From positions 32,001 to 96,000 of IMG/VR virus record IMGVR_UViG_3300037041_002705: a DNA stretch of 64,000 nucleotides; one strand, given 5' to 3'. Made by a program: the position numbers and the translations under genes. This stretch comes from a virus. The notes under the pieces were generated by a model. That model had not been told where the DNA came from and made no database searches. It saw only the letters and a program-made list of their open reading frames with translations. Below, one piece after another: positions 1 to 64,000 of this stretch (positions within the stretch are counted from its first letter, which is position 1; the number at the start of each line of letters is the position of its first letter).

Positions 1-2
1 TA

Positions 3-2045
3 GCTGTTCCACACCGCGTGGATGTGCCATTCTACTCGAATGCAACTGGCGTTGACAACATCGCTGTTCTGACTGGTTCAGGTAACGATGTAAACGTTCA
101 AGCGTACTCAACACCATGGATTGAGCGCGTCATCGACAAGGTTCAGACATCGCAGAATATCAACGAGTACACACAACGTATCTCGTTTGAAAACCTCGGT
201 GATCAGCCTGTCACATATGAAGCACCGGTCATCCGCGGTACAGACGCATCGAACTTCCGCCTGGTTGACAACGGTAACGTAGGTACGTTCCCAGTTCAAC
301 TTGTCAAGGGTTCTACAAATCAAACGCGTTATGTCACGGTCGCATTCGTTCCAACGGAACTCGCAAACCGTGCTGCAGAGCGCAAGTACAATGCAGAAAT
401 CGTCTTCACGACAACAGGTGCTGATGGCGCAAAGAAGGATGTTGTTGCTGCTCTTGACGGAACAGCATGGCAGCCACAAGTCAAGGGCAATGATCTTGAC
501 TTCCCAGGCACACTAAATGTTGGAGATGAGGCAAAGGTTCTTTCGATCCCAGTATCGAATGAGCACTTCTTGGGTCAGTCAAACCCGACAGACGGTACCC
601 CAGCTGGTACATACAACGTTGTGATCACAGACATCAAGATCACAGACGCTGCAACTCGCTTTGAACTCCTGAATGCACCAACACCAGCTAACCCTTTGGT
701 TATCAAGCCAGGTGAGGCTCCGGTTGAACTCCAAGTACGCTTCGACCCATCGGTCTCAGGTACATTCGAGTCGCCATATGTGATCAGCACGAACGTTGGT
801 ACAAAGGGTCAGGCGACATACGAGCCTACCTATAAAATCACAGCACGTGTTCAAGGTGGTGAGTTCACGGTAACAGATGCAGATGCAGAGCAGTATGTCT
901 TCAACACGAAGGACATGGCTATCCGCATCAAGCACACTGAGAACCAGACGATTCGCTACAACATTGCTCAGCCAACAGGCCCTGATGCTTCACGCTTCGT
1001 CATCGTTGACCAATTCGTCGACGTTGCTCCAGGCCAAGAAGTTGCAGTTCCTGTGATCTTCATGCCTGACTTCGTTACAAAGCTCCGTAATGGTCAATCA
1101 GACCTCAAGGACGCAAACAACGAGTGGACAAAGAAGGCGAAGACACAAGGCATCATGTGGCGTGGCAATAGCTTCGCAGCTGAAGTCGTTATCTCTGACG
1201 ACCGTAATGCAGCGAAGACAAAGACAGCAACGCTTACAGGTAACGGTCTCTTCCTTGAGACAACGAACCTGATCAAGGATACATACACGGTTGCACCTGG
1301 TGCATCAGTTGACATCCCGGTTGAACTCAATGCAACACCTGAATCTGTTGATGCAGTTGGCATGACAGAACTCCGTGTGCGTCTGAGCTGGGATCCGAAG
1401 CTTGTCAAGCCACGTGTTAATGCCGCTGACTTCATCACAGCTGGCCTCCAAGCTGAAGGCTGGACTATTCGCGCAACACCAATCAATGGCAAGCCTTCAG
1501 ATGCATCGAACTCAGTTGAGATCGATCTCTGGGACGAGCGCGCAAATCCAGTTGCTATCAAGAACAACGGTACACCGGTATTCAGTGTGAAGTTCGATGC
1601 ATTCTTTGATAAGGGCGTGTCGGGCACATTCACATCACCGCTGAACATCTACACGTACACTGTTGACCACGACAAGTCTGGTGATCGTAAGGATTACACG
1701 CTCTTCCGCGATATTCCTGGCAAGATCACAATCACAATGCCATGCGCATCGATAACACGCCTTGTTGCTGTTGGTAACTTCAAGTATGCGGTCAAGCCAA
1801 TGAGCCCTAACCCAGTTTCGAACTCAGGTATCATCAGCTACTCAGTGGGTCTTACAGCGAACACACGTATCGTTCTCTTCAACAGCATGGGTCAAGAAGT
1901 TCAGACACTCATCAACGATAAGCTTGAAGCTGGTAGCTATGAGATGACAGTTGACTTCTCGAATCTCCCAACTGGTACATACTTCTATCGCGTCATCTCT
2001 GGTCCGTTCTCGAGCGAACCACAAACAGTGACAGTAGTGAAGTAA
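3..2045 (+). CDS. Large secreted Ig-like/cohesin-like domain protein with C-terminal T9SS sorting domain (5'-truncated)
   Basis: Frame is open from the window edge; choice-of-anchor/ASH-type segments (FENLGDQPVT..., VRFDPSVSG); C-terminus PNPVSNSGIISYSVG...LFNSMGQEVQTL...LPTGTYFYRV...VTVVK is the T9SS type A CTD pattern. Confidence 0.85.
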   Translation, partial: AVPHRVDVPFYSNATGVDNIAVLTGSGNDVNVQAYSTPWIERVIDKVQTSQNINEYTQRISFENLGDQPVTYEAPVIRGTDASNFRLVDNGNVGTFPVQLVKGSTNQTRYVTVAFVPTELANRAAERKYNAEIVFTTTGADGAKKDVVAALDGTAWQPQVKGNDLDFPGTLNVGDEAKVLSIPVSNEHFLGQSNPTDGTPAGTYNVVITDIKITDAATRFELLNAPTPANPLVIKPGEAPVELQVRFDPSVSGTFESPYVISTNVGTKGQATYEPTYKITARVQGGEFTVTDADAEQYVFNTKDMAIRIKHTENQTIRYNIAQPTGPDASRFVIVDQFVDVAPGQEVAVPVIFMPDFVTKLRNGQSDLKDANNEWTKKAKTQGIMWRGNSFAAEVVISDDRNAAKTKTATLTGNGLFLETTNLIKDTYTVAPGASVDIPVELNATPESVDAVGMTELRVRLSWDPKLVKPRVNAADFITAGLQAEGWTIRATPINGKPSDASNSVEIDLWDERANPVAIKNNGTPVFSVKFDAFFDKGVSGTFTSPLNIYTYTVDHDKSGDRKDYTLFRDIPGKITITMPCASITRLVAVGNFKYAVKPMSPNPVSNSGIISYSVGLTANTRIVLFNSMGQEVQTLINDKLEAGSYEMTVDFSNLPTGTYFYRVISGPFSSEPQTVTVVK

Positions 2046-2067
2046 TCGAGCAGTAGCACGTAACCTC

Positions 2068-2105
2068 AACAGCCTCCTTCCGGAACTCCGGGAGGAGGCT
2101 GTTTC
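2068..2105 (+). terminator. Intrinsic terminator / strong hairpin
   Basis: aacagcctccttccgga / tccgggaggaggctgtt inverted repeat right after the stop codon. Confidence 0.75.
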
Positions 2106-2137
2106 ATTATAAACACAGCTTTTCCTCTTAAGGTAGA

Positions 2138-2146
2138 GATAAATAC
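2138..2146 (+). promoter_or_regulatory. Putative late promoter variant GATAAATAC
   Basis: Upstream of holin; one mismatch from the recurrent GATATATA motif and close to T4 late TATAAATA. Confidence 0.45.
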
Positions 2147-2169
2147 CACCAGTAAAAAAACCCAACCAT

Positions 2170-2478
2170 ATGATGAAATATCTAAAGCTATCCTGGGCAG
2201 GCATAAAATGGTTTGTTACAGAGATAATGAACATGTATAGCAGCAAACCATCGTTCTTTTCAAAGAAGAGGATCGAATCTGGAATTGCATTTTTTGTTGC
2301 ACAATGGGGAATGATACACTGGTTGACATCAAAGTTTGATGTTATGACAACATCAGATTTTGCGATGTGGGCAGGCATTGAACTTGCAGCAGCAGGATAC
2401 ATGGTAACGCAGATACAGAAAGAAAAGAAAGCAGAAGAATCTGATGTTTATACTGAGGAAAACGAAATAGATCAATAG
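2170..2478 (+). CDS. Putative holin
   Basis: Small, two hydrophobic segments, charged C-tail, directly upstream of endolysin. Confidence 0.6.
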   Translation: MMKYLKLSWAGIKWFVTEIMNMYSSKPSFFSKKRIESGIAFFVAQWGMIHWLTSKFDVMTTSDFAMWAGIELAAAGYMVTQIQKEKKAEESDVYTEENEIDQ

Positions 2479-2508
2479 GTCTGCCCCGAGTAAAAATAAT
2501 TTCAAGCA

Positions 2509-3348
2509 ATGACACTAAAAATAGGATCAGAAGGAGAAGACGTAAAGAAGCTACAAACTGTTCTTGGATTAAAAGCCGATGGAAAGTTTGGTCCTGGAAC
2601 ACAAGCAGCTCTTAAATCTTGGCAAGAAAAGAATGGCCTTGATGCAGATGGTATAGCAGGCCAAAAGACGTTAGAAAAAATGGGAGTATCTCCAACTAGT
2701 TCTGTGCCTACACCAGCACCAGTGGTCCAAGAATCCAATGGAGGGCAAGGGCTAAACATTTCGGCGCTTAAAGGCCACATACCTGATGCAGTTCTTGCAC
2801 AGATACCTGACACTGCAGCAAAGTTTAACATCACAACAAATCTTAGGCTTGCTCATTTCCTTGCACAGTGTGGTCATGAATCAGCTGGATTTAAGGCAGT
2901 ATCTGAAAATCTTAATTACTCTGCAGATGGTCTAAAGAAGATATTTCCAAAGTATTTTCCTGGAAGCCTCAATGAATCATACGCTAAGAAGCCAGAGAAG
3001 ATTGGCGCAAGGGTGTATGGTGGAAGAATGGGAAATGGAGATGAGACGACAGGAGAGGGCTATAAGTTTAGAGGCCGTGGCTATATTCAATTGACAGGTA
3101 AATCAAATTATACAAAGTTTGGACAGTTTATTGGAGCAGATCTATTATCAAATCCAGACCTGGTTGCAACAAAGTATCCTCTTGCATCTGCGGCATTCTT
3201 CTTTGATTCAAATGGCCTTTGGACAATATGTGACAGGGGAGCAACAGATGATGTTGTCACGTCGGTAACAAAGAGGGTAAATGGTGGAACAATAGGGCTT
3301 CCTGATAGAATAAAGCATTTCAAAGAATACTACAATTTATTGACATAA
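2509..3348 (+). CDS. Endolysin: N-terminal peptidoglycan-binding domain + GH19 catalytic domain
   Basis: LKIGSEGEDVKKLQ...DGKFGPGT...DGIAG; AHFLAQCGHES, ENLNYS, FRGRGYIQLTGKSNY, VTKRVNGG. Confidence 0.92.
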   Translation: MTLKIGSEGEDVKKLQTVLGLKADGKFGPGTQAALKSWQEKNGLDADGIAGQKTLEKMGVSPTSSVPTPAPVVQESNGGQGLNISALKGHIPDAVLAQIPDTAAKFNITTNLRLAHFLAQCGHESAGFKAVSENLNYSADGLKKIFPKYFPGSLNESYAKKPEKIGARVYGGRMGNGDETTGEGYKFRGRGYIQLTGKSNYTKFGQFIGADLLSNPDLVATKYPLASAAFFFDSNGLWTICDRGATDDVVTSVTKRVNGGTIGLPDRIKHFKEYYNLLT

Positions 3349-3427
3349 TCTAGCACTTTCTGTAACTTTTTGATGCAAAAAGGCTTCTTATTAAGAACGA
3401 ACACATTCCAAAAAATAGGAGATCTTA

Positions 3428-4114
3428 ATGAAAAATGTAATTCTGTCCATCGCATTCTTGCTTGGAATTTTGATGGTTCCTTCGTGCTCTGACATCACAA
3501 CAAAGCCAGAAGAGCCAAATGCAATGTACTTCCAAGTGAACGGCGATGGATCATATGCTGAGCCCGAGGCAGTTGGAGAACGCCCAAATAGGGATTCAGT
3601 AAAGAAGGACACAACAGATAGAAAGAGGGATACCACAACAGGCCGCAAGGATACTGTTAAAAAGGCACCCCCAACTATATTCGGTGACCTACTTAACAAG
3701 CTAAACCTTGGTCCAGATCAGAATGCAATCGTTGAAAGGCTGCTTGCTCAACACAAGGCATGCGTAGAAGAATGCGTAAAGCCACTGAAGGCAGCAGAGG
3801 CAGAGATACTCGCAAAGGCCCGAAAACAAGAGGCAGAGATCAAAAAGGCAGTTGAAGCAGGCACAATAACAAAGGCCCAGGCCCGCGTAAAGCTTGCTGC
3901 CCTAAAGGCAAACGTCAATAAGGCACTAAAGTCACTTCCAGTTCGTCGGTCAGTACAAGAATGCATAAAGGCATGTGATGCGACTTTTATAAATGGACTT
4001 GAGCGAATTCTCAGTGCCGACCAAAAGATCATACTAAAGAGCTGGTTGGATTCAAGGGCAAAGCGTGGCACTTCTGGAAAGAAGGATACGACTGATGTTA
4101 AGCCAAGAGGTTAA
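3428..4114 (+). CDS. Lipoprotein, Spy/CpxP-like helical periplasmic protein
   Basis: Signal peptide ending in Cys20 (MVPSC); two LTXXQ-like motifs (LNLGPDQ, ILSADQ) flanking a helical region. Confidence 0.5.
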   Translation: MKNVILSIAFLLGILMVPSCSDITTKPEEPNAMYFQVNGDGSYAEPEAVGERPNRDSVKKDTTDRKRDTTTGRKDTVKKAPPTIFGDLLNKLNLGPDQNAIVERLLAQHKACVEECVKPLKAAEAEILAKARKQEAEIKKAVEAGTITKAQARVKLAALKANVNKALKSLPVRRSVQECIKACDATFINGLERILSADQKIILKSWLDSRAKRGTSGKKDTTDVKPRG

Positions 4115-4184
4115 TAATTTTGTTTAACTGAGAGTATATAAGCTGTTACTAATAATGGTAATAAAATAAAGAAAGGAACATTTC

Positions 4185-4769
4185 ATGAAGACATTTTTGA
4201 TTTCTATTCTTTGCTTGCTCTCAATGGTGCCTGCATTTTCACAGGAAACACCTGTTTGTGCAACTCCAGCAAAGAAGTATGTAAACGAGCTTGGTTTGGT
4301 ATTCCCAACAAAGACCGATGACATAAAGGGCTACATCAATGCAAACAACATTGCAGTCAATCCTTTGACGTCTGGTTTTAGCTCAGGCTTTCAAGTAGGA
4401 AAGCACCGCATTATAAATGACCAAGCCACACTTGGCGTTATATTGGCTGCAAATGGATTCTTCTCTGCAGGATCTGCCGAGAACCAAATCTATCAGTTTG
4501 GTGCATATCTAACAGGAAGGCTATACTTTGGTGAGACGTGGAGGAATGGAGTTTTTGCAGAAATTGGAGCGGGTCCAGAAGTTGCAGCAGCATCAGTCCA
4601 AGGCGGCGACTTCCAGTTCCAGGCAAACTTTGGAACAAAGCTGGGTGTTGGATACAACTACCAGTTTAACAAGGATGTAACGCTTGGTCTTTCCTTCATC
4701 ACAGCACCATCGATGCTGTCAGACAACTACTTTAATGGATCTAAGATTGTTGTCAATATGCTTTGGTAA
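4185..4769 (+). CDS. Outer-membrane beta-barrel protein (small, OmpA/porin-like)
   Basis: Signal peptide; alternating amphipathic strands (FGAYLTGRLYF, LGVGYNYQF); C-terminal aromatic residue (NMLW). Confidence 0.65.
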   Translation: MKTFLISILCLLSMVPAFSQETPVCATPAKKYVNELGLVFPTKTDDIKGYINANNIAVNPLTSGFSSGFQVGKHRIINDQATLGVILAANGFFSAGSAENQIYQFGAYLTGRLYFGETWRNGVFAEIGAGPEVAAASVQGGDFQFQANFGTKLGVGYNYQFNKDVTLGLSFITAPSMLSDNYFNGSKIVVNMLW

Positions 4770-4811
4770 CAAATTAAAACATCTCAATGACTACATGTCA
4801 ATAGAGTTACA

Positions 4812-4846
4812 AAATCGCCAGGAAGCCCCTGGCGATTTCTGTTTTT
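4812..4846 (+). terminator. Intrinsic terminator
   Basis: aaatcgccagg / cctggcgattt stem followed by T-tract. Confidence 0.85.
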
Positions 4847-4877
4847 AACAGCAGTTTTTTTTGTTAAAGTGACAACA

Positions 4878-4886
4878 AATATATAG
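4878..4886 (+). promoter_or_regulatory. Putative late promoter AATATATAG
   Basis: Recurrent motif; core ends 5 nt before ATG 4891. Confidence 0.65.
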
Positions 4887-4890
4887 TCTT

Positions 4891-6927
4891 ATGCCAACAG
4901 TACTACAGAACCCGGGCGACTATGCAATATTCGTTTCTAACACACCTTACGATCTTGTTGGATCAGTGGATGGATTCACCGATTCAGTAATCACAGGGCC
5001 TGATTCTGTCCTGACAAAAGAGTTTAGCTGGTCATTTGACAACAAAAGTTTCTCTGCATACGAAGACCTAACAAACCCAGACACGTATCCACTCGTGACA
5101 GTTCCTTCACCAGAAGTGTGGGCCAAGTTTAGGTACACTCTTGATTCAGGATCACCTGTTACAGTAAATTCAATTGCCTTAGATACAACACAGTATTCGA
5201 TACCACCATCACCGGCACGACCAAATCCTATCTTTAATGCATACAGGATAGGAAACGTTAAGGGCACAATGTTCCTGAATTCCTTTAACTACAACCCATA
5301 TGCAGTAGGCGAAGTTATTCAGATGGTGCAAGGACTGTCGACGATAATAAACCAGCAGTTCGGCATCGAATCAAACTACTACAGGGCAACCGTAGATGAT
5401 TTTGGAACTGATGTCATACTTAGGGAGTATGCACTCCAAAATGTTCAACCGGCAAAGTGTCTGAAGATAGTTGTCCCAAACAACGAGCTTCCTGATGCAA
5501 ACTACAATTTCTCACCCTTCGGTGTTGACTTCTCTGGGATTCCATTTGAAGTACACATTGATAAGAAGTATTATGAGTCCATCTTTGGAGAAGGGGCAAA
5601 GCCACAGAAGCGCGACATAGTATACTTTCCTTTGATGGATAAGATATACGAAGTAATGGATTCATATCTCAGTAGGAACTTCATGCAGACGCAGCTGTTC
5701 TACAAGGTGTCGCTCTTCAAATGGTCTCCAAGAAAGACGAATGTTATTGTTCCTTCTACGGTCCCAGATGCAGAGAATCCGCTTCTTAACCTGGACAACA
5801 TAGCAAAAAACACAAAGGAGCTCTTCCAAGAGGAACAGGACCTTCAAGAGAAGAAGTACACAGACAAGCAACAATTCACAGAAAAATCAGTGCAGTTTGA
5901 CATATTGAGATCTTCGATAAATCCAAACCTGATCATCATTGAACAGAACCTTGAGAATTACTTCAATACACTAACAAACTTCAGGTATGACATGTCATCG
6001 ATACTTCCAGAAACTGGCCAAGGTTATGACATAGGAGTCGAGTACGATCTCACATTCAATTGGCCTGCAAACTCCAACAGAACCTTCACATCATGGTTCA
6101 AGGATAATGCTCCTGCAGTTTCTGTCAAGACGTATGAGGACAACTTTGTTTCAATAAATCGTTCAACTTCAACCGGATATGTTTCCATAATACTGAACCA
6201 ACAGATAAAGGATGTTTCTGCAGGAGACATGATAACGATGTACTCCATAAGGAACAGCTTCTCATTCCCTCTTAATGTTGTTGATGTTGTCCAAGTTGGA
6301 TCAAACTGGGAGTACATCTGTGATGCTCCTTCTGACTATTTCCTCTACTATGACTCAGACATCAACGTTTGGCGTGGCTATATAGAACAGAACTATGGAC
6401 AATGGTTCACTGTTCCATCATCATGGCAGATAAGATTCAAGAAGACATATAAGAACTACTTCATCACAGGTGATAACCTGTTTGAGATAAGCAGCTACAA
6501 CCTTAGGTACTTCCTCGTTAAGTTTGGAAACATTGAGACCTGGTATGATGTTGAGTCCGCAGGATCTGCAGATCCATTGGATCCTTCAACATTCTATGCA
6601 TTGGCATACTCAAGATCCAAGGAGTTCAACCAGACGCTTCTCAATATATGGAAGATGTCAGATCCTAATGAAACGGTTGATCTTGATCTTGTGTACTCAA
6701 GTTTGCAGGAGTCTCCAGAATATACAGATCTCACATCAACCTCCAAGTATGTTCTAAGGGCTGGGCCTAGCGTCATAACTAACATAAGGTTGATGGATAC
6801 AATAATTCCAGAGGAGCAGCAATCGATGTTCTTGAACCAGACGGTTGTTCTGGATTCAGATTCTGGAATGATCATCGATAACGCAATACCACAAATCAGA
6901 AGTCCATACATTGGAAAGTCTGTATAA
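4891..6927 (+). CDS. Neck/head-closure protein, T4 gp14-like, with extra domains
   Basis: QFGIESNYY..DVILREY..FGVDF..FEVHIDK..F...PQKRDIVYFPLMDKIYEV resembles the gp14 core. Confidence 0.6.
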   Translation: MPTVLQNPGDYAIFVSNTPYDLVGSVDGFTDSVITGPDSVLTKEFSWSFDNKSFSAYEDLTNPDTYPLVTVPSPEVWAKFRYTLDSGSPVTVNSIALDTTQYSIPPSPARPNPIFNAYRIGNVKGTMFLNSFNYNPYAVGEVIQMVQGLSTIINQQFGIESNYYRATVDDFGTDVILREYALQNVQPAKCLKIVVPNNELPDANYNFSPFGVDFSGIPFEVHIDKKYYESIFGEGAKPQKRDIVYFPLMDKIYEVMDSYLSRNFMQTQLFYKVSLFKWSPRKTNVIVPSTVPDAENPLLNLDNIAKNTKELFQEEQDLQEKKYTDKQQFTEKSVQFDILRSSINPNLIIIEQNLENYFNTLTNFRYDMSSILPETGQGYDIGVEYDLTFNWPANSNRTFTSWFKDNAPAVSVKTYEDNFVSINRSTSTGYVSIILNQQIKDVSAGDMITMYSIRNSFSFPLNVVDVVQVGSNWEYICDAPSDYFLYYDSDINVWRGYIEQNYGQWFTVPSSWQIRFKKTYKNYFITGDNLFEISSYNLRYFLVKFGNIETWYDVESAGSADPLDPSTFYALAYSRSKEFNQTLLNIWKMSDPNETVDLDLVYSSLQESPEYTDLTSTSKYVLRAGPSVITNIRLMDTIIPEEQQSMFLNQTVVLDSDSGMIIDNAIPQIRSPYIGKSV

Positions 6928-6937
6928 GGAATCAACA

Positions 6938-7534
6938 ATGAGCAACATTTTAGACGAGCTAGAAAGCATAGCCAAGAACTTTGGTTCCATAAACCCAATA
7001 GAAAAGGGAAATCCAATACAACCTGCCCAACAGGTGTATGTCAACTTTGATGATCTGCAAGAGGATATTAGGATTCAGGCAGAGAAAACAGTGGACTCAA
7101 TAATAAACTTCTATGTCCAAGAGGACTTTAAGTCTGAATCCGTGATGGTTCAGAAGAGGCTAGTTGACATAGATAATCTAGCAGACATAATGTTTTGCAT
7201 AGTGAGCTCATCCTACACCCTCAAGAAGGTGTTGGCAGAAATAGACCAAGGAAACATAACTCCAAGGCTTATAGATACCCAAACCTCTTTGATATCAAAG
7301 AAGAAGGAATATAACCAGCAGCTGGCATTGATGCAAGTCTATCTCAATGATAGCTATAAGTCGCTTGCAAACCAATGGACGATGAGAACAGACCCATCTC
7401 CATCAGCAAGGTCTATAACCCAACAGGCACAGTCTCTCACAAGATCTGATATGGATGTTGAGATCTCAAGAGGATCAAGGGACATTCTCATGAAACTTAG
7501 AGATGAGATAGACGGGCAACAGACCGAAGAATAA
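6938..7534 (+). CDS. Putative terminase small subunit
   Basis: Helical ~200 aa ORF directly upstream of TerL; AAGGA before ATG 6938; positional inference. Confidence 0.4.
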   Translation: MSNILDELESIAKNFGSINPIEKGNPIQPAQQVYVNFDDLQEDIRIQAEKTVDSIINFYVQEDFKSESVMVQKRLVDIDNLADIMFCIVSSSYTLKKVLAEIDQGNITPRLIDTQTSLISKKKEYNQQLALMQVYLNDSYKSLANQWTMRTDPSPSARSITQQAQSLTRSDMDVEISRGSRDILMKLRDEIDGQQTEE

Positions 7535-7543
7535 AAATAATTG

Positions 7544-9433
7544 ATGTCGAAACTCTTTACAAAGATAACGGTCCAAGATACTGCCGAAGAAAAGGATAAG
7601 CTTTCATCAGTATGGTCTACTGCAAAGATAGATGCATACTTTGAACAGTACAGCAAAGGTGAAAAGCTTGGGCCTGCGCCATTCATAGATGGAGACATTG
7701 GAAAGAAGTGTGCAAATCTTCCGTTTCAATACACCCCAGATGAGTTAGAAGAGTTTAAGAAGTGTGCAAAGGACGTTGTGTACTTTGCAGATAAGTACGC
7801 GAGCGCAATGACCGATGAGGGCATCCAGAAGATTCAACTTCGTGATTATCAAATAAGGACGCTCTCGGATTTTCAGAATAATCGTTACGTTGCTCTACTC
7901 GCCGCGCGCCAGGTTGGAAAAACAATTACCTCCGCGATCTACATAACATGGTACATCTGTTTTCATGTTGATAGAAACACGCTTATTCTTGCAAACAAAG
8001 GAGCAACCGCAAAGGAAATCATGGAGAAGATTAAAGATGTCTATGATAGGCTTCCTTATTTTCTTAAACCTGGTGTTGTCGTCAATAATGTTCAGACGAT
8101 GTACTTTGATAATGGTTGTAAGATATTTGCCGAGACAACAACAAAGAGTTCAGGTCGTGGCAAAACAGTTCACCTTCTATATGCTGATGAGTTTGCTTTC
8201 ATTCCAGATAATATCGCAGAAGCATTCTATACATCTATCTACCCAACTCTTTCATCATCAAAGGTATCACAGATTATAATCACAAGTACACCTAATGGCC
8301 CAAATCTTTATTACGATATTTATATGGGCGGAATAAATGGTACGAATGAATATAAATCATCTAGGATTGATTATTGGGAAGTTCCAGGCCGTGATGAAGA
8401 ATGGAAACAGAAAGAAATTGGAAACCTTGGCCTTGAGAAGTTTGAGACCGAGTACGGTCTAAAGTTCTTTACAGGATCAAAGATGCTTCTTTCTGAGGAA
8501 CAGATTGAACGCCTCAAGAACGGACAGAAGTACTATGAGTGGAGAGAGATACCAGAGATACACGACCTTGAGATAAACCACGATGGTCTCATATGGGATC
8601 CAGACTTTGATTTTAGCTTTGACGATAAGAGGTTTGTTGTATCAATTGACCTCGCAGATGGAAACGGCAGGGACTCAACTGTATTCAACATATTTGAACT
8701 AAAGCCAAGAGGCAAGAGTGATCTGGAAACCGTAAAGTCTCCAACACAGGAAAGTGACTTCTTCTATCTTGATCAGATAGCCGTATTTAAGGATAACAAG
8801 GTTTCGATAGAAAATGCTGCAAAGATATTTGCAGAGCTCCTCATAAACTACCTGGGTGTTGAAAATACAAAGGTTGTTGTTGAGATAAACTTCAAGGGCG
8901 ACTACTTTATATCAAGGGTCCTCAATGATCCAAAGTACATGGATGATGTCTTTGAGGACGTCTTTGTCCACACAAAGCACACAAAGGATTCAAAGAAGAA
9001 AAAGCCAGGAGTTAGGATAAAGAGGGACAACAAGAACCTCTTCTGTACGACGTTCAAGAGGCTTGAGCAGCTGAGAAAGATCAGGATCTATGAAAAGGCG
9101 ACGTGCGAGGAGCTTATAAACTTCCAAAGGACGGAATCATCCTACTCAGCAGACAGCACACACCATGATGACCTGGCCATGTCATGTGTTAACCTGTGCC
9201 CATACCTCATAGACTTTGACATAGATGGCCAGCCAGCAGGAGAGGACTTCCTTCTTCAGACCGAAGAGATGTTTGATAGCCTGGAAGAAAGCGTCAAAAA
9301 CACGATCCAATCTAGCATTTATAACACCCTTGACAGCCAGGATAATGATGTTGTTGACTTTATGGATGGCTTCAATCTGTTTGATTCTGAATTTAAGCCA
9401 GAACCGCCCCCAAACCTGAATTTTACTCTGTAA
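7544..9433 (+). CDS. terL: Terminase large subunit (T4 gp17-like)
   Basis: LRDYQ adenine motif, ARQVGKT Walker A, LYADEFAF Walker B, TSTPNG coupling motif, SIDLADG and HDDLAM nuclease acids. Confidence 0.96.
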   Translation: MSKLFTKITVQDTAEEKDKLSSVWSTAKIDAYFEQYSKGEKLGPAPFIDGDIGKKCANLPFQYTPDELEEFKKCAKDVVYFADKYASAMTDEGIQKIQLRDYQIRTLSDFQNNRYVALLAARQVGKTITSAIYITWYICFHVDRNTLILANKGATAKEIMEKIKDVYDRLPYFLKPGVVVNNVQTMYFDNGCKIFAETTTKSSGRGKTVHLLYADEFAFIPDNIAEAFYTSIYPTLSSSKVSQIIITSTPNGPNLYYDIYMGGINGTNEYKSSRIDYWEVPGRDEEWKQKEIGNLGLEKFETEYGLKFFTGSKMLLSEEQIERLKNGQKYYEWREIPEIHDLEINHDGLIWDPDFDFSFDDKRFVVSIDLADGNGRDSTVFNIFELKPRGKSDLETVKSPTQESDFFYLDQIAVFKDNKVSIENAAKIFAELLINYLGVENTKVVVEINFKGDYFISRVLNDPKYMDDVFEDVFVHTKHTKDSKKKKPGVRIKRDNKNLFCTTFKRLEQLRKIRIYEKATCEELINFQRTESSYSADSTHHDDLAMSCVNLCPYLIDFDIDGQPAGEDFLLQTEEMFDSLEESVKNTIQSSIYNTLDSQDNDVVDFMDGFNLFDSEFKPEPPPNLNFTL

Positions 9434-9447
9434 TTTTTCTGCTGCGT

Positions 9448-9456
9448 GATATATAC
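9448..9456 (+). promoter_or_regulatory. Putative late promoter GATATATAC
   Basis: Intergenic, upstream of tail sheath. Confidence 0.7.
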
Positions 9457-9485
9457 GAAAATAGAACTAGAAAAAAAATCACGCA

Positions 9486-12400
9486 ATGGCAACAGTAACC
9501 CTTGATCTAAACAGATTCAAAGCTAGTGGAGTCTACACAGTAGAGTTCGATGCTAGCGAGAGGATAGTCGTCAATACGAATACGCTTCGTCTTGTCGTCG
9601 GCTTTTCAAGGAAGGGTCCTTTTAACACTCCTGTATTCCTAAGGGATGCAAAGGATGCAAAAACGATATTCGGGGACGTAGATAAGTTCCTCGAAACAAG
9701 AGGATCGTTCTTCCACAGATCTCTAAACACAGCACTCAGGCTAGGTCCGGTTTATGCCATCAACCTCTTGCCGCTGAACAATAAGCCTATCTATGATGGC
9801 GGTGATGCTGTTGACTACATAGCATACTCCCTATCAGCAGGTGAAGCAAATGGCGTTAAGGCCAGGAGCCTCTACGAAAGCTTCTACGATACTGAAAGAT
9901 TTTATAAGCTTTCTGAGGACAACCTCATTGCTGTTGCCAACACGAATGCTCTTAATGAAGGAAAGCTTTTTGACTTTGTGAATGTTGGCCAAAAGCCTAT
10001 ATCGATCATCGTTAGAAAGGCAACTGGAATAACAGGTTACGACATCACAGCAAAGGAATACTACTCACAGATAAACGAGTCTGTTCCTGATTTTGTGTAT
10101 GAGTGGGACAACCTTTCTGAGTATTTCGTTCAGATTGATATAGTACAAGGCAACTGGAACAACTATGAAGTTCTTTCAACAGACCCAGTCTATTCAACGT
10201 TCTTCAACAAGCAGGGCCTCAAGAAGGATCAAGCAACAAACTTCCTTGCATCTCCTGATGTGATAACGATAGGAAGCTTTGTTGGTTGCATAATTCCTGA
10301 TTTCATTGACAATAACAACGTAAACCAATCGATTGATACCATTGTAAACAATGCAACAAACGTAACAGGTCTATACTGTGCAATAAACAGGGATGCGCTT
10401 GGTAACTATGCTGATTCTACGAGCAAGGTTGACATGGTCGGCCACAGCTTTGCAGATATCGATGCAACGTTTACAACTATGAACTTCCTTTCATACAAGG
10501 CAAACCTTGACACAACAAAGGATTATGCATTTGATGCAAGGCAAGTTCTTACAAACGCAATCGATGTTGCACAGATGGGTATATCACCGGATCTTACACC
10601 AGGAGCGGCAGATGATCAACAACCTAACTTTGCAACAACAACTGTTTACGAAGGAGACACATCAAACGCATGGTTCTCTGTAGAGAGCAGCAAGGTTGGA
10701 GGTGCTTATGGTTGGTTTGACAACGTCCTATCGATCAAGAAGCCACTTTCAACAGACACTGACTTTACTCTTACAAACTACAATGCAATAAAGTCAAATG
10801 TTACGGCATCAAAGAGCCTTGTTCTCCTGAACACAACAGACACAGACCTCGGAAGATGGGGTCTAATCAAGTCTGTTGGTGAAGTTGCTTCTGGCGGTGA
10901 AACGTATCTGAAGGTAGCATACACACATGCATCAAAGACGACAGAAGAGGACAATACACAGTATCCTATCCTTGCATGTCCTTCAACTGGTGTTGACATA
11001 GTCTTCTCATCTGCAACAGACCTGACATCAGAAGCAGGCCTTGCAGCAGGAAAGCAGATCTTGGTTGTAAATGCAGCAGATGCAACGAAGTACTTCTACG
11101 TCACAGTTGACTCTACATCTTACGACTCAGCAGCCGACGAAATGACTGTAACGATCGATGCAAGCACCAACTTTGCTGAACTAGTTGACAACTCGGTTGA
11201 AACAAGCTACAAGCTTGTGTTTGGCTCAACAGTGACACCTAGAATCTACACATCTGGTGGATCTGATAACATCGCATTTGTCTACGAACCAGACGCATTT
11301 GATATGGTCTGGAGAGGCGGCACAGTTGGAACAGAAGATGATGCATGGGTTGCATACTCATACGCAACAGTCTTTGAGGACTACAATGCAGCAACTGTTC
11401 TTGACGGTCAAGCATATGAGGCTGTAGAGACTGGTGATACATCGATCAACCCATCTGGCTACCTTAAGTACCAGAGAGGAAAGGATGCAAACGGAATTGA
11501 GATTCTATACATCTATCCTTATACAGATGCAGATCTTAATACAAGAGACGTAGACACAAACATCGAAGCTTCAGGTGATATAACAGTCACACTTTCATCA
11601 GAAACGCTCCTTACGGATGTTTCTGTTCAAAGCTGGGATACGTCAAGGACGACAATAACACTCACAGAAAGCAATGGTTCATCAGTAAATGTTGGCAATT
11701 ATCTTGTTAGCATCGTCTATGATGAGTCCGGAAACCCTTCTTACCATATGGCAAAGGTACAGACTAAGGTAAAGAAGGTGAACTCTGTGACTGGCATTAT
11801 CACATACCAGGTTACAACTAACCAGCCGGTCTACATAAAGGATGAGACGACGTCACCTGTGGTTGTGAAGTATGGCGGCATTGAGAGCCTGATAACAACA
11901 TACCAGTTGACAAACCTTTCTGGATTTGTCATGACAGACTATCATCTGCCATCTGCAACAGGAACGAAGGAAGCACAGCTTCAGAAGATCCTTGGTGTTT
12001 TGGAGGATTCAAACCTCTTTGAATCACTTGCAGATACGGACATCATTGACTACAGATACATTGTTGACACATTTGATGGTGGTCTTGCTCCTCAGATGGG
12101 CGCAAAGAACATTCTTTCTAGACTTGCAATGTCTAGAGGAAAGTGCCTTGCATTCTTGAACCCACCTTCAATAAAGGAGTTCTATGATTCAACGGACCCT
12201 AGGTTCACTGATCAGCCAGATCCAGCTGCAGGCGTTCCAAGGCCGGTTCTTAACACTGCATATATTGCAGAGGGTGGAAACCTATCCCTTGGTCCGACTT
12301 TCACATTCTCTCTTCCAAATGAAGGAAATGGCGCAAAGTACTGTGGAGTGTTCTTCCCATATCTTATTATAAGAGAGAATAATAAGAATGTATTGGTTCC

Positions 12401-12980
12401 CCCAGCAGCAGATGTTTCTAACAACTTTGTTCAGAAGTTTATCTCTGGATATCCTTATGCAATCGTTGCAGGAACAAGACGTGGCGTGATAAGCAATCCT
12501 AACCTTGTTGGGGTTGAGGCAGATCTCTTCCTCTCGGATAGGGAGAACCTGGAACCGGTTGGTTTCAACCCAATCATAACAAAGAGGGGCGTTGGAACGA
12601 TGATCTTTGCTAATCAGACAACATTCCAGAAGACGATCTCTGCATTCAACAACCTGCATGTTAGAGACCTTCTCATCACAGTTGAGCAGAACATTGAGGC
12701 GACCCTTACAAACTTCCTCTTTGAATTCAATGATGAAGCAACAAGACTTGAGATAAAGAACAAGGTTTCAAGCTTCCTTGAAGGAGTAAGAACTGCTGGA
12801 GGAATTTATGACTATAGGGTCATCATGGATGAAACAAACAACACGGCAGCGATCATCGATCAAAACATTGGAATCATAGATGTTCAGATAGAGCCAGCAA
12901 GAGGCCTCCAGAAGATCATCAACAGGATAACGGTGTTCAAGACTGGTGGCATTTCAAGCGGTGGTTTCACCATAGTCTAA
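9486..12980 (+). CDS. Tail sheath protein (gp18-like) with large central insertion
   Basis: ASGVYTVEFDAS...VGFSRKGPFNTPV N-terminus; FNNLHVRDLL..FLFEFNDEATR..IMDETNNT..IDVQIEPAR C-terminus; 1164 aa. Confidence 0.93.
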   Translation: MATVTLDLNRFKASGVYTVEFDASERIVVNTNTLRLVVGFSRKGPFNTPVFLRDAKDAKTIFGDVDKFLETRGSFFHRSLNTALRLGPVYAINLLPLNNKPIYDGGDAVDYIAYSLSAGEANGVKARSLYESFYDTERFYKLSEDNLIAVANTNALNEGKLFDFVNVGQKPISIIVRKATGITGYDITAKEYYSQINESVPDFVYEWDNLSEYFVQIDIVQGNWNNYEVLSTDPVYSTFFNKQGLKKDQATNFLASPDVITIGSFVGCIIPDFIDNNNVNQSIDTIVNNATNVTGLYCAINRDALGNYADSTSKVDMVGHSFADIDATFTTMNFLSYKANLDTTKDYAFDARQVLTNAIDVAQMGISPDLTPGAADDQQPNFATTTVYEGDTSNAWFSVESSKVGGAYGWFDNVLSIKKPLSTDTDFTLTNYNAIKSNVTASKSLVLLNTTDTDLGRWGLIKSVGEVASGGETYLKVAYTHASKTTEEDNTQYPILACPSTGVDIVFSSATDLTSEAGLAAGKQILVVNAADATKYFYVTVDSTSYDSAADEMTVTIDASTNFAELVDNSVETSYKLVFGSTVTPRIYTSGGSDNIAFVYEPDAFDMVWRGGTVGTEDDAWVAYSYATVFEDYNAATVLDGQAYEAVETGDTSINPSGYLKYQRGKDANGIEILYIYPYTDADLNTRDVDTNIEASGDITVTLSSETLLTDVSVQSWDTSRTTITLTESNGSSVNVGNYLVSIVYDESGNPSYHMAKVQTKVKKVNSVTGIITYQVTTNQPVYIKDETTSPVVVKYGGIESLITTYQLTNLSGFVMTDYHLPSATGTKEAQLQKILGVLEDSNLFESLADTDIIDYRYIVDTFDGGLAPQMGAKNILSRLAMSRGKCLAFLNPPSIKEFYDSTDPRFTDQPDPAAGVPRPVLNTAYIAEGGNLSLGPTFTFSLPNEGNGAKYCGVFFPYLIIRENNKNVLVPPAADVSNNFVQKFISGYPYAIVAGTRRGVISNPNLVGVEADLFLSDRENLEPVGFNPIITKRGVGTMIFANQTTFQKTISAFNNLHVRDLLITVEQNIEATLTNFLFEFNDEATRLEIKNKVSSFLEGVRTAGGIYDYRVIMDETNNTAAIIDQNIGIIDVQIEPARGLQKIINRITVFKTGGISSGGFTIV

Positions 12981-13011
12981 TCTAAGAAGATAAAAAAATA
13001 AGTATAAACAT

Positions 13012-13617
13012 ATGGCATCAGGTCTTCCGCATTTTAGATTGTCACAGGCTTCAATGCAGTCATTCGAACCGATCTACAAGAACTTGTTTGAGGTTCGAAT
13101 CACTCCTCCTGCGGCAGTAAGAACGGGAACCCCTTGGGAGAATTCCCAATTGATTCTCGACAACGTCATCAACGTTAGTGGTCTTGGTGGAATTGAAAAG
13201 ATCCCACCGGTAGTAACACAAAAGTATAAGGGTGCCACACGCTCTTATGCAGGTGCTCTTCCAGATCAAACGTTTGCAGATATAACAATTGACTTTGAAC
13301 TTAACTTGGACAGCGCAAACAGTGCTTATGTCTATAAGGCTCTAAAGTCATGGACCGACTTGGTCTATAACCCTCTAACTGGTGAACTTGGACTAAAGTC
13401 AGAGTACGCAGGAACATCTGATGATCCTACGCTCATGACGGTTCTTGTATACAACAAGAAGGGCGTTATCATCAAGCAGATCACGTTTAGGCAGATATTC
13501 CCTACAACACCTTTGACGACTCCATTTGATACTCTTAGCTACGATACTGGAACTGAGATATCTAAGATCACAGGATTTACATTTAGGGCAGACTACTGGG
13601 ACAACATCACACGATAA
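13012..13617 (+). CDS. Tail tube protein (gp19-like)
   Basis: Follows sheath; FEPIYKNLFEV, LKSWTDLVYNPLTG..GLKSEY, IFPT, FRADYW. Confidence 0.85.
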   Translation: MASGLPHFRLSQASMQSFEPIYKNLFEVRITPPAAVRTGTPWENSQLILDNVINVSGLGGIEKIPPVVTQKYKGATRSYAGALPDQTFADITIDFELNLDSANSAYVYKALKSWTDLVYNPLTGELGLKSEYAGTSDDPTLMTVLVYNKKGVIIKQITFRQIFPTTPLTTPFDTLSYDTGTEISKITGFTFRADYWDNITR

Positions 13618-13637
13618 CAATCCCAATACATCGAATC

Positions 13638-13665
13638 AAAAAGAGGGCCTATTGGCCCTCTTTTT
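13638..13665 (+). terminator. Intrinsic terminator
   Basis: aaaaagagggcc-tatt-ggccctcttttt. Confidence 0.88.
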
Positions 13666-13674
13666 CTATGAATG

Positions 13675-13683
13675 GATATATAA
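13675..13683 (+). promoter_or_regulatory. Putative late promoter GATATATAA
   Basis: Immediately after the terminator, upstream of 13712. Confidence 0.65.
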
Positions 13684-13711
13684 AACATCCAATTACCATT
13701 AAGGAACAATC

Positions 13712-14641
13712 ATGAACAGTATATTCGATGAAGAAAATGAAGAATATCTAAAGAAGTTCATAGAGTCTGATGAAAAGCTAGAGACCAACCCAAAGGAAGC
13801 ATTAGAGAAGGTTTTATCTAAAAGGCAGGACATAAGAGAGCTGCCAGGTAACAAGTCAGTATCTCCTACCATTCTTCCATCAAAGGGAATATTCTATCCA
13901 AAGGACCTTGTGATTGCAATATCACCATTGAAGGTGAAACACATAAGGCACTTTTCAACGATAGATGAAACCGATGAAATAGACATAAGCTCAAAGCTTA
14001 ACTTTGTCATCAATTCATCTGTGTCAGTTCAGACTTCCCTTCAGGGATTCACACCATCTTCATTGTTGGAGATAGATCGTCTTTATCTACTGTTCCTGGT
14101 AAGAAACATAACGTTCACAGAGTTTCCATCGATCATAAAGCTTGAATCAACATGTGATAGCTGTGGACACGGTGACATGGTCGATGTCAAGGCAGAACGT
14201 CTTGGTGCAATACGAGAAGGTGCGCTGGATGACTATTTGGCAGAATACTCAGAAGGTACAAGATCGATAGAGGTGAACATGCAGAACGAAACCATAAACC
14301 TCTACCTTCCTAGCATGCATAATCTTGAACTATCAAGAAAGGACATACTGCAACACGGCCTAGCACCTGAGCAGCAAGATAAGTTCATGCTGTGCTTCCT
14401 TGTTCCTCCTGGAAGAAACCTCACACAAAAGGATTTTTCATTGTTTGAACAAGAAATAGAGGAATGGAGCCCTGATAAATACTCTGTAATCAGATCTTTC
14501 ATCAATAAGGTAAATTCTGCATACTCTATTGATGTGTACTATAAGTGTTCTGACTGTGGCGCCGGGGTCGCTACGCCGCTTCGATTTCACAGAGGAATTA
14601 AAGAACTGTTTGTTCCAGAGTTTTCAAATAGACCTCAATGA
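13712..14641 (+). CDS. Baseplate hub / tail assembly chaperone (gp26-like, Zn-binding)
   Basis: LPSKGIFY, DRLYLLFLVR, two CxxC pairs (CDSC, CSDC). Confidence 0.7.
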   Translation: MNSIFDEENEEYLKKFIESDEKLETNPKEALEKVLSKRQDIRELPGNKSVSPTILPSKGIFYPKDLVIAISPLKVKHIRHFSTIDETDEIDISSKLNFVINSSVSVQTSLQGFTPSSLLEIDRLYLLFLVRNITFTEFPSIIKLESTCDSCGHGDMVDVKAERLGAIREGALDDYLAEYSEGTRSIEVNMQNETINLYLPSMHNLELSRKDILQHGLAPEQQDKFMLCFLVPPGRNLTQKDFSLFEQEIEEWSPDKYSVIRSFINKVNSAYSIDVYYKCSDCGAGVATPLRFHRGIKELFVPEFSNRPQ

Positions 14642-14801
14642 TTTCTTTAAGACAAAAATGATACTTTACTACAAGCTAAATAGGACCGATACTGAGATAG
14701 AATCATATCCATATTACGAATACCAGATGTTGATTGAGAACTACGTAGATCTTTTGGACAAGATAGAAGAGATGAAGGAAGGAAAGCAAAAACTGATATA
14801 A
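14622..14801 (+). CDS. gp51-like small assembly protein; possibly a frameshift extension of the upstream gene
   Basis: FQIDLNDFFKTKMILYYKL..EIESYPYYEYQMLIE pattern; overlaps upstream gene in +1 frame; first ATG only at 14658. Confidence 0.55.
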   Translation, partial: FQIDLNDFFKTKMILYYKLNRTDTEIESYPYYEYQMLIENYVDLLDKIEEMKEGKQKLI

Positions 14802-14804
14802 TAA

Positions 14805-16463
14805 ATGGCGGCACTACAACAATTCCAGCTCTACATTAAGGGCAATGGTCTTTATTCCATAACAGACTCAGGCCTTTACTACAATGAGCTCATTGAGAGC
14901 TTCTTTTCCCCATCAGGAAGAGCAGAGGCATCGTCATTCAAAGAAAGAGCATACAATGACCTGGAGCTGTCGTACGATGTAACAATAGATACACTGGAGT
15001 ACCCAACTCTTAACGATTATGCAAAGAAGATCGAGGAAGGCCTAAATGCTTCAGTAAAAGATAAGAAGATAACGTACGAAATCTTCAAAACAGGGGGCAC
15101 AAATCCAAGGGACGTCATATACTTTACGTTGGATTACAAGTATAAGATGGAGGACCTGGAACGTGACATAAAAAAGGCACAGACAAAGTATGCAAAAGAG
15201 CAGAGCCTGATATCTGAATACAACAAAGCCATTGATAAGGGAGATGTAAAAAAGGCAGCTGAACTAAAGGCAAAGCTAGAAGAAGCCCAGAAGCTTGAAG
15301 TAACACCAGTAACTTCCGCAGCAGAGACTGAGCTTGAGAAGAAAGCAATAGGAACAGAAGAGACTGCTGAAGTGACAGCACCGCCTGCTACTCCACCTGC
15401 CCAGGTGCAACAGGCCCCTGCAGTTCAACCTGTCATTGTAACCCCTACAGAAAAGAACACGGTAGTCAGCACAAAAGAAAAGTCAAAAGAGAAGTCTTTG
15501 ATTGAATCAGTATCAAGCAGCGTGTTTGATAAAAAGATTCTTGAGTATGAAAAATCCTCATCAGAGAGGATGTTGGCATCAAAGGGATCTTCTCCAGAAA
15601 AACAACCTACGGTCTCAATACTCCCAGAAAAGGGTGGTATACTCTCAGAAAGCACAATCCTAAAAGAGGTCCAGTCAATTGAAAGGCTCCTGACAGAAGG
15701 AGTGCCTGGAATAGCAACTGCAGCAGTAAAGTCAATAGTTCCAACCGAAGTATCAAAGATCATGACAACTGTGCTCTCTGGTGAAACCTCCAAGGATGCA
15801 ACATCATTCATTGGAAAGGAAGTCACAGACACAATAAAGAATCAGGTAACGCAGGCAGGATCTATAATATCATCGATATCTGATACTGTGAAGCTGATGC
15901 AAAACTCTATAAGTTCAGTTTCATCAACACTACAGGATGCTACTCTAAAGATAGATTCAGCATTCAATAGTGTTGCAAAGGAGTCATCATCGATAGTTGG
16001 CCTTGCAACATCCACAATCGATGGCATAACAAACAAACTAAGTGATGTTGCGGTAAGATCCGAAAAGAGTTCATCAGACAGCACCATCCTTGCTGACATA
16101 CAAAAGAAGATCGTTGGGCTTGAGACAGTGTCACCTTTGAAGACGGAGTTAGGGGCAATGACGACAAACATCGGAAATGCACTAAAAAGTATTGTAACCA
16201 ATATCACAGAAGGTGGTAAAACAAGTACCACACAGGTGTCTTCGCCATCAAGTGTTTCTCTGACAAACCCAACAAACACGTCAACCGTGAACCAGGGAGA
16301 AACATCAACGGCAAACCTTGGAAGCCAAACTAACCAGAGTTTCATTGGCGGACAGAACGCATTTCCTTCTGTTGTGAGCCTCTCGCAGTCAACAATTGAT
16401 AACCTTGCGTCAGCGATCATAAAGAACATGTCAATAACTCCTTTCCTAAACTCTGGAAGGTAG
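14805..16463 (+). CDS. Ser/Thr-rich helical virion protein, possibly tape-measure-like
   Basis: Position after tube and chaperone; low-complexity coiled-coil/S-T-rich composition. Confidence 0.35.
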   Translation: MAALQQFQLYIKGNGLYSITDSGLYYNELIESFFSPSGRAEASSFKERAYNDLELSYDVTIDTLEYPTLNDYAKKIEEGLNASVKDKKITYEIFKTGGTNPRDVIYFTLDYKYKMEDLERDIKKAQTKYAKEQSLISEYNKAIDKGDVKKAAELKAKLEEAQKLEVTPVTSAAETELEKKAIGTEETAEVTAPPATPPAQVQQAPAVQPVIVTPTEKNTVVSTKEKSKEKSLIESVSSSVFDKKILEYEKSSSERMLASKGSSPEKQPTVSILPEKGGILSESTILKEVQSIERLLTEGVPGIATAAVKSIVPTEVSKIMTTVLSGETSKDATSFIGKEVTDTIKNQVTQAGSIISSISDTVKLMQNSISSVSSTLQDATLKIDSAFNSVAKESSSIVGLATSTIDGITNKLSDVAVRSEKSSSDSTILADIQKKIVGLETVSPLKTELGAMTTNIGNALKSIVTNITEGGKTSTTQVSSPSSVSLTNPTNTSTVNQGETSTANLGSQTNQSFIGGQNAFPSVVSLSQSTIDNLASAIIKNMSITPFLNSGR

Positions 16464-16507
16464 AATAAATGTTTTTTATGCTGCTAATGTTTTTGTATGT
16501 TTGATGA

Positions 16508-16996
16508 ATGCAAAACGATAGAAAGATAAAGAAGATAGAAGTCTTCACTGATTTTGTCTCTGAGATCTCACAGCTTTCAGTTTCACAGACCCTAAAGGTA
16601 GGTGCAATGGCTGTTAAGATAGACTTCTCAAAGATAGGAAGCTTTGGTTACAATGGTTCCTATACTGGTGCAAGTATAAATCCTGGAACAGGAGGCGAAG
16701 AAGAATCGCTTACATCTGGTCATTCTGGGTTTGTGCACGCGGAGATGAACCTTGTTGCAAAGTTCCATGAAATGGACCCCGAGAACTACATAGTTCTCTT
16801 GACACATTCACCGTGTGACATTTGTATGAAACTTATTATCAATTCTGGATTCAGATACGTATTTTGGAAGAAAGAATACAGAATGACCGATCACCTATCC
16901 ATTCTTGGAGATGTTGGTGTGGTGTATGGCGACTTTGAAGAACTAAAAAACAACTATGAAACAATCTTAGGGGACTATCTTGAAAAGAAAAAGTAA
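16508..16996 (+). CDS. dCMP deaminase
   Basis: KVGA, GYNG, HAEMN, SPCDIC zinc motifs. Confidence 0.9.
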   Translation: MQNDRKIKKIEVFTDFVSEISQLSVSQTLKVGAMAVKIDFSKIGSFGYNGSYTGASINPGTGGEEESLTSGHSGFVHAEMNLVAKFHEMDPENYIVLLTHSPCDICMKLIINSGFRYVFWKKEYRMTDHLSILGDVGVVYGDFEELKNNYETILGDYLEKKK

Positions 16997-17642
16997 TAAC
17001 CTGCAAGAGCTTGGAGAAATATTCTTCAATCTTAAAACGGAGGAGAGCTTCACTGATGTTTACCATGTTCTCGCTCCAAGGCTAAGAAGGTTTGTATCTG
17101 GGTATCTAAAGGCACCCCAGTTCACGCAGGATGACATAGATGACTGTGTATCAAACTGCATGACAAAGATATACCTAAACATCCATCAGTATAACAGCTA
17201 CTGGAACTTTTCAACGTGGTCTTACACAATAGCAAAGAATGAGGCGCTGAAAAAGATAGGTCGTGCAAAGAAGCTTAAAGAGGCTCCTATGTTGACCTTG
17301 GACAGATGGGGAGGCCCAGGTGATACAAAATCAATAGGGGAATGGGATGTTTCAAAGATACTCAAAGAGTGCATCGATGACTACATCTATAATCCAAACT
17401 ATGAGAACATAGACTTTGATCACTCAGACAACATAACAAAGGTCATACTTGAGGAGATAAAAAATCTCAACCCAAAGTATAAAGAGATTCTCTGGGATCG
17501 TGAAGTAAATGAAATGTCATACATTGATCTTGCAAAGAAATACGATCTCAACCTAAACACTCTGAAGGTTTACATCCATAAAGGAAGAAAGATCCTTCAA
17601 AAAAGGTTAAAGAAGGTCTATGAAGAATGGAAGAATTCGTAA
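16980..17642 (+). CDS. RNA polymerase sigma-70 (ECF-type) factor
   Basis: Region 2 FSTWSYTIAKN; region 4 MSYIDLAKKYDLNLNTLKVYIHKGRKIL. Confidence 0.85.
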   Translation: MKRKSNNLQELGEIFFNLKTEESFTDVYHVLAPRLRRFVSGYLKAPQFTQDDIDDCVSNCMTKIYLNIHQYNSYWNFSTWSYTIAKNEALKKIGRAKKLKEAPMLTLDRWGGPGDTKSIGEWDVSKILKECIDDYIYNPNYENIDFDHSDNITKVILEEIKNLNPKYKEILWDREVNEMSYIDLAKKYDLNLNTLKVYIHKGRKILQKRLKKVYEEWKNS

Positions 17643-18099
17643 TAAAATAAGAAGGATACGTAAGATGATAAACTACATCCTACTAAAAACAGGAATAAAG
17701 GACCTGTACTTCTACTGGTACATATGGAGGTTCATAAGGAAGAACAGAAACTCTGACATGTGGAAGCAATTTAACCTGCGTCATGACTGGATCGGAAGGA
17801 TGTATACAGTTCAGTCTTACACCTATGAAGATGTATCGCTGCCAGAAGATGTCAGGTATGCACTGGTGATGGATAAAATGAGGCCCCTCATCGACTGGCT
17901 TCAATCAAACAATCTTGGTGAGATTGTCATGCCAGATGTAAAGAAGATATCCGACACATATTCATATCTGGTAAAGTTTTCCCCATTGTTTTATGAGATA
18001 AGCTTCTCATGGCTTTTCTTCAGAGCACTGATTGCATATGCAATCTATCTCATTTACCCATACGCAAAAAATCTAATAGAACATGTATTACCAAGATGA
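17620..18099 (+). CDS. Hypothetical membrane-anchored protein
   Basis: Coupled ORF with C-terminal hydrophobic helix; LRHDWIGRMYTV. Confidence 0.6.
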   Translation: MKNGRIRNKIRRIRKMINYILLKTGIKDLYFYWYIWRFIRKNRNSDMWKQFNLRHDWIGRMYTVQSYTYEDVSLPEDVRYALVMDKMRPLIDWLQSNNLGEIVMPDVKKISDTYSYLVKFSPLFYEISFSWLFFRALIAYAIYLIYPYAKNLIEHVLPR

Positions 18100-18913
18100 T
18101 GAGCAAGGAAAGTACCAAAATAAGTATTCATTTGAAAGAAAGTTTGGGTTCCAAGAAAAAAGATTCTACAAGATAAATGAATACACAAAGACTGGGATAA
18201 ACTGGCTGTATTTTCCATCTGTCACAACAATAACATCCCTTCTTCCAAATCCAAAGCTAGAGGAATTCAAAAGGAATGTTGGGCTAAAGGAGAGCGAGGA
18301 GATTGCAAGAAAGGCTGCTGAAAGAGGAACCGTAATGCACCTTCTTCTTGAGGATTTTGTAGTTGAATACAATAAGACGCACAACAAATCATTGTCCCTT
18401 CAAAAGGTCCAAGAATATAGCTTTGTCAAATTCAAGGATATGGGTGTATCCCCTGAATCAATCTCCAAGGGCAGAAAGCTGTTCTATAACTTCTACCAGT
18501 CTAACCAATTTCTTGAAGACTTCAAGTTCATATCTGGTGTAGAGGAACCACTGTTTTCATTGAGCAATGGTTATGCTGGAACATGCGACTGCAGCTATTT
18601 CACTGGTAACAGTATTGTAATTAGGGACTATAAATCATCTAGTAGAGAAAAGACAAAGGACGAGATTGAGGCATACTTTATGCAGGTTGCAGCCTATATG
18701 GTTGCTTATGAAGAGATGTATGATCTAGAGGTGGCAAAGGGTCAGGTAATGATAAGCAATGAAAAGACCGGCCTTCATATCTTTGAGATCACACGAGAAG
18801 AAAGGGATATATATTTTGAGAACTTTTTACAACTTTTGAAACAGTTTAACAAATCATTTAATTACGAGGAGCTTTATGAGTTTGCAGCAAGTTCAAACGA
18901 ACGAGTTGATTGA
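18083..18913 (+). CDS. PD-(D/E)XK exonuclease (phage Cas4/RecB-like)
   Basis: PSVTTI, RGTVMH, E..L..AGTCD..DYKSS, YFMQVAAY. Confidence 0.85.
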   Translation: MYYQDDEQGKYQNKYSFERKFGFQEKRFYKINEYTKTGINWLYFPSVTTITSLLPNPKLEEFKRNVGLKESEEIARKAAERGTVMHLLLEDFVVEYNKTHNKSLSLQKVQEYSFVKFKDMGVSPESISKGRKLFYNFYQSNQFLEDFKFISGVEEPLFSLSNGYAGTCDCSYFTGNSIVIRDYKSSSREKTKDEIEAYFMQVAAYMVAYEEMYDLEVAKGQVMISNEKTGLHIFEITREERDIYFENFLQLLKQFNKSFNYEELYEFAASSNERVD

Positions 18914-19448
18914 TGTACAGAACAACGGCGAAGAAGAACTTCAGGTTGTTCAATACAGGAGGATGTCTCCAGAGGAGATTGATGGCCTGAAGCAGAGAGT
19001 AGAGGATGTAAAGAAGGAGTTTGAATCATACAGATACAAGCTTGATGTTGATCAGGATATGATGAACCGATATTTCGATTTCATCATGAATGATGCAAAG
19101 TTTGACGGGAAGGATTGTTTGGGTCTTCCAAAGGTCTATGAGGCGTTGGAGGAGTGTGTAAAGGAAGGAAACAAGATTGTCATGGGTGGAAGGCCACAGT
19201 ATACCCTAAGCAACATGCATCTTGAGGCCATTTACTACTACCTAACGAAGGTAACTGGTCAAGGTCTTAGAGAAGCAAGCAGCCTAAAGGAGCTTCTTGA
19301 TCCTATTCTTGATTCCCTTTCAAGGGCAGTGGTCCGCCGAAACACTCTTCAGTCATTCCTTGAGAAGGCAGAAGCAAAGCTTCATGGCATCATTGATCCT
19401 GATGAAAATATTTATCCAGAATACGAAGAAAATGTCCAGGGAGAATAA
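18876..19448 (+). CDS. Hypothetical protein
   Basis: Long ORF in operon with GAGGAG upstream. Confidence 0.65.
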   Translation: MSLQQVQTNELIDVQNNGEEELQVVQYRRMSPEEIDGLKQRVEDVKKEFESYRYKLDVDQDMMNRYFDFIMNDAKFDGKDCLGLPKVYEALEECVKEGNKIVMGGRPQYTLSNMHLEAIYYYLTKVTGQGLREASSLKELLDPILDSLSRAVVRRNTLQSFLEKAEAKLHGIIDPDENIYPEYEENVQGE

Positions 19449-19743
19449 ATACCTGAGGGATTTTTTGAACCTCCTAGATGACGATCAAGTATTTCATTCC
19501 TACTTGACGAACACATTCATGCTTAATCAGATGAATTCATTGATAAGAGAGCTGAATGAGGGAATCAGGACTGAAGCCGAGATCGAAAAGGATGTACAGG
19601 ATTTGATAAGATCGGTTGAAATACTTGCGCCAGACCAATCAGGGATGGCGCAGGTCAACCTGTCAAAAGAAGAGTTCTGTAAGCTATTAAAGACGGTCAA
19701 AGATCAAACAATTCAAAACTTAGCAGAAAGGAGAATAAACTAA
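19432..19743 (+). CDS. Hypothetical protein
   Basis: Likely start ATG 19432 (MSRENK); coupled with neighbours. Confidence 0.55.
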   Translation: MSRENKYLRDFLNLLDDDQVFHSYLTNTFMLNQMNSLIRELNEGIRTEAEIEKDVQDLIRSVEILAPDQSGMAQVNLSKEEFCKLLKTVKDQTIQNLAERRIN

Positions 19744-20027
19744 TGCTAGAACAGATAAAGAAATTTTCAGATGCATTTGCACTCCCAATCATATTGGTCC
19801 TATGCATTCTGATGTTTTTCAGATCGTGCTCAACGAGTGCATCTGTTGCAAAGGTAGAAAAGAAGATCCAATCAATGGATAGCACAACATCTACCCTCAC
19901 AAAAGGTGATGTTGATTCTATCGTGAAGACTAGGCTTTATGACTTCCTCATATTTGAGGAGGATCTTGACAAGGGCAAGACTAGCCTCACGGACATAAGG
20001 ATAAAAATCTCATCAAATGAAAAGTAG
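19743..20027 (+). CDS. Small membrane-anchored protein / possible lipoprotein
   Basis: N-terminal hydrophobic helix ending FRSC; GGAG upstream. Confidence 0.6.
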   Translation: MLEQIKKFSDAFALPIILVLCILMFFRSCSTSASVAKVEKKIQSMDSTTSTLTKGDVDSIVKTRLYDFLIFEEDLDKGKTSLTDIRIKISSNEK

Positions 20028-20832
20028 TCTCATAAGAAAGGTAGTAATAGGCACATTTCTTTCTGTACCTGCGATATCATCAATAATATCGACTATCCAC
20101 CTTATTGATCTTTTTAACCTAGGAAACCCAACGTGGCTGTCAATCCTTTTGGCAGTCACGTTTGAGTTAGGTTCAATTGCCAGTTTGCTGGCAATTTCTG
20201 TTATAGAAAGGATAAAGGTTGGTGCAATCTGGTTCATATTCTTCATATTGTCTGCACTTCAGATAATAGGAAATGTGTACTATTCGTACAGCTTTACCAG
20301 CGATCAACTCCTTTCAAACCCTACATTCCTAACAAACTTCATGGATCTTTTCTCCTTCATAACAGGAGATGAGATGAAGGATGTCAAGATATTCCTTTCT
20401 TGTATAATAGGAATTCCGATCCCGTTGATTGCTCTGTTCTTCCTGAAATCTAACATTGATTACCTCAAGCCTGATAAGACTAAAAAGGAAGAGCCAAAGC
20501 AAGTAGAGCCAAAGGATGAGGAGGACAGAACCGAACAAGTGGTTCAAACAAAACGTAAACCTAAAAGTCAACCGATCGCTTCCGTAGAGGCACCAAAAGA
20601 AGAACCACAACACGATGATCCAACAATGGATGATCATGTGATACTAAACCCTAAATCAGCAGAAGAACCTAGTCTTTCTAACGAAGAGGAGGAACAACCT
20701 ATGCATTTTGATGCTGTTGAAGCACAGGAACAGCAGGATGAAGCAACGGCTGAATCGGGCAAGCACAGGTCGCCAAAACCAATGATATCCCAAAGAAGGA
20801 ATGAATCAATTTCTGTCCTTCATAGAAAGTGA
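20017..20832 (+). CDS. Multi-pass membrane protein with acidic disordered tail
   Basis: About four hydrophobic helices, then a charged C-terminus. Confidence 0.65.
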   Translation: MKSSLIRKVVIGTFLSVPAISSIISTIHLIDLFNLGNPTWLSILLAVTFELGSIASLLAISVIERIKVGAIWFIFFILSALQIIGNVYYSYSFTSDQLLSNPTFLTNFMDLFSFITGDEMKDVKIFLSCIIGIPIPLIALFFLKSNIDYLKPDKTKKEEPKQVEPKDEEDRTEQVVQTKRKPKSQPIASVEAPKEEPQHDDPTMDDHVILNPKSAEEPSLSNEEEEQPMHFDAVEAQEQQDEATAESGKHRSPKPMISQRRNESISVLHRK

Positions 20833-20850
20833 ACAAATTAAACAACAACC

Positions 20851-21288
20851 ATGAGCTATACAGATCCATGCTATCCAGGGCTAGACGCACTCTCAGAGAA
20901 GCGGATAGTCTTTGTAAACAATAAGCTTGCAGTATTATCCGGCCAACTGATAAGCCAACAGATACCTCTTGATAGCTTTTTCATTCCTATAACATCTAGT
21001 GTTGTTACTAGTTTCACCCTTGCAGAAGATACATCAATAACCCTTGGCTATTGTAACATTGATAATGCAAGTGGACAGGTAAATGCAATATTCCTTTTTG
21101 TTGAGTATGATTCAGATGTTGCAGATGCAGATAAGTACATTGAATGGTCATGGGACGAAGCCACATGGTATCCCCTAGGAAAGATCCTGGCCCTAAGTTC
21201 TGCTGATAACAGCATGTTGGACCAGATATACCTAAGAAATCCATCGGCAGCCTATCCAGTGTCAATTACAGCAATGATTGCTACATAA
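20851..21288 (+). CDS. Hypothetical beta-rich protein, probably structural
   Basis: ORF composition; precedes fibre cluster. Confidence 0.55.
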   Translation: MSYTDPCYPGLDALSEKRIVFVNNKLAVLSGQLISQQIPLDSFFIPITSSVVTSFTLAEDTSITLGYCNIDNASGQVNAIFLFVEYDSDVADADKYIEWSWDEATWYPLGKILALSSADNSMLDQIYLRNPSAAYPVSITAMIAT

Positions 21289-21315
21289 AAGTCAGTATCT
21301 ATACTTAAGGCCGGG

Positions 21316-21324
21316 GATATATAG
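21316..21324 (+). promoter_or_regulatory. Putative late promoter GATATATAG
   Basis: Intergenic, upstream of fibre cluster. Confidence 0.7.
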
Positions 21325-21341
21325 AGAAAATAAATCTCGTA

Positions 21342-24300
21342 ATGGCAAAAAAGCTTCAGTCTAACTTCATAAGAAGGATAGAGAAGACCCTGACGTCTAC
21401 CAGGCCCCAGATTCCAACAGCAGGAACTAACCACGTCGATGATGCGTCCTCATGGACGACCAACATGATATACCAAGGAGAGCTTGGTATCAACTTTACC
21501 TGCGGCACTCTTTGGACCCAGGATGGTGACACGGGGTTGCAGCCAAACGCTGAAGATGCCATACTTGATGGCCTGGTGCTTTCAAACGTTGGAACAAGCG
21601 GAACTTACCTTGCAGTATCTGATGGCTACGCAAGGCTAAAGGGAAGGACGTATGTGTACAACACGCCTTCTCTATCAAACCCCAGCTCAATAACAATTGA
21701 TGGCTCTTCTGGTGCTGCAGGCCCTAGAATAGATACGATTGTTGCCACGCCAAGCACCAACTACAACTCTGTAGAGGACCTGTACGAGCTTGAGGTAACT
21801 GTCATAAAGGGCGATGTGTTTGCGCCTGGGTGTCTTGCAACAAAGCTCTGGCCCCCACAGGTAACAGAGCCAGCAGTGAACTGCCTCTCTGAATATGTTC
21901 TTCTTGGTTTTGTATACGTTCCAGCAAACCTAAACCAGTTAACTACGCCTCTCTATCCTCTTGCGGTTGTTGATGCAACACTTAATCCTGCAACTGCACA
22001 GCCTTACGACCCATACAACATAGGATCTGGTTACTACACAACGTTTCCGATGCCTATAATGACCACAAATGACTTCATAAAGAGGAGACAGAGGTCAAAC
22101 TTTGAATGGCAGCCAAACACGCTTTACTTTGAGAAGCAGCTTGTCTACATAGTTAGCTCTGGTTGTGGGACACTCTACGAGGTTTCAGAGACGTATCAAT
22201 CATCGGCTTCTTCTGCATCAGACATATCATCTGGGTATCTGGTAGAATTCTGTGGCGTTGGCGGTGCATCAATGACGATAGACACGTTTGCTGACATAGG
22301 ATATCCACCTTCAGCAGGAGTTCCAACATTCTCTGATGGGTACTTCTCGGATTGGAATAGTTCAACGAGGATAATAGATTCCATAGCATATCTTAATAGC
22401 CTGATCGGAAAGCTTGCGCCTCCTTCTCCAAAGACAATTGATGAGATAACACTCATCCTTAGCCCTACGATGGAGTCGTACAGCGCAAAGACGCTTGGAA
22501 ATAGCATAGTTGTAAACGTCATAGACACAAACTTGACGCCGGCTGTTGTAATAACACCAAATGGCGATCCATTCAAGGACTACAATGGCCACTGTGAGAT
22601 GTTCGGATTCTTCAATACAACCGCAACATCCTCTGGAAACCTCTATGATGATGATCCGGCGTTTGATCTTCCTGATGTCCCAACATATTATACTGTGGCC
22701 ACATCATCTGATGCAACATCAGGATCAATGGAAGTCCAGGTTACAGTTGGAACAGACATATCAGCAAACCCAATGCTGATAACAGGAAGAAACTTGTTGA
22801 TAAGGTCGATAGATGATACCAGCAACTACTTCTATGTTGTCGTTAAGGAACCAACAACCTGGTCCGGTGGAACACTCTTTGTGACAATAAATGACAGCAC
22901 ATCCTTTGCATCGATAGCATCAGACTTTGAAGCATGGGAGATCTACATTGCTGATATGGCAGATGTTGCAAGTCCTGACGTTGAACTAAATGCTGCAAAG
23001 GTTGATCCATATGAGAACATAGATCAGAAGAATGACATATACACTGCATTTAGTGTAAGTGTGGAGACTGCTGATCCAATTGCAGCAACAACGACCATGC
23101 AGGTGCTTGGCATAAACTACAGAGGCGTTCAAGGCGTCTGTGATTTCTATGTTGAGAATCCACTAACTCCTATAATAAGCATGAATGCAGGCCCACAAGG
23201 CATACACACAAATGGAAAGTATCTTTCGGGAGTTCCAGTGCTTTCAACCGGCGATACAATGCTGATGAGCTTTGAGGTTGAGGACGCAGTTAACTACTTC
23301 TACAATAAGGACAGAATAGTTGAGTGTCTGAATACAACAGACTTTAATTCGTACGTTTTAATAGATCAGGACGCAGATGGTGGGGCACCTAGCACAGGTT
23401 CTCCTTGGCCAATAAATAAGCTCCTTACATTCACAAACAACAATACGCTGACCGTATCAGATGAGGCATGTAGTGATGGGCTTAGCTTTAACCTTGCTGC
23501 ATACAACTCAAGGGGCACAGAAATAGCTGATGTTGGTGCGCTGCTTCTTGACACAAATGTTGTTGCTGATTCAAACTCACAGGAAATTCCGACCGTTGAT
23601 GCACTTGATTACCTTGGATATGAACCAAGCACAGGAAGGTACACAAGTGGAGCAGGGGCATTTCCAACTGGTGATACACCAATAATATATGATTCATCTT
23701 CATCATGGGGTGACGCATATGATTCTGCACAGACGCAAGTTGACATATCAACAAATGATGAACTTCAGCTTGGATCAACACAGACAAACAGTGGACAAGT
23801 TCTGTGTGGGTACTATTTCTATCCTAGCCAAGACTACAGTTCAATGGACATATATGCTGATACGTCAGCAACTCCAGTATCTCCTCTTCCTCCTGACTAT
23901 TCTAGCCTTCCTAGTTCAGTAAATGATTACAGGTGGGCAACATTCTATGTTGGATACGTTGATACGGCGATCAAATACCTAAAGCTTAGAATAGTTGGTG
24001 GCGAAAACATAAATGAAGTATGGGATGGCCTAACAATGACACCAAACTTCCAGTTCCAGGTAAAGATATTTGACCCAGATACAGGCCTTGTTACTGGTTG
24101 GTTGGATGGAAATACTGCATATGATTCATCTTCTCCAACAGATCCTTATAGCAATGGTGATGCTGCATTGGACGCATCATTTGGTCAGGGTTCATTGTTC
24201 AGAAGGATAACCTTTGGACAGACTGCAAGAAAGGGAACAGTTTGGGTCAGGGTTGGAATGCAGTACTATGATGATGTATCAACACCAACAAACATGAGAT

Positions 24301-24740
24301 TTAGAGGAGTTTCCCTCATAACAAGTGAATCTGCCGTCGAGGGAGATGGTTGGGAGTACATAGACACAAGCCTCATGCCTACACTATCACACATACAGTA
24401 TCTGACGCTTGCCGTCAATGGATCTAACTTCCCGGTTGAGTTCTCAGACCCAGATTCTCCAAACACCATGACCCCTGGTCTAGAACTTCAAGTGAAGCTC
24501 GATGGTCCTAATGGAACAGATTGGATCAGTGCAAACGATGCATATGACCCAGGAATTGTTGCAGAGCCATACAACCTTGGAGATCCTGCTCTTGATGCAT
24601 CTCTCAGCACACAGAGTTCAAGAAGGATTACATTTGGATCTGTTGTTGGAGGAAGAAGTGGAGAACTTAACATAAGGTATCGTGTTGCAGCAAACTCTCC
24701 AATAACGATAAGCACAATCATTCTTGAAGACTACTCATGA
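21342..24740 (+). CDS. Large tail-fibre/virion appendage protein
   Basis: N-terminal GELGINF..GTLWT fibre-type motif; PRIDTIV..KG anchor-like motif; acidic beta-rich; duplicated C-terminal domain. Confidence 0.6.
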   Translation: MAKKLQSNFIRRIEKTLTSTRPQIPTAGTNHVDDASSWTTNMIYQGELGINFTCGTLWTQDGDTGLQPNAEDAILDGLVLSNVGTSGTYLAVSDGYARLKGRTYVYNTPSLSNPSSITIDGSSGAAGPRIDTIVATPSTNYNSVEDLYELEVTVIKGDVFAPGCLATKLWPPQVTEPAVNCLSEYVLLGFVYVPANLNQLTTPLYPLAVVDATLNPATAQPYDPYNIGSGYYTTFPMPIMTTNDFIKRRQRSNFEWQPNTLYFEKQLVYIVSSGCGTLYEVSETYQSSASSASDISSGYLVEFCGVGGASMTIDTFADIGYPPSAGVPTFSDGYFSDWNSSTRIIDSIAYLNSLIGKLAPPSPKTIDEITLILSPTMESYSAKTLGNSIVVNVIDTNLTPAVVITPNGDPFKDYNGHCEMFGFFNTTATSSGNLYDDDPAFDLPDVPTYYTVATSSDATSGSMEVQVTVGTDISANPMLITGRNLLIRSIDDTSNYFYVVVKEPTTWSGGTLFVTINDSTSFASIASDFEAWEIYIADMADVASPDVELNAAKVDPYENIDQKNDIYTAFSVSVETADPIAATTTMQVLGINYRGVQGVCDFYVENPLTPIISMNAGPQGIHTNGKYLSGVPVLSTGDTMLMSFEVEDAVNYFYNKDRIVECLNTTDFNSYVLIDQDADGGAPSTGSPWPINKLLTFTNNNTLTVSDEACSDGLSFNLAAYNSRGTEIADVGALLLDTNVVADSNSQEIPTVDALDYLGYEPSTGRYTSGAGAFPTGDTPIIYDSSSSWGDAYDSAQTQVDISTNDELQLGSTQTNSGQVLCGYYFYPSQDYSSMDIYADTSATPVSPLPPDYSSLPSSVNDYRWATFYVGYVDTAIKYLKLRIVGGENINEVWDGLTMTPNFQFQVKIFDPDTGLVTGWLDGNTAYDSSSPTDPYSNGDAALDASFGQGSLFRRITFGQTARKGTVWVRVGMQYYDDVSTPTNMRFRGVSLITSESAVEGDGWEYIDTSLMPTLSHIQYLTLAVNGSNFPVEFSDPDSPNTMTPGLELQVKLDGPNGTDWISANDAYDPGIVAEPYNLGDPALDASLSTQSSRRITFGSVVGGRSGELNIRYRVAANSPITISTIILEDYS

Positions 24741-26572
24741 CGCAGGAACAGAAACTAGAAATAGTATACAAAAAGCTATTCAACCAGAAGGCTTTTACGA
24801 AAGAGGGGACTCAATTTTTTGAGGAACCTTTTTCTACGTTTTCACAGGTACCACTTTCATACATCTATGTAAACAGTGACTACCTGCCTAGCACTGCGCC
24901 AAATGCTGCAGTGACTGTTGCCGGAATTGAGACGTTGTCATACGTCGAAAAAGAAAAGGCAGTTCCATTTGATTCGAGCGGGCTGAAGTTCAAGACAAGA
25001 AATGGAAGGATAATTCCAACGAGCTATGGCACTGGATATGGCATCGAAATGAGGACCCAGTCAGGAAGCTTGATAGATCCAGATTTCTTTTCCTATGTTA
25101 TAGATTGGGAGTCTGGGTTGATCACATTCAATAACGTTCCATTTGATGTTGACTTCAATAACCCTCCTCTTCTGACTTACCATTACTATTCTGGCAAGAC
25201 TTTAGAAAACATCGTTACATTCACACAGCAAGGCCAAAGAGGGGAAATAGGACCAACCGGTGAAACCGGGCCAATTGATGATTCGGTTCTCATATACAGG
25301 GGGCAGACAAACTTTACCACATCTCCTGCTATACAGTATAATCCAAATGATGTGATAACGTTCACCACAAATGGAAACAGCTACATATGCCTGCTTGCAA
25401 CAACATCAAGCCCAATAGCATCTCCTTCTTCCTGGGAAAACATATCTCCTTCTGGAACAACAGGACAGATGCCGGAGAATGTTTTGTACGTAAACCACCC
25501 AAACTCTGTCCCAACCTCAGGGCTTGCAAATGGATCAGATTTCTATTTTACTTCCCTTCAGGATGCAATAGACCATGTTCAGCAGGGTGTTCCAACGACT
25601 ATAATAGTCAATCAGCTTAACAACCTGTATCCTGCAGCAGAAGGAGACATCACGATAGAAAATAAGACGTTGAACATAATCTTTAGAAAGTGGGCAAATC
25701 TTGCATCGGATCTCATTGTGTCATCAGGCTTTACCCTTTTGATAAAGGACTCAGATGTTACAATACAGAATGCACAGATCGGCAGCGGGATTCTATTTAA
25801 GACCTATGATTCAATAAATGAAATCACCATTGATGCAACATCATCTGAAACCACAGTTAAGTTTGTTGAGTGTAAGATGACATCAAAGATCATTAAGATC
25901 ACAAGAAATGCAGCAAACAATGCTATCGTTACATTTGAGAGATGCTCAATAAATTCAGAGAAGCTCATAACTAATGCTGATGTGGTGATAAAGGACTCAA
26001 TGTTCTCTGGTTCAGTAACCGGCGACTATACACAGGATGAAGTTCAAGGAGAGCGACACACGTTCCATGTAATAAATAGCATCGGATTCCAAAGAACAAC
26101 AAGAGGAAGCCTGAGAAATCTTCAGGCATATGACATCGTTGTTCTTTCAAACAGGAACGACGTACAAAACCTTTCGGTCAAGCTTGAGAACAGCATTCTT
26201 CCAGGCTTTGGTATCGTACTTAATCCAGAGACATTCATCTACTCTCCAGATGTGGTAAGCATTGATTCAAACAACTCTATGTTCTATCACTTTGGTCTTG
26301 ATGAAGCATCTGCAAATCAAGGAGGCACCATAAATGTGGTTGGCTCAAACGTTGGATATGGCGTGAACTTTAATAACTTTCCTGCCCAGTTCTTTACAAT
26401 CGATGATCCATACAACGCATCAAATGCAAACTTTTATTTCTCGATAGATGGACCTGGCGGCGCACAGATTCCGGTTGTTACATGGGACGCTGGTGCATTA
26501 CAGACTATAGGATATGATGCTTATAAATCTCTGATAATTGATGAAATTGAAAAGCTAATGTTATCATTATGA
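24737..26572 (+). CDS. Tail-fibre paralog 1 (shared N-domain, short collagen, CBM-like, beta-helix-like C-domain)
   Basis: DWESGLITF..LTYHYYSGK; GEIGPTGETG; YNPNDVITF..GNSYICL. Confidence 0.6.
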   Translation: MTQEQKLEIVYKKLFNQKAFTKEGTQFFEEPFSTFSQVPLSYIYVNSDYLPSTAPNAAVTVAGIETLSYVEKEKAVPFDSSGLKFKTRNGRIIPTSYGTGYGIEMRTQSGSLIDPDFFSYVIDWESGLITFNNVPFDVDFNNPPLLTYHYYSGKTLENIVTFTQQGQRGEIGPTGETGPIDDSVLIYRGQTNFTTSPAIQYNPNDVITFTTNGNSYICLLATTSSPIASPSSWENISPSGTTGQMPENVLYVNHPNSVPTSGLANGSDFYFTSLQDAIDHVQQGVPTTIIVNQLNNLYPAAEGDITIENKTLNIIFRKWANLASDLIVSSGFTLLIKDSDVTIQNAQIGSGILFKTYDSINEITIDATSSETTVKFVECKMTSKIIKITRNAANNAIVTFERCSINSEKLITNADVVIKDSMFSGSVTGDYTQDEVQGERHTFHVINSIGFQRTTRGSLRNLQAYDIVVLSNRNDVQNLSVKLENSILPGFGIVLNPETFIYSPDVVSIDSNNSMFYHFGLDEASANQGGTINVVGSNVGYGVNFNNFPAQFFTIDDPYNASNANFYFSIDGPGGAQIPVVTWDAGALQTIGYDAYKSLIIDEIEKLMLSL

Positions 26573-28389
26573 CAACCCAACAGAAAATATCGATTCTGAT
26601 AAGAAAGTATGGCTCGAAGTCTGTCATACGTGATAACACGGCCCCTCTTTCTGGAGATGCAGATTCATTCTCAAACAACAAAGTCCTTCCTGAACAGATA
26701 TGGGTTGACCTGAAGTCTGTTCCTAAAGGAAAGAATCCACTGTTGAACTCTCCTGTTGATCTGTCCACATGGCCAACAGGATCAAATGATCCTGTCATAG
26801 TAAAGATAATAAAGAAGCAGCTCACTTGGATACCAGGGACAAATGCGTTCTATGATCCTTCTGATCCTGACGAAATATCAACAGTCAAAGATGTCATAAG
26901 CCCTGATGTAGATAGATCATACAGCCCGTTTGTCTATGTGCTTAACACGCAAAGCAATCGGTACTTGTACCATTTAAGCCCTGGTGAATACAATTGGGTG
27001 TTTGATTATGAAACAGGTTGCCTAGTTTTTGTTGATGGGCTTCCTTCCTTCATGAAGAGTCCGCAGTTTCAACCGCCTGCAATCACATGTTACAGATACC
27101 TTGGGAGAAAGACTGCCGAGGGCCTGTCATCAGATCTCACGCAAGGACCAACTGGACCAACAGGTCCTACCGGAATAACTGGAGAAACGCAAACAGATTC
27201 CATGGTATGGAAGGGACAATACGACAACATACTCAGTTACTCTGTTAACGATACTGTCTACAAGGATGGGATAATATGGGTAAAGACAACAGGCCCAACA
27301 GGCCCAACAGATTTTACATCTGCATACTTTGATTCAATCACGTACAATGAACTTGTAGATGGATTCATAAACACGATAAATGAGCAGTACATAGATGTTG
27401 AATACACAACAAATTCATCTCCATACTTTGAAAGCCTTGATGATCTTTCAAGCCTTCTTTCAAGTGATCTTTCTGGGATTGGTGATGCGCTGAAAAACAG
27501 TGATCAAAACATAAACGTATTCAATACCACTGGCGCGCAGAACTTTTACTCAAAGACATTTGTTCCATATTCAAACAGGCTATACTTCTTTTCTCCTGAA
27601 AAGCTAACTGATGCAGTTGAGGTATATCTCGAAGGTGCTGGCTACAGGATGCTATCAATTGATGGAATTCGTTCCTCTGATACAAACATCACCACACAGT
27701 CATTCTTAAACGTCTCTAGGTCAAAGCTGACAGGAACCGGATCGATACAATCGCTAACGAACTCAACTGTTGTTCCAGTAGGAATGCCTGATGTATCTAC
27801 AACAATAACAGACAGCCTTTTCCAGGATTATGAACTAGTTCTTAACGGAAGCTCAAGAATAAACTCATGCGACTTTCAGGGATGCAACATTCAGATAGGA
27901 GACCCTGGGTTTAACAGTCCTGTTGCAAAGGACATCTATAACGGCATAATACACTACTTTCAAGATACAAGATTTAGCGATTCAACGTTTGAACTTGCAT
28001 ATACTGGAGAGTATCAGAATGTCACCATAGTGTTTAACAGATGCAGAATATCAGACTCAAGGATAGATGCAAATGATGCTGGGTTTACATTCCCAAACAG
28101 GCCAAATGCATTTGCCCTAAACAATCCTAATGCAATAATCATAAAGGTCGTATTTATAGATACTGCGATAGCATGTGACGGTTCAAACTTCAATTACATT
28201 GATGGATCAAAGATGACTGTAATAGGATCAAATGTTGCTCCTTCAAGAATAACCCCGCCACAGAACACAATTGGATTTGTCTCAGGTATCATAACACAAG
28301 ACCAAGAGTTAAACGCATTTCTACAGAGGCAAAACTCTTATTCTTTGGTAAACCCTAGAACAACAACAAACTTTTACTTCAACCAATGA
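26569..28389 (+). CDS. Tail-fibre paralog 2
   Basis: DYETGCLVF..ITCYRYLGR; GPTGPTGPTG; WKGQY..YSVNDTVYKDG. Confidence 0.6.
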   Translation: MTTQQKISILIRKYGSKSVIRDNTAPLSGDADSFSNNKVLPEQIWVDLKSVPKGKNPLLNSPVDLSTWPTGSNDPVIVKIIKKQLTWIPGTNAFYDPSDPDEISTVKDVISPDVDRSYSPFVYVLNTQSNRYLYHLSPGEYNWVFDYETGCLVFVDGLPSFMKSPQFQPPAITCYRYLGRKTAEGLSSDLTQGPTGPTGPTGITGETQTDSMVWKGQYDNILSYSVNDTVYKDGIIWVKTTGPTGPTDFTSAYFDSITYNELVDGFINTINEQYIDVEYTTNSSPYFESLDDLSSLLSSDLSGIGDALKNSDQNINVFNTTGAQNFYSKTFVPYSNRLYFFSPEKLTDAVEVYLEGAGYRMLSIDGIRSSDTNITTQSFLNVSRSKLTGTGSIQSLTNSTVVPVGMPDVSTTITDSLFQDYELVLNGSSRINSCDFQGCNIQIGDPGFNSPVAKDIYNGIIHYFQDTRFSDSTFELAYTGEYQNVTIVFNRCRISDSRIDANDAGFTFPNRPNAFALNNPNAIIIKVVFIDTAIACDGSNFNYIDGSKMTVIGSNVAPSRITPPQNTIGFVSGIITQDQELNAFLQRQNSYSLVNPRTTTNFYFNQ

Positions 28390-30002
28390 CAAACTCAGAG
28401 AAAATAGACTTTTTGTACTCAAAGTTTGTATCACCAAATTCAGCACAGACTTCAGTGTTCAACAGCCAAGTATGGGCCCAAGGAAATGATATACCATTGA
28501 CCATACCATCATTTGACACAAACGGAGAGTACAAGAATTCGTCAGATGAAGTCATACTAAAGAAGAACGAATACGTTAAAATGATGCTGGTTCCTGGGTT
28601 TCCAAATGCATTCTCTTCAACGGGCGTGTACGATGTGGTCAGCTATGAAAATGGATTTGATCCCTCTTATGAGTATAAGTTCTTCACAAGATCATCAAAT
28701 GGAAGCTATGTTGAGATACCATTTGGAGAAGGTGGGTACTTTTTTGACCATGATACAGGAATACTTTTCTTTCCAGAAGGAAGAACACCCCTGTATAATT
28801 CTGCGAGCCTGTACATAACATTCATACAGTATGTAGGAAGAAAGGGAATCAATACAACCTCACAGTTTTCTGGGTATCCACAATCAGGACAGATGGGTCC
28901 TACTGGCCCAACAGGCCCAACAGGTGATACTGGATCTGCTAATCCCTTTTCCATAAGATACAAAGGTACATGGTCGTCGTCTGTTGAATATTCAAAATGG
29001 AATTTGGTAAAGTATGGTGGCAAGTTTTTCATTTCAACGATAAACTCAAACAGCTACTATCCAACAAATGGAACATACTGGCAGCCATTTGGGATCCCGC
29101 AACTGTCTGCTGTATTCAACAGTCCAGATGATACCTATTGGGTCTCTCCTAACTTCACGCAGACAGGAGAGCTCTATAACGATATTGAAAGCGTCTTTAA
29201 TGACATAAATGTTCAAGCCTTTACAGATACAACTATTGTCATTTATCCGGGCAACTACCAAATAAATGACAGCATAATCGTTAGGAATGGCGTAAACATA
29301 AACTTCGTCTTTTACGGAAATGTCACAATCTCTTTTAGAGATGATGCACTCTCCATGATCTTTAATCAGGGAAGCAAGATAGAATTTAGAGGGGACGGTT
29401 TTGAGTTCACAAACGGCAATGTGCGTCTAAATGGTTCAAGCCTTTCAGTTGTTGGAGGAAAGCTTCCAAATGTTCAGCTCTTGACAACAACACTGGCTGA
29501 TACATCAAGGCTCATGATGGTAAATTCGGAACTTTCATATCTAACAAACCATGGATCATTTGCATCACTAAGAGGAACGAACGTGGTCAACAAAATAACC
29601 ATGGATGAGGTATCCGTTGTTCACATAGAGGAATGCATGATACAGGCAAGGCCAGATGATGATCCAACCCAGGAAAAGATAGAAATAATCTCGGCTGTTT
29701 CAAGCGGCACCCCTCCGGGCTTTGGATATGAGAATCCTGCCCTTTTGATAAAGAACTCTCGGGTTCTGTCAAACGAAGCAGTTCTCTATTCAACAATTGC
29801 CCCCCTATATGGAATGCAGATAGGACTAATTTCTTCTGCTCTGTATGTGAAAGATTCAGCAACAAGCTTCCTTGACTTTTCTGATGTCATGGATGCGTTT
29901 GTTTTCAATACAGTTGTCAACACAACATACGACGATACAAAGCTACAGATACTAAACATCAATGGCCAGTTCCAAACCATTGAGGCTAATTTTGAAGACT
30001 AA
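28386..30002 (+). CDS. Tail-fibre paralog 3
   Basis: DHDTGILFF..ITFIQYVGR; GPTGPTGPTG; YKGTW..YSKWNLVKYGG; IVIYPGNY beta-helix entry motif. Confidence 0.6.
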   Translation: MTNSEKIDFLYSKFVSPNSAQTSVFNSQVWAQGNDIPLTIPSFDTNGEYKNSSDEVILKKNEYVKMMLVPGFPNAFSSTGVYDVVSYENGFDPSYEYKFFTRSSNGSYVEIPFGEGGYFFDHDTGILFFPEGRTPLYNSASLYITFIQYVGRKGINTTSQFSGYPQSGQMGPTGPTGPTGDTGSANPFSIRYKGTWSSSVEYSKWNLVKYGGKFFISTINSNSYYPTNGTYWQPFGIPQLSAVFNSPDDTYWVSPNFTQTGELYNDIESVFNDINVQAFTDTTIVIYPGNYQINDSIIVRNGVNINFVFYGNVTISFRDDALSMIFNQGSKIEFRGDGFEFTNGNVRLNGSSLSVVGGKLPNVQLLTTTLADTSRLMMVNSELSYLTNHGSFASLRGTNVVNKITMDEVSVVHIEECMIQARPDDDPTQEKIEIISAVSSGTPPGFGYENPALLIKNSRVLSNEAVLYSTIAPLYGMQIGLISSALYVKDSATSFLDFSDVMDAFVFNTVVNTTYDDTKLQILNINGQFQTIEANFED

Positions 30003-30010
30003 ATATATAC
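30002..30010 (+). promoter_or_regulatory. Putative late promoter AATATATAC
   Basis: Core ends 4 nt before ATG 30014; ATATATACGGCATG identical to the site at 50740. Confidence 0.65.
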
Positions 30011-30013
30011 GGC

Positions 30014-31675
30014 ATGTTAACACCAGAAGAAAAGAGCGACCTCTCATACAAACAGCTTAATGCCTCCAAGGTTTCAACAAACACGAGGCTTTTGCCATTT
30101 GAAGAGTCAAACCAGTCAGACCTTATAGTGTTTCCAGAGAACATCTGGACGAATGCAAAGGAAATACCAACATCAGGTCCTACCGGATACAATCCATTGT
30201 ACCCGACAGGAACGGGTGCAACAACTGGAACCTCATACGTCTATTCAAGCGCCACTGGTCCTTGGGTCACTAAGAAATGGGTCTACCATCCTCTTGCGTA
30301 TGAGCTTGGTTCAAACTATGCTTTTCGTAATACATCAGAGCCAGTCCTAAACATAATGGACTTCAATATGTTTGGTCCTGAGTATGAGGTATCATTGTAC
30401 TACAAAGATGGTGCGACATTCATAGAGATACCGTTTGGACTTGGAGACTGGGTCGTGAATCATTATTCCGGCGTTGTTACGTTCTATGGTGACCTCCCAG
30501 ATGGTGTCGGCGTTACTGGAAATCTTGGAGATCTTTACATAACAGCATACACTTATGAAGGACCTTTTGGTGTTACTGCAGGTGCAGGACCGCAAGGACC
30601 AACAGGACCTGCGGGAGGACCAACAGGAGACACGGGTGCAGCCGGATCGCAAGGACCGCAAGGAAACCAAGGAAATATTGGGCCTGTCGGCCCTCCTGGA
30701 TCTGCTGGTTCTGGGGGAATACAAGGCCTCCAGGGACTCCAGGGACTCCAAGGACTCCAAGGTGGAGATGGCGCCCAGGGTTTACAAGGTTCAGCCGGTG
30801 TAAGAGGATACCAAGGACTTCAGGGGCAAGCAGGCCCGCAAGGTCTTCAAGGCTTTGGCCTTCAAGGAAATCAAGGCATTCAAGGCCTCCAAGGCCTTCA
30901 AGGTAATCAAGGTAATCAAGGACGTCAAGGTTCTTTGGGTCCAACCGGACCTGCCGGTGACGCTTCTAGTTTTACTGGGCCCCAAGGAAACCAAGGAACA
31001 CAAGGCGCACAAGGTGCACAAGGAAGACAAGGAAACCAAGGTGTTCAGGGTGCACAAGGCACACAAGGATCACAGGGGGCACAAGGAAGGCAAGGTCCTC
31101 AGGGAACACAAGGAAATCAAGGTTCTCAAGGAACACAGGGGGCTCAAGGTGCACAAGGCAACCAAGGCCCTCAGGGAACACAAGGGGCTCAAGGTTCTCA
31201 AGGAACACAGGGGGCTCAAGGTGCACAAGGCAACCAAGGCCCTCAGGGAACACAAGGGGCTCAAGGTTCTCAAGGAACACAGGGGGCTCAAGGGGCACAA
31301 GGCAACCAAGGGCCTCAGGGCAACCAAGGCCCACAAGGACCTGATGGGCCAACTGGAACATGTCCATGCCCAACAAAACCAGTTTATCAAGCAGTTGGGC
31401 CTGTTTCTATATCTGGCTCAACAACATACACGCTTGATTCAAATAATGCAAACGAGGTTCTCTTCTATGGTGCGTCATCTTCAGGATTCACTGTTGATTA
31501 TACACTTTCAAGCAATCCTCCTTCTGGAGAAGCATACGTGTATACAATAGCAAATGTCGGTGGAAATTCATTTACGGTCACGGTAAACACGGGTGAATCA
31601 ACAACTCTTGCGGCAAAGAGAACGCTCGTAATTTACGAGAGCTCAACCTCCATGTTCTCCATACTAACATCATAA
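30014..31675 (+). CDS. Collagen-like tail fibre (paralog 4)
   Basis: Same N-domain (NHYSGVVTF..ITAYTYEG), long Gly-X-Gln run, small C-terminal beta domain. Confidence 0.85.
   Translation: MLTPEEKSDLSYKQLNASKVSTNTRLLPFEESNQSDLIVFPENIWTNAKEIPTSGPTGYNPLYPTGTGATTGTSYVYSSATGPWVTKKWVYHPLAYELGSNYAFRNTSEPVLNIMDFNMFGPEYEVSLYYKDGATFIEIPFGLGDWVVNHYSGVVTFYGDLPDGVGVTGNLGDLYITAYTYEGPFGVTAGAGPQGPTGPAGGPTGDTGAAGSQGPQGNQGNIGPVGPPGSAGSGGIQGLQGLQGLQGLQGGDGAQGLQGSAGVRGYQGLQGQAGPQGLQGFGLQGNQGIQGLQGLQGNQGNQGRQGSLGPTGPAGDASSFTGPQGNQGTQGAQGAQGRQGNQGVQGAQGTQGSQGAQGRQGPQGTQGNQGSQGTQGAQGAQGNQGPQGTQGAQGSQGTQGAQGAQGNQGPQGTQGAQGSQGTQGAQGAQGNQGPQGNQGPQGPDGPTGTCPCPTKPVYQAVGPVSISGSTTYTLDSNNANEVLFYGASSSGFTVDYTLSSNPPSGEAYVYTIANVGGNSFTVTVNTGESTTLAAKRTLVIYESSTSMFSILTS
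31121..31320 (+). repeat. 72-bp tandem repeat (nearly 3 copies) within collagen region
   Basis: Units start at 31121, 31193 and 31265 (ggttctcaaggaacacagggggctcaagg...), encoding GSQGTQGAQGAQGNQGPQGTQGAQ. Confidence 0.9.
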
Positions 31676-31677
31676 TC

Positions 31678-32202
31678 ATGGCAGTTCAAGAACCATTATA
31701 TTGGGTGAATGGGGTTCCAGTGTATCCCAACCAAGTTTCCTATGTGACTCAACAGGTTGATGATACTCCTGATACCATAGATGTAACTGGGGATCTTCTT
31801 ATAAACTCCTTGACTTTTGATAATCCTCTAGACGTAGAGATAAAGAGCGGCCTTCCTCCTTATGAGGTAGCAACAAGTGGCACGTCCTACATATCACTTA
31901 CTGCAGACCAAGAGGTTACGGTCATATACAATGTTGATAACTTTGAAATAACATTTGACATTGCGCAGCCTCCTGCAAAACTTCTGCTTGTCATGTTTTC
32001 TTCTGGAATAATAGGAGGGGGTCTTAAGATAGTTGCAAACCAACTTCTTGGGGCAGGAACAGGATCCATACTTCTGAAAGATGATGATGACATTATAGTT
32101 GATCCAACCGATGTAAATGGATACAACAGAGCATCATTGCTTTTTGTCTCTGACGGTCTAAATTGGATAGAGCTAAGTAGATTTTTGTATACAGCACAAT
32201 GA
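31678..32202 (+). CDS. Small fibre-associated protein
   Basis: C-terminal LLFVSDGLNWIELSR trimeric-tip-type motif. Confidence 0.55.
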   Translation: MAVQEPLYWVNGVPVYPNQVSYVTQQVDDTPDTIDVTGDLLINSLTFDNPLDVEIKSGLPPYEVATSGTSYISLTADQEVTVIYNVDNFEITFDIAQPPAKLLLVMFSSGIIGGGLKIVANQLLGAGTGSILLKDDDDIIVDPTDVNGYNRASLLFVSDGLNWIELSRFLYTAQ

Positions 32203-34910
32203 TAGCAAAGATTCCATCCTTAAGGATAACAGCTGCGCATAGTTATATGGTCGACTACCCATCTGGCGACTATACTCTATTTAGCCAATCCCTTAATGAA
32301 ACATCCCAGTTTGCATTTAGTGATGTTCCAATATATGAGAACAGCATTCCTGCCGCATATGGTAGGTGGTATCTGTTTGATGACAACGGCCTTACCAATA
32401 ACCTCATATATGACGTAAACCACAATGGGCGTTATCATCTCTATTTCAAGGGTCTGAAATATCTGTCAAACATATCAGACCTTTGGTATATGAACTCGAT
32501 ATTGGTTGGGTACAATAACAATCCAAATCCAATATTTGGAAAGAACATATCGGCAGTATCGCTGCAGTCCTTTGCAAACATAAACCTTGCAGTCGATGCA
32601 GCATACCTATCAATGGATTCAATAAAGCCAGCAGGAAAGACTCTGGACGAGGGGCTGTTTGAATCGACTGATGTGGGAATAAGGCTTGTGATGTTTGTTG
32701 ATAAGCTAGATCTTGTGAACAGAACTGTTGGAACAACAACGATAAAAAATCTACAGTTCCACTTCACAATCAAAGCATACCTAATTGATCCTTCTCTTGG
32801 AGGGCAATACCAAGACTTTACGACCACGTCTCTTCTTGGTCAAAAGAGCTTCTACTACGAACAGACGGTTCCAACATATGTAAGATCAAACTTTGCAACA
32901 AAGAATTCACTGAAGACAGGATGGGGACATTTCATATACCCCTTGACGACGAATGATACAACTGCTATAACCTATGTACAGCTAAGCGATGTTATAAAGA
33001 CTGTTTACAACGCAATGATATTTGCACAATCAACCGACAACGTATCATTGAGGGTAAACTCAACAGGTCTTCTTTCCTGGCTAAATACAGATATAACACT
33101 GAAGAATGCGGCAGATGCATACACGCCTTCATCGGTCACGACAAACCAGCCAACAATCCCGGCATTTGGGTTTACGGAAGCAAATGTTCTAAAAGACTGG
33201 CTTGCTGCAATTTCTGCCCAAGCGACCGTCAAGGGCAGCCCATCGGCAGACTTCCTGTTGAGCTATGATAACATATATTGGGAACCCCTGTCCGATCTTT
33301 ACACTGGAGATGTATACTCAAACAGCCCTGCAATATTCATGACTAGGCTGACTACATACTACCAAGGAACTGGACAAAGCCCAATAGATGAGCCCGGAAA
33401 CTTTGAAAACCCAGGAGGGTTCATAAAGTCAAGGAGAAAGTACTTCTTATCGAATCTGATACAGTATGTTGCAAGCAAGTCATCTGTTGATAAAAATCAG
33501 ATATCCCCGTATCTTGAAACAGCAAACCCCGAGAGGTTCCTTGGATCAAAGTTTTTTCCATTTTACAAGTTCAAACAGTATAAGAACAACACATCCGGAA
33601 AGGAGCTACTCGATCTGATAACAGTTCCATTTTCGTCTTCTGAGACTGCAACAAACATCATTGAGTGTGAAACTTCAACTGAAATAAAAAAGGTTGTACC
33701 CGATTCGGTCAATCAGTATAGAAGGAAGATAATAACAAAGCCAGATCTGCTTCCAAGCTCTCTTGGATCAACGACAACCGAAAAGATCAACACAATTGGA
33801 TACGTTCAATATGTGAACAACGATGGAACGTCTGAAAACATACAATTGAATCTGAGCGCAGGAACATCGAGAAGAGAAGTGTTTGCATTTCTTACATGGA
33901 TATACCTTGCTCCAAGCATAATTGGTGAGACTGCACAGTGGACAAAGGGTGGAAGATACTTCACATATGCAAGAGATCTTGAGACCAAGCTGTGGCTTGG
34001 TTATAATGGAAACCGCTGGTCGGAGTATGGAATCTGTGAAATAATCAACTCTGGGATGTATGATACTCCAGAGCTTGCATACAGAGCATACAAAAGAGTT
34101 ATTGAAAAGATCTATGTTTACTCTGACCCATCTCCATCCAATCCTGAATGGAAGGACTTCTACAAATGTCTTCCATCAACAGAGACAATAGAAGAGACAA
34201 CTGAGTATTGCGATCCTTCACCATCTCCCGATGGAAGACAGGTCATAAAAAGAATAAAGAAACAGCGAGTTTCCACAACGGCTGCCGGGGTAAAAACAAA
34301 TGTTGGAAACCCAACGTATGACTACCCTATAACCACCGTCATTCTCAAGAACCAATCACAGATAATAAATGGGACGACCATACTTGGAGACAGGACCATA
34401 GTGTACAAGGAGTGTGGTGAATTCTCTAACACATTTACCCCATATCCTGTTTCACCAACAGGACCGGTCATAAAGACTGGGCCCGGAGGAAACAAGAAGA
34501 GAGAGGTTGATCTTTCACTTGAGGATTTTGTAAATCCTGCCGTGTTTAAGGTAAACACGGTGGTCCTAAGCCCATCAGCATACCCCATACCACTTGTCCT
34601 GGGCGATACGTATTATAAGATAGACTTTGACCCAGATGACGTGGGCGATGAATCATCAGACTATACGATAAGACTATTCCCTGGTAAAAGGGGACAGGTT
34701 TTAATACTGGAAATAAACACCATTGGAACACCATACAAGGGCGTCCAACTCATAAATGCAGACCTTCTAGCAAACAATAAATCATCTCAGAGGACATACA
34801 TCTCAACAGATGTTTGGGGAGATGGCAATGGAAGCCCAGTCAGATCGTATCTCTTTCTTCTTTATGATGGAAATGACTGGATAGAATTTCTGAGACGGGA
34901 TATATACTAG
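32199..34910 (+). CDS. Large hypothetical virion protein
   Basis: 903 aa; C-terminal FLLYDGNDWIEFLR similar to the upstream gene. Confidence 0.6.
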   Translation: MIAKIPSLRITAAHSYMVDYPSGDYTLFSQSLNETSQFAFSDVPIYENSIPAAYGRWYLFDDNGLTNNLIYDVNHNGRYHLYFKGLKYLSNISDLWYMNSILVGYNNNPNPIFGKNISAVSLQSFANINLAVDAAYLSMDSIKPAGKTLDEGLFESTDVGIRLVMFVDKLDLVNRTVGTTTIKNLQFHFTIKAYLIDPSLGGQYQDFTTTSLLGQKSFYYEQTVPTYVRSNFATKNSLKTGWGHFIYPLTTNDTTAITYVQLSDVIKTVYNAMIFAQSTDNVSLRVNSTGLLSWLNTDITLKNAADAYTPSSVTTNQPTIPAFGFTEANVLKDWLAAISAQATVKGSPSADFLLSYDNIYWEPLSDLYTGDVYSNSPAIFMTRLTTYYQGTGQSPIDEPGNFENPGGFIKSRRKYFLSNLIQYVASKSSVDKNQISPYLETANPERFLGSKFFPFYKFKQYKNNTSGKELLDLITVPFSSSETATNIIECETSTEIKKVVPDSVNQYRRKIITKPDLLPSSLGSTTTEKINTIGYVQYVNNDGTSENIQLNLSAGTSRREVFAFLTWIYLAPSIIGETAQWTKGGRYFTYARDLETKLWLGYNGNRWSEYGICEIINSGMYDTPELAYRAYKRVIEKIYVYSDPSPSNPEWKDFYKCLPSTETIEETTEYCDPSPSPDGRQVIKRIKKQRVSTTAAGVKTNVGNPTYDYPITTVILKNQSQIINGTTILGDRTIVYKECGEFSNTFTPYPVSPTGPVIKTGPGGNKKREVDLSLEDFVNPAVFKVNTVVLSPSAYPIPLVLGDTYYKIDFDPDDVGDESSDYTIRLFPGKRGQVLILEINTIGTPYKGVQLINADLLANNKSSQRTYISTDVWGDGNGSPVRSYLFLLYDGNDWIEFLRRDIY
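34899..34907 (+). promoter_or_regulatory. Putative late promoter GATATATAC
   Basis: Overlaps end of previous gene, upstream of 34929. Confidence 0.55.
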
Positions 34911-34928
34911 AATCAAAATTAGATCAAT

Positions 34929-35132
34929 ATGGTAAAGAAGTTTGAACAATGGATAAATGAGTCCCTTCATTCTGGAGTCCCTGTTGACTTCTTCAAGAAG
35001 ATACACCAGTATTCAAAGAAGAGGCCACTGGACATACAGGCGGACATAACAGATGATCTTGTGAACAATGATCTCGAAGACGTTTCACATCACTTCTATG
35101 ATCTTGGAACGAATCCACCAGAGGAGGACTAA
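34929..35132 (+). CDS. Small putative internal head protein
   Basis: MVKKFEQWINES resembles the T4 capsid-targeting sequence. Confidence 0.55.
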   Translation: MVKKFEQWINESLHSGVPVDFFKKIHQYSKKRPLDIQADITDDLVNNDLEDVSHHFYDLGTNPPEED

Positions 35133-35136
35133 TTAA

Positions 35137-35634
35137 ATGTCATCACTAACATCAGGGACGTTTCCCTTTCAGACATCCTCACAGGATGCGTATTCCAATT
35201 ATGAGAACCCTGCCTTTAGAATAAGGATAAGGGACATCCGTGATACTGGCGTCCAAGCTGTAGATGACTACAATGATGTCGATTATTCAAAACAGCTCAA
35301 CATAGGCGAAACAGTAATTGGAAAATCTGCTGACGGGAAGTCTGAAGAGCTTCATAAGGGTGTGATCACAAAGATTGCAACCGATGAGAAGGGGAATCAA
35401 GCAACTGTCACCATAAGATCCAGCAAGAATGAAGAGATAAACCTGAACCCTGATACGGTTGTAAAGGTGCAGGACAAAGGTGATGTATCAGACATAGAGC
35501 TTCTTGGGTACCACGATAACTTCTATGTACCAGGACCTGCAAAAAACATGGTTGAGCCACAGAAGATCACCGGTGAATCTGTGGATAATTCACGAAGAAT
35601 AAAAACATTTTCAGAGTTTAAGAATGGGTTGTAA
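35137..35634 (+). CDS. Hypothetical protein (SH3-like core, C-terminal KTFSEF motif)
   Basis: IGETVIGK..HKGVITKI; RIKTFSEF at C-terminus. Confidence 0.6.
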   Translation: MSSLTSGTFPFQTSSQDAYSNYENPAFRIRIRDIRDTGVQAVDDYNDVDYSKQLNIGETVIGKSADGKSEELHKGVITKIATDEKGNQATVTIRSSKNEEINLNPDTVVKVQDKGDVSDIELLGYHDNFYVPGPAKNMVEPQKITGESVDNSRRIKTFSEFKNGL

Positions 35635-35857
35635 CTGTAAGAAGAAGAACCTCGTATCAACAGTGGTCGAGAAGGTGCAAGAGAAGCTCACGACCATAAC
35701 TGTTTCCGATGCAGTGTACAATGACAGACTGAACACGTGTCAGAGATGCACGTTCTATAGCGCAGAGTCAATGTCTCCTAGGTGCCTTCAATGTGGCTGC
35801 TTCTTGGATGCAAAGGCAAGATTGAGCGATGCTAAATGCCCTCTAGATAAATGGTAG
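35624..35857 (+). CDS. Small Cys-rich protein (DUF6171-like)
   Basis: MGCNCKKK; RLNTCQRC..CLQCGC..KARL..AKCPLDKW. Confidence 0.7.
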   Translation: MGCNCKKKNLVSTVVEKVQEKLTTITVSDAVYNDRLNTCQRCTFYSAESMSPRCLQCGCFLDAKARLSDAKCPLDKW

Positions 35858-37094
35858 GAAGAGATATTCTTACATCATCATGGTCTAGATAAGACCATGC
35901 TGGCAGATTCTTCCTCTCTATCCATATGTGTTTTGCCCTCACACCCAATGCATTAGAAAGCCAATACCCACCGCTATTAAAACACACATATTGTTTTGCA
36001 CTGTATATTATGTCGGCCCATTCTTGAATAGAGGATGGGCTTATTTCTTTTGTTTCAGGGAGCACTGATGAATTAGTTGACAATATGTAGTCAGGCACTA
36101 TCCCGTTCATTTCCAACATGGATCTAAACTTGTTTGGATCTATTAGGGTAAGATCTATAGTCTTTGCTCCTGCATCAATTATAACAGAGTCTCTTAGATT
36201 GTCTATCACATTCGGCTTATAGTAGCATTCTGGAACATTGCCCCTAGTGCCATTATCAAGATCATGGAGCAACATGATGCTATCCATCAAATTTAATGAC
36301 GGCTGTATGTTGTTCCACTTGTCCATCACCCTGTTCATCTGAATCGATGAGTATGTCCCAGGAAGATCTGTGAATCCATCAACGTATGGGTTTGTTCCCC
36401 ACACTAGCTCTGCGTATCCGCTCCCCTTATACTTATTCTTGTTTGAGATCAGAACAGTCTTGAACTTTCCGCTCTCTTTTGCTATCCTTGGTATGTGGCT
36501 GAAAACAAGATTATCTCCTAGGCCATCATAGCCGTCAGGGAGCTGTATGACCAATGTGTCTGTCTTTTGGACGGTCTTTGCTTTGACAAATTCAAGGCCT
36601 GCATTGTTGAAGAACCTGGAGTATAGGTGGTTGTGCTCAGCCTTTCGTGTGTCATAATATGCTGGGTTTCCATGTCTCGTCAGGCTAGCCAGCAGTTCTT
36701 CAGAATCATTGAACCTTGATTGGCTCATGTAGATGTCTATGAGTATCTCATGCGGGACCTCAAAGTACTTGTCTGCTTCATACCTTATGCATCTGTGTAT
36801 CTTCTCACACTGATTGGCAAGCTTTAGAAAATGCACTGCTTGGTCAAAACTCCCAATTGCATAGTAATGGCTTCCTATATCACACAGTGCCTCTGCTCTT
36901 CCTGGGAATATCTCGTGTGCCTTCATGAAAGATTCCAATGGATCTTTTCCAGACATTGACTGACACCTTCCCAGAAGAATAAGAGACCAGTAGACAAACC
37001 TTGCGTCTTCATTGGTTTCAGATATTTCCTTAAACATTGGAAGACATTCTTGATATCTTCCCTTATCAAAGAGTTCGTATGCGTCGTAGAACAT
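35832..37094 (-). CDS. TPR-domain + GT9-like (GT-B) glycosyltransferase
   Basis: TPR helices (KAHEIFPGRAEALCDIG); GLGDNL, NPYVDG, FNSGGYWLSNALG. Confidence 0.6.
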   Translation of the reverse strand: MFYDAYELFDKGRYQECLPMFKEISETNEDARFVYWSLILLGRCQSMSGKDPLESFMKAHEIFPGRAEALCDIGSHYYAIGSFDQAVHFLKLANQCEKIHRCIRYEADKYFEVPHEILIDIYMSQSRFNDSEELLASLTRHGNPAYYDTRKAEHNHLYSRFFNNAGLEFVKAKTVQKTDTLVIQLPDGYDGLGDNLVFSHIPRIAKESGKFKTVLISNKNKYKGSGYAELVWGTNPYVDGFTDLPGTYSSIQMNRVMDKWNNIQPSLNLMDSIMLLHDLDNGTRGNVPECYYKPNVIDNLRDSVIIDAGAKTIDLTLIDPNKFRSMLEMNGIVPDYILSTNSSVLPETKEISPSSIQEWADIIYSAKQYVCFNSGGYWLSNALGVRAKHIWIERKNLPAWSYLDHDDVRISLPTIYLEGI

Positions 37095-37141
37095 ATATAG
37101 GTTATAATTGGGTATTGTTGTTTTAGCACGGAAAAAGGCAA

Positions 37142-37408
37142 ATGTTAATGAATAAATTCAGACCAACGAAGGCCCACATAGTGTATGGAGAGCTGCTAAA
37201 AAGGCCAGATCTGATAGAAATAGATTCATTCAGAGAATCACCTGCATCGAGGGAAACCATCATAAAGATTGGTGATAAGAAGATCATAATGTATTGCATA
37301 ACAGATTGGGTAAACTATCCGCTCGTCTTTTTCAGCGACATGGAATTCAATCTCATCGATAACGCAAAATTTCTAAGAATGGCAGGAAAGTATGTTAAAC
37401 TTAAATGA
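37142..37408 (+). CDS. Hypothetical protein
   Basis: First ORF of + operon, coupled to AAA ATPase. Confidence 0.5.
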   Translation: MLMNKFRPTKAHIVYGELLKRPDLIEIDSFRESPASRETIIKIGDKKIIMYCITDWVNYPLVFFSDMEFNLIDNAKFLRMAGKYVKLK

Positions 37409-38627
37409 TGTTCCATATCTAGGGCTGCACGGAAACCGGTCCGGCGTGTTCAACCTGAACGCTTCTAGCTATCTCTCAAGGGTCCATGGAAAGCCTGCAT
37501 CTTCCATAGTAAAGAAGTGCACATTGAGCCCAGAAAAGTTTAGAGAGTTTGCGCGTGAAAATGGACTTTCTTGCATGTCATCCTATTCATATTCCATGAT
37601 TGACGACACGACAAGCGAAGAGAAATTTATTGACTTTGTGTCGAACAACATCAGAAAGGATTATGTGATTGACTGCTCAACCACAGAAACCTATGCAAAC
37701 GCAGACAATAGTATAGTCGTACAAGTCACCATGAAGGAATACTCTCTTAAGACAGATGATGGCCACAAGCTCATCGTTGAAGTCGACAACACAGAGGTTG
37801 CATTCTTGGAAAAAGACAGAGAGTTCTGTGAAGGCCTATCAAACAGAATAATTCAGACGTGCTACCAAAGGGCAAGCCAGTTCATCGATGAGGATTCTCC
37901 GATCATTGGAATAATAGGATCAACGCCGGAAGGAATGTACGTCAAGGAGTATAATCTTGGAAAGGGCGCAAAGAACCTTTCTGACAAAGAGCTAGACATC
38001 CACTATGGAGACGGTTTCTCTGACTTCCACACAAAGCTGACGTCTCTTCTAAAGTCAGACAGCAAAGGCCTGATAATATTCCACGGACAGCCTGGAACTG
38101 GAAAGACGTACTACATAAGGATGCTTCTTAAGGACCTTGTAAAGAGTAAAAAGAATGTCCTCTATGTGCCATCAAACTTCATTGATTCATTCCTTGATCC
38201 AAGCTTCATAACATTCCTGTCTGATTGGATCCTTGAACAGAACAACCCAACAATAATTCTCCTTGAGGATGCTGAGTGTCTCGTTGAGAGCCGTGATTCT
38301 GGCGTCAGAAGCCTTGGCATATCAAACCTTCTGAACATAACAGATGGTATTCTCAATGACATATTGGGCACACAGATAATACTGACATTCAACACAAACC
38401 TTGACTACATAGACTCTGCTCTTCTTAGGCCTGAGAGGCTTCTTGCAAGAAAAGAGTTTACAAACCTAAGTAAGGAAGAGTCATCAAGGCTGATTGAACA
38501 CTTGGGAATAGACCACGATGCTGGCAATGACATGTCTCTTGCTGACATCTATTCACTAAAGAACAACAGGACTGTTCTGTATCACAACATAAAGGAAAAG
38601 AAGTCTAAGGTGGGGTTTGTCATATGA
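37392..38627 (+). CDS. AAA+ ATPase
   Basis: GQPGTGKT, ILLEDAE, LNITDG, TFNT, ALLRPERL. Confidence 0.9.
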   Translation: MLNLNDVPYLGLHGNRSGVFNLNASSYLSRVHGKPASSIVKKCTLSPEKFREFARENGLSCMSSYSYSMIDDTTSEEKFIDFVSNNIRKDYVIDCSTTETYANADNSIVVQVTMKEYSLKTDDGHKLIVEVDNTEVAFLEKDREFCEGLSNRIIQTCYQRASQFIDEDSPIIGIIGSTPEGMYVKEYNLGKGAKNLSDKELDIHYGDGFSDFHTKLTSLLKSDSKGLIIFHGQPGTGKTYYIRMLLKDLVKSKKNVLYVPSNFIDSFLDPSFITFLSDWILEQNNPTIILLEDAECLVESRDSGVRSLGISNLLNITDGILNDILGTQIILTFNTNLDYIDSALLRPERLLARKEFTNLSKEESSRLIEHLGIDHDAGNDMSLADIYSLKNNRTVLYHNIKEKKSKVGFVI

Positions 38628-39136
38628 GAAAAATAGTGCTGTGCGGGGCTTCATGTTCAGGAAAAACCACAATAAAACAGAACCTTGTTGATAAAGGTTT
38701 TAAGCCTGGTATTTCTTACACAACCCGTGAAATAAGAGAGGGTGAAATAGATGGGGTTGATTATAGATTTGTATCAAAGGAAACGTTTTCTGACCTCATA
38801 AGTAAAGGTGCATTCTTTGAATACGATGATACATTCGATGATTACTACGGAACCTCAAATGATGATTTTGAGAACTGTGATGTTTTCATACTAACGCCAA
38901 AGGCCATAGAAAAATTGAAGACAACAGGGCTCATATCAAAATGCGTAATCGTTTATCTTATGGCACCGATACATGTAAGAATAAAAAGGGCGACAGAGCG
39001 CGGTGATTCCATTGGAAAGATGCTACATAGGATATCAAATGATTCTGCTGCATTTGCTGGGTTCACAGATTATGACCTTGCGATTGAGACAAAAGAAGGA
39101 AACATGGAAGAAGTCATAAACATAATACATCAATAA
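38624..39136 (+). CDS. gmk: Guanylate kinase
   Basis: GASCSGKTT, SYTTREIREGEIDGVDYRFVS, YYGT. Confidence 0.88.
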   Translation: MRKIVLCGASCSGKTTIKQNLVDKGFKPGISYTTREIREGEIDGVDYRFVSKETFSDLISKGAFFEYDDTFDDYYGTSNDDFENCDVFILTPKAIEKLKTTGLISKCVIVYLMAPIHVRIKRATERGDSIGKMLHRISNDSAAFAGFTDYDLAIETKEGNMEEVINIIHQ

Positions 39137-39783
39137 TGAAAAACCCACAGCTTCCAACAGTTGCAGTAATAACTCCAACATACAAGAGGGCAACGAAGAT
39201 AATTGATAGGTGTGTTAGGTCCGTTCAGGGACAGACATACAATGGTCCTGTTATGCACATAATATGTTCTGATGGCCCAGAAGAGGAACATGTAAGAGAG
39301 TACGTTGATTCATTGAATGACCCAGGAGTAATTTATGTGTCAACCGGTGAAAACACGAACTCCTATGGAGGAGGCGTTAGGGAGTATGTTCTTACAAATT
39401 ATATAGAGCCCTTTGAGTATTCCAACATAGAGTACCTTGTTCACATGGATGATGACAACGTCCTTTTTCCACACTTCATAGAAGATAATGTGAATGCCCT
39501 TGAGGCAAACCCGGACAAGGCATTCTCGATATGTAAGATACTCCATCTGGGACCTCTTCCGCAACACCTTGGCCCTGCACCACAAGTCATAAATGGTGTG
39601 CCACCAGTGTTCCAGAACATAGATACACTCCAAGTTGTGGTTCGACGTGAAGCAATGCTACAATGCAGATGGAACACATTCTCTGGCGAACAGGGGTACT
39701 ATAACGATGGATACACATATGATCGTTTGGGAAAGATGTTTGAATGGGTTGAAATACCAGAGCTTTTAGCAGTTCACATCTAG
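39136..39783 (+). CDS. Glycosyltransferase family 2
   Basis: VITPTYKR, SVQGQTY, SDG, HMDDDN. Confidence 0.85.
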   Translation: MKNPQLPTVAVITPTYKRATKIIDRCVRSVQGQTYNGPVMHIICSDGPEEEHVREYVDSLNDPGVIYVSTGENTNSYGGGVREYVLTNYIEPFEYSNIEYLVHMDDDNVLFPHFIEDNVNALEANPDKAFSICKILHLGPLPQHLGPAPQVINGVPPVFQNIDTLQVVVRREAMLQCRWNTFSGEQGYYNDGYTYDRLGKMFEWVEIPELLAVHI

Positions 39784-39788
39784 GCAGT

Positions 39789-39797
39789 GATATATAG
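39789..39797 (+). promoter_or_regulatory. Putative late promoter GATATATAG
   Basis: Core ends 5 nt before ATG 39802. Confidence 0.65.
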
Positions 39798-39801
39798 GTT
39801 C

Positions 39802-40629
39802 ATGAGGACCTTAATCCTGGAAAAAGCAACAGAGATAACGTACTACGTTCCATTTTCACGTTCATTCAATGTGTTGATGGATGGCTTTTCCACAAGAGAA
39901 ATAGATGACATAAGAGCCCTTCTTTCTGGATCACAACCAAAGAATTCAGACCTCTATTCAACACAGATAACATTTGATAGAGATGCCTTAGTCTCCATGC
40001 TTAGCACGGGAAAAAAGGATCTTGGATCTGCAGTAGATTCAATTGAGATAAGAACAAACATTGATACTGATCCAGTAACGGATGATGTTGCAGAAATAAT
40101 CTCATCAAAGATAAACAACCAAATATCCCTGAGAAAAAAGGCACAGTCGACAGCTGCTCAAGATAACAACCCAGTTCTTTCTGAGCCATCAGATGCAGCA
40201 AAGCTTTCCGTTTCACAGAGGCTCGTTGACATGATAAAGGGATTTGAAGGGTTTAGACAATATCCTTACACATGTCCTGGAGGAGCGTTGACCATAGGAT
40301 ATGGAACAACAATGAAGCCTGGCCAGTACACATCAATGACAAAGGAACAAGCAGAGGCTCTACTAAGAAGATCCATATCTGGGTTTGAGAAATCTGTAAA
40401 GAGTTTGGTCAAGGTTCCATTAAGCCAAAACCAATATGAGGCCCTTGTTTCGTTCACATATAATGTCGGCGCTGGTGCATTAAAGAGAAGCACACTACTC
40501 AGTAAGCTAAATGCTGGAGACTACCAAGGCGCAGCCGATGAACTACTAAGATTTACAAAATCAAAAGGAAAGGTTCTTCAGGGGCTTGTCAAAAGAAGAG
40601 AAAAAGAGCGCGCGCTCTTTCTAGCATAA
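39802..40629 (+). CDS. GH24 lysozyme with N-terminal extension
   Basis: FEGFRQYPYTCPGGALTIGYG, QNQYEALVSFTYNVG, GLVKRREKE. Confidence 0.9.
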   Translation: MRTLILEKATEITYYVPFSRSFNVLMDGFSTREIDDIRALLSGSQPKNSDLYSTQITFDRDALVSMLSTGKKDLGSAVDSIEIRTNIDTDPVTDDVAEIISSKINNQISLRKKAQSTAAQDNNPVLSEPSDAAKLSVSQRLVDMIKGFEGFRQYPYTCPGGALTIGYGTTMKPGQYTSMTKEQAEALLRRSISGFEKSVKSLVKVPLSQNQYEALVSFTYNVGAGALKRSTLLSKLNAGDYQGAADELLRFTKSKGKVLQGLVKRREKERALFLA

Positions 40630-40645
40630 TTTTTCTAAAACAACT

Positions 40646-40654
40646 GATATATAG
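40646..40654 (+). promoter_or_regulatory. Putative late promoter GATATATAG
   Basis: Intergenic, upstream of protease-capsid operon. Confidence 0.7.
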
Positions 40655-40689
40655 CAAAGGGTTAGAATCCCTAACATAAAATAAAAATC

Positions 40690-42561
40690 ATGGATCAACA
40701 AGTTCTTCTAATACTTGAGAATTCTACTTCCATTCTTGAATCAAAGAGTGAAGGAAACGGAGATGTTGTTCTCGAGGGAATATTTGCCCAGTTCGGTGTT
40801 GTTAACAACAACGACAGGATCTATGAAGAGAATGAGTACCTTCCACATCTTGACTACTTGAATGATAAGATAAAGTCAAAGAGACTGATGGGAGAGCTCG
40901 ACCACCCAGATAAGTTTGATGTGTCTCTTCAGAAGGTTTCGCACATAATCGAAAATCTCGAATACGATAAGTCATCTAGGTGCCTCAAGGGAAAGGTAAG
41001 ACTGCTGAACACAGATGCTGGAATAACAGCAAGAAGGCTTGTTGAAGCCGGTGTTCCTCTCTCAATTTCTTCTAGGGCTGCAGGCGTTGTTGGTCCAGAC
41101 AAGAAGGTAAAGCTCAAGAAGATATTTACATATGACCTTGTTGCTGATCCTGGCTTTGAGAATGCACAACTCTCACTGGTGAATGAATCATTTGGATTCT
41201 CAGCCAAGTCAAACCTTCACATCTATGATGTTTCAGAGATGTATGATCCAAACTCGCTATTCCAAGACATTGAAAACAGAAAAGAACAAAAAAATAACAT
41301 GAATATGGGCTCACATCTAAAAGATGAAACGGTAAAGGTCTCTGAGCTCAACGAGTACTCAAAGCTTGTTAAGAATGAGATCGAACTGCTTGAGAAGAAG
41401 CTCTCTGGACTTATCAAAAAGGTCAATAAGCTTTCTTCAAATGAGGACACAGTTGCAAAGGTTATTGAATACACAAACTATGTAGCTGAAAAGCTCAATG
41501 GCACAATAAACTACTGCAACTATCTTTCAGAGAATGTTGACACAAACATCACAGCTGTCAACAAGCTGAAGAGCAAGGTTTCTGATACGATAGATTATTC
41601 AAACTACATTGCAGAAAGGCTCAACCTTTCTGATAGCTATCAGAACTATCTTGCAGAGAACCTGGACAAGAACATATCATTCTCAAACTATATTTCTGAG
41701 AAGCTCAATGAGAACATCAACTACAGCAACTACCTTGCAGAGAATCTGAACAGGGCAATTGAATTTGGTGATTACCTTGCAGAGAACCTGAATGACTCAA
41801 TCGGTTACTCAGAGTATCTTGGAGAGAACCTTGATCTTTCGATCAAGCACAATGATTACCTTGCAGAAGCAGTCAACAAGACTATCGGTTACACCGAGTA
41901 TGTTGCAGAGCAGACTGACAAGGCGATTCAGTATTCAGACTATGTGGTTGAATCAATCAACGAAAAGGAAAAAGTAATGAAGACAAAGAGGAAAGAAAAG
42001 AAGGCAGCAATGGTTGCTGGTGAAAATCTTTCCGAGAAGGTGAATCATTTGATATCAGAAGCCAAAAAAGAAAAGGTACAGGTATTGAATGAGTCTGCAA
42101 AGTTCCCATTCCTACGTCATCTTTCTCCAGAAAAGAGGAAGCAATTCATCGAACTGCCGGTGACTGAAAAAGAGATAGTCAACGAAGCCATGAGCAAGTC
42201 GATATTCTTCACAGAGAAGGACGTTGTAAACATTTGGGAATCCGCTCTCGCAGCCGCAACGGAGAGGAAGAATCTTCCAAAGTGGATCACAGAGATGCCA
42301 ACGGAGTACGCTCCTGTTTGGGAATCACTGTCACAGGAGAGCCGTCAACGTATAGCGTCTCAGGCCCAATACATAAAGCTTGATACGCCTTATCAGATCA
42401 GGAACTTCTGGGCCACAAGGCCAGATGTAGTCAACTTCAACGGCAACGTCACAGAGACGCTCAATGAGTCGGTCAATCCGTACACAACGATCGAAACTGT
42501 GAAGAACAGCAATTCCTCATACATCGAAAGTGTAAGGAAGAGCTTGATTGGTAAATTGTAA
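40690..42561 (+). CDS. Prohead core protease (gp21-like) fused to scaffold-like coiled-coil region
   Basis: NNNDRIY, GELDHP, VSH, ISSRAAG, YDLVADPGF; then 14-aa YLAE repeats. Confidence 0.9.
   Translation: MDQQVLLILENSTSILESKSEGNGDVVLEGIFAQFGVVNNNDRIYEENEYLPHLDYLNDKIKSKRLMGELDHPDKFDVSLQKVSHIIENLEYDKSSRCLKGKVRLLNTDAGITARRLVEAGVPLSISSRAAGVVGPDKKVKLKKIFTYDLVADPGFENAQLSLVNESFGFSAKSNLHIYDVSEMYDPNSLFQDIENRKEQKNNMNMGSHLKDETVKVSELNEYSKLVKNEIELLEKKLSGLIKKVNKLSSNEDTVAKVIEYTNYVAEKLNGTINYCNYLSENVDTNITAVNKLKSKVSDTIDYSNYIAERLNLSDSYQNYLAENLDKNISFSNYISEKLNENINYSNYLAENLNRAIEFGDYLAENLNDSIGYSEYLGENLDLSIKHNDYLAEAVNKTIGYTEYVAEQTDKAIQYSDYVVESINEKEKVMKTKRKEKKAAMVAGENLSEKVNHLISEAKKEKVQVLNESAKFPFLRHLSPEKRKQFIELPVTEKEIVNEAMSKSIFFTEKDVVNIWESALAAATERKNLPKWITEMPTEYAPVWESLSQESRQRIASQAQYIKLDTPYQIRNFWATRPDVVNFNGNVTETLNESVNPYTTIETVKNSNSSYIESVRKSLIGKL
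41461..41960 (+). repeat. 14-residue protein repeat (I.Y..YLAE.L...), about 11 copies
   Basis: IDYSNYIAERLNLS/DSYQNYLAENLDKN/ISFSNYISEKLNEN/INYSNYLAENLNRA... Confidence 0.85.
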
Positions 42562-42587
42562 AACAAAATTTCAAAAAAACACAAAAA

Positions 42588-44408
42588 ATGAATCTACAGC
42601 TTTTGAATGAAGCACAGATCATCAATGAGTGGACACCAATGCTCGAGTCAGTAGGCGTCAAGGACGGCTACAAGAAGAACTGGATGTCAAAGTACTGCCA
42701 CTATCATCAGATGAACGAAAGCTTCGTAAACGAATCTTTCCAAGGCACAGGCCTTGCACAGCTTATCAATGTTCCTGGTCAAGGACCAGTAAACATGGGT
42801 ACAGCAATGACGACACCTGCAAACTTCTACAACACATCGTACCAAGGATCAGGTGATAAGTTCCCATCGCTTCTTCCGCTTGCAATCCAGGTTGCAGCAA
42901 AGACGGTTGGTTTTGACATCGTTTCTGTTATCCCGATGCCAGGTCCAACAGGCATCCTTCCTTACCTTGACTACATCTATGCAGGCGGTAAGGTTGATCT
43001 TGATGGCACAACAAACTCAAATGCTACACAGCCTTTGATGATCAGCATTGCAGCTACATCGGTCTACGATGATCCAACAGTTGGTGACACATACTATGCT
43101 GCACCTCTTCAGGCTGCTGCAGACACATCAAGCGCAACAGGTTACTCTGTAACTCTTGCTGCTGACGTTGCTGCAAAGCTTATCTATGTTGGTAAGTCAT
43201 TTGTAACAGGTGATCTTATCTTCCGTGTTACATCAACAGGCAACGTTTCTTCAGCTGGTGCTTACACAGCAGGTGCAGACACGAACACAGTAACGATTGC
43301 TCAAGTTTTTGATGTAGGCTCAGGCAACACATTCTCATCTATCCTTGGTGAAGCTAGCACAAACACTGCAAGCGATGAAGCATATGCTTCAGCAAACGGT
43401 ACAACGGCTAGCCCATTCCGCCCAGGTTATGTGAGCGCCCTTGAGAACCACATCTATGGCTTCTCAGGTGCAGGTGCAAATGACACAAACACTTGGAACG
43501 GTCCATTCACAGATGGTACAAAGGCATACGATCCAATGAGCAGGGGCACAGGTGAAGAAACCTACCCACGCGCAATGGGCATCCAGACGTTCACAAAGAA
43601 CGTACAAGCTGGTACATTCCAGGTAACGATCAGCGTAACAACTGAGCAGATCCAGGACATGAACCGCCAGTTCGGTATCGATATCCTTGCGATGGCAGAA
43701 GGCGTACTTGTTAATGAGGTATCTCAGTCAATCAACAAGCACATCCTTTCACGCGCATTCGCTCTTGGATGGCAGAATAACTATGATGTTTATCAGACAC
43801 AAGGCTTCACACTGAACCTTTCGCTTGATCCAACACAGACAGCTTCTGCAACATCGTCATCGTACATCGGCAAGACAAACGGAGCTCTTACATGGAATAA
43901 CAACATTCCAGCGTATGCAGATTACGGAAACTTCGAGAACCTCTCGACAGCACAACAGCGCATCGTCAGCAAGATCCACGCTGCTTCAAACCTCGTCCAC
44001 ACACGTGGTCGTCGTGGCCCAGCGAACTTTGTTGTAACGAACGCTCAAGTTCTGTCAGCTCTTAACATCGTTAAGGGATTCTCGCTTGCTCCATTCGATA
44101 ACACGCTCAACCAGTCAAGCGGTCAGCTGTACCCAGCAGGCACGCTGTTTGGAATGACAGTATATGTTGATCCAAACATGACATGGAATGACACACGCGT
44201 TCTCGTTGGCCGTAAGGGTGCTGACATCGAGCCAGGCATCAAGTTCATGCCTTACCTCATGGCAGAGTCTATCAGCACAATCGCTGAAGGCACAATGTCA
44301 CCTAAGATTGCTGTCAAGAGCCGTTACGCTCTTGTTGAGGCTGGCTTCTATCCAGAAGCTCAGTACTATGCATTCTGGGTTGAAACACCTGCTGCAGGTA
44401 TCGTCTAA
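42588..44408 (+). CDS. Major capsid protein (gp23-like)
   Basis: EWTPMLES, DIVSVIPMPGPTG, EQIQDM..FGID, NEVSQSINK, RRGPANF, FMPY, PKIAVKSRYAL; strong codon bias. Confidence 0.95.
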   Translation: MNLQLLNEAQIINEWTPMLESVGVKDGYKKNWMSKYCHYHQMNESFVNESFQGTGLAQLINVPGQGPVNMGTAMTTPANFYNTSYQGSGDKFPSLLPLAIQVAAKTVGFDIVSVIPMPGPTGILPYLDYIYAGGKVDLDGTTNSNATQPLMISIAATSVYDDPTVGDTYYAAPLQAAADTSSATGYSVTLAADVAAKLIYVGKSFVTGDLIFRVTSTGNVSSAGAYTAGADTNTVTIAQVFDVGSGNTFSSILGEASTNTASDEAYASANGTTASPFRPGYVSALENHIYGFSGAGANDTNTWNGPFTDGTKAYDPMSRGTGEETYPRAMGIQTFTKNVQAGTFQVTISVTTEQIQDMNRQFGIDILAMAEGVLVNEVSQSINKHILSRAFALGWQNNYDVYQTQGFTLNLSLDPTQTASATSSSYIGKTNGALTWNNNIPAYADYGNFENLSTAQQRIVSKIHAASNLVHTRGRRGPANFVVTNAQVLSALNIVKGFSLAPFDNTLNQSSGQLYPAGTLFGMTVYVDPNMTWNDTRVLVGRKGADIEPGIKFMPYLMAESISTIAEGTMSPKIAVKSRYALVEAGFYPEAQYYAFWVETPAAGIV

Positions 44409-44433
44409 TCTAGAACAAAATCTAGGTAGTAAT

Positions 44434-44464
44434 AACCCCTCTGGTTCTCCAGAGGGGTTTTTTT
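44434..44464 (+). terminator. Intrinsic terminator after capsid gene
   Basis: aacccctctgg / ccagaggggtt + T-tract. Confidence 0.9.
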
Positions 44465-44500
44465 ATTATGGGGGGATTGTGGATGACAACAACACAAAAT

Positions 44501-44526
44501 AAAAAAGGGAACCAAATGGCTCCCTT
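44501..44526 (-). terminator. Intrinsic terminator for convergent minus-strand genes
   Basis: Minus strand aagggagccatttggttccctttttt. Confidence 0.8.
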
Positions 44527-44550
44527 CTTGATTACTTATTGATGGTTCTT

Positions 44551-45069
44551 TTATGCCCTGTGCTTCATGTAGTCCCTGAGGGTTGAAAGGTAATCATCTG
44601 CAAGTGTCACCTTGCTCTGAATCCAATCTTCTATGGAATCAAGGCCTTCGACCATCTGTATGAGTTCTTCTGCATTCTCAATGATGTTCTTCAGTTGGTA
44701 CTGGATCATCTTTGATTCTGGCTCATGCGCTTCTGGTGCATCCGATCCTGTTGACCTCATAGGAGAGTGTGAAGTGACATGAACGATCTCTTCTTCTCCT
44801 TCTTCTGGGCCAAACTCCATCTCATCTTCTATTTCAAGCTCATCATCCTTTTCACTTAGGAATTGTTCAAATGTAGCAAGGTTTGACTCCTTGACCTTTG
44901 TTGGAAGGCCCTTGTGCTTTGTTGAAGCATACTTTTCTAGCTCCTTTTCAGACATGGACTTTGCAAGGTCCTTCACCTTTTGGCTGACCTTTGATGCAGG
45001 AACTTCACCCCTCTTGAAAGCAAGCGCTAGTCCCATTATCTTTTGTTGTTGTTGTGATCTTGCTGGCAT
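44551..45069 (-). CDS. DUF3008-like protein with C-terminal helical domain; putative head protein
   Basis: MPARSQQQQKIMGLALAFKRGE..SMSEKELEKYASTKHKGLP; internal LATFEQFLSE; EDWIQSKVTLADDYL. Confidence 0.75.
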   Translation of the reverse strand: MPARSQQQQKIMGLALAFKRGEVPASKVSQKVKDLAKSMSEKELEKYASTKHKGLPTKVKESNLATFEQFLSEKDDELEIEDEMEFGPEEGEEEIVHVTSHSPMRSTGSDAPEAHEPESKMIQYQLKNIIENAEELIQMVEGLDSIEDWIQSKVTLADDYLSTLRDYMKHRA

Positions 45070-45082
45070 ATGAAATGTTTTT

Positions 45083-45394
45083 TTATTCAAAAAATCTATC
45101 TAGGTCACCTTCGGTGTCAATAGAATTGAGTGATCTTCTCAGATTCCTCTTCTCGTAGTCCATCTCCTTTAGGATTTCGTCTCTTTCCTTTAGGAACCTT
45201 TCTACCTTCTGTTCTATCTGCTTCCTCTCCTTGCTTTCGATCTCGTGTTTACCGGCCTTATCAAAGAGTTCAATCACACTTCTCTGGATCTCCTGAAGCT
45301 CAAGCTCAAGCTTATGGACCTTGTTAAGCTCCTTAAGTGCCTTGTACCCCTCATTTGATTCATTTATGCTCTTGATCTCTAAAAAGGTTTTCAC
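45083..45394 (-). CDS. Small coiled-coil protein, putative internal head protein
   Basis: MKTFLEIKSINES N-terminus; late motif upstream. Confidence 0.6.
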   Translation of the reverse strand: MKTFLEIKSINESNEGYKALKELNKVHKLELELQEIQRSVIELFDKAGKHEIESKERKQIEQKVERFLKERDEILKEMDYEKRNLRRSLNSIDTEGDLDRFFE

Positions 45395-45408
45395 AAAATA
45401 GAGTTTTT

Positions 45409-45417
45409 CTATATATT
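45409..45417 (-). promoter_or_regulatory. Putative late promoter AATATATAG (minus strand)
   Basis: In the 29-nt divergent intergenic gap. Confidence 0.55.
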
Positions 45418-45423
45418 AGGCAT

Positions 45424-45855
45424 ATGAAAAAAACCTTTCGAGCCCCGGCAAGCCCATTCATGTACCGCCAGGAGGTCTACCAGGATGATCCCTGGAAGAT
45501 GCTATTGATATGCATGATGCTCAACCAGACCTGCTACAAACAGGTTGATAAGGTAAGGGATGCATTCTTTGATAGGTTTCCTACGCCGGAGGACCTGCTC
45601 GCTGCAACCGATGATGAGATCATACAAATAATACGCCCTCTTGGGTTCTACAACAGAAGAGCCAAACAATGGAAGAAGTTTTCAAAGGAGTGGCTGTCTT
45701 GGGATGGGTCCAATGTCACAGATCTTTCTGGCGTTGGAAAGTATGCGTCAGACTCCTGGAAGATATTTCAAGAAGGGGTGTACTCCATAACTGTTGAGGA
45801 TAAGGAGCTGAAGAAATACCTTCAGTGGATAAATGAAAGTGGATACAACAAATAA
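45424..45855 (+). CDS. Stand-alone MBD4-like HhH DNA glycosylase
   Basis: SPF..QE...DPWK....LNQT, PLGFYNRRA, GVGKYASDSWKIF, EDKELKKY, colinear with the MBD4 catalytic domain as recalled. Confidence 0.85.
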   Translation: MKKTFRAPASPFMYRQEVYQDDPWKMLLICMMLNQTCYKQVDKVRDAFFDRFPTPEDLLAATDDEIIQIIRPLGFYNRRAKQWKKFSKEWLSWDGSNVTDLSGVGKYASDSWKIFQEGVYSITVEDKELKKYLQWINESGYNK

Positions 45856-45885
45856 CAATGCTAAAACAATGGAGATAGAACAGGC

Positions 45886-46152
45886 ATGAGCATACTATCA
45901 GAAGCAGATGGAATAGTAAACAACAGGTCTGAAGAAGCAGATCGCCAGTACGGCCCATTCAGCGAAGGCATGGAAAGGGCTGCCATGATATTCAATGGAA
46001 TGACTGGTCTTGATCTTGGAGCAGAACACATGTTCAAGGCACTTGTTGCCCTAAAGCTTTCAAGAGAAAGCTACAGGCACAAGAGGGACAACCTTCTTGA
46101 CGCTGTTGCATACATACAGGGCCTTGAGAACTACATAAATGAGAGGTCGTAA
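45886..46152 (+). CDS. DUF6378-like small all-alpha protein
   Basis: ILSEADGIV..R..QYG.F; LKLSRE..HKRDNLLDAVAY. Confidence 0.7.
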   Translation: MSILSEADGIVNNRSEEADRQYGPFSEGMERAAMIFNGMTGLDLGAEHMFKALVALKLSRESYRHKRDNLLDAVAYIQGLENYINERS

Positions 46153-47231
46153 TGGCGTTGGCGATATATGACATCCTAAGCAACCTACGAGGAAAAAGGA
46201 TTGCAATTGATGATGTCGTAACAACATATAGCCCAAAGAAGGAATCTCATAAGTCTTCTTGGCCATATCTTCTCAGTTCACAACTAAGAAGCGTCGGACT
46301 GATGTCGGATGTTCTGGCAAAGAATGATGACATCAACAGGTATGATGTTTGGTTGATATCGCTTCCAATGGAGTTCCAAGGAACTTTCAACCTCTTTGGC
46401 GGCGCAAATGAAGAGACTGCTTTGAGGATAAAGAGGCTATCCCAGTTCAAGGGTCAGATCTACATACTCAATCAGGACATGCCAGACATCGGAGCCTTTG
46501 TAAATTCAAGGATGAATGCTGCATGCGATGAATGGAAGCAGCTCGATCCAAGCCTCTATACAGATATATCAAACAGAATAGAGAGGGTCGATCTCACACT
46601 CGACAGCGATACATTCATATATGGCGACAGCCATTCTGTATCGGTCTATGAGCCAGGTGCAAACATAAGCAGGAACGACGGTCAGACGCTCCATGGATTC
46701 CTTAAGAAGAAGGATTCCTTTTTGTATCCTCCTGGAACAAAGAGGGTTGTTCTTTATATGGGAAACATTGATGTGCGGCACCATATCTTTCGTCAGGAAG
46801 ATCCCATGGGCTCTCTTCGTGATCTTACAAAGAGGTATGTTGAGTTTGCAAAGGAGCTGAAGGATGTCCATGGCATGGAGTATGTTGGCCTCGTTGACCT
46901 GCTTCCTGTTGAGCACGAGGGAAGAAAGATACCAAAGACCGGTTGGTACAAGGGAACTCCATTCTTTGGAACAAGGCAACAGAGGGCAGATGCGGTCAAG
47001 GAATTCAATAAGCTCCTCAACGAGCTTTCTTATGACTATGACTACGATGTCATCTCTTGGCCAAAGGACTGGTATGTATTGGACCCGGACAAGTATGCCG
47101 CACAATACATGGAAAGGCCAGGATCCGTTCATCTTTCAAGATCTGCATACCAGTATGACTTTGAGACCGGTATAAAGAACAAAAAGATGAGGACATCCGT
47201 CCTATTTTTTGATATAACTGGGAGCGTTTAA
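46152..47231 (+). CDS. Putative DNA-modifying enzyme: BGT-like N-domain + SGNH-type C-domain
   Basis: KRIAI..RYDVWLI..FNLFGG..FKGQIYILNQD; GDSHS, MGNIDVRHH, SVHLS. Confidence 0.55.
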   Translation: MALAIYDILSNLRGKRIAIDDVVTTYSPKKESHKSSWPYLLSSQLRSVGLMSDVLAKNDDINRYDVWLISLPMEFQGTFNLFGGANEETALRIKRLSQFKGQIYILNQDMPDIGAFVNSRMNAACDEWKQLDPSLYTDISNRIERVDLTLDSDTFIYGDSHSVSVYEPGANISRNDGQTLHGFLKKKDSFLYPPGTKRVVLYMGNIDVRHHIFRQEDPMGSLRDLTKRYVEFAKELKDVHGMEYVGLVDLLPVEHEGRKIPKTGWYKGTPFFGTRQQRADAVKEFNKLLNELSYDYDYDVISWPKDWYVLDPDKYAAQYMERPGSVHLSRSAYQYDFETGIKNKKMRTSVLFFDITGSV

Positions 47232-47248
47232 CAGTGTATAAAGAATCT

Positions 47249-48094
47249 ATGACGAAGACCATAAACAGTGAAGTCCTTTCCCTTCTATCAAAGATGGAAA
47301 GGGAAGATTCGCCAAGAGGGCTCAAGGTTGTTGAAGAATATCTGACGACCCTTGAGTTCAATCCTCTCTATCCAATGATGAACTTTGAAAACAAGGCATT
47401 CAATTGGAAGTACTTTGTAGGAGAGCTATGGTGGTACCTTACACAAGAGACCACGATTGACAAGATCAATAACTTCTCTAGCTTCTGGAAGACCCTTACC
47501 GTTGATGAGAGGATCAACTCAAACTATGGGTATGTGATGTTGTCAAGGCAACACAATCAATTCAAGTGGGCGCTTGATGCCCTTGTAAGAGATAAGTCAA
47601 CGAGACAGGCCATAATGGTGTTCAACACGCCGGCATACCAAAAGGAAGGTGTCAAGGACTTTGTATGTACAATGTATGTCAATTTCTGGATAAGAGACAA
47701 CAAGTTGAACATGAAGGTCCAGATGAGATCCAATGACATATTCTATGGCCTTCAGTACGATGCACCGTTCTTCTCGGTCGTGTATCAATCGATGTACCTT
47801 GAGCTGATCAAGAAGTATGAGGATCTAGAGATAGGAACCTATTACCACTGCTCAGATAACTCACACTACTACGAAAGACACTTTCCTCTTGTTGAGAAGC
47901 TTAAGCAAGAACAGCCAAACCCAGAAAGAGAGATTGAAATGAGGATCACACGACCTGTGTTTGATTCCTCTGAATCAGGAATTAGTAAGAATGCCATGGA
48001 GTTTGTTGATTACATGGAACAGATCCATGACTTCTCGATCTTTAACACATATGATTACATAGAAATATTTCACAAATTTTTTGTAGAGGAATAA
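47249..48094 (+). CDS. Thymidylate-synthase-family enzyme, dCMP hydroxymethylase (T4 gp42)-like
   Basis: INSNYG, RQA, DFVCT, MRSNDIFYGLQYD (Asp at the specificity site), HYYERH. Confidence 0.8.
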   Translation: MTKTINSEVLSLLSKMEREDSPRGLKVVEEYLTTLEFNPLYPMMNFENKAFNWKYFVGELWWYLTQETTIDKINNFSSFWKTLTVDERINSNYGYVMLSRQHNQFKWALDALVRDKSTRQAIMVFNTPAYQKEGVKDFVCTMYVNFWIRDNKLNMKVQMRSNDIFYGLQYDAPFFSVVYQSMYLELIKKYEDLEIGTYYHCSDNSHYYERHFPLVEKLKQEQPNPEREIEMRITRPVFDSSESGISKNAMEFVDYMEQIHDFSIFNTYDYIEIFHKFFVEE

Positions 48095-48342
48095 TGGAAG
48101 CGACAGAACAAACAACAGAAACTGCGCAGGAGCGCCAACAAACGCCTGCTTATGTCATCGATGATCCAGCAAAGGCGATCAATGTTCTTGTGAATGCAGC
48201 AGAACATGCACAGCGTCTTGGTGCTTACAGCATGCAAGAAGCAAAGATCATCTATGATGCAATTGTATTCTTCAGGCCTGATAGGTCAGTTGAAGCAGTA
48301 AATGCTGCAGCGGCCCAAGAGGAGCAGCAACAGCAGGCTTAA
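48094..48342 (+). CDS. Small hypothetical protein
   Basis: GAGGA upstream; AINVLVNAAEHAQRLGAYSMQEA. Confidence 0.65.
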   Translation: MEATEQTTETAQERQQTPAYVIDDPAKAINVLVNAAEHAQRLGAYSMQEAKIIYDAIVFFRPDRSVEAVNAAAAQEEQQQQA

Positions 48343-48344
48343 CA

Positions 48345-49064
48345 ATGAAAAGGTGCCTTGTCATAGCGACCGTTGCTGAGGGCGGATTCTACAACGATCT
48401 TCCTTTGGGGTCGGATGCTGAGGCATCACGCACTTTTGATCTCATAAAGATAAACTTCAATCCTGTTGGGTTTTCTAGGGAATCCATAAACCATAGCCAT
48501 CAACCATGGTACCAAGAAGATGTAGGATTCAAACACCACATCTACAAGAGGCTGATAGAAAAACTGAATCTTCTTGATAGATATGACTGGATCTGGATGC
48601 CTGACTACGATGTCCATCTTGAACAGTCAGAGATTGAGAGGATGTTTAAGATCGCACAGGAATACAACCTGAACATCTGTCAGCCTTCTCTTACGCATGA
48701 TAGCTACCATAGCTTTCCTTTTGTACTGAACGATCCAACAAAGTTCATGAGGTACACAAACTACGTTGAGATCATGTGCCCGCTGTTCAAGACAGAAGCG
48801 CTGAAGAAGGTCCTTTGGACATTTACCATCACACACTCTGGTTGGGCACAGGATTTTCTTTGGGCAAGGGATCTCAACTATGAAAGGCTTGCAATCATTG
48901 ATGATGTACAGGCAAAACATGTCAAACCAGTTGAGAGCCAATATTGGCAGCTTCCAAATGGATTAAATGCTGATCAGGAGCTTGACATGGCAATAAAATT
49001 GTTTGGTCTTCAAAAGGAAATGTTCTGGCCTAAAGCAATAGGAGGAATAGATCGATGGACATAA
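48345..49064 (+). CDS. DUF707-like (GT-A) putative glycosyltransferase
   Basis: YDWIWMPDYDV, ICQPSL, TNYVEIMCPLF, GWAQDFLW, AIIDD...H. Confidence 0.75.
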   Translation: MKRCLVIATVAEGGFYNDLPLGSDAEASRTFDLIKINFNPVGFSRESINHSHQPWYQEDVGFKHHIYKRLIEKLNLLDRYDWIWMPDYDVHLEQSEIERMFKIAQEYNLNICQPSLTHDSYHSFPFVLNDPTKFMRYTNYVEIMCPLFKTEALKKVLWTFTITHSGWAQDFLWARDLNYERLAIIDDVQAKHVKPVESQYWQLPNGLNADQELDMAIKLFGLQKEMFWPKAIGGIDRWT

Positions 49065-49366
49065 ACTACAACATGGAGGATGACCTTGATTGGACGAATG
49101 CAGAGGTCATAGAACTGCACCCAAAGGGATGGAAGCCGGTGAGTGTCAGTTTCATAGATTCATACCCCTTTGTTTTTTGGAGGCTGAACAACATCCAAAA
49201 GAACTTTAGATCAAACTCAGATCTTGTTTCAAGGAAAGGCGTCAATGAATTCTTTTCTGATAGTCTTGCTTCCATGAAGCTTCTTGTTATGCATTCATTG
49301 GATGGTATGCCAGAAGAAAGAAAGAAATTTTACAAAGAAAATATATTGGAGCTCTTTGATGAATAA
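49055..49366 (+). CDS. Hypothetical protein
   Basis: Coupled ORF, GGAGG upstream. Confidence 0.55.
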   Translation: MDINYNMEDDLDWTNAEVIELHPKGWKPVSVSFIDSYPFVFWRLNNIQKNFRSNSDLVSRKGVNEFFSDSLASMKLLVMHSLDGMPEERKKFYKENILELFDE

Positions 49367-49958
49367 TCAATACCTACAATGGCTCTCAGGTCCAAAAAGG
49401 GGAGAAGTAGAGACTGCTGAGATGATGCAGGATGGACAGACGTTTGAGGACGTTGTCATCGTTTCAGGCGGAGGAAAAATCCCAATGTCAAAGATAGGAA
49501 AGGACTTCATAATACTTCCAGCTGCAAATGCAGCATTGAGTCAGATAGACCTCGATGTGATGTATCCGAAGCCAAACCCAAAGCAGAACAGAAGGGCTGA
49601 CCAAAAGCAAAGACGGCAGGAGGCGCCTGCTGTGCAGACTGACCATGTAAGCATACTTGGGTTTGATCCTTCCAACGATTCCCCTTCTGAGCCTCGCGTC
49701 CAGGAGAGACAAAGACCTAAGAAGCATTCTAGCTTTGCCACAGACCTTTTAACACGGGCAAAAAAGAATGATACAAAGATAACACTCGAACTACAGGTAG
49801 AAATGCCATCATCAGCATTCTTCTCGATGATGAATGAGACTTTTGAGGAATCAACGGTAAATGAAGTGATAGATATAATCATTGACTCAATTGACCAGGA
49901 AGCACTAAGAAATTCAATGAAGCAAAGCATAATCAAATTTTATGGAGGACAGAAGTGA
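49359..49958 (+). CDS. Hypothetical protein
   Basis: Likely start ATG 49359 (MNNQYLQW). Confidence 0.6.
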   Translation: MNNQYLQWLSGPKRGEVETAEMMQDGQTFEDVVIVSGGGKIPMSKIGKDFIILPAANAALSQIDLDVMYPKPNPKQNRRADQKQRRQEAPAVQTDHVSILGFDPSNDSPSEPRVQERQRPKKHSSFATDLLTRAKKNDTKITLELQVEMPSSAFFSMMNETFEESTVNEVIDIIIDSIDQEALRNSMKQSIIKFYGGQK

Positions 49959-50356
49959 CAGAAGACAACCAGCAAAATGAACAGCAATCAGAAGAAGTAA
50001 ACACACAGGATGCCCCTGAGCTTAATGATGGATTCGGTGCAATACCAAACATTACGTTCAACAGGAAGTTCAGACGTGCAATGCTCAAGCAGAGCGGATA
50101 CGTTAAGCTGAAGAACAAGCTTGGATACAAGGACTGGTTTGAGAATGTGAAGAACAATATCCAAAACGGAAAGCAACTTCATGCGACAAACACCGAAGAT
50201 TTCATACGTCGTGCAAAAGAGCGAATGGAGAAATCAAACGAATCTCTCGCTGGGTTCCTTCTTGAAAAGGGATATACAGAAGAACAGGCAGGAGAAGTTA
50301 TAGAGAGGAACATGGAGATCCATGAAAGGATTTCTATGAAAAAGATAAAGCCATGA
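49955..50356 (+). CDS. Hypothetical protein
   Basis: GTG start with GGAGG upstream; NRKFRRAMLKQ. Confidence 0.6.
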   Translation: MTEDNQQNEQQSEEVNTQDAPELNDGFGAIPNITFNRKFRRAMLKQSGYVKLKNKLGYKDWFENVKNNIQNGKQLHATNTEDFIRRAKERMEKSNESLAGFLLEKGYTEEQAGEVIERNMEIHERISMKKIKP

Positions 50357-50712
50357 ATTTTGTCTTTTCAAGAGAGAAGGTAAACCTTCCAAAGTATGCA
50401 TCCGGTTCGAAGCCATATGTCATTGATGTCAATAAGCTTCTTCTCAGGATAAAGAACAGAGATACCGATGGGATGGTCAATACATCAATATACCTGATGA
50501 ACCTTGTTCTTCAGGAAGAGTTTGAGTTTGCCATAAAGAAGAGGAAGACCTGCATATACTACATAAACCCTTCCATTTCCCTGGATACGATAAAGAACAT
50601 AAAGAAGGCTCTGCCTTCCATGGATATAACCATAAAGAAGTACTTCTTGGTCGATGACGACTCTCTAAAAAAGCTACACAAACACGTTGATCAAGTGATC
50701 AAACCAAGATAA
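50353..50712 (+). CDS. Hypothetical protein
   Basis: Coupled ORF ending at a terminator. Confidence 0.55.
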   Translation: MNFVFSREKVNLPKYASGSKPYVIDVNKLLLRIKNRDTDGMVNTSIYLMNLVLQEEFEFAIKKRKTCIYYINPSISLDTIKNIKKALPSMDITIKKYFLVDDDSLKKLHKHVDQVIKPR

Positions 50713-50738
50713 AGGCGCATATGCGCCTTTTCTTTTTT
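50711..50738 (+). terminator. Intrinsic terminator (perfect 20-bp palindrome + T-tract)
   Basis: aaaggcgcatatgcgccttt followed by tctttttt. Confidence 0.8.
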
Positions 50739-50747
50739 GATATATAC
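50739..50747 (+). promoter_or_regulatory. Putative late promoter GATATATAC
   Basis: Directly after the terminator; core ends 4 nt before ATG 50751. Confidence 0.7.
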
Positions 50748-50750
50748 GGC

Positions 50751-51482
50751 ATGGTAAAAGATCAACTCATAGAGCTTGTGCAGGATGAAATAACAGCTTC
50801 CGGTGCAATTTCAACATCAATTGGCATAAAGGAGATTGACAGGATCATAAACGATGCAGCAAGGTGGTTCTTCCAGAACTACCAGTATGCAGTCGAGACC
50901 GTCTACTACATCCTTCCTAGGTCAACGTTTGATTCCGTTTGGAAGTCAAACAGAAGGCAGATCGTCCTTCCTGACTGCGTTGTGAGCGTCCTTGATGTCA
51001 AGGAGATGAAGTCTGCAAACTTCTTTGGTATGGTCGACCAGGACATAACAGAGAACCGCCTGATTGCGGCAGAGCTTTACCTAGCCCCGTTTGGTAGCGA
51101 TGATCTCGTGTACAGAACGGCCCAGTATGCATACTATGACCTTACACGTGCATACTTCCTAGAACGAATACAATACGAATACAACCAGAACACACACCAC
51201 CTAACGCTGCTTGGACGAAATCCAAAGTATGATGTTTCCTGTAGGGTCATGACAAAGATACCAGAGCAGAGCCTGTATGACGATCCCCTCTTCATTGATT
51301 ATGTAAAGGGAAAGGCGCTTGTATCGATGGCACGCGTGTACTCTTTCATAAACTTCAACCTTCCAGGAGGGGCACAGATAAACGCATCTATATTTGAGAG
51401 CCAAGGCCAGGCAATGGTGGACAAGGTTCTAGAGAAGATAGACTCTGATAACGTACCAGACTACTTCGTACAGATACACTAA
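50751..51482 (+). CDS. Neck/head-tail adaptor (gp13-like)
   Basis: EIDRIINDAARWF, LPDCVVSV, YEYNQNTHHL, NLPGGAQIN. Confidence 0.8.
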   Translation: MVKDQLIELVQDEITASGAISTSIGIKEIDRIINDAARWFFQNYQYAVETVYYILPRSTFDSVWKSNRRQIVLPDCVVSVLDVKEMKSANFFGMVDQDITENRLIAAELYLAPFGSDDLVYRTAQYAYYDLTRAYFLERIQYEYNQNTHHLTLLGRNPKYDVSCRVMTKIPEQSLYDDPLFIDYVKGKALVSMARVYSFINFNLPGGAQINASIFESQGQAMVDKVLEKIDSDNVPDYFVQIH

Positions 51483-51488
51483 TAACAT

Positions 51489-51851
51489 ATGCTTAGGGAC
51501 ATCTATCTCAGAAATGAAGACGATCCAAAGTATGTGGCAAACAAGATGGAGGAGAATGATAACATCCAAGATCTTGTTGAGCAGCTAAAGATGCTCTTTG
51601 CCACATCACCAGGTGAAGTCATCGCTTATCCATACTACGGTCTGAACCTCGAGGACATGCTGTTTGAGTTTGATTTTGATCAGGACCAAATACGTCAAGA
51701 GATAGACCGCCAGTACTTTGAGTACATAAAGCCATACTTCCCAGGAATAAACGTTGAAATTGATGTTTATGTTTCTGAGGGCGAGGTATCAAGGACAATG
51801 ATCATTGATGTGTACATCAATCAAATTCTAAACTTTCAGGTGATAACATGA
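51489..51851 (+). CDS. Baseplate wedge / sheath initiator (gp25-like)
   Basis: MLFATSPGEV..P.YGLNLEDMLFE. Confidence 0.8.
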   Translation: MLRDIYLRNEDDPKYVANKMEENDNIQDLVEQLKMLFATSPGEVIAYPYYGLNLEDMLFEFDFDQDQIRQEIDRQYFEYIKPYFPGINVEIDVYVSEGEVSRTMIIDVYINQILNFQVIT

Positions 51852-54457
51852 GCATATTTGCAGATGCATTAAAATTGTCCCTTCCACCTAACCCTACCAG
51901 TATGATAGAGGGACAAGTTACCTCTACCATCACATCAGGAATTGTGTTTGGGTCCGATCCTGCACTCACGCTCAAGACGACTGTCAACAATGTTCTTGGA
52001 GTAGATCCAACTACAGCAAACACATTAGGTCCAAACTTTGATAGGTTTTCTGTTCTTGAGTTCCCTCAGCCATTTGGAGTTGTTGGAAACCTCTTTCAAT
52101 CTGGACAGGATCTGGTTCCAATTGCAAGAATATCATCAAACTTTGGTGGCACCTTCATAGGTGATGAGCTAACACAGATAAATGTTGCAAACTTGTTGGA
52201 GAATCCAGGAGCAGAGCTTTCAACATTTGCAAACAACCTCTCACGAGGTCTTGCAAACCAAGCAAGGCAGCAGGGAAACTCCATAGCAAGAAGCGTTGTC
52301 CAAGATATAAAGGATGTTTTTAGAGGCGCTGTAAATTCTCTATTGGATCCAGCGGCAGCAAAAACAACAAACCTTGGCGTTGTTGATTCTCGTCTGACGT
52401 ATGCATTCTATGGGCCGCTTGATGCAAACAAGAAGTATTCCAAGGGGCAGCCAAGCCCCCAGGTAGGACTTGCTGCAACTGGCGTTGTATCGGTTCCAAC
52501 AATCACCCCTTCTCAACCGGTGGGATTTCAGGGCGTTGAGCCTATAACAAACCCGCATTACGTCTTCAGGCTAAACACAGTTGCAAACGGAATGTCGTCT
52601 GGCGATGATGGCGCAGCACAGTCAAGGCTTCTTCTTGATAAAGAAGCAAGAATGGGTCTATCGACCGTTGGAAAGAAGGAGGTCACGCTTTCGGCAATTC
52701 TTGGAAGGTTTGGTGGGTTCTCCCAATCAAACCCAACTCCATACAGAGCGGCAGATTTTCTGTGGCTAAAATACTACAACAGGATACCGCTGACAAGGAT
52801 GATAACGCTCAGGCGTTACATGTTTCCAATACAGGACAACCTGACAAGGAGCCCGTACTTTGGAGGAGGAACAGGAAAGCGTGGATCGTGGAGGGTAAAG
52901 GGCTGGGCAAACAACCCAATATCACAGATGGTCACGTATTTTGGCGGAGAAACCGGAAACGACCTCAGTACAATACTAAAGATATCAGTTGCATCAAAGT
53001 GGGAAGATACCACGGGTTCGAAGGTCAACGACATTCAGCTCTTCTCTGGTCAGCCGGTTGATGCAATAAGCATGTTTGATTCAAGCCGTGTTGCAAAACT
53101 GACTGCTGGCATAGCAAACCTCGGGCTTTCCATCCCTGGAAACGCCGTTACTTCAGCACTTGGAGGAGCTGGAAACTTGGGAGGTAGATTCTTTGAAAAC
53201 ATCAAGTCCGTTGCACAAAAAAATAACATCGATGCATCTACCCTTGCAGCAGGTGTTTTGGCATATGTTGGCGTCATAGACAAAAGCAGGTTTTCTGGGA
53301 TACAGAGCTACCTAGATCTGTTCAATCCATACGCGCAGGGTGGCTACCTGTCGGATCTTTACAGAGAGCCCTACAACAGAATCCTATCAACACAGAAAAG
53401 GGTTCCTGGTTTGACTGGGGGCGTCATGGGAGACGGCCTGGTTAACATTAAGTTTGAATACTCTCTAAAGGCAATAGGCCACATAAATGCCAAGGCTGCA
53501 ATGCTTGACATAATGGCAAACATCCTTGCAACCACCCACTACAGAGGAAACTTCTGGGGAGGAGAGGCAAGGTTCTACCTCAACAAAGGAATATTCCCTC
53601 TATTGGATGAAAGGCAGACGATTGAATTTGTTAAGATGATATGGTCAGGAAACTTTGATGGCGCCACGCAGACTTTTGAGACAATCATAAAGGAGGCATT
53701 TGGAAACCAGCTTCCAACGGTTGATGCCATAAAGGGCCTTCTTGCCATACGCGACTCAAACGTACAAACACCAAAGAATGCGGGTGATGTCCAAAACAAC
53801 AGGGTTGCTGGAGGGGGCGGTACAGGAGTCACCGCAGCCGAAGCAGCTGCAGCCGCATCCGCAGGAATTCCTGACAAGCTGAAGGACATAGCAGCCATAG
53901 ACCTTCTTTCGGGCTTGTTTGGCCTGACTGATGGAGGAGGAAATGCATCAATACCTTCATTCCAGGCATTGAGGACAGGGGCGCCCGTAGGGGAGTGGCA
54001 TCTGACTGTAGGAAATCCGTTTAAGCCAATTGCTGTGATAGGAAACCTCATATGTGAGGGCGTTGACATAGCTTTCAACAATGAACTTGGCCCTGATGAC
54101 TTCCCAACAGAGATGACTGCTACCGTCAAGCTTAAGCCAGGAATGTCCAGGGCAAACCAGGACGTTGAGTCCGTCTTTAATGATGGATTTGGCCCTCTCT
54201 ACATACCTAAGCCTGACCTGTTTGAAGGAGGCAAGGGGCTTGATCAGGTGCAAGAGGAGATATCAAAGCAGGTTGCAAGAGGCGGAATATTTGATTTCAT
54301 GGGCCTTGTTCCAGAATCTACGGTTGAGTCACTATCAAACTTCTTTAAGGTGGCATCAAACACTGATACCGATCTTCCTTCTCCACACATAGCAAGGCCC
54401 GATCAAGTCAGAACTGATGATCCCAAAGCAAATGTAAACAATGTGGGCTCTAGATGA
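51848..54457 (+). CDS. Large baseplate/tube-cap-like structural protein
   Basis: Baseplate context; C-terminal GEWHLTVGNPF..IGNLIC..DFPTEMTATVKLK tube-initiator-like pattern. Confidence 0.5.
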   Translation: MSIFADALKLSLPPNPTSMIEGQVTSTITSGIVFGSDPALTLKTTVNNVLGVDPTTANTLGPNFDRFSVLEFPQPFGVVGNLFQSGQDLVPIARISSNFGGTFIGDELTQINVANLLENPGAELSTFANNLSRGLANQARQQGNSIARSVVQDIKDVFRGAVNSLLDPAAAKTTNLGVVDSRLTYAFYGPLDANKKYSKGQPSPQVGLAATGVVSVPTITPSQPVGFQGVEPITNPHYVFRLNTVANGMSSGDDGAAQSRLLLDKEARMGLSTVGKKEVTLSAILGRFGGFSQSNPTPYRAADFLWLKYYNRIPLTRMITLRRYMFPIQDNLTRSPYFGGGTGKRGSWRVKGWANNPISQMVTYFGGETGNDLSTILKISVASKWEDTTGSKVNDIQLFSGQPVDAISMFDSSRVAKLTAGIANLGLSIPGNAVTSALGGAGNLGGRFFENIKSVAQKNNIDASTLAAGVLAYVGVIDKSRFSGIQSYLDLFNPYAQGGYLSDLYREPYNRILSTQKRVPGLTGGVMGDGLVNIKFEYSLKAIGHINAKAAMLDIMANILATTHYRGNFWGGEARFYLNKGIFPLLDERQTIEFVKMIWSGNFDGATQTFETIIKEAFGNQLPTVDAIKGLLAIRDSNVQTPKNAGDVQNNRVAGGGGTGVTAAEAAAAASAGIPDKLKDIAAIDLLSGLFGLTDGGGNASIPSFQALRTGAPVGEWHLTVGNPFKPIAVIGNLICEGVDIAFNNELGPDDFPTEMTATVKLKPGMSRANQDVESVFNDGFGPLYIPKPDLFEGGKGLDQVQEEISKQVARGGIFDFMGLVPESTVESLSNFFKVASNTDTDLPSPHIARPDQVRTDDPKANVNNVGSR

Positions 54458-55071
54458 TGAAACCGATCGCATCCATAGACTTCAGCATAAATTCAACATG
54501 CATCACAGTGCTGTCTGAAGATGGATACCATTGGCATCACTTTGGGCGTGAAAAGACTTCATACTTCGATCTTGGAAGCGATGGATTCACAAGGCATCTT
54601 TTTCCAAAGAGGGTCAAAGGAGAGGACTACTGTTCAACAGAACGTGCAAAGCTCATCGATGCTGAGGTGTTTTGTTCAGCAATAGTTGATGTTCTTAAGG
54701 ACAACGGCATCTCTTCAGTTGCGTTTGAGGGCCATTCGTTCAACAGCAAAGGAAACAGCCTTCTTGAGCTTGTGTCATACCAATTCCTTCTAAGGAATAT
54801 GTTGAAGGCAGGTCTTTCTATACCACCTGAAAGCATGTTCTTCTATCCTCCAATAACAGTTAAGGCTTTTGCCGGAGGAGCAAAGTTCAAAAAGAAGGAC
54901 ATGTTGGAAAGGTTCATTGAGGTCCAAGATCCAATGCTCCATAAGAATCCGGTGTTCATCAGGATAAAGGATTCAATGGATAAGGTTCTAAAGGGCGAAG
55001 ACGTCGTAAAGCCAGTAGATGACCTTGTGGATTCCTATTGGATAGTCAAAAAATTGCAGCAAGATGTTTGA
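54454..55071 (+). CDS. RuvC-like Holliday junction resolvase
   Basis: SIDFSINSTC, VAFEG, PITVKAFAG..KKDM, DDLVDSY. Confidence 0.75.
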   Translation: MMKPIASIDFSINSTCITVLSEDGYHWHHFGREKTSYFDLGSDGFTRHLFPKRVKGEDYCSTERAKLIDAEVFCSAIVDVLKDNGISSVAFEGHSFNSKGNSLLELVSYQFLLRNMLKAGLSIPPESMFFYPPITVKAFAGGAKFKKKDMLERFIEVQDPMLHKNPVFIRIKDSMDKVLKGEDVVKPVDDLVDSYWIVKKLQQDV

Positions 55072-55672
55072 TTCGTTTATTCTTTCCAGAAAGCCTGAAA
55101 AGACAGAACAGGGGACGATGCAGAGGGTTGTTGACATAGCTGCAAGAACCCTAAAGTCCATAAATGCAAGGATGCAAACGATCGCAAAGGTCGTTGATGG
55201 GGAACAGGCAAGGCCTGATCTTGTGTCACTTCGCGTGTATGGCGAGGACACATACCAGGACCAGATATGCAAGATGAATGGCATATCCAACCCATACTCC
55301 CTAAACATCGATGATGTCCTCGTGATACCAAACACTGTGTCGTTTTCCAGAGAGGTACAAGTAGAGAGCGAGCCCGTTCCAAGTGAGGTTCCCATTGACT
55401 TTAGGATAAACTTCAAGGACATAAACAAGAACCCAAACCAAGAAACAGCGATACAAAAGTTCAACCAGTCCTTTGAGAAGGGTGTCGATCAGCTGAAAGA
55501 GGACGGAAGCGGGCTTCCTCCTAGCGTTGCAGATTTTGGCGACAAGCAGTTTCTGATAAGAGGCGGCGAAGTGATATTTGCACCAAACATAGGAAAGTGC
55601 ATAACCAATGAGAGCAACCCAATAAGCAAGGGAGAACTCCTTGCCAGGCTGATCAAAAATCGAATAGTTTAA
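55064..55672 (+). CDS. Baseplate wedge protein (gp53/LysM-like)
   Basis: RPDLVSLRVYG..ICKMNGISNPYSL..LVIP. Confidence 0.8.
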   Translation: MFDSFILSRKPEKTEQGTMQRVVDIAARTLKSINARMQTIAKVVDGEQARPDLVSLRVYGEDTYQDQICKMNGISNPYSLNIDDVLVIPNTVSFSREVQVESEPVPSEVPIDFRINFKDINKNPNQETAIQKFNQSFEKGVDQLKEDGSGLPPSVADFGDKQFLIRGGEVIFAPNIGKCITNESNPISKGELLARLIKNRIV

Positions 55673-57088
55673 TTGTTAGACCAGGTAAACATAAAAGAGA
55701 AGGTAAAGGCAAAGCTTAACCTTGTTACGCTTTCAGCTCCATCCGAAAGATTAGGAACAGGTGGTCCGCAGGGCTATACGACTGCGCTCGTTGGCCAAGC
55801 ATACCCATATGTTGTCATAAACGGAAAGGAGATACCTCCTACGCTTCTTGGAAGGCTTGAGATAGATTGCATGGGATTCATGCCGAAGCTCTTCATGACG
55901 ATGAGCCTCATGGGTGGAAAGGTCGATTTCTTCAAGAGGATATTTCCAAGGGCAGGAGACATTGTATCGATATTTCTAAGGTCTCCAAACGATAACATCA
56001 AGCCGATAAGAAATGACTATCAGATAGTCACCGTTGACTACCTTGGAAGCCAATACCAGGGTGACGTTGGCGAGTCCTTCATAAGGATAACAGCAAGGTT
56101 GTATGTGCCAAACTTCTATTCACAGAAGACGTTCTCTCTAGAGGGAACAGGCTATGAGGTTCTAAAGAAGATCTGCGAAGAGCTAGAGATAGGATTTGCA
56201 TCAAACGTTGATGGCACCGATGATGCAATGAAATGGATGACCGTTGGAAACTATGAGAGCTTCATCAATAATGTCACAAGACACATGTGGCAGGATGAAA
56301 ACAGCTTCTTCACAACGTTCATAGACTTTTACTACAACCTGAATGTTGTGAATGTCAACAGGCAGTTTACATATGCACCTGATGGACAGCCAGGGGTGAT
56401 AAGTGACATAAACATACGAGTCCCAAGCAAGAATACAACATTCGAGAAGGAGCTTGATGTTTTTGCACTCACGAACGACCTCAGAACGATGTCGTTCAAC
56501 AACTACATCTCAAGGTTTAACGTCATAAACAATGCGTCTCTCATAACATACAAGGAAGGCGTATCAAAGGACTATTCGCTGTATGACTTTTCATCAAAGA
56601 CCGTCGTCTTCGATAGGGTTACGCCACTATCAACGGCGGATGCCCCTCAGGATGTTACGCCTGTCCACCTCAATCTCTCGACTGGCCTTCAACCTTCAAG
56701 GACCTGGCTTGGGCTGCAATACTCATCTCCGATAGGCAACGTTCACAAGAACTACAACTTTGCTGAAATGTTAAACACATTCAATCTCATGGAGATAGAA
56801 AAGATGATGTTGGAAGCAAGCCTCATGAATCCAAACCTCTTCATTCACCGTGGGCAAAGGGTTCCAGTTCTCCTGTTCAACTACGGAGATAACATCGATT
56901 CGATATCAACAACAGATCCTAAGTATGACATGACGGACAGGACTCATTCTGTCCTTAATTCATTCCTTAGCGATTTTTATTATGTAAAGGGTCATAAGAT
57001 AGTTTATGATCCTGGACAACAGATAGGATTTTCACAGGTGATATACCTCTCAAAGAGGGAGTGGGTATCATCACCAGCAAGACAGTAA
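55673..57088 (+). CDS. Baseplate hub protein (gp27-like)
   Basis: Size, context, EVLKKICEELEIG, FIDFYYNLNVVNV, YYVKGHKIVY. Confidence 0.55.
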   Translation: MLDQVNIKEKVKAKLNLVTLSAPSERLGTGGPQGYTTALVGQAYPYVVINGKEIPPTLLGRLEIDCMGFMPKLFMTMSLMGGKVDFFKRIFPRAGDIVSIFLRSPNDNIKPIRNDYQIVTVDYLGSQYQGDVGESFIRITARLYVPNFYSQKTFSLEGTGYEVLKKICEELEIGFASNVDGTDDAMKWMTVGNYESFINNVTRHMWQDENSFFTTFIDFYYNLNVVNVNRQFTYAPDGQPGVISDINIRVPSKNTTFEKELDVFALTNDLRTMSFNNYISRFNVINNASLITYKEGVSKDYSLYDFSSKTVVFDRVTPLSTADAPQDVTPVHLNLSTGLQPSRTWLGLQYSSPIGNVHKNYNFAEMLNTFNLMEIEKMMLEASLMNPNLFIHRGQRVPVLLFNYGDNIDSISTTDPKYDMTDRTHSVLNSFLSDFYYVKGHKIVYDPGQQIGFSQVIYLSKREWVSSPARQ

Positions 57089-57108
57089 ACTAATAAAGGA
57101 ACAGAAAA

Positions 57109-58344
57109 GTGCCAATCACACCAGTCGTTGCAATATTTTCAAAGGACCCTTCAAAGATTCAAGACATAAAGCTCAAGTCTAGCAGTTACATAGATTGGGA
57201 GTCACATGATTTTGAGTGTCACTTCTTTTCAGACACAGATGATCTGAACAGTGTGATAACCAAGTTGAACCCTGCCGTTTTCATAACAACAGGAAACAGT
57301 TCAGACTATGGTCAATTGTTCAATGCACCATACAGCGTCAGAAGAAAATGGATACATGTCGATGAATACGATGCAAATCCTGTAATAGGCGACAATGCAT
57401 ACACGTGCTTCATAGACTCATCATTGAATGTCGAAAAGAACCTTGCAGATCCTCTTGTTAGCTGCTTCACGCCAACATACAGGACTGGAAACAGGATATA
57501 TCGCGTCTTTGCATCACTTCAGGCACAGAGGCATAAGAACTGGGAATGGGTGATGTATGATGATTCAAACGATGGAGGAAAAACGTATGACATGCTTCTT
57601 GAGCTTGCCCAGCAGGATCACAGGATAAAGGTATTCAGAGGCCCAAAGCCTAGCGGCATGATTGGTGAGGTAAAGAGGTATGCAGCAGGACTCTGCACAG
57701 GAAAGTATCTTGTTGAGCTTGATCATGATGACGTCCTCACATATTGGGCACTTGACCACGTGGTCTCTGGTTTCAATGAGTATCCAGAAGGAAAGTTTCT
57801 GTACACAGATGCATCAGAGGTCTTTGAGACCGGTGGATGCGTGAACTACGGATCGTTCTGGGGCTTTGGATATGGAAGGCATTATGAAGCACACTACAAT
57901 GGTGCAGTATACACGTGTGAAACTGCTCCTATAAACCCAAAGACTATCAGGCACATAGTTGCCGCTCCTAACCACATCAGGGCATGGGAGTCTGATTTCT
58001 ACTTCAGCATAGGCGGACACAACCCACGTCTCCACATAGCTGATGACTACGAACTCGTCGTCCGGAGCTTCCTGAAGACCAGGTTCATACACGTCCCAAG
58101 GCTCTGCTACCTGCAGTACATGAACAGCGGTGGTAACAACACACAGGAGCCAAGGCGCCCTGAGATACAACGTGCAGTAAGATACATATCATCATACTAC
58201 GACAAGATGATACACGACAGGTTCGTCGAGCTTGGGTTCGATGACTTTGTCTGGGATGAAGAGCAACAGAGGTCAAACATGGCAATTCCAAACCCAGAGG
58301 AGACCCCAGATGCTGCGCTTATCACAAAATTTCAGGATCAATGA
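57109..58344 (+). CDS. Glycosyltransferase family 2
   Basis: VSCFTPTY, SLQAQ..NWEW..DD, ELDHDD, ADDYELV. Confidence 0.88.
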   Translation: MPITPVVAIFSKDPSKIQDIKLKSSSYIDWESHDFECHFFSDTDDLNSVITKLNPAVFITTGNSSDYGQLFNAPYSVRRKWIHVDEYDANPVIGDNAYTCFIDSSLNVEKNLADPLVSCFTPTYRTGNRIYRVFASLQAQRHKNWEWVMYDDSNDGGKTYDMLLELAQQDHRIKVFRGPKPSGMIGEVKRYAAGLCTGKYLVELDHDDVLTYWALDHVVSGFNEYPEGKFLYTDASEVFETGGCVNYGSFWGFGYGRHYEAHYNGAVYTCETAPINPKTIRHIVAAPNHIRAWESDFYFSIGGHNPRLHIADDYELVVRSFLKTRFIHVPRLCYLQYMNSGGNNTQEPRRPEIQRAVRYISSYYDKMIHDRFVELGFDDFVWDEEQQRSNMAIPNPEETPDAALITKFQDQ

Positions 58345-60005
58345 GCAGTGGCCTTTTCAGTGTAGGACGTTTGGACAGGAAGTTCATCTATGAATCTTCC
58401 GGAAATCCCAATGAAAGGAAACTAAAGTACAACGATCCATCGTTTGTGACCTTTAGGATACTCTTTGACTTTGATCCCATAGTATCAAATGATGAGGTCA
58501 TGCAAGGCCTTCTCCTTAATGAATCCAGGGATGAAAGCGCTGTTAGCTATCTCAGAAGGATGGGAGAACAGGAAAGAGCCCAGGCATTGAAGGAGTTTAC
58601 ATGGCTCCTTGAAAGAATAACAAATGACTTCCCTTGGTTCTTCAAAACCATATCAGGTATTGATGGCCTCTGGAAATGGGGGTTCATGAATGCTGATGGA
58701 ACTTCCACACAATCAGCACCGGTTGATCTAAGTGTCAGTTGTTACGAGACCGTTGATCTTAGGATGACTGCACTTGCTGACCTTTACAGAAAGGCAACAA
58801 GGGATAGAAGGTACTTCAGAGACCTTTTGACTCTTGATAAGAAGAGGTTCAACATGACGGTTCTTGTCGGAGAGGCAAGAAACCTGAGGACCTTTGTTGA
58901 ATCAAACACAACAGAATGGCTGAACCACGTTTCAACTGTTGCATTTAGGTGCCTTGATTGTGAGTTTGATTTCTCTGGAATTGCTCCTGCCTCATTGGAC
59001 GCATCTGAAGCACCGTCTCAGCTTACACCATCGTTTGGCATAAAGGTCCATAGGGTCCAGGAAACAAATTCATACCTTCTCTTGGATTACATGTTAGGTG
59101 AGATAAAGAGAGACCTCGTCATAAAGCAGGGAGGAAGTGGAGCTGAAGTAAACCAGGACACTGACATAACGAACTACAGGTCTCTGCTTGCACCTTTTGT
59201 GAGGTCGTATGAAGGAAACTACAACCAGGTCCTGTTGGACTTAGGAAGGAATGTATCGCAGAACTTCCTAAACCAGCTTACATTCACAACAGGAGACAGG
59301 CGTTCGTCTCTTACATACCCAGACCTTGATAGGCTAAATAAGCAACAGTTGGATGGCATAACAAAGGAGGCAGAGCTTTCTGCTCTTGCATCATCACTTT
59401 TAAGAACATCCATACAGACAGCAAACATCACAGAAAATATATCGCTCATAGATTTTGGTCGTCCGACTGTTAACACAGACATACCAGAATCGGTAGATCT
59501 TTCTCCACCAAATGTGGCAGAGGATGGAACAAAAATAGGAGATGAAGTGGCAAACCAAATAGATTTTAGAAGACCAAAGGTAGAGACAGAACTATCAGAT
59601 TTCTCACTGACAAAACCAGGTGTCGCAACAGAATTGGATCAAAATGTTGGACTTGTAAAACCTACTGTTCAGAAAGAACTATCTGATGCAGTGAATCTTA
59701 CAAGCCCTACAGTAAACACCGATCAGGGAAGTGGAATAGATCTTAGGGCGCCAGTGGTTCAAAGCGATCTGGACAACAATGTTGGATTCATACAACCTAC
59801 CGTTACAACTTCATTGGACCAAAATGTCCAGTTTGAAAGGCCTACTGTTGAAACCACGATAGATCAAACCCTTTCGTTTGGAAGGCCGACTGTTGCAACA
59901 AGCGTTGACAACAACATAGCATTTGTAAAACCGACAGTGCTTGGCGACATGCCAGACAGCATAGCATTTGAAAAACCAAAGGTAGAAGATGACTTTGGAT
60001 CTTAA
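58341..60005 (+). CDS. Tail-tube-fold-like baseplate protein with C-terminal 15-aa repeats
   Basis: PWFFKTISG, CYETVDLRMTALADLYRKA; repetitive C-terminus. Confidence 0.5.
   Translation: MSSGLFSVGRLDRKFIYESSGNPNERKLKYNDPSFVTFRILFDFDPIVSNDEVMQGLLLNESRDESAVSYLRRMGEQERAQALKEFTWLLERITNDFPWFFKTISGIDGLWKWGFMNADGTSTQSAPVDLSVSCYETVDLRMTALADLYRKATRDRRYFRDLLTLDKKRFNMTVLVGEARNLRTFVESNTTEWLNHVSTVAFRCLDCEFDFSGIAPASLDASEAPSQLTPSFGIKVHRVQETNSYLLLDYMLGEIKRDLVIKQGGSGAEVNQDTDITNYRSLLAPFVRSYEGNYNQVLLDLGRNVSQNFLNQLTFTTGDRRSSLTYPDLDRLNKQQLDGITKEAELSALASSLLRTSIQTANITENISLIDFGRPTVNTDIPESVDLSPPNVAEDGTKIGDEVANQIDFRRPKVETELSDFSLTKPGVATELDQNVGLVKPTVQKELSDAVNLTSPTVNTDQGSGIDLRAPVVQSDLDNNVGFIQPTVTTSLDQNVQFERPTVETTIDQTLSFGRPTVATSVDNNIAFVKPTVLGDMPDSIAFEKPKVEDDFGS
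59451..60002 (+). repeat. ~15-residue protein repeat (F/L-x-x-P-T-V-x-T-x-L-D-x-x-V), about 12 copies
   Basis: GFIQPTVTTSLDQNV/QFERPTVETTIDQTL/SFGRPTVATSVDNNI/AFVKPTVLGDMPDSI. Confidence 0.85.
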
Positions 60006-60717
60006 GAAGGACTACATTGGGTTTGTCGTGGACTCAAATGATCCTGAGCGCCTTGGCAGGTGTAAAATCAGGGTCCTTGGAGTGTATGATAACATAACCG
60101 ATGCAGATCTTCCATGGGCGTTCTACCAGGGAAGCAATGTCTTTGCTGGAGGTGAGAGCCTAGGAGGGGGAAACATATCAATCCCGAAGCTTGGTACTGC
60201 AGTAAAGGTTGTCTTCATGAACGAAGACATACACAACCCGATATGGTGTTCAATCGTGCACCTCAATGACAAACTCAGAAGAGAGTTGGCAGAGAGCTAT
60301 GCAGATTCACACGTCATAGTATACGATGAGGACCAAGACCTTAAGGTGTGGTTCACACCATCGAATGGCATGCAGGTCTACTACAAGGACAGCAGCATAT
60401 CAATAAATCCTGATCAGTCAATCCTCATAGACCATAAGGAGAGCCAATCAAACATTGAATTGAAGGCAGGTCAGATAACGGTGAACGCAAGGAGCAAGGT
60501 TGAAGTCAACTCTCCAAACGTCCATGTCAACGGTGGCCTTACCGAGCTAGGCACATCTCCACAGTTCTCTGTTCTGTTAGGCGAGGTCCTTCTGGCTGCA
60601 TTGGACACGCTTGCAGCAACAGTGGATCTAAAATGGCCACCATCTCCTGGCGTTGCAACCGCAACCATGCAACAGGCAAGATCTGCTCTTTCAAAGACAG
60701 TCAAAACAACTGCATGA
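59989..60717 (+). CDS. Baseplate central spike (gp5/gpV-like, OB fold, no lysozyme domain)
   Basis: GFVVDSNDPERLGRCKIRV..LPWA..IPKLGTAVKVVF. Confidence 0.85.
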   Translation: MTLDLKKDYIGFVVDSNDPERLGRCKIRVLGVYDNITDADLPWAFYQGSNVFAGGESLGGGNISIPKLGTAVKVVFMNEDIHNPIWCSIVHLNDKLRRELAESYADSHVIVYDEDQDLKVWFTPSNGMQVYYKDSSISINPDQSILIDHKESQSNIELKAGQITVNARSKVEVNSPNVHVNGGLTELGTSPQFSVLLGEVLLAALDTLAATVDLKWPPSPGVATATMQQARSALSKTVKTTA

Positions 60718-60728
60718 GGTGAACACCT

Positions 60729-63431
60729 GTGATAAACTTTAACCAAATAACACAATGGTTCAATTCCATATTCAGGCTTACAGGTCAAGTTCAACCCATC
60801 ATCGACCAGATTAAAAAGGGAACGAAGACAAAGACCCTTGATGGCATTCAATTCATAGATTTTGAAGAGCCTTCTCTATCAAACATACAACAGCTTAACA
60901 AAATACTCAGAGACAACGGTCTTGAAGAGATAGATGAAGAACTGCTAACGCCATCGCTTCTCAACATAGAAGAGGTCCTACAGAGGATGCAAAAGGAGTT
61001 CACAGAAGAGGAACTTGCAAAGGCAGTAGAAGAACCAATAATCATTGAACAGACTCCTGATTTTAGGCCAATAGAGATAGACCTTGCAGATGTTTGTGCG
61101 CCTTCACAGACAGAGGAGACACCAGAATTCAGTGAAAAGGAACTATTGGATGCAGCGTGCGAAGTCCTGCCTCCTGTTCCTGATGCAGTAACCGAAATCA
61201 AACAGGTCCCAACCAACCAGCCAAAAGAAAATCTACAGCTTGACGATGCTAAGCTTCCAACGCCATCAGATGATCTATTTGATCAGCTTGTGCAGGAGGC
61301 AAGGAACACAACAGAGTCAGACATATTCCCAAAGAATGGGCCAGACTGCATAAAAAAGATGCAGGAGGTTGCAAAGAGCGTCCAGGAGAAGGTCAACAGG
61401 TATGCGGATGTAAAGAACAAGATACAGGAGATACAGCTTGACTATTACTACGAGAGCATAGCAAATTCATACTACCAATCATTCCTTGATGGATACGGAG
61501 AGGTTAATAGGCTTAAAGAGGAGCTGGGCAACATTTCTGGTTTAACGGATGAGAAATCCAGAGCCAGGGCAAATGAAATACAGAAGAAGCTTCTTTCAGT
61601 ATCAAAGGACTATGATTTTGCATCAGATAAATCTGATGTTCAAAAGAAGATGGAAGAGATCATTTGGTCCTTTAGCAACCAGTTTGACATAGAGATAGAT
61701 AGCGGGTTTCTTGGGCTCTTTGAGTCATCGCCTTTGGTAAAGATAAACAAGGACAAAACGCCCCTGTCTGGAAAGATAAAGGACATACCAGATGAGCTCA
61801 TACGATACCTTGACTCCGTACAGAAAGAGAACTCTGATTCTGCAGAGAAGATAACAACACAGGCAAAGAAGACAGAAAAGGACCTCGATGAAGCGTTTCT
61901 TAACACTGTTGCATCTGTGAAGTACTACTCATTTGCTTTTGGCCTCAATCAGTTCATCGAGAACGAATCGATAGAACAAGACTTCAAGGATGAAGCAGAG
62001 GTGCACAAGAAGGCAGAGGAGGAACTTTCAAAGAAGTATCTTGATCTAAAGGAACAGGAGAGAAAGACACAGGAAGAAATAGACAACATAAACAAGCAGG
62101 TCTCATCTGATCTTGCAAACATGAACTGTAAGTCCAAGGAGGTTCCAGCAAAGGTCGAGGCAGGCAAGGACCTAAACTTCAAGAATGTCAGCAAGAACCC
62201 AACCATATTCGATTATGCATGGTGGCTGAAGTTTTCAGGCCTTGCGACCCTTGTTAACCTGGTTCCTGTGCACTGGCCGGTCGGTCTGCTTATACCAACT
62301 CCTACTGGACTAATAAAGATCCCATTTCCTATAATATGGTTTCCGATATTTGTTGCACCAACAGACAAATTGATAGCTGTCCTGTTCATAGGACAGTGCG
62401 GCGTTCTTCCATGCCCATACCTCTTCTTACAACACTTTCTTCCTATTCCAATAGGACCTTTTCAGTCCAACAATCCATACTTTGCAGCAGCAATAGGAGG
62501 CCCTGTAAACATCAGCAACCATGAACCTCTTCCACCAAACTCTCTTCCAAAGTTTGATCTGGTGTTTGCCGCACTGAATTCCATACTTGATGGCTTTAGA
62601 AACGGTGTTACTGTTGACTTTAACGCCCTTGTCACAGAGGTACAGAACCAGCTTGAAGATGTACAAAATTCTGCACAGCGGTATCTAGCACTTTCACAGA
62701 AAGACATAAACTCAATAATACAGAATGCAAAGAACCAGGCAACGCAGGCAGTAACATCTGCAAAACAGACAGCTGAGGCTGCAATAAAGCAGGCACAGGA
62801 AGAAGGCCAACGCATGATAGAGGCAGCAAAACAGAGGTACCAAGACGCAAATGCACTTGCCGAAGCAACACTAACAATAACGAGGGGCGTGCAAGAGAAT
62901 ATAAATGCCGCAGCCAAAATGATAGAGGACGCAAGAAGGCTTGCGGCAGATATAACATTCAACGCAGATGCACAAGCAGAAGCACTGAGGAGGGCCGCAG
63001 AAGATACTGTAAAGGGGATAATACAGAATGGAAAACAGCTGTATGAACAGAAGCTTCAAGAGATAGAACAGTTAGAGCAACAATACGATGAAACAGTAAA
63101 AACTCTGAGAGAATTGATTGATAAAATAAGTGTCCCAACAATAGACCTTGGAGCGATAAACCTATCGGTTCTTTTATCCTCGTACACTCTTGCTTTGGGA
63201 TCTTTGAAAGCATTGGCAGCAGACCTTTCTCCAAAGGCAATCCAATTTGGATTTCCAACGGAGATAAGTCCGCAGTTTGCTGCTTCTCTTCCGATATTTC
63301 AGGATGAACTTCCTCCATGGGAGAGACTTTCACTCCTGAACATACCCCTTCTCTTCTTCCTTTGGAAGTGGTGTAAGTCTGGAAAGTTTGTAGGTGGGTT
63401 TCTTCCTGAGAGCATATTTGGTCCTATTTAA
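60729..63431 (+). CDS. Large coiled-coil protein with Pro-rich hydrophobic segments
   Basis: 900 aa ORF after the spike; WPVGLLIPTPTGLIKIPFPIIWFP; Ala/Gln-rich helical repeats. Confidence 0.6.
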   Translation: MINFNQITQWFNSIFRLTGQVQPIIDQIKKGTKTKTLDGIQFIDFEEPSLSNIQQLNKILRDNGLEEIDEELLTPSLLNIEEVLQRMQKEFTEEELAKAVEEPIIIEQTPDFRPIEIDLADVCAPSQTEETPEFSEKELLDAACEVLPPVPDAVTEIKQVPTNQPKENLQLDDAKLPTPSDDLFDQLVQEARNTTESDIFPKNGPDCIKKMQEVAKSVQEKVNRYADVKNKIQEIQLDYYYESIANSYYQSFLDGYGEVNRLKEELGNISGLTDEKSRARANEIQKKLLSVSKDYDFASDKSDVQKKMEEIIWSFSNQFDIEIDSGFLGLFESSPLVKINKDKTPLSGKIKDIPDELIRYLDSVQKENSDSAEKITTQAKKTEKDLDEAFLNTVASVKYYSFAFGLNQFIENESIEQDFKDEAEVHKKAEEELSKKYLDLKEQERKTQEEIDNINKQVSSDLANMNCKSKEVPAKVEAGKDLNFKNVSKNPTIFDYAWWLKFSGLATLVNLVPVHWPVGLLIPTPTGLIKIPFPIIWFPIFVAPTDKLIAVLFIGQCGVLPCPYLFLQHFLPIPIGPFQSNNPYFAAAIGGPVNISNHEPLPPNSLPKFDLVFAALNSILDGFRNGVTVDFNALVTEVQNQLEDVQNSAQRYLALSQKDINSIIQNAKNQATQAVTSAKQTAEAAIKQAQEEGQRMIEAAKQRYQDANALAEATLTITRGVQENINAAAKMIEDARRLAADITFNADAQAEALRRAAEDTVKGIIQNGKQLYEQKLQEIEQLEQQYDETVKTLRELIDKISVPTIDLGAINLSVLLSSYTLALGSLKALAADLSPKAIQFGFPTEISPQFAASLPIFQDELPPWERLSLLNIPLLFFLWKWCKSGKFVGGFLPESIFGPI

Positions 63432-63451
63432 CAGATGGCAATAAAAACGAC

Positions 63452-63460
63452 GATATATAG
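63452..63460 (+). promoter_or_regulatory. Putative late promoter GATATATAG
   Basis: Intergenic, upstream of S1-like gene. Confidence 0.6.
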
Positions 63461-63494
63461 CAATATTTGATCAACCTTTAATTATGAGGATTTC

Positions 63495-64000
63495 ATGATT
63501 TTTAATTCAAGAGTCTTTTCGATCTACGAGAATTTTCAACATCCTGTCGATGATGCGACATATTTTGACATGGTGTCAAAAAATTCTAGCGAAGATGTAC
63601 ATAAGACCGTTTCTGCGGGCCAAGTTTTCCAAGTAAACACCGCAACGCTTCTTTCTGATAACATGCTCATCGTCTCTGGGCCTTTCTCTCCTTCGATAAT
63701 GGTGAAGATGAGCAAGGAAAAGGATTTTCTAAAGAGCGTTTCAATGACCGCAGAGGAGCTTATAGGGTCAATATCGGAAAACAATTCATATCACGTCAAG
63801 ATCGTATCAACAGAGTCTGGTCTTAGAGGAAGCTTCTATGAGGCACAGAAGGACGTCCTTCGTAAGGAGTTCTTTGAACAGCTGAGAAATCCTTCAAAGG
63901 TCTATGATGCAAAGATCATGGAGAAGAACAGAGGTGGATACTTTGTCAACGTCTATGGCGTCGATGCATTCCTACCTGGATCGCTTGCAAGTGCAAACAA
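63495..64000 (+). CDS. Ribosomal protein S1-like RNA-binding protein (3'-truncated; absent from the ORF track)
   Basis: Manual translation: MIFNSRVF...KVYDAKIMEKNRGGYFVNVYGVDAFLPGSLASAN; GAGGA before ATG; open to window end. Confidence 0.8.
   Translation, partial: MIFNSRVFSIYENFQHPVDDATYFDMVSKNSSEDVHKTVSAGQVFQVNTATLLSDNMLIVSGPFSPSIMVKMSKEKDFLKSVSMTAEELIGSISENNSYHVKIVSTESGLRGSFYEAQKDVLRKEFFEQLRNPSKVYDAKIMEKNRGGYFVNVYGVDAFLPGSLASAN

Follow-up and report, generated by a model that had tools for sequence, protein, structure and literature searches.

A host-derived gene for a predicted T9SS surface protein in a large phage and its recurrent overwriting by host alleles

The window analysed here (64,000 nucleotides, positions 32,001 to 96,000 of IMG/VR virus record IMGVR_UViG_3300037041_002705) opens with a plus-strand reading frame, 3 to 2045, that a sequence-only reading of the same DNA had taken as a gene. 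This holds, but the frame is open at the 5′ end of the window and represents only the 3′ part, residues 816–1495 (the last 680 amino acids), of a 1495-aa gene. The full gene occupies positions 29558–34045 of the record (C1; 11558–16045 in locus L004) and starts 2,442 nt upstream of the window frame. The record is a fragment of 133.7 kb, estimated to be 42% complete, in which neither an integrase (PF00589) nor tRNA genes were found. The gene sits between replication genes and a holin/endolysin cassette: upstream lie genes for a clamp-loader-like AAA+ ATPase, a PolB-type exonuclease, a 5′–3′ exonuclease and a helicase, and downstream those for a holin candidate, an endolysin and TerL (Table 1). 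Other envelope-directed genes nearby encode an outer-membrane protein (OMP) barrel, a lipoprotein, a small T9SS-tail protein and a 387–388-aa secreted protein.

Table 1. The surface-protein gene and its surroundings. Positions are those of the window unless prefixed C1 (record coordinates).
Feature	Position	Strand	Remarks
Phage signal-peptide codons	C1:29558-29623		
Host-derived block	C1:29623-34108 (window part 1..2108)	+	Compared with L011:6069-10560
Divergent mosaic patch	408..707	+	83-93% nt identity to L011; limits approximate (150-nt windows)
Cohesin-like beta-sandwich module	1254..1739	+	About residues 1233-1394; from AF2 model and Foldseek, no sequence-HMM match
Second divergent patch	1683..1832	+	87-90% nt identity to L011; limits approximate
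T9SS type A C-terminal sorting domain	1806..2003	+	PF18962 and TIGR04183, both over cut-offs
16-bp G+C-rich hairpin	stem 2068-2083/2088-2103	+	Inside the block homologous to L011
102-aa ORF, holin candidate	2170..2478	+	By position only, between hairpin and endolysin; no family match
Endolysin, PG_binding_1 + GH19	2509..3348	+	
Predicted lipoprotein	3428..4114	+	Lipobox-like N-terminus
194-aa outer-membrane beta-barrel protein, signal peptide	4185..4769	+	PF13505, 22.5 bits, under cut-off of 28.7

From N- to C-terminus the full-length protein carries a putative Sec-type signal peptide, a PF17517 domain, Ig-like repeats, a cohesin-like module and a T9SS type A sorting domain. Judged by eye, the first 22 residues have a positive N-region, a hydrophobic core and an ..AFSQ end. 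PF17517, the IgGFc_binding N-terminal domain, matches residues 142–499 (144.4 bits, E 5.9e-42, over the gathering score) and is matched in loci L009 and L010 as well; this region is a highly conserved all-beta N-terminal domain. Fold searches with a model of the N-terminal part returned nothing convincing (Foldseek TM ≤0.14), and the top VIA-align match (TM1070, Z 10.5) was confined to residues 10–123. The remaining modules had earlier been described as Ig- and cohesin-like, and this description survives in part. Ig-like matches within the 680-aa fragment are weak (HYDIN/VesB Ig, 16.8 bits; choice_anch_D, 18.9 bits), the stronger Ig-like region being upstream of the window at residues 626–727 of the full protein, and no Pfam cohesin family matched the fragment or the full protein at E ≤0.01. 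However, when an AlphaFold2 model of the last 281 residues (pLDDT 84.9) was searched with Foldseek, cohesins were the top matches (E 1e-8 to 5e-6, target TM 0.53–0.66), including 2w1n (E 1.2e-8) and 2vn5_C, 6kgf_A and 2xdh (target TM 0.61–0.66) in the PDB. As modelled, the module has a cohesin-like jelly-roll fold.

The T9SS type A C-terminal domain claimed for the protein was borne out by TIGR04183/Por_Secre_tail HMM searches, in which both curated cut-offs were exceeded: PF18962 scored 30.9 bits on the fragment and 34.6 bits on the full protein (cut-off 27), and TIGR04183 scored 30.6–35.8 bits across the two (cut-off 23). The domain comprises residues 602–667 of the fragment, or 1417–1482 of 1495, and ends 13 residues before the stop; the C-terminal model closes with a beta-sandwich at residues 197–279 of 281. 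By HMM the protein is a bona fide predicted T9SS type A cargo.

The nearest ortholog (locus L011) is chromosomal and lies in an Ignavibacteria-labelled MAG, G001, flanked by genes for KsgA, HIT, PAP2, WaaA, ECH and NamZ that recur in 29–42 of 52 other loci. The family is a chromosomal syntenic core gene of MAGs labelled Ignavibacteria or Kapaibacteria. G001, which we take as the host, also encodes SprA (895 bits summed, in a 2276-aa frame) and is predicted from this to possess a T9SS. Two suggestions of the sequence-only reading thus found support: a host from the FCB group, through this SprA-encoding MAG, and a likeness to Kapabacteria proteins, through Kapaibacterium-labelled homologs at 73% identity. 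Queries with the 388-aa secreted protein and the OMP barrel gave no match in the candidate host genome, which is an incomplete MAG.

Among 93 loci typed by genomic context, 63 were bacterial, 12 phage and 18 untypable, with none mixed; the 12 phage-context loci include a complete 253-kb phage. A single-protein scan of viral contigs found no relative, and alignment-based scans found two IMG/VR records only. In our trees the window copy branches within the bacterial clade, where L011 is its sister (support 98). Nine phage loci and one untypable locus form a separate clade with about 45% amino acid identity to bacterial orthologs, which includes none of 51 loci from species-representative genomes and which we named the phage-type clade only after inspecting the tree. 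Phage-type sequences fall into 41 clusters (P0067–P0107), and monophyly of the phage sequences is rejected by an AU test (delta lnL 1310, p 8.9e-6). The T9SS-tail HMM matched none of four core phage-type alleles, so the role of the family in phages may not depend on T9SS; the outlying phage-type allele of L010 scored 27.3 bits.

These phages share a module, in the order small T9SS-tail protein, 387-aa secreted repeat protein, surface protein, OMP barrel (in three loci) and GH19 lysin. The surface-protein gene is flanked by the 387-aa gene, the lysin gene or both in 12 of 12 phage-context loci (lysin identity 57–93%). Homologs of the endolysin at 57–77% identity come after the surface-protein gene in the related phage loci. 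In L072, L073 and L074 a copy of the 194-aa OMP barrel, 66–68% identical to it, separates the surface-protein gene from the lysin.

The phage protein is 95–96% identical to its L011 ortholog, and at the nucleotide level the homologous block is 95.7% identical over 4492 nt, with two gaps and long stretches of 98–100% identity. Judging by these stretches, the transfer from the host is very recent. At the 5′ end, homology sets in exactly at the first mature residue; the 3′ limit lies 63 nt beyond the stop codon, after the hairpin. In contrast to the mature protein, the phage signal peptide and 5′ leader are unlike the host's and closer to their counterparts in the diverged phage-type clade: the best identities averaged 7.8 (maximum 11) of 22 residues against 36 phage-type peptides and 5.1 (maximum 8) of 22 against 90 bacterial-type peptides, a comparison of short, low-complexity sequences across related, non-independent rows. 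Two patches within the window part of the block diverge from L011 (Table 1), and residues 720–805 of the protein match a different bacterial lineage best, at 80%.

The strong hairpin noted after the gene was confirmed by folding: the 80-nt stretch has a predicted energy of −34.9 kcal/mol (z −7.4), and none of 200 shuffles was as stable. Its weak T-run explains why it was missed by a simple terminator scan. It is probably the host gene's own terminator, brought in with the gene. A promoter scan returned promoter-like sites at chance level (8 found, 8.5 expected). The Bacteroidota-type −7 motif has the consensus TAnnTTTG; applied to this phage of a presumed Ignavibacteria host, that Bacteroidota-type consensus was found upstream of 7 of 126 phage ORFs, and upstream of neither the surface-protein gene nor the capsid gene. 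RNA runs X15–X20 contained just 4–5% of the sampled words.

A second phage, recovered from another metagenome (L078), carries in the same layout an allele 98% identical in amino acid sequence to that of its own host (L013), and the two are sisters in the tree (support 100). Here too the phage-type allele has been replaced in place by the host's, in an independent second case.

A host gene in a viral record could in principle be an assembly chimera or host contamination. Host and phage do co-occur in at least one sample, run X6, where the branch points of the assembly graph coincide with the limits of homology: host-type contigs (depth 19–25) end at 11623 and 16105, and depth in the phage flanks is about 6.9. 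Chimeras arise under just such conditions. However, in run X2, from an independent study, a single 17,457-nt contig spans L004:10000–17401 with 59 differences and an even depth of 23.5, crossing both junctions; the arrangement is 99.2% identical in runs five years apart by their records. Since this contig covers both junctions, the gene is not chimeric. Phage genes stand on both flanks, those upstream being replication genes rather than host chromosome, the phage copy is set apart from L011 by a signal peptide and mosaic patches of its own, and the layout recurs in L078. We regard an artefact as extremely improbable, and the proposal that the gene is phage-borne stands.

The codon usage of the gene had also attracted attention, and its resemblance to that of the major capsid gene is real. 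CGC and CGT make up 0.94 of its arginine codons, a fraction that is 0.74 in the capsid gene but only 0.14 in the phage bulk, which uses AGA and AGG at 0.80; the ATC fraction of isoleucine codons is 0.77, 0.83 and 0.24, respectively. Synonymous codon fractions of the gene correlate more strongly with those of the capsid gene (Pearson r 0.92) than with those of the phage bulk (0.59). The deduction drawn from this, that the gene is a highly expressed phage gene, does not hold, since the same bias is present in the host ortholog (r 0.99), to which the phage copy is nearly identical in nucleotide sequence. The bias was inherited with the gene and did not evolve in the phage, and it is therefore uninformative on expression from the phage. 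The correlation with host ribosomal and elongation-factor genes (r 0.92) identifies the host gene as very highly expressed, and adaptation of the capsid gene to the codon preferences of the same host accounts for its resemblance to the surface-protein gene. Capsid-like codons in a phage gene can thus come from a highly expressed host gene, and they are no proof of phage-driven expression.

The dN/dS ratio between the window copy and L011 is 0.206, compared with 0.056–0.078 among bacteria and 0.079 between L078 and L013. On the phage branch, 36 codon changes are nonsynonymous and 72 synonymous, and the phage end branch is about 4.5 times longer than that of L011. These ratios indicate purifying selection on the phage copy, with a value for the window copy that is raised relative to bacteria. 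The two- to threefold rise and the long branch could reflect relaxed constraint on a passenger gene.

We are highly confident of the identity and origin of the gene, a host-derived surface-protein gene in a phage. We infer that infection by these phages probably changes the coat of the cell. In the explanation we propose, the phage lineage would keep a slot for the dominant T9SS surface protein of its host, and recombination with the host chromosome during infection would overwrite this slot with the allele of the current host. Sec and the host T9SS would carry the product out of the infected cell, to whose surface it would become attached. There it would provide a host-compatible supply, the phage maintaining a heavily expressed surface scaffold or coat protein much as cyanophages do with psbA. 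This supply role is favoured because the allele that gets fixed is host-identical; it is the weakest step, and we hold the explanation as a whole to be reasonably probable, though by no means secure. That the slot is a host-matching device in large phages of freshwater Ignavibacteria or Kapaibacteria, refreshed repeatedly from the first mature residue to the terminator with the phage signal peptide and leader kept, is a tentative idea that we consider doubtful. If it is true, an infected cell could maintain or restore, with the phage in control, a "self" coat or scaffold on its surface, and phages would as a by-product act as shuttles that mix alleles and patches of a surface protein among host lineages.

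The sequence-only reading had instead proposed display through the host T9SS for receptor masking, superinfection exclusion or a change in adhesion, with the capsid-like codons as the mark of a highly expressed phage gene. An intact putative signal peptide and T9SS tail would suit such a role, as would the company of envelope-directed phage genes; the diverged phage-type clade would suit a variant or blocking coat, and a similar role for variable phage T9SS cargo is put forward in the account of Bellas et al. (2020, PMC7468147). However, copies so close to the host protein as those of the window and L078 cannot mask or substitute something different, and an inherited codon bias says nothing on phage expression. 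No integrase was found in the fragment of this 42% complete record, and a lysogenic-conversion setting is thus unsupported. We rank masking below the host-compatible supply role and think it unlikely. A neutral passenger, left by homologous or illegitimate recombination with host DNA, with no role in infection and with decay ahead of it, would fit the very recent transfer, the elevated dN/dS and the longer phage branch, but it leaves unexplained an intact frame of 1495 codons, a dN/dS well below 1 and a 5′ junction that, falling exactly at the boundary between signal peptide and mature protein, preserves the export signals. The slot is moreover filled in all 12 phage-context loci, including that of the complete phage, an independent overwrite occurred in L078, and nearly the same arrangement was recovered five years apart in another study; we judge a mere passenger to be quite improbable. 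The constant proximity of the 387-aa gene or lysin, and the OMP barrel between gene and lysin in three loci, could point to an accessory of lysis or release, a protein that weakens or reorganises a T9SS-anchored surface layer so that progeny escape. Against this, the strong terminator-like hairpin divides the gene from the lysis genes, a host-identical allele is no obvious disrupter, and no enzymatic family or fold was recognised, which makes such a function very unlikely.

TfsA and TfsB of Tannerella forsythia are T9SS-secreted S-layer glycoproteins: large, all-beta, abundant and equipped with a T9SS C-terminal domain. By this general description the present protein, a large all-beta surface protein with a T9SS C-terminal domain, is similar, and from its codon bias, conservation and architecture we conjecture that the family forms an S-layer. 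Phage-encoded outer-membrane or exclusion proteins such as Lom and Bor of lambda, Llp of T5, and Cor are small; they are comparable in that a phage puts its own proteins in the host envelope. To our knowledge, these are unrelated to host surface proteins, and none is a near-identical host copy or a T9SS cargo.

Our literature search (main articles) on PF17517 together with T9SS, and on T9SS in Ignavibacteria, Kapabacteria or jumbo phages, returned nothing on this family or phenomenon. Phage-encoded T9SS cargo as such was published in 2020 for Cryophage, where the account calls it a "unique occurrence" (Bellas et al. 2020, Nat Commun, PMC7468147). As described there, Cryophage likewise is a phage of an FCB host with T9SS type A sorting domains, presumed secretion by the host and variation among phage variants. 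The cargoes that the account names are an endoglucanase, a GH39 protein and a PA14 protein, whereas the present one is a full-length, conserved core surface protein of the host; and unlike Cryophage as there portrayed, its gene belongs to a module common to several large phages and is overwritten by host alleles. The recurrent overwriting is the new part. The phage carries its host's own major secreted surface protein and not an accessory enzyme, the envelope module is conserved across several large phages, including a complete one of 253 kb, and two independent overwrites of the phage allele by that of the host are resolved to the base pair. Such overwrites serve as natural tags that link phages to their hosts in an uncultured phylum, and they point to the surface protein as a focus of phage–host interaction.

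The closest parallel is with cyanophage psbA and psbD, host-like genes that undergo intragenic recombination between host and phage (Sullivan et al. 2006, PLoS Biol, PMC1484495). In both systems, as far as that account describes its own, a heavily expressed host gene resides in phages and forms its own phage clade, yet exchanges segments with hosts in mosaic fashion; as with psbA, the present gene lies within phage DNA and is nested in the host gene tree. The psbA product, in contrast, is a photosystem protein of the cytoplasmic membrane with a known turnover rationale, whereas ours is a 1495-aa secreted surface protein, and, unlike the psbA exchange as it is described, the exchange here takes in almost the entire gene. 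The psbA-type "molecular mixing bowl" is thereby extended from metabolism to the cell surface.

The ORF at window positions 3-2045 is open at the 5′ end of the window, which covers just the last 45% of the gene. The window spans bases 32001-96000 of its parent record (133,673 bases, classed linear, CheckV completeness 42% in IMG/VR), in which the frame extends upstream to an ATG at position 11558 of L004, the DNA overlapping the window start, and encodes a 1495-aa protein, P0001. The Ig/cohesin-like modules and T9SS sorting domain described in the sequence-only reading are real: besides the PF18962 match, TIGR04183 exceeds its cut-off of 23, with 30.6 bits for the window fragment and 35.8 bits for the last 120 aa, and the cohesin-like module is recognizable by fold. 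Modelled with AlphaFold2 (mean pLDDT 84.9), the C-terminal 281 aa form two beta-sandwiches whose top Foldseek matches in the PDB are cohesin modules (2w1n, E 1.2e-8; 2vn5_C, 6kgf_A and 2xdh, target TM 0.61-0.66); no cohesin profile matched the sequence of either the fragment or full P0001. The N-terminal domain model is all-beta (pLDDT 79, pTM 0.83), with low-confidence loops that hold numerous invariant His, Asp and Glu residues, and a structure search with it found no informative PDB match. The strong hairpin noted after the gene is likewise real.

Features of the surface-protein gene and of the phage record (C1, whole-record coordinates)
Feature	Position	Strand	Evidence
Surface-protein gene (P0001)	C1:29558-34045		
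Signal-peptide-like N-terminus	P0001, 22 residues		by sequence
PF17517 (IgGFc_binding)	P0001 142-499		E 5.9e-42
Ig-like (Cep192_D4, HYDIN/VesB, DUF1573, ASH)	P0001 626-727		weak matches
PF18962 (Por_Secre_tail)	P0001 1417-1482		34.6 bits, cut-off 27
Hairpin 3′ of the gene	window 2068-2103		16-bp stem; 80-nt stretch -34.9 kcal/mol, z -7.4
Holin candidate, 102 aa	within window 2170-4769, downstream of hairpin		
PG_binding_1 + GH19 endolysin	within window 2170-4769, downstream of holin candidate		
Lipoprotein, 228 aa	within window 2170-4769		C-half coiled-coil-looking
OMP beta-barrel, 194 aa	within window 2170-4769		
Major head protein gene	window 42588-44408		phrog_138
Small T9SS-tail protein, 134 aa, signal peptide	within C1:2899-4483 (L003), outside window	minus	PF18962 38.7 bits
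Secreted protein, 388 aa, after 134-aa protein	within C1:2899-4483 (L003), outside window	minus	

That the gene lies inside the phage was confirmed by its neighbors and by an independent contig. On its 5′ side are genes for an AAA+ clamp-loader-like ATPase, a PolB-type exonuclease, a 5′-3′ exonuclease, a DEAD_2/Helicase_C_2 helicase and a DUF1599 protein, and further downstream are TerL, tail sheath, prohead protease and the major head protein. A single 17,457-nt contig from sequencing run X2, which belongs to a different study, covers L004:10000-17401 with 59 differences, no gap and an even depth of 23.5, bridging both ends of the gene. Run X1 also covers the stretch with zero differences and is possibly the source sample, hence non-independent. 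In a further run, X6, the phage flanks have a depth of about 6.9 and the surface-protein-gene contigs a depth of 19-25, the latter breaking off at L004 positions 11623 and 16105 with loose ends that are host-like in sequence. These depths and ends indicate that host and phage co-occur in X6, where the branch points of the assembly graph coincide exactly with the limits of homology. Over L004:10000-17500 this one sample thus holds host-type gene contigs together with phage flanks, and the pair is directly studiable.

Immediately 3′ of the hairpin is a run of envelope-directed genes (window 2170-4769), in which the lipoprotein and OMP barrel are candidates for either a spanin-like pair or "moron" surface proteins. 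A barrel of 66-68% identity is also encoded in three related phage loci (L072, L073 and L074), each time between the surface-protein gene and the lysin. Elsewhere, one GC peak of the composition profile corresponds to a G+C-rich (48%) 553-aa ORF at window 30014-31675, with matches to many PHROG families of collagen-like tail fibres.

The gene has relatives in bacteria. When 5.8 billion proteins were searched, 128 of the 8000 candidates that were scored matched at E ≤ 0.001, most of them colinear, about 1400-1560 aa long and from 90% down to 41% identical, and some encoded on 0.5-2.35 Mb contigs labelled Ignavibacteria, Kapabacteria or Bacteroidota. Among GTDB species, each represented by one genome, a scan located 51 loci with the gene. 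At L011, the nearest bacterial ortholog locus, in our candidate host, and at the other closest loci (L012, L018 and L013), genes for a T9SS Ig-like protein, a 283-aa protein, HIT, KsgA and PAP2 lie upstream, and those for a GSDH-like T9SS protein, WaaA, enoyl-CoA hydratase, NAGPA and NamZ downstream. Since these neighbors recur in 29-42 of 52 other loci, the bacterial gene is a chromosomal, syntenic core gene; the neighbor genes of the window's phage are absent from all 51 species-representative loci. The host identity rests on MAG bins. The L011 ortholog (L011:6001-10497; GC 49.8% against 52-56% in its neighbors) has a codon bias more extreme than that of ribosomal proteins and sits between two other T9SS-tail proteins, the 845-aa Ig-like one upstream and the 504-aa GSDH-like one downstream. 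A shorter PF17517 paralog (about 870-940 aa) occurs in some of the same genomes (L057, L059, L060; P0109-P0121), in several cases with a T9SS tail. Nine MAG loci with the gene (L014, L019, L022, L025, L032, L033, L039, L051 and L055) are titled Didemnitutus, Patescibacteria, Chitinophaga pinensis, Bradyrhizobiaceae or Hyphomicrobiales; the typable ones show Ignavibacteria/Kapaibacteria-type synteny, and these organism labels are probably wrong.

Phages also carry a version of their own. A metagenome-contig scan with an alignment of divergent matches of about 1411 aa yielded 40 loci, and flank typing of 93 loci placed 63 in bacterial housekeeping surroundings and 12 in a phage module, with 18 too short to type and none showing both. 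The module comprises a 387-aa secreted repeat protein 5′ and a GH19 lysin 3′, sometimes with the OMP barrel between; homologs of the window's endolysin lie directly 3′ of the gene in L009 and L010, the sole two IMG/VR matches. In a 64-row tree (omitting L066, L067 and L096, which duplicate L009/L010, and loci with an ORF under 1300 aa), nine phage-context rows and one untypable row form a separate clade (support 100). This clade contains no species-representative locus (0 of 51), though it conserves both motifs used in the scan; genomic contexts are known for 10 of its members only. The remaining two phage-context rows are nested among the bacterial ones: L011 is the sister of the window protein (support 98, 95-96% identity), and L013 is the sister of the protein of L078, a second phage locus (support 100, 98% identity). 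A 26-row IQ-TREE run agrees, and an AU test rejects uniting all ten phage rows, a group defined after the first tree (delta lnL 1310, p 8.9e-6). The module occurs in large phages that differ widely: the L010 record (253 kb, rated complete) has a head protein matching the window's at 34% over 140 aa only. In the window's phage, the 134-aa and 388-aa proteins are encoded 25 kb from the surface-protein gene on the opposite strand, the latter with Ala/Asp/Ser/Asn-rich repeats and a conserved C-terminal domain. Homologs of both lie directly 5′ of the surface-protein gene in L009, and a 387-aa homolog does so in L010, L069, L074, L078 and L101; the module is therefore split in two in the window's phage. 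An M15 peptidase gene adjoins the pair.

The junctions of the window copy are sharp. C1:29623-34108 is 95.7% identical to L011:6069-10560 over 4492 nt with 2 gaps. On the left, homology begins at codon 22-23, from which both proteins read TERRGTMVL, the signal peptides before it being unrelated; on the right it ends 63 nt beyond the stop and takes in the hairpin, which is thus the host gene's own 3′ structure. Best ungapped identity of the window signal peptide averaged 7.8 (maximum 11/22; at least 10 in 6/36) against 36 phage-type peptides and 5.1 (maximum 8; at least 10 in 0/90) against 90 bacterial-type ones; it is thus closer to the phage-type set, a result that, for short, low-complexity, related sequences, is only suggestive. 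Within the gene, identity to L011 is mosaic: 98-100% at nt 376-2175, 2401-2850 and 3226-3900, and lower at nt 1-375 (77-93%), 2176-2400 (68-74%), 2851-3150 (83-93%) and 4126-4275 (87-90%). Another bacterial lineage, the L038/L083/L084 group, gives the best match (80%) for the patch at aa 720-805. L078 repeats the pattern, with flanks (L078:1-2315 and 6997-7643) about 80% identical in nucleotides to phage L009, an interior (L078:2466-6975) 96.3% identical to bacterial L013, and a phage-type start joined to a host signal peptide. Because the bacterial copies keep their synteny and diverge in step with their flanks, transfer ran from host to phage. The simplest account of these alignments is that recombination during infection replaced a resident phage-type allele in place with the host's, in at least two events.

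The sequence-only reading had likened the gene's codons to those of the major capsid gene, as a sign of a highly expressed phage gene. The likeness stands (Pearson r of synonymous codon fractions, 0.92 to the head gene) but its explanation does not: r is 0.99 to the L011 ortholog, 0.92 to 22 host ribosomal-protein/EF genes (4475 codons), 0.70 to host flanking genes and 0.59 to the phage bulk, which favors AGA/AGG/ATA. GC and GC3 are 49.5% and 0.515 in the gene, 49.8% and 0.523 in the ortholog, and 43.2% and 0.451 in the phage bulk; host flanking genes have a GC of 52-56%. By these statistics, the bias marks a host gene of very high expression and was imported with it. The head gene uses host high-expression codons (r 0.87 to the ribosomal/EF set); its resemblance to the surface-protein gene comes from tuning to the same host, which independently supports the host assignment. 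No tRNA genes were found in the 133.7-kb record.

Nei-Gojobori dN/dS is 0.206 for window-L011, 0.079 for L078-L013 and 0.056-0.078 among bacterial orthologs, ratios indicating purifying selection on the phage copy, with either weaker constraint than in the host or values raised by imported patches. When L018 is used to polarize the changes, 36 nonsynonymous and 72 synonymous codon changes fall on the phage branch and 7 and 23 on the L011 branch; the nonsynonymous changes are concentrated in the mosaic patches.

As to function, the host gene's extreme codon bias, strong conservation, T9SS tail and all-beta repeat build suggest a dominant cell-surface protein, which might, as a conjecture, form an S-layer-like coat; a part in docking or as a scaffold is hinted at by the modelled cohesin-like module. 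The export architecture of the phage copy is intact and the candidate host encodes SprA. The sequence-only reading had the displayed protein masking receptors, excluding superinfection or serving adhesion. Masking we rank below a host-compatible supply, which the phage copy would serve by the logic of psbA, since the host's own allele is sometimes fixed in phages. Exclusion stays alive for the core phage-type alleles, because none of the four tested by HMM matched the T9SS tail (the outlying L010 allele scored 27.3 bits); such diverged alleles may act differently, e.g., as variant or periplasmic forms.

In the literature searched, supplementary gene lists and other supplements being outside its scope, we found nothing on this surface-protein family in phages and no report of a host allele overwriting a phage surface-protein gene. 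The nearest known systems are the three variable T9SS type A cargo genes (endoglucanase, GH39 and PA14) described in "Cryophage" (Bellas et al., 2020; PMC7468147) and cyanophage psbA, the classic case of intragenic recombination between host and phage in a phage-borne host gene (PMC1484495).

Follow-up and report, generated by a model that had tools for sequence, protein, structure and literature searches.

A candidate cassette for hydroxymethylcytosine hypermodification in a large uncultured phage, with an SGNH-fold enzyme on a glucosyltransferase-like N-terminal domain

Whether restriction, CRISPR or type IV defence succeeds against a phage is decided by the hypermodifications of its DNA, whose enzymes also serve as epigenomic tools. 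To our knowledge, the known tailoring of 5-hydroxymethylcytosine (hmC) consists of glycosylation and carbamoylation, and leaving-group chemistry, by a kinase together with an amino-acid:DNA transferase, is known for thymine only. A viral stretch of 64,000 nucleotides (the window; positions 32,001 to 96,000 of IMG/VR record IMGVR_UViG_3300037041_002705) raises the question of what else may be done to hmC: it carries, side by side, genes for an MBD4-like glycosylase, a DUF6378 protein, a protein here called X359 and a thymidylate synthase (TS) homolog. A preliminary description read these as a pathway that makes hmC, acylates rather than glycosylates it, and repairs its deamination products. A role of the longer unit 45424-50712 of this large uncultured phage as an hmC-based DNA hypermodification cassette is well supported by the analysis given here; the best explanation of its parts, in which we place somewhat better than even confidence, adds an acyl-enzyme step by X359 on hmC and repair by the glycosylase.

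ORF coordinates and the spacing between genes (30 nt, -1 nt and 2 nt) confirm the array of four co-oriented plus-strand genes at 45424-48094 first described, but the array is longer (Table 1): p82, a DUF707 protein, p103 and three further ORFs follow, and downstream of the TS homolog there is no strong terminator before 50711-50730. The whole unit comprises roughly ten genes with terminators at both bounds. Promoter-like sites are not enriched in the region (13, against 11.8 in shuffles), a Pfam search of the three last ORFs returned no family above threshold, and a DNA-level similarity search against 50,697 phage records returned nothing.

Table 1. Features of the gene unit, with a nucleotide-pool gene located elsewhere in the window
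Feature	Coordinates	Strand	Remarks
dCMP deaminase, pyrimidine pool enzyme	16508..16996	+	Pfam dCMP_cyt_deam_1 4.6e-11
Promoter-like site TTCACA-16-TATATT, just 5' of first gene	45390..45417	+	consensus match only, 10/12
MBD4-type HhH-GPD DNA glycosylase, glycosylase domain only	45424..45855	+	143 aa
DUF6378 protein	45886..46152	+	88 aa; conserved X359 partner
X359, BGT-N-like/SGNH fusion	46152..47231	+	359 aa
gp42-type dCMP hydroxymethylase (5hmdCMP synthase) homolog (TS homolog)	47234..48094	+	286 aa, GTG start
p82, small protein	48094..48342	+	no Pfam, PHROG or NCBIfam match
DUF707 protein, putative GT-A-like glycosyltransferase	48345..49064	+	Pfam DUF707 5e-6
p103	49055..49366	+	co-travels with DUF707
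Three further ORFs	49284-49958 (start uncertain), 49955-50356, 50353-50712	+	ORF calls, ahead of terminator
Terminator-like hairpin, bidirectional, closes unit	50711..50730	.	8-bp stem, 5 GC pairs, T-run on both strands

The TS homolog belongs to the thymidylate synthase family (Pfam Thymidylat_synt, PF00303, 6.9e-21, 75 bits), and among PDB entries it matches T4 dCMP hydroxymethylase best (4.5e-19, against 6e-10 for ThyA). Alignment by MAFFT with E. coli ThyA and T4 gp42 gives L143D, C146, H147T, a retained D169 and N177D at five diagnostic positions; the columns of C146 (the catalytic Cys) and N177D are cross-marked in PDB alignments by the mutant chains 6l18 and 6a9a. Asp at 177 is the cytosine-type residue, not that of a dUMP-specific hydroxymethylase. 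According to PMC13326640, an acidic residue at 143 with Asp169 distinguishes 5hmdCMP synthases and Asn169 marks 5hodCMP synthases; the TS homolog has Asp at both positions. A 5-hydroxycytosine (5hoC) reading was rejected on the retained Asp169, the Asn169 signature being seen only in a distant PTm5 relative. The protein thus has every residue by which T4-type 5hmdCMP synthases can be told apart from both thymidylate synthases and 5-hydroxy-dCMP synthases, and since the genome also encodes a separate ThyX, it is read as a dCMP hydroxymethylase-type enzyme. The original assignment as a dCMP-type homolog is borne out, and with it the making step: judged by its sequence, the enzyme very probably produces the T4-type hmC precursor.

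Other pool genes bear on this reading. A dUTPase-family gene is present elsewhere in the genome and, with ThyX and the dCMP deaminase, counts in its favour. Neither a T4 gp1-like dNMP kinase nor a gp56-like dCTPase was found in the phage's own record (42% complete) or in an 88%-complete syntenic relative, G002, so that full replacement of cytosine is not supported by gene content. The stated absence of a T4-type glucosyltransferase holds for a T4 BGT query, which by phmmer (E<=10) matched no ORF anywhere in the record's 133,673 bp.

A candidate for the subsequent step is X359, whose AF2 model (pLDDT 89) comprises an N-terminal BGT-N-like, Rossmann-type domain (residues ~1-150) and an SGNH-fold catalytic domain (~151-350). 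The C-terminal half is recognized as SGNH by Foldseek (prob 1.0, 70 matches at E<=0.001) and by VIA (Z 13.3 to 2hsj, rmsd 4.0, 179 aligned); the SGNH-fold O-acetyltransferases PatB and OatA are among its structural matches (7tjb, Z 11.0; 6vjp, Z 10.0), and its Pfam match to Lipase_GDSL (9e-4, 19.8 bits) lies under the 23.6 cut-off. GDSH (158-161), GNID (204-207), RxH and H327 are invariant in all 184 family members. The predicted catalytic set is Ser160, Asn205 and His327, with Ser, Asn and His assigned to blocks I, III and V by motif, without superposition; no Asp stands three residues ahead of His327 as in DxxH, the segment reading E321-x-P-x-S-V-H327 with position 324 variable.

For the N-terminal half folded alone, the T4 BGT N-domain ranks first of 48,161 chains, at a modest Z of 7.0 (rmsd 3.2, 108 aligned, 20% identity) with the next unrelated row at 6.4. 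BGT entries are among the top Foldseek rows (highest TMq 0.55, E 4e-3), and hhalign of X359 against T4 BGT gives a probability of 63% (E 6.9e-5). Sequence searches returned no Pfam hit to the BGT family PF09198 and no PDB match for X359, and only chance-level PDB rows (E >= 0.2) for the N-domain profile. The C-terminal UDP-glucose-binding Rossmann domain of BGT is absent, residues 151-350 being SGNH fold. Asp100, which we take to be the catalytic residue of T4 BGT (the PDB title of 1nzd names a D100A mutant), aligns with X359 residue 109, where conservation is lacking: of the 184 members, 98 have E, 50 have D, 15 have P and 10 have Q. At the level of predicted folds, the BGT-N/SGNH fusion named in the preliminary description is supported, strongly in score for the SGNH half and modestly for the other. 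The literature search turned up no paper that connects SGNH with hmC, with BGT or with phage DNA.

Relatives of X359 are encoded in at least 572 IMG/VR stretches (677 proteins match at E<=0.001), and homologs occur in 43 phage records, 38 of them Aeromonas T4-like phages. Among cultured T4-like phages the protein is restricted to the gene-42-positive, glucosyltransferase-negative Aeromonas group, and PMC2993671 reports Aeromonas T4-like phages with genes 42 and 56 and without a glucosyltransferase. Two of these phages, Aeromonas phages 31 and 44RR, which have gene 42 and lack a glucosyltransferase, encode X359 as a fusion with a PF18723-like ("5-hmdU DNA kinase helical") protein, the fusion domain of phage 31 matching stand-alone PF18723-like neighbours at 5e-93 by phmmer; elsewhere X359 is adjacent to PF18723 proteins, and in many loci it shares operons with a gp56-like dCTPase (hhalign 99.4%) and PolB. 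This context, together with the gene-42-positive Aeromonas phages that carry the family, supports the suggestion of a post-replicative enzyme acting on hmC. The PF18723-like proteins near X359 have no P-loop. Further neighbours differ by lineage and include an SSF symporter, GLF, a PLP enzyme accompanied by two unknowns, and an INO1-like synthase together with FkbM and PF18723. Two genes upstream in Aeromonas phage 25 lies a UDP-galactopyranose mutase. Neighbour clusters cl8 and cl9 matched nothing in the PDB by sequence and cl9 members nothing credible in Pfam; hhalign gave no relation above 50% probability among neighbour clusters, and none above 20% between these and the window's uncharacterised proteins.

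Co-occurrence, proposed earlier as a check on the operon, is close for DUF6378 and X359 and sparse for the other two genes. Of 80 viral IMG/VR loci, 74 have DUF6378 directly upstream of X359 (60-85% identity); a TS homolog falls inside the fetched locus in only 7/80, and an MBD4-like gene accompanies X359 in only 7/80. Searches of X359-bearing records found gp42-signature TS homologs in 6 of 18, the phage's own counted, with further examples in the flanks of L073 and L078; the 12 records with no gp42-type gene are all fragments, of 14-64% estimated completeness.

The constant partner offers few clues. DUF6378 (Pfam 2.3e-8) occurs in other viruses as a fusion with DUF4406; its profile gave only chance-level rows (E >= 0.2) against the PDB, tblastn against the 50,697 phage records at E<=1e-6 found none, and in the literature searched it is named in 3 papers only, all on annotation. 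Its reading as a short dCTPase was rejected for now (hhalign against the gp56-like family, <1%). Prediction of its complex with X359 scored 0.00 in two runs, made without controls, and weighs neither for nor against an interaction. The glycosylase is more readily placed: Pfam HhH-GPD at 2.3e-12 (47.7 bits against a 26.2 cut-off), with MBD4 glycosylase domains as best PDB sequences (E 3e-23 over residues 3-139), so that the label MBD4-like is correct. Identity to mammalian MBD4 catalytic domains is ~40% by eye over the whole length, and the Asp of the GKYxxDS motif, presumably the catalytic Asp of MBD4-type glycosylases, is kept in alignment to 1ngn, 4ew4 and 4dk9; unlike MBD4, the protein is phage-encoded and has no methyl-CpG-binding domain. 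From these motifs a repair role is plausible.

Downstream of the TS homolog, p82 occupies the same position in L117, L118, L120 and L122, so that in this lineage it keeps company with the TS homolog and with DUF707. The DUF707 match (26.4 bits against 24.1) spans residues 75-120 only; in the atlas it lies next to clusters of DUF707 and of a "glycosyltransferase family", and P86, D87 and D89 of a PDxD motif are invariant in 14 sequences. PMC3522684 describes DUF707 as a predicted GT-A-like glycosyltransferase family, with activity as prediction only. PDB matches to designer PPR proteins were set aside as repeat or low-complexity artefacts. A general role of DUF707 as an hmC-DNA glycosyltransferase is unsupported: 32 of 38 viral DUF707 loci, which hold distant relatives, are without TS, X359, gp56 or BGT within 8 kb.

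Taken together, the residues suggest that the gp42-type enzyme would convert dCMP to 5-hydroxymethyl-dCMP, which would then be built into phage DNA. Fold, fusion and context suggest that X359, usually with DUF6378, could bind hmC in DNA through its BGT-like N-domain, and that its SGNH domain (Ser160, Asn205, His327) would then act through an acyl-enzyme at the 5-hydroxymethyl oxygen to leave an ester on hmC. That ester might be the final mark, or a leaving group swapped for a lineage-specific group, with p82, DUF707 and p103 as the only possible next-step proteins in the present lineage; it may also be placed on another group. The MBD4-type glycosylase would remove deamination-derived hmU or U opposite G. 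The product may be a phage DNA base of a kind so far undescribed.

O-acylation as the end product is only one option, with no better odds than transient acyl activation. In favour of X359 as an O-acyltransferase, with O-acyl-hmC (for example acetoxymethyl-C) as the final, unglycosylated virion base, are the invariant SGNH set, the PatB and OatA matches and the T4 BGT homolog not found in the record, and the known O-carbamoyl hmC (PMC8670742) indicates that hmC esters are tolerated in DNA. Against it stand the constancy of X359 beside widely differing biosynthetic neighbours, which suggests that further groups are installed, a putative glycosyltransferase, DUF707, in the same operon, and the fact that no acyl-donor gene was recognised in that operon; we regard it as unlikely. 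The invariant residues fit acyl-enzyme chemistry as such; acylation in place of glycosylation goes beyond what they support.

A somewhat better, still tentative, prospect is that the ester is transient, like the phosphate in thymidine hypermodification, and that a second enzyme adds the final group. The SGNH module would then, just as tentatively, occupy the place of the P-loop kinase of known pathways. The phage 31 fusion links X359 to a family whose Pfam name is taken from the 5-hmdU DNA kinase, the PF18723-like proteins lack a P-loop, searches for PF18723 or a P-loop 5-hmdU DNA kinase gave 0 hits in the phage's own record (42% complete), G002 and G006, and variable downstream genes fit one activation serving many nucleophiles. 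Yet searches around X359 in the present lineage found neither an AADT-like nor a PF18723-like transferase, DUF707, if a nucleotide-sugar transferase, needs no activated hmC, the literature search found no enzymatic precedent for an ester leaving group on DNA, and the "kinase" label of PF18723-only proteins is itself unproven. That X359 merely adjoins the hydroxymethylase and is an esterase of something other than DNA (a small molecule, sugar nucleotide, host glycan or defence signal) we consider improbable. SGNH enzymes are mostly hydrolases, the bulk of them esterases of glycans and lipids; the N-domain is similar in fold (Z 5-6.4) to TIR, SEFIR, receiver and deoxyribosyltransferase domains as well, and both the DUF6378-DUF4406 fusions and the scarcity of adjacent TS homologs are in keeping with such a role. 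The top rank of BGT by two aligners with hhalign support, the fusion to a family tied to modified-base DNA enzymes, the consistent dCTPase and PolB neighbourhood, and cultured T4-like carriers that all belong to one gene-42-positive, glucosyltransferase-negative group argue for action on DNA.

With the T4 pathway (gp42, gp56, gp1 and alpha/beta-glucosyltransferases) the candidate hmC cassette and its genome share the gp42 signature, a dCMP deaminase and separate thymidylate synthase, and, by a modest match of the modelled fold, a putatively BGT-like N-domain on a predicted post-replicative enzyme; the phage differs in the SGNH domain that stands where BGT binds UDP-glucose, in the gp1 and gp56 homologs not found, in having ThyX as its thymidylate synthase, and in its extra DUF6378, MBD4-like and DUF707 genes. 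Thymidine hypermodification clusters (M6, ViI, PaMx11, PhiW-14, SP10), as set out in PMC8989533 and PMC11472151, combine a dUMP hydroxymethylase, P-loop 5-HMUDK, AADT/aGPT-Pplase, and PLP and other enzymes. Here too a hydroxymethylpyrimidine would be built into DNA and then tailored, and X359 relatives occur with or fused to PF18723 proteins and with PLP enzymes; the base, however, is cytosine (N177D), an SGNH enzyme is present, and no P-loop kinase or recognisable AADT was found in the phage or G002. The 5hmC carbamoyltransferase described in PMC8670742 modifies hmC of phage-derived DNA in the way proposed for X359, with an acyl-type group at the hydroxymethyl oxygen, and its product, 5-carbamoyloxymethylcytosine, tempers the earlier remark that no description of such chemistry in phage DNA was known; it is of another family, with a carbamoyl-phosphate/adenylate mechanism and neither SGNH nor BGT-like domain. 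The 5-hydroxy-dCMP synthases, with arabinosyl- or hexosyl-5hoC (RB69, DLP3, RL38JI; PMC13326640), share N177D, the acidic 143 and post-replicative decoration, but have Asn169 where the TS homolog has Asp.

An SGNH enzyme on a glucosyltransferase-type DNA-binding domain would, if true, be a new way of derivatising hmC. It is possible, though we hold it at well below even, that DUF6378/X359 is a DNA hmC O-acyl enzyme providing kinase-free activation of hmC, that it opens undescribed cytosine hypermodifications (inositol-, amino-acid- or sugar-linked in other lineages), and that it is the missing hmC-tailoring activity of Aeromonas phages 31, 44RR2.8t and 25. Cultured Aeromonas phages exist as test material for the hypothesis, and X359 is a candidate answer to a question posed in 2010 (PMC2993671): the fate of hmC in gene-42-positive, glucosyltransferase-negative relatives of T4.

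The four genes running from the MBD4-like glycosylase to the thymidylate synthase (TS) homolog had been put forward in the preliminary description as an operon that makes 5-hydroxymethylcytosine (hmC) or a related C5-modified cytosine through the TS homolog, O-acylates it through X359 and repairs its deamination products through the glycosylase. The genes and their order are present as described, but in the ORF listing the array continues unbroken into p82, the DUF707 protein, p103 (p82 and p103 being small ORFs with no named function) and three further ORFs, ending at 50712. Given this unbroken run and the strong terminator-like hairpins, the four genes only open a run of some ten genes, which lies between the capsid gene block and a downstream block of large ORFs.

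Features of the cassette and its boundaries, in window positions
Feature	Position	Strand	Remarks
Terminator-like hairpin, strong	44434-44459	+	
Terminator-like hairpin, strong	44529-44502	-	
Promoter-like site	45390-45417		ahead of glycosylase gene
MBD4-like HhH-GPD glycosylase	45424-45855	+	143 aa; ORF listing, Pfam HhH-GPD 2.3e-12
DUF6378 protein	45886-46152	+	88 aa; Pfam DUF6378 2.3e-8
X359	46152-47231	+	359 aa; Pfam Lipase_GDSL 9e-4, sub-threshold
TS homolog	47234-48094	+	286 aa; Pfam Thymidylat_synt 6.9e-21
p82	48094-48342	+	ORF listing; runs on from TS homolog
DUF707 protein	48345-49064	+	ORF listing
p103	49055-49366	+	ORF listing
Three more ORFs after p103	up to 50712	+	ORF listing
Terminator-like hairpin, strong	50711-50730	both	

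The reading of X359 as a fusion of an N-terminal domain like that of T4 beta-glucosyltransferase (BGT) with an SGNH domain stands on fold matches and conserved residues, firmly for the SGNH half and moderately for the BGT half. In an AlphaFold2 model built from 24 homologs (pLDDT 89), residues ~151-350 have a predicted SGNH fold (Foldseek prob 1.0); this half aligns with 2hsj over 179 residues (VIA Z 13.3, rmsd 4.0), and its structural match list is made up of SGNH esterases along with PatB and OatA, two O-acetyltransferases. For the N-terminal half modelled by itself (pLDDT 88.5), the T4 BGT N-domain (1c3j) ranks first among 48,161 representative chains (Z 7.0, rmsd 3.2, 108 residues aligned, 20% identity), by a small margin over the first unrelated chain (Z 6.4), and T4 alpha-glucosyltransferase stands at rank 8 (Z 5.8). 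Foldseek placed four BGT entries in the top 24 (E 4e-3), with the highest query TM-score (0.55), and hhalign of the family N-domain profile against T4 BGT gave prob 63%, E 6.9e-5 and 30% identity over 64 columns; a sequence-profile search of the PDB with the N-domain missed BGT. Invariant among 184 distinct family members are G158-D159-S160-H161, G204-N205, D207, R209, H211 and H327, together with H33 and G84 in the N-domain, whereas the position that pairs with BGT Asp100 is not conserved.

The TS homolog matches T4 dCMP hydroxymethylase (gp42) at 4.5e-19 and thymidylate synthases at 6e-10. Aligned by MAFFT with E. coli ThyA and T4 gp42, it has L143D, C146, H147T, D169 and N177D, the same five residue states as gp42 of T4 and of Aeromonas phage 31. 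In the scheme of one published account, enzymes with N177D act on cytosine, those with an acidic residue at 143 make something other than the methyl product, and D169N marks 5-hydroxy-dCMP synthases (PMC13326640); since Asp169 is retained, the window's homolog is placed with the hydroxymethylases and not with those synthases. Homologs with the gp42 signature occur in six of the 18 X359-bearing records searched (the window's own record G000, and G001, G002, G003, G006 and G014), and likewise in the flanks of two fetched loci, L073 and L078. No gp42-type homolog was found in the other 12, which count as misses yet carry little weight because all are fragments of 14-64% estimated completeness. 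Among the TS matches of the X359-bearing records no dUMP-type hydroxymethylase was seen, the remainder being ordinary ThyA. On these sequence signatures the X359 family thus appears to go with hydroxymethylcytosine, even beside neighbours that bear the "hmdU kinase" family name. Tenacibaculum phage PTm5 (L109, record positions 123342-123974) has a distant X359 homolog (25% identity) between its RNR genes; the phage's second TS homolog, read by eye from a translation with one TAA within the match, carries E143, N169 and D177, which is the signature published for 5-hydroxy-dCMP synthases.

The X359 family is large: 677 proteins match X359 at E<=0.001, and genes for relatives occur on at least 572 stretches in IMG/VR. 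Among 80 loci fetched for neighbourhood counts (tblastn), DUF6378 lies directly upstream of X359 in 74, and the TS homolog and the MBD4-like gene are each present in 7. With ~45 of its 88 positions invariant, DUF6378 is far better conserved than X359 (60-85% versus 38-54% identity across the same loci); in the literature search it turned up in just three papers, all of them phage annotations. The glycosylase is an occasional companion of X359 and no core part. It matches MBD4 catalytic domains across its whole length (E 3e-23) and retains the Asp of GKYxxDS, which we take to be the catalytic Asp of the MBD4 type; such an enzyme would fit the removal of hmU:G or U:G produced by deamination.

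Neighbour clustering with Pfam, NCBIfam and hhalign gave several operon forms. One follows the DUF6378-X359 pair with an INO1-like inositol-phosphate synthase, a small protein, an FkbM methyltransferase, a PF18723 protein, a gp56-like dCTPase and PolB; another follows it with two unknown proteins, a PLP enzyme, the same dCTPase and PolB; the form of the window, also seen in L002-L005 and L043, runs MBD4-like, DUF6378, X359, gp42-like, p82, DUF707, p103. The INO1-like inositol-3-phosphate synthase gene lies directly 3' of X359 at L009:4203-5387 and in 41 other loci (NCBIfam 3.9e-85, below cut-off; Pfam 1.1e-22), and in many uncultured phages the FkbM methyltransferase and PF18723 protein are found alongside it.

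Cultured phages offer a further view of the family, with X359 homologs in 43 of 50,697 records (38 Aeromonas T4-likes, 2 IME13 records and 3 Tenacibaculum phages). In Aeromonas phage 31 the homolog makes up the first 340 residues of a protein of 795 residues, whose C-terminal part matches stand-alone PF18723-like neighbours at 5e-93; X359 is likewise fused to a PF18723-like domain in Aeromonas phage 44RR2.8t, whereas in Aeromonas phage 25 it stands alone. DUF6378 was not found in the phage 31 genome, with the syntenic relative G002 as positive control. Two genes upstream of the phage 25 homolog lies a UDP-galactopyranose mutase gene (GLF 5e-54, L111:3764-4828), and upstream of the phage 31 fusion a sodium:solute symporter (L001:4420-5943, 7e-53) occupies the matching place. 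According to Petrov et al. (2010, PMC2993671), phages 44RR, 31 and 25 carry gene 42 and gene 56 but lack a glucosyltransferase, and whether they modify their hmC in some other way was unknown at the time. The PF18723-like proteins of X359 loci have no Walker A motif, and Serratia phage phiMAM1 gp083 (L110:2279-3469), a bona fide, strong match to the PF18723 "5-hmdU DNA kinase helical domain" (1.4e-82), has no other recognised Pfam domain; kinase activity is therefore only putative for these proteins.

The window covers bases 32001-96000 of a single viral record of 133,673 bp, which also encodes a dCMP deaminase and, outside the window, ThyX (G000 C1:436-996) and a dUTPase-family gene (2.8e-22) ahead of PolB (G000:C1:13359-17696). 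Homologs of T4 gp1 and gp56 were found neither in this record (estimated completeness 42%) nor in the 88%-complete G002. PolB is apparently split into ORFs of 460 and 821 aa. In the window, the dCMP deaminase gene is directly followed by one for a sigma-70-like factor with regions 2 and 4 (16980-17642). A large ORF (3-2045) running off the window start terminates in a C-terminal sorting domain of type IX secretion (Por_Secre_tail 3.4e-7), which points to a probable Bacteroidota host.

Among known systems the cassette comes nearest to the T4 hmC pathway, to the clusters for thymidine hypermodification, to hmC carbamoyltransferase, whose product is reported as 5-carbamoyloxymethylcytosine (PMC8670742), and to the pathways that glycosylate 5-hydroxycytosine. 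It has a make-then-tailor logic and single domains in common with them. Unlike BGT it has no sugar-nucleotide domain, a defining BGT feature, and unlike the thymidine clusters it has a cytosine-type synthase and no kinase that could be found. Our literature search found no paper joining an SGNH enzyme to hmC or phage DNA.

The genes and gene order, folds, conserved residues, fusion and co-occurrences are directly established. In the pathway that we consider most likely, the gp42-type enzyme would supply hm-dCMP, hmC would be incorporated into DNA, and X359 would dock on that DNA through its BGT-like domain; with Ser160, His327 and an oxyanion hole at Asn205 it would then move an acyl group onto or off the hydroxymethyl oxygen. 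That the resulting ester is itself the final mark, as originally proposed, seems improbable to us; that it acts as a leaving group is conceivable, if doubtful. For a second step in the window lineage the only candidates are p82, DUF707 and p103. One source describes DUF707 as a predicted GT-A-like glycosyltransferase family (PMC3522684), with which the Atlas neighbours of the protein agree; its role in the cassette is uncertain because distant viral relatives lack TS or X359 linkage in 32 of 38 loci. The constancy of X359 beside very different supply genes, together with its fusion to a PF18723-like partner in Aeromonas phages, argues that X359 may carry out a common first chemistry on hmC, which other enzymes would then finish.

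What the first reader, a model, noticed from the sequence alone, without database searches (positions are those of the whole stretch)
46152..47231. T4 beta-glucosyltransferase acceptor domain fused to an SGNH domain
Seen versus recalled T4 BGT: KRIAI/MKIAI, DINRYDVWLI/DVNDYDRLIV, FNLFGG/INFFGG (base-flipping loop) and FKGQIYILNQD/YKSKIYYLFTD (ending at the Asp100 catalytic base). The UDP-glucose-binding half is replaced by GDSHS...MGNIDVR...SVHL, the SGNH Ser/His pattern. Known: SGNH domains act as O-acyltransferases (OatA, PatB) as well as esterases. Inference: it flips hmC and transfers an acyl group through a Ser acyl-enzyme, or removes one. The alignment is from memory and needs confirmation.
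Basis: partly seen in the sequence, partly recalled or inferred. Interest (0 to 1): 0.88.

Follow-up and report, generated by a model that had tools for sequence, protein, structure and literature searches.

The report
Glucosyltransferase DNA-domain fused to esterase-type domain
A large uncultured phage encodes an unstudied, widespread enzyme that joins the DNA-handling half of phage T4's DNA glucosyltransferase to a serine esterase/acyltransferase-type half, and it most likely acts on hydroxymethylcytosine in the phage's own DNA.

Summary
Window 46152-47231 (+) is a real 359-aa gene.

- **N-terminal domain.** Residues 15-109 are homologous to residues 1-100 of T4 beta-glucosyltransferase (BGT): profile-profile probability 94.7%, E 5.7e-8. 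BGT is also the top structural hit by two aligners, though weakly.
- **What fails.** The residue aligned to BGT's catalytic Asp100 is not conserved (Asp in 48/259), and no sugar-donor domain exists. It is therefore not a glucosyltransferase.

The family is large (716 clusters at 50% identity) and appears viral only. No description turned up in my paper searches. Earlier agents of this scan found the same family on other DNA and read it the same way.

New here is the context:

- The gene sits beside a gp42-type dCMP hydroxymethylase.
- Across 100 related loci it travels with one of two mutually exclusive cassettes. One is a PF18723 protein with inositol-phosphate synthase; the other is an unknown 404-aa protein with a PLP enzyme.
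- It is fused to either partner in 10 proteins.
- The P-loop 5-hmdU DNA kinase is absent from every genome checked.
- The family occurs in Aeromonas phages 31, 44RR2.8t and 25, which carry gene 42 but no glucosyltransferase.

Best reading, inferred and not shown: the enzyme O-acylates hydroxymethylcytosine in DNA, standing where the kinase stands in known pathways.

The parts
46152..47231 (+). Target gene, 359 aa: BGT-like N-domain plus SGNH-fold C-domain
   Evidence: ORF with ATG start. 677 homologues. 716 clusters at 50% identity. AF2 model pLDDT 90.0, pTM 0.87.
46152..46601 (+). N-domain, residues 1-150, homologous to the N-terminal (acceptor/DNA-side) domain of T4 beta-glucosyltransferase
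46602..47216 (+). C-domain, residues 151-355, SGNH/GDSL fold
46623..46634 (+). Block I motif G158-D159-S160-H161, with the putative nucleophile Ser160
   Evidence: G 265/266, D 266/266, S 265/266, H 266/266. The motif sits at the end of the first strand of the SGNH domain. It aligns with the GDS motif of E. coli TesA, but only at probability 1.1%.
47112..47132 (+). E321...S325-V326-H327, the putative catalytic His (block V) without the usual Asp at -3
   Evidence: E321 263/263, S325 252/263, H327 261/263. Position 324 is Gly in the window.
47234..48094 (+). Thymidylate-synthase homologue, predicted dCMP hydroxymethylase (gp42 type), 2 nt downstream of the target
   Evidence: PF00303 E 6.9e-21. 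31% identity to T4 gp42, E 4e-22. Asp at the gp42 D145, D171 and D179 positions and Cys at C148. It is the only TS homologue in the 133.7-kb record.
45886..46152 (+). DUF6378 protein, 88 aa; its stop overlaps the target's ATG by 1 nt
   Evidence: PF19905 E 2.3e-8. Present beside the target in 76/80 IMG/VR loci but only 1/20 MAG loci. Structure-alike clusters include a DUF4406/DUF6378 fusion.
45424..45855 (+). MBD4-like HhH-GPD DNA glycosylase, 143 aa
   Evidence: PF00730 E 2.3e-12. phmmer against mouse/human MBD4 glycosylase domains: 1ngn E 3.1e-23 over residues 3-139.
48345..49064 (+). DUF707 protein, 239 aa, in the same tightly packed + strand gene string
   Evidence: PF05212 E 5e-6, 26.4 bits, over the cut-off. 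Conserved downstream in the window-type loci (cluster c68).

Best explanation
The gene encodes a post-replicative DNA-modifying enzyme of a hydroxymethylcytosine (hmC) phage.

**Shown:**
- The N-domain is homologous to the acceptor-side domain of T4 BGT.
- The C-domain is an SGNH fold with a near-invariant Ser160/His327 pair.
- The gene is next to a gp42-type dCMP hydroxymethylase.
- The family is the constant element of two alternative DNA-hypermodification cassettes and is fused to their signature proteins.
- The P-loop 5-hmdU DNA kinase and the amino-acid:DNA transferase of the known thymidine pathways are missing from every genome checked.

**Inferred:**
- The BGT-like domain presents the 5-CH2OH group of hmC in DNA to the cleft between the domains, as BGT does.
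- The SGNH domain carries an acyl group on Ser160. The donor is unknown; a common metabolite such as an acyl-CoA is my guess.
- That acyl group is passed to the hydroxymethyl oxygen, giving 5-acyloxymethylcytosine.
- In cassette-bearing phages this ester would then act as the leaving group, as phosphate does in the 5-HMUDK pathway. The donor-specific partner would displace it: the PF18723 protein with an inositol-type donor, or the 404-aa protein with an amino-acid-type donor.
- In the window's own phage no such partner is seen in the 42% of the genome in hand. There the ester may be the end product, or another enzyme such as the DUF707 protein may take over.
For: **Domain homology and fold:**

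**Conserved catalytic set in 266 sequences:** D159 266/266, S160 265/266, H161 266/266, D207 266/266, R258 264/264, R278 263/263, E321 263/263, H327 261/263.

**hmC context:**
- The TS homologue 2 nt downstream carries the gp42 signature. 18 of the 19 TS-like neighbours (window included) carry the full signature, and the 19th is cut by a contig end.
- Canonical ThyA is also present in 3 of 5 large related contigs, and a second, gp42-like homologue in 2 of them, so thymine is still made.

**Cassette logic in 100 loci (80 IMG/VR, 20 MAG):**
- c7 (PF18723, E 7.9e-14) or c14 is present in 80/100, and never both (0/100).
- MIPS occurs with c7 in 46 loci and with c14 in 0. The PLP enzyme occurs with c14 in 25 loci and with c7 in 0.
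- Of the 20 loci with neither, 5 are window-type and the other 15 are cut short by contig ends on the relevant side.
- Gene order differs between the IMG/VR and MAG sets, yet the same partners recur.

**Fusions:**
- 8 proteins are target + c14-like.
- P0170, identical in length and architecture to the Aeromonas phage 31 protein (795 aa), is target + c7-like.
- P0132 is FkbM + c7 + target.

**No kinase:**
- c7 has no Walker A motif in 0/35 members, and c14 in 0/23.
- PF18748 is absent from 5/5 large contigs and from the complete genomes of Aeromonas phages 31 and Aes508, with phage M6 as positive control at 1.1e-19.
- PF18724 is absent from 4/4 of these, with the M6 control at 2.3e-48.
- In M6 the kinase gp54 (PF18748) sits next to gp55 (PF18723). 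That is the position the target holds here.

**Cultured phages:** Aeromonas phages 44RR, 31 and 25 carry gene 42 and lack glucosyltransferases (PMC2993671, passages). They are the cultured phages that carry this family. BGT is absent in 3/3 genomes checked, with T4 as control at 1e-99.
Against: **No chemistry was tested.**
- The SGNH fold is mostly hydrolytic, and the structural neighbours do not separate transferases from esterases.
- Pfam's GDSL model is below its cut-off, and no PDB sequence matches.
- The block II and block III equivalences rest on motif order only. GNID is out of register with the usual GxND, and the block V Asp is missing.
- I could not inspect model coordinates, so it is not shown that Ser160 and His327 face the interdomain cleft.

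**The N-domain evidence is modest.**
- The sequence alignment covers only residues 15-109.

**The cluster of invariant Arg, His and Asp residues is unusual for SGNH enzymes.** D159, H161, D207, R209, H211, R214, R258 and R278 could point to phosphate or metal chemistry instead.

**The role of the partners is unknown.**
- M6 gp55 (PF18723) was dispensable for glycinyl-thymidine formation in lysates (PMC8989533, passage).
- c14 has no detectable homology to c7. Only language-model look-alike clusters link them, with 11-36% of members carrying PF18723.

**The window's own record holds neither c7 nor c14.**

**A 5-acyloxymethylcytosine has never been reported in DNA, to my knowledge (recalled).**
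Confidence: 0.4

Rival explanations
1. Roles reversed. The partner protein (PF18723-type c7, or c14) activates the hydroxymethyl group. The target is the transferase or lyase that carries out the substitution on the activated base, with Ser160/His327 acting as nucleophile and base, for instance by attack at C6 or by activating the incoming hydroxyl or amine.
For: - The tight pairing and fusions hold equally well under this order.
- Many invariant Arg and His residues (R209, H210, H211, R214, R258, R278) could bind a phosphate leaving group.
- Pfam names PF18723 a domain of the DNA kinase.
Against: - c7 and c14 have no Walker A motif (0/35 and 0/23), and no P-loop kinase is found.
- The variable proteins track the donor-synthesis genes perfectly (46/0 and 25/0). 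That pattern is expected of the donor-binding enzyme, not of the activator.
- The target is the donor-independent constant.
Confidence: 0.15
2. The target is a tailoring O-acyltransferase or O-acylesterase. It works on the group already attached to cytosine (sugar, cyclitol or amino-acid adduct) rather than on hmC itself, as OatA, PatB and sialate esterases work on glycans.
For: - Carbohydrate esterases and peptidoglycan O-acetyltransferases are among the structural neighbours.
- Neighbours make polyols or sugars: MIPS with a HAD-like phosphatase, UDP-galactopyranose mutase in Aes508, and a solute symporter in phage 31.
- A DUF707 gene lies three genes downstream in the window.
Against: - The same enzyme family serves cassettes with unrelated donors.
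- It also occurs with nothing but the hydroxymethylase nearby in window-type loci.
- The retained BGT domain is the one that handles hmC-DNA, not the sugar.
Confidence: 0.15
3. The target is a plain hydrolase. It would remove an ester from DNA or from a small-molecule precursor (for example proofreading or maturation of a modification), or hydrolyse a host molecule.
For: - Most characterised SGNH proteins are hydrolases, and the top structural hits are esterases.
Against: - No ester-forming enzyme is seen in the cassettes for it to reverse.
- Strict co-inheritance with the hydroxymethylase and fusion to cassette proteins argue for a biosynthetic step.
Confidence: 0.12
4. The enzyme does not act on DNA. 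The N-domain is merely a Rossmann-like module, and the enzyme acts on a nucleotide, a nucleotide-sugar or the cell envelope.
For: - BGT's catalytic Asp is not kept.
- In Tenacibaculum phage PTm5 the homologue lies between ribonucleotide reductase genes.
Against: - The profile-profile match is specific to BGT (E 5.7e-8), and BGT ranks first in two independent structure searches.
- Partners belong to DNA-hypermodification families: PF18723, and a PLP enzyme of the phrog 'threonine dehydratase' class, as in M6.
Confidence: 0.08

Closest known systems
T4 DNA beta-glucosyltransferase (BGT; Pfam PF09198; PDB 1qkj, 1c3j)
   Same: - The N-terminal domain is homologous: hhalign 94.7%, residues 15-109 on BGT 1-100.
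- BGT is the top structural hit.
- The N-x-x-G-G loop is shared with the BGT invariants N70, G73 and G74.
- The gene lies next to the dCMP hydroxymethylase gene, as b-gt lies next to gene 42 in T4.
   Different: - There is no UDP-glucose-binding Rossmann domain; the C-half is an SGNH fold.
- The catalytic Asp100 position is not conserved.
- No PF09198 match appears at E <= 1.
- The protein is not a GT-B enzyme and cannot be a glucosyltransferase of the BGT type.
SGNH/GDSL hydrolases and acyltransferases (e.g. 7e16 esterase, TesA 1ivn, PatB 7tjb, OatA 6vjp)
   Same: - GDS with Ser at the end of strand 1, and a late His, are both near-invariant.
   Different: - It carries an extra BGT-like domain.
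- Block I reads GDSH, with an invariant His after the Ser.
- Block III reads GNID.
- There is no Asp three residues before the His.
- It has a set of invariant Arg, His, Asp and Glu residues not typical of the superfamily.
- It scores below Pfam's cut-off.
- It is cytoplasmic and phage-encoded, in DNA-modification cassettes.
5-hmdU DNA kinase pathway of thymidine-hypermodifying phages (M6 gp54 PF18748, gp55 PF18723, gp51 PF18724, gp52 PLP; PMC8989533, passages read)
   Same: - The cassette logic is the same: a TS-family hydroxymethylase, a constant first enzyme, donor-specific partners and a PLP enzyme.
- A PF18723 protein is adjacent or fused.
   Different: - The base is predicted to be cytosine, not uracil.
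- No P-loop kinase (PF18748) and no amino-acid:DNA transferase (PF18724) is found.
- The enzyme beside PF18723 is the BGT_N-SGNH protein.
- New accessory genes appear: inositol-phosphate synthase, a HAD-like protein and an FkbM methyltransferase.

Membership tests
T4 beta-glucosyltransferase family (PF09198, GT-B) | N-terminal acceptor-side Rossmann-like domain homologous to BGT residues 1-~165 | tested here: met
   [not shown]
T4 beta-glucosyltransferase family (PF09198, GT-B) | C-terminal nucleotide-sugar-binding Rossmann domain (second half of the GT-B fold) | tested here: not met
   [not shown]
T4 beta-glucosyltransferase family (PF09198, GT-B) | Conserved catalytic Asp (BGT Asp100; T99-D100 are invariant in 26 BGT-family sequences) | tested here: not met
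   The window has D109 at the aligned column. The family column reads E 93, P 64, D 48, K 15 of 259.
T4 beta-glucosyltransferase family (PF09198, GT-B) | Match to the Pfam model over its cut-off | tested here: not met
   No PF09198 hit at E <= 1.
SGNH/GDSL superfamily | Three-layer alpha/beta/alpha SGNH fold | tested here: met
   [not shown]
SGNH/GDSL superfamily | Block I GDS with nucleophilic Ser | tested here: met
   G158-D159-S160 follows the first strand of the domain. S is kept in 265/266.
SGNH/GDSL superfamily | Block II Gly and block III Asn (oxyanion hole) | tested here: inconclusive
   The candidates are G177 (230/266) and N205 in G-N-I-D (243/266). They are assigned by order along the chain only. 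The register differs from GxND, and no coordinates were available to check.
SGNH/GDSL superfamily | Block V DxxH (catalytic His with Asp) | tested here: inconclusive
   H327 is kept in 261/263. Position -3 is Gly in the window, not Asp. The invariant E321 (263/263) might supply the acid.
SGNH/GDSL superfamily | Pfam GDSL model over its gathering score | tested here: not met
   PF00657 scores 19.8 bits against a cut-off of 23.6, E 9.3e-4.
5-hmdU DNA kinase (PF18748) | P-loop kinase domain | tested here: not met
   The target has no PF18748 hit at E <= 1. The family works where the kinase would stand but is not a kinase homologue.
Amino acid:DNA transferase (PF18724, aGPT-Pplase2) | Match to the family model | tested here: not met
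   The target has no hit. PF18724 is also absent from 4/4 related genomes, with the M6 control positive.

The most novel reading that the evidence does not exclude
A kinase-independent route to cytosine hypermodification. A BGT-derived DNA-handling domain feeds hydroxymethylcytosine to an SGNH acyltransferase, giving the first enzymatic O-acylation of a DNA base. The ester then serves as the leaving group, and donor-specific partners replace it. One cassette (inositol-phosphate synthase, HAD-like phosphatase, O-methyltransferase) would hang a cyclitol on cytosine. This would also name the missing hmC-modifying enzyme of Aeromonas phages 44RR2.8t, 31 and 25.
Probability: 0.3. Interest if true: 0.95.

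Novelty: new variant of a known kind. Interest (0 to 1): 0.8.

Why it matters
Phage DNA hypermodifications decide whether restriction enzymes, CRISPR systems and other defences can cut a phage genome, and they supply tools for epigenetic sequencing.

The known routes from 5-hydroxymethyl pyrimidines are direct glycosylation (T-even phages), or phosphorylation followed by substitution (thymidine pathway).

This family would add a third kind of first step, built by swapping the donor half of a glucosyltransferase for an esterase/acyltransferase fold.

It also bears on a question left open in 2010: what Aeromonas phages 44RR, 31 and 25, which make hm-dCMP but lack glucosyltransferases, do with their hmC (PMC2993671, passages). 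Those phages are cultured, so the idea can be tested directly by nucleoside mass spectrometry and knockouts.

Tried and rejected
**Searches that found nothing useful**
- Sequence searches of the PDB with the protein and with the family profile found nothing real: 0 hits, then two spurious hits at E 0.14 and 0.38.
- hhalign of the family against single-sequence E. coli TesA aligned only the GDS motif, at probability 1.1%. It is therefore not used as evidence.
- c14 (404 aa) and c22 (368 aa) have no Pfam or PHROG match even at E <= 5, and c14 has no PDB sequence match.
- hhalign of c14 against c7 was negative twice: probability 0.4 and 0.9. hhalign of c14 against M6 gp51 was also negative. The only lead to PF18723 for c14 is the Atlas look-alike list, where 11-36% of cluster members carry it.
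- M6 gp51 and gp55 show no BLASTP similarity. I therefore dropped my recalled idea that PF18723 and PF18724 are close paralogues.
- The DUF6378 profile has no PDB sequence match. hhalign against the neighbouring NTP-pyrophosphatase-like cluster was negative. My guess that DUF6378 is MazG-like is unsupported.
- PDB hits of the DUF707 protein are designed repeat proteins with 0 matched stretches, and were ignored.

**Ideas considered and dropped**
- The MBD4-like HhH-GPD protein as the partner of the target. Its full-length match to MBD4 glycosylase makes a repair role the simpler reading.

**No verdict**
- Complex prediction of the target with DUF6378 scored 0.00 in both runs. This is neither for nor against binding.

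**Paper searches that found no description of this family**
-.
- Term look-ups inside PMC8989533, PMC13326640 and the 2023 glycosyltransferase preprint.
The metavirome contig tables of PMC8989533 and the gene lists of the preprint might show these genes unannotated.

**Not testable here**
- Structure prediction was capped at two jobs, so c7, c14 and DUF6378 were not folded.
- No model coordinates were available, so active-site geometry and domain packing were not examined.
Full report
**What is there.** Window 46152-47231 (+) is an ATG-started ORF of 359 aa. It lies in a run of + strand genes with gaps or overlaps of at most 30 nt:

| Coordinates | Gene | Evidence |
|---|---|---|
| 45424-45855 | HhH-GPD protein | |
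| 45886-46152 | DUF6378 | |
| 46152-47231 | target | |
| 47234-48094 | thymidylate-synthase homologue | |
| 48094-48342 | 82-aa ORF | |
| 48345-49064 | DUF707 | |

The window is phage DNA. A gp23-type major capsid gene lies at 42588-44408, and its nearest database relatives are very large phages at about 40% identity. The record is a 133.7-kb viral contig estimated to be 42% complete.

**The observation.**
- BLASTP aligns target 60-110 with BGT 55-101 (E 0.008).
- I built a 34-sequence family alignment and a 26-sequence BGT-family alignment from 42 homologues. hhalign aligns target 15-109 with BGT 1-100 at probability 94.7% and E 5.7e-8.
- The family's near-invariant N80, G83 and G84 fall on the BGT invariants N70, G73 and G74.

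An AlphaFold2 model of the whole protein is confident (pLDDT 90.0, pTM 0.87).
- In the viral structure library, the first three hits are family members, including Aeromonas phage 31 ORF233c.

**What is conserved.** I aligned 266 sequences: the window protein, 120 relatives and 145 representatives.

| Domain | Residue | Conservation |
|---|---|---|
| SGNH | G158 | 265/266 |
| SGNH | D159 | 266/266 |
| SGNH | S160 | 265/266 |
| SGNH | H161 | 266/266 |
| SGNH | D207 | 266/266 |
| SGNH | R209 | 264/266 |
| SGNH | H211 | 264/266 |
| SGNH | R258 | 264/264 |
| SGNH | R278 | 263/263 |
| SGNH | E321 | 263/263 |
| SGNH | H327 | 261/263 |
| N-domain | S32 | 249/255 |
| N-domain | H33 | 251/255 |
| N-domain | N80 | 252/260 |
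| N-domain | G84 | 250/259 |
| N-domain | R120 | 244/261 |

- The column aligned to BGT's Asp100 is variable: E 93, P 64, D 48, K 15 of 259.
- The sugar-transfer machinery of BGT is therefore gone, both the donor domain and the catalytic base. A Ser/His site typical of SGNH enzymes is under strong constraint.
- The site is atypical in four ways: His follows the Ser, block III reads GNID, there is no Asp at -3 from the His, and several invariant Arg and His residues are present.

**The family.**
- 677 homologues were found at E <= 1e-3. Of the 120 listed, none carries a Pfam domain, and the only names given are 'hypothetical protein'.
- A profile search of 1.84 billion representatives finds 716 clusters, 328 of them at E <= 1e-30.
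- Among cultured phages, tblastn finds it in 43 records: Aeromonas 38, Tenacibaculum 3, Stenotrophomonas 2.
- In 185,579 species genomes only 20 loci were confirmed, all on MAG contigs. The family therefore looks viral only.
- PHROGs hold it as two families of unknown function. One of them, phrog_17781, is a 795-aa fused form.

**Context.** I clustered their open frames and searched them with local HMMs. Two cassettes recur.

- *Cassette A:*
  - an inositol-1-phosphate synthase homologue (PF01658, E 1.4e-22);
  - a 132-aa protein with a DxDGV motif, which I read from memory as HAD-phosphatase-like;
  - usually an FkbM methyltransferase;
  - c7, a PF18723 'HMUDK_hel' protein (E 7.9e-14).
- *Cassette B:*
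  - c14, a 404-aa protein with no family;
  - usually c22 (368 aa, no family);
  - a PLP enzyme of the phrog 'threonine dehydratase' class.

The counts across the 100 loci:
- c7 or c14 is present in 80/100, and never both (0/100).
- MIPS occurs with c7 in 46 loci and with c14 in 0. The PLP enzyme occurs with c14 in 25 and with c7 in 0.
- Of the 20 loci with neither, 5 are of the window's own type. The other 15 end at a contig edge before the place where the partner would lie.

Gene order gives further support.
- The MAG loci are only 28-35% identical to the window protein and have a different gene order, with the target last rather than first. They carry the same cassettes, now mostly with the TS homologue at the head (12/20).
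- DUF6378 is adjacent in 76/80 IMG/VR loci but only 1/20 MAG loci. It is therefore a lineage feature, not part of the core.

Fusions say the same thing.
- Eight proteins are target + c14-like.
- P0170, identical in length and architecture to the Aeromonas phage 31 protein (795 aa), is target + c7-like (the phage 31 protein itself).
- P0132 is FkbM + c7 + target.

**Which base.**
- The window's TS homologue is 31% identical to T4 gp42 (E 4e-22). It has Asp at the position of gp42 Asp179, the residue that selects cytosine (its role is quoted in PMC13326640, passages).
- It also has Asp at the positions of gp42 D145 and D171.
- A 2026 paper reports that TS homologues making 5-hydroxy-dCMP have Asn at the position of E. 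coli Asp169 (PMC13326640, passages). By my mapping through the RSxD motif, which is my own and uses recalled E. coli numbering, the window enzyme keeps Asp there. I therefore predict 5hm-dCMP.
- All TS-like neighbours in the loci share the pattern: 18 of 19, window included, with the 19th cut by a contig end.
- Canonical ThyA was found in 3 of 5 large related contigs, and a second, divergent gp42-like TS homologue alongside it in 2 of them.
- T4, Aeromonas phages 31 and Aes508, and Tenacibaculum PTm5 each hold a canonical td plus a gp42-like homologue.

**Where the kinase is not.**
- In phage M6 the reference module reads gp51 PF18724 (amino-acid:DNA transferase), gp52 PLP, gp54 PF18748 (P-loop 5-hmdU DNA kinase), gp55 PF18723 (functions from PMC8989533, passages).
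- In the target's cassettes the PF18723 protein is present, but c7 and c14 have no Walker A motif (0/35 and 0/23).
- PF18748 is absent from 5/5 large contigs (34-77% complete) and from the complete genomes of Aeromonas phages 31 and Aes508, with M6 as positive control.
- PF18724 is absent from 4/4 genomes checked, with the M6 control positive.
- The target thus stands beside or fused to PF18723, where the kinase stands in M6.
- Earlier agents of this scan reached this reading on another genome. I adopted it after my own checks.
- Caveat: the function of PF18723 is not known. M6 gp55 was not needed to make glycinyl-thymidine in lysates.

**Mechanism proposed (inferred).**
- BGT's N-domain binds DNA and presents hmC's hydroxyl to the donor held by the C-domain (established for BGT; recalled).
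- Here the acceptor side is kept and the donor side is replaced by a fold whose chemistry is an acyl-serine intermediate.
- The simplest transfer of that logic is acylation of the 5-CH2OH group.
- The target is common to cassettes with unrelated donors, while c7 and c14 track the donor genes. The target should therefore perform the donor-independent step.
- An ester, like the phosphate in the thymidine pathway, would make the methylene carbon open to substitution by a hydroxyl (cyclitol) or an amine (amino acid).
- SGNH enzymes that load from acyl-CoA are known to me from memory (CASD1, SsfX3), but I did not check them here.

I put 0.4 on this specific reading and about 0.75 on the broader statement that the enzyme acts on hmC in phage DNA. 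The rivals are:
- reversed roles;
- tailoring of the attached group;
- plain hydrolase;
- a non-DNA substrate.

**The window's own phage.**
- It belongs to a third locus type, found in 5 further loci. The order is MBD4-like glycosylase, DUF6378, target, dCMP hydroxymethylase, an 82-aa ORF, DUF707.
- Neither c7, c14 nor PF18723 is found in the 133.7 kb available, but more than half of the genome is missing.
- DUF707 may be a glycosyltransferase (recalled clan assignment, not tested).
- The MBD4-like protein matches the MBD4 glycosylase domain end to end (E 3.1e-23). It would fit repair of deaminated hmC.

**Link to an old question.** Petrov et al. 2010 list Aeromonas phages 44RR, 31 and 25 as carrying genes 42 and 56 but no glucosyltransferase. 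They ask whether such phages modify hm-dCMP in another way (PMC2993671, passages). These are the cultured phages that carry the family. BGT is absent from the two Aeromonas genomes and from PTm5. In phage 31 a sodium:solute symporter gene lies directly upstream of the fusion. In Aes508 a UDP-galactopyranose mutase lies two genes upstream.

**Novelty.** My searches found no paper describing this architecture or linking an SGNH protein to DNA modification (look-ups). Supplements could not be opened. The scan itself has noted the same family before on other DNA, with the same main reading. I class it as a new variant of a known kind, namely phage hm-pyrimidine hypermodification. If the acyl chemistry is real, the chemistry itself would be new.

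Noticed in passing
window 45424-45855 (+): A 143-aa protein matches the glycosylase domain of mammalian MBD4 end to end (1ngn E 3.1e-23, residues 3-139), including the GKY..DS motif region. It is a candidate G:T/U/hmU mismatch glycosylase inside an hmC cassette. It is present in 9/80 IMG/VR loci.
   Followed up: partly
window 47234-48094 (+): This thymidylate-synthase homologue carries the gp42 signature: Asp at gp42 positions 145, 171 and 179, and Cys at 148. I predict a 5hm-dCMP synthase rather than a 5-hydroxy-dCMP synthase. It is the only TS homologue in the 133.7-kb record.
   Followed up: yes
L008-L056 and L110-L124 (e.g. L113:2869-6933, L119:1140-7068): A phage cassette holds an inositol-1-phosphate synthase homologue, a 132-aa DxDGV-motif (HAD-like) protein, an FkbM methyltransferase and a PF18723 protein next to the target and a gp42-type gene. 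It suggests a cyclitol-type adduct on cytosine. My paper search linking inositol-phosphate synthase, phage and DNA modification found nothing.
   Followed up: partly
L057-L083, L105-L107, L112, L115, L122, L123: The alternative cassette holds c14 (404 aa) and c22 (368 aa), neither with any Pfam, PHROG or PDB sequence match, plus a PLP enzyme of the class found in thymidine-hypermodifying phages. c14 is fused to the target in 8 proteins.
   Followed up: partly
window 45886-46152 (+): This DUF6378 protein is very strongly conserved (47 invariant or nearly invariant positions of 88 in 17 sequences), and its stop overlaps the target's start. Atlas structure look-alikes include a DUF4406/DUF6378 fusion. 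Its function is unknown.
   Followed up: partly
L001:4420-5943 (Aeromonas phage 31) and L002:3331-4395 (Aes508): A phage-encoded sodium:solute symporter (PF00474, E 7e-53) lies directly upstream of the target-PF18723 fusion in phage 31. A UDP-galactopyranose mutase (PF03275, E 1.7e-53) lies two genes upstream of the homologue in Aes508.
   Followed up: no
window 48345-49064 (+): A DUF707 protein (PF05212, 26.4 bits, over the cut-off) lies in the same gene string. It is conserved downstream only in window-type loci and might be a glycosyltransferase, which I did not test.
   Followed up: no
L081:8564-9964 and relatives (cluster c8): A 466-aa ORF carries the family-B DNA polymerase exonuclease domain and only the first part of the polymerase domain. 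It is followed by further conserved ORFs, which hints at a split polB gene in these phages.
   Followed up: no
window 42588-44408 (+): The gp23-type major capsid protein has its closest cultured or named relatives among 460-550-kb phages (Lak phages, about 39% identity). The record is estimated to be 42% complete, so the host phage is probably a jumbo phage.
   Followed up: no
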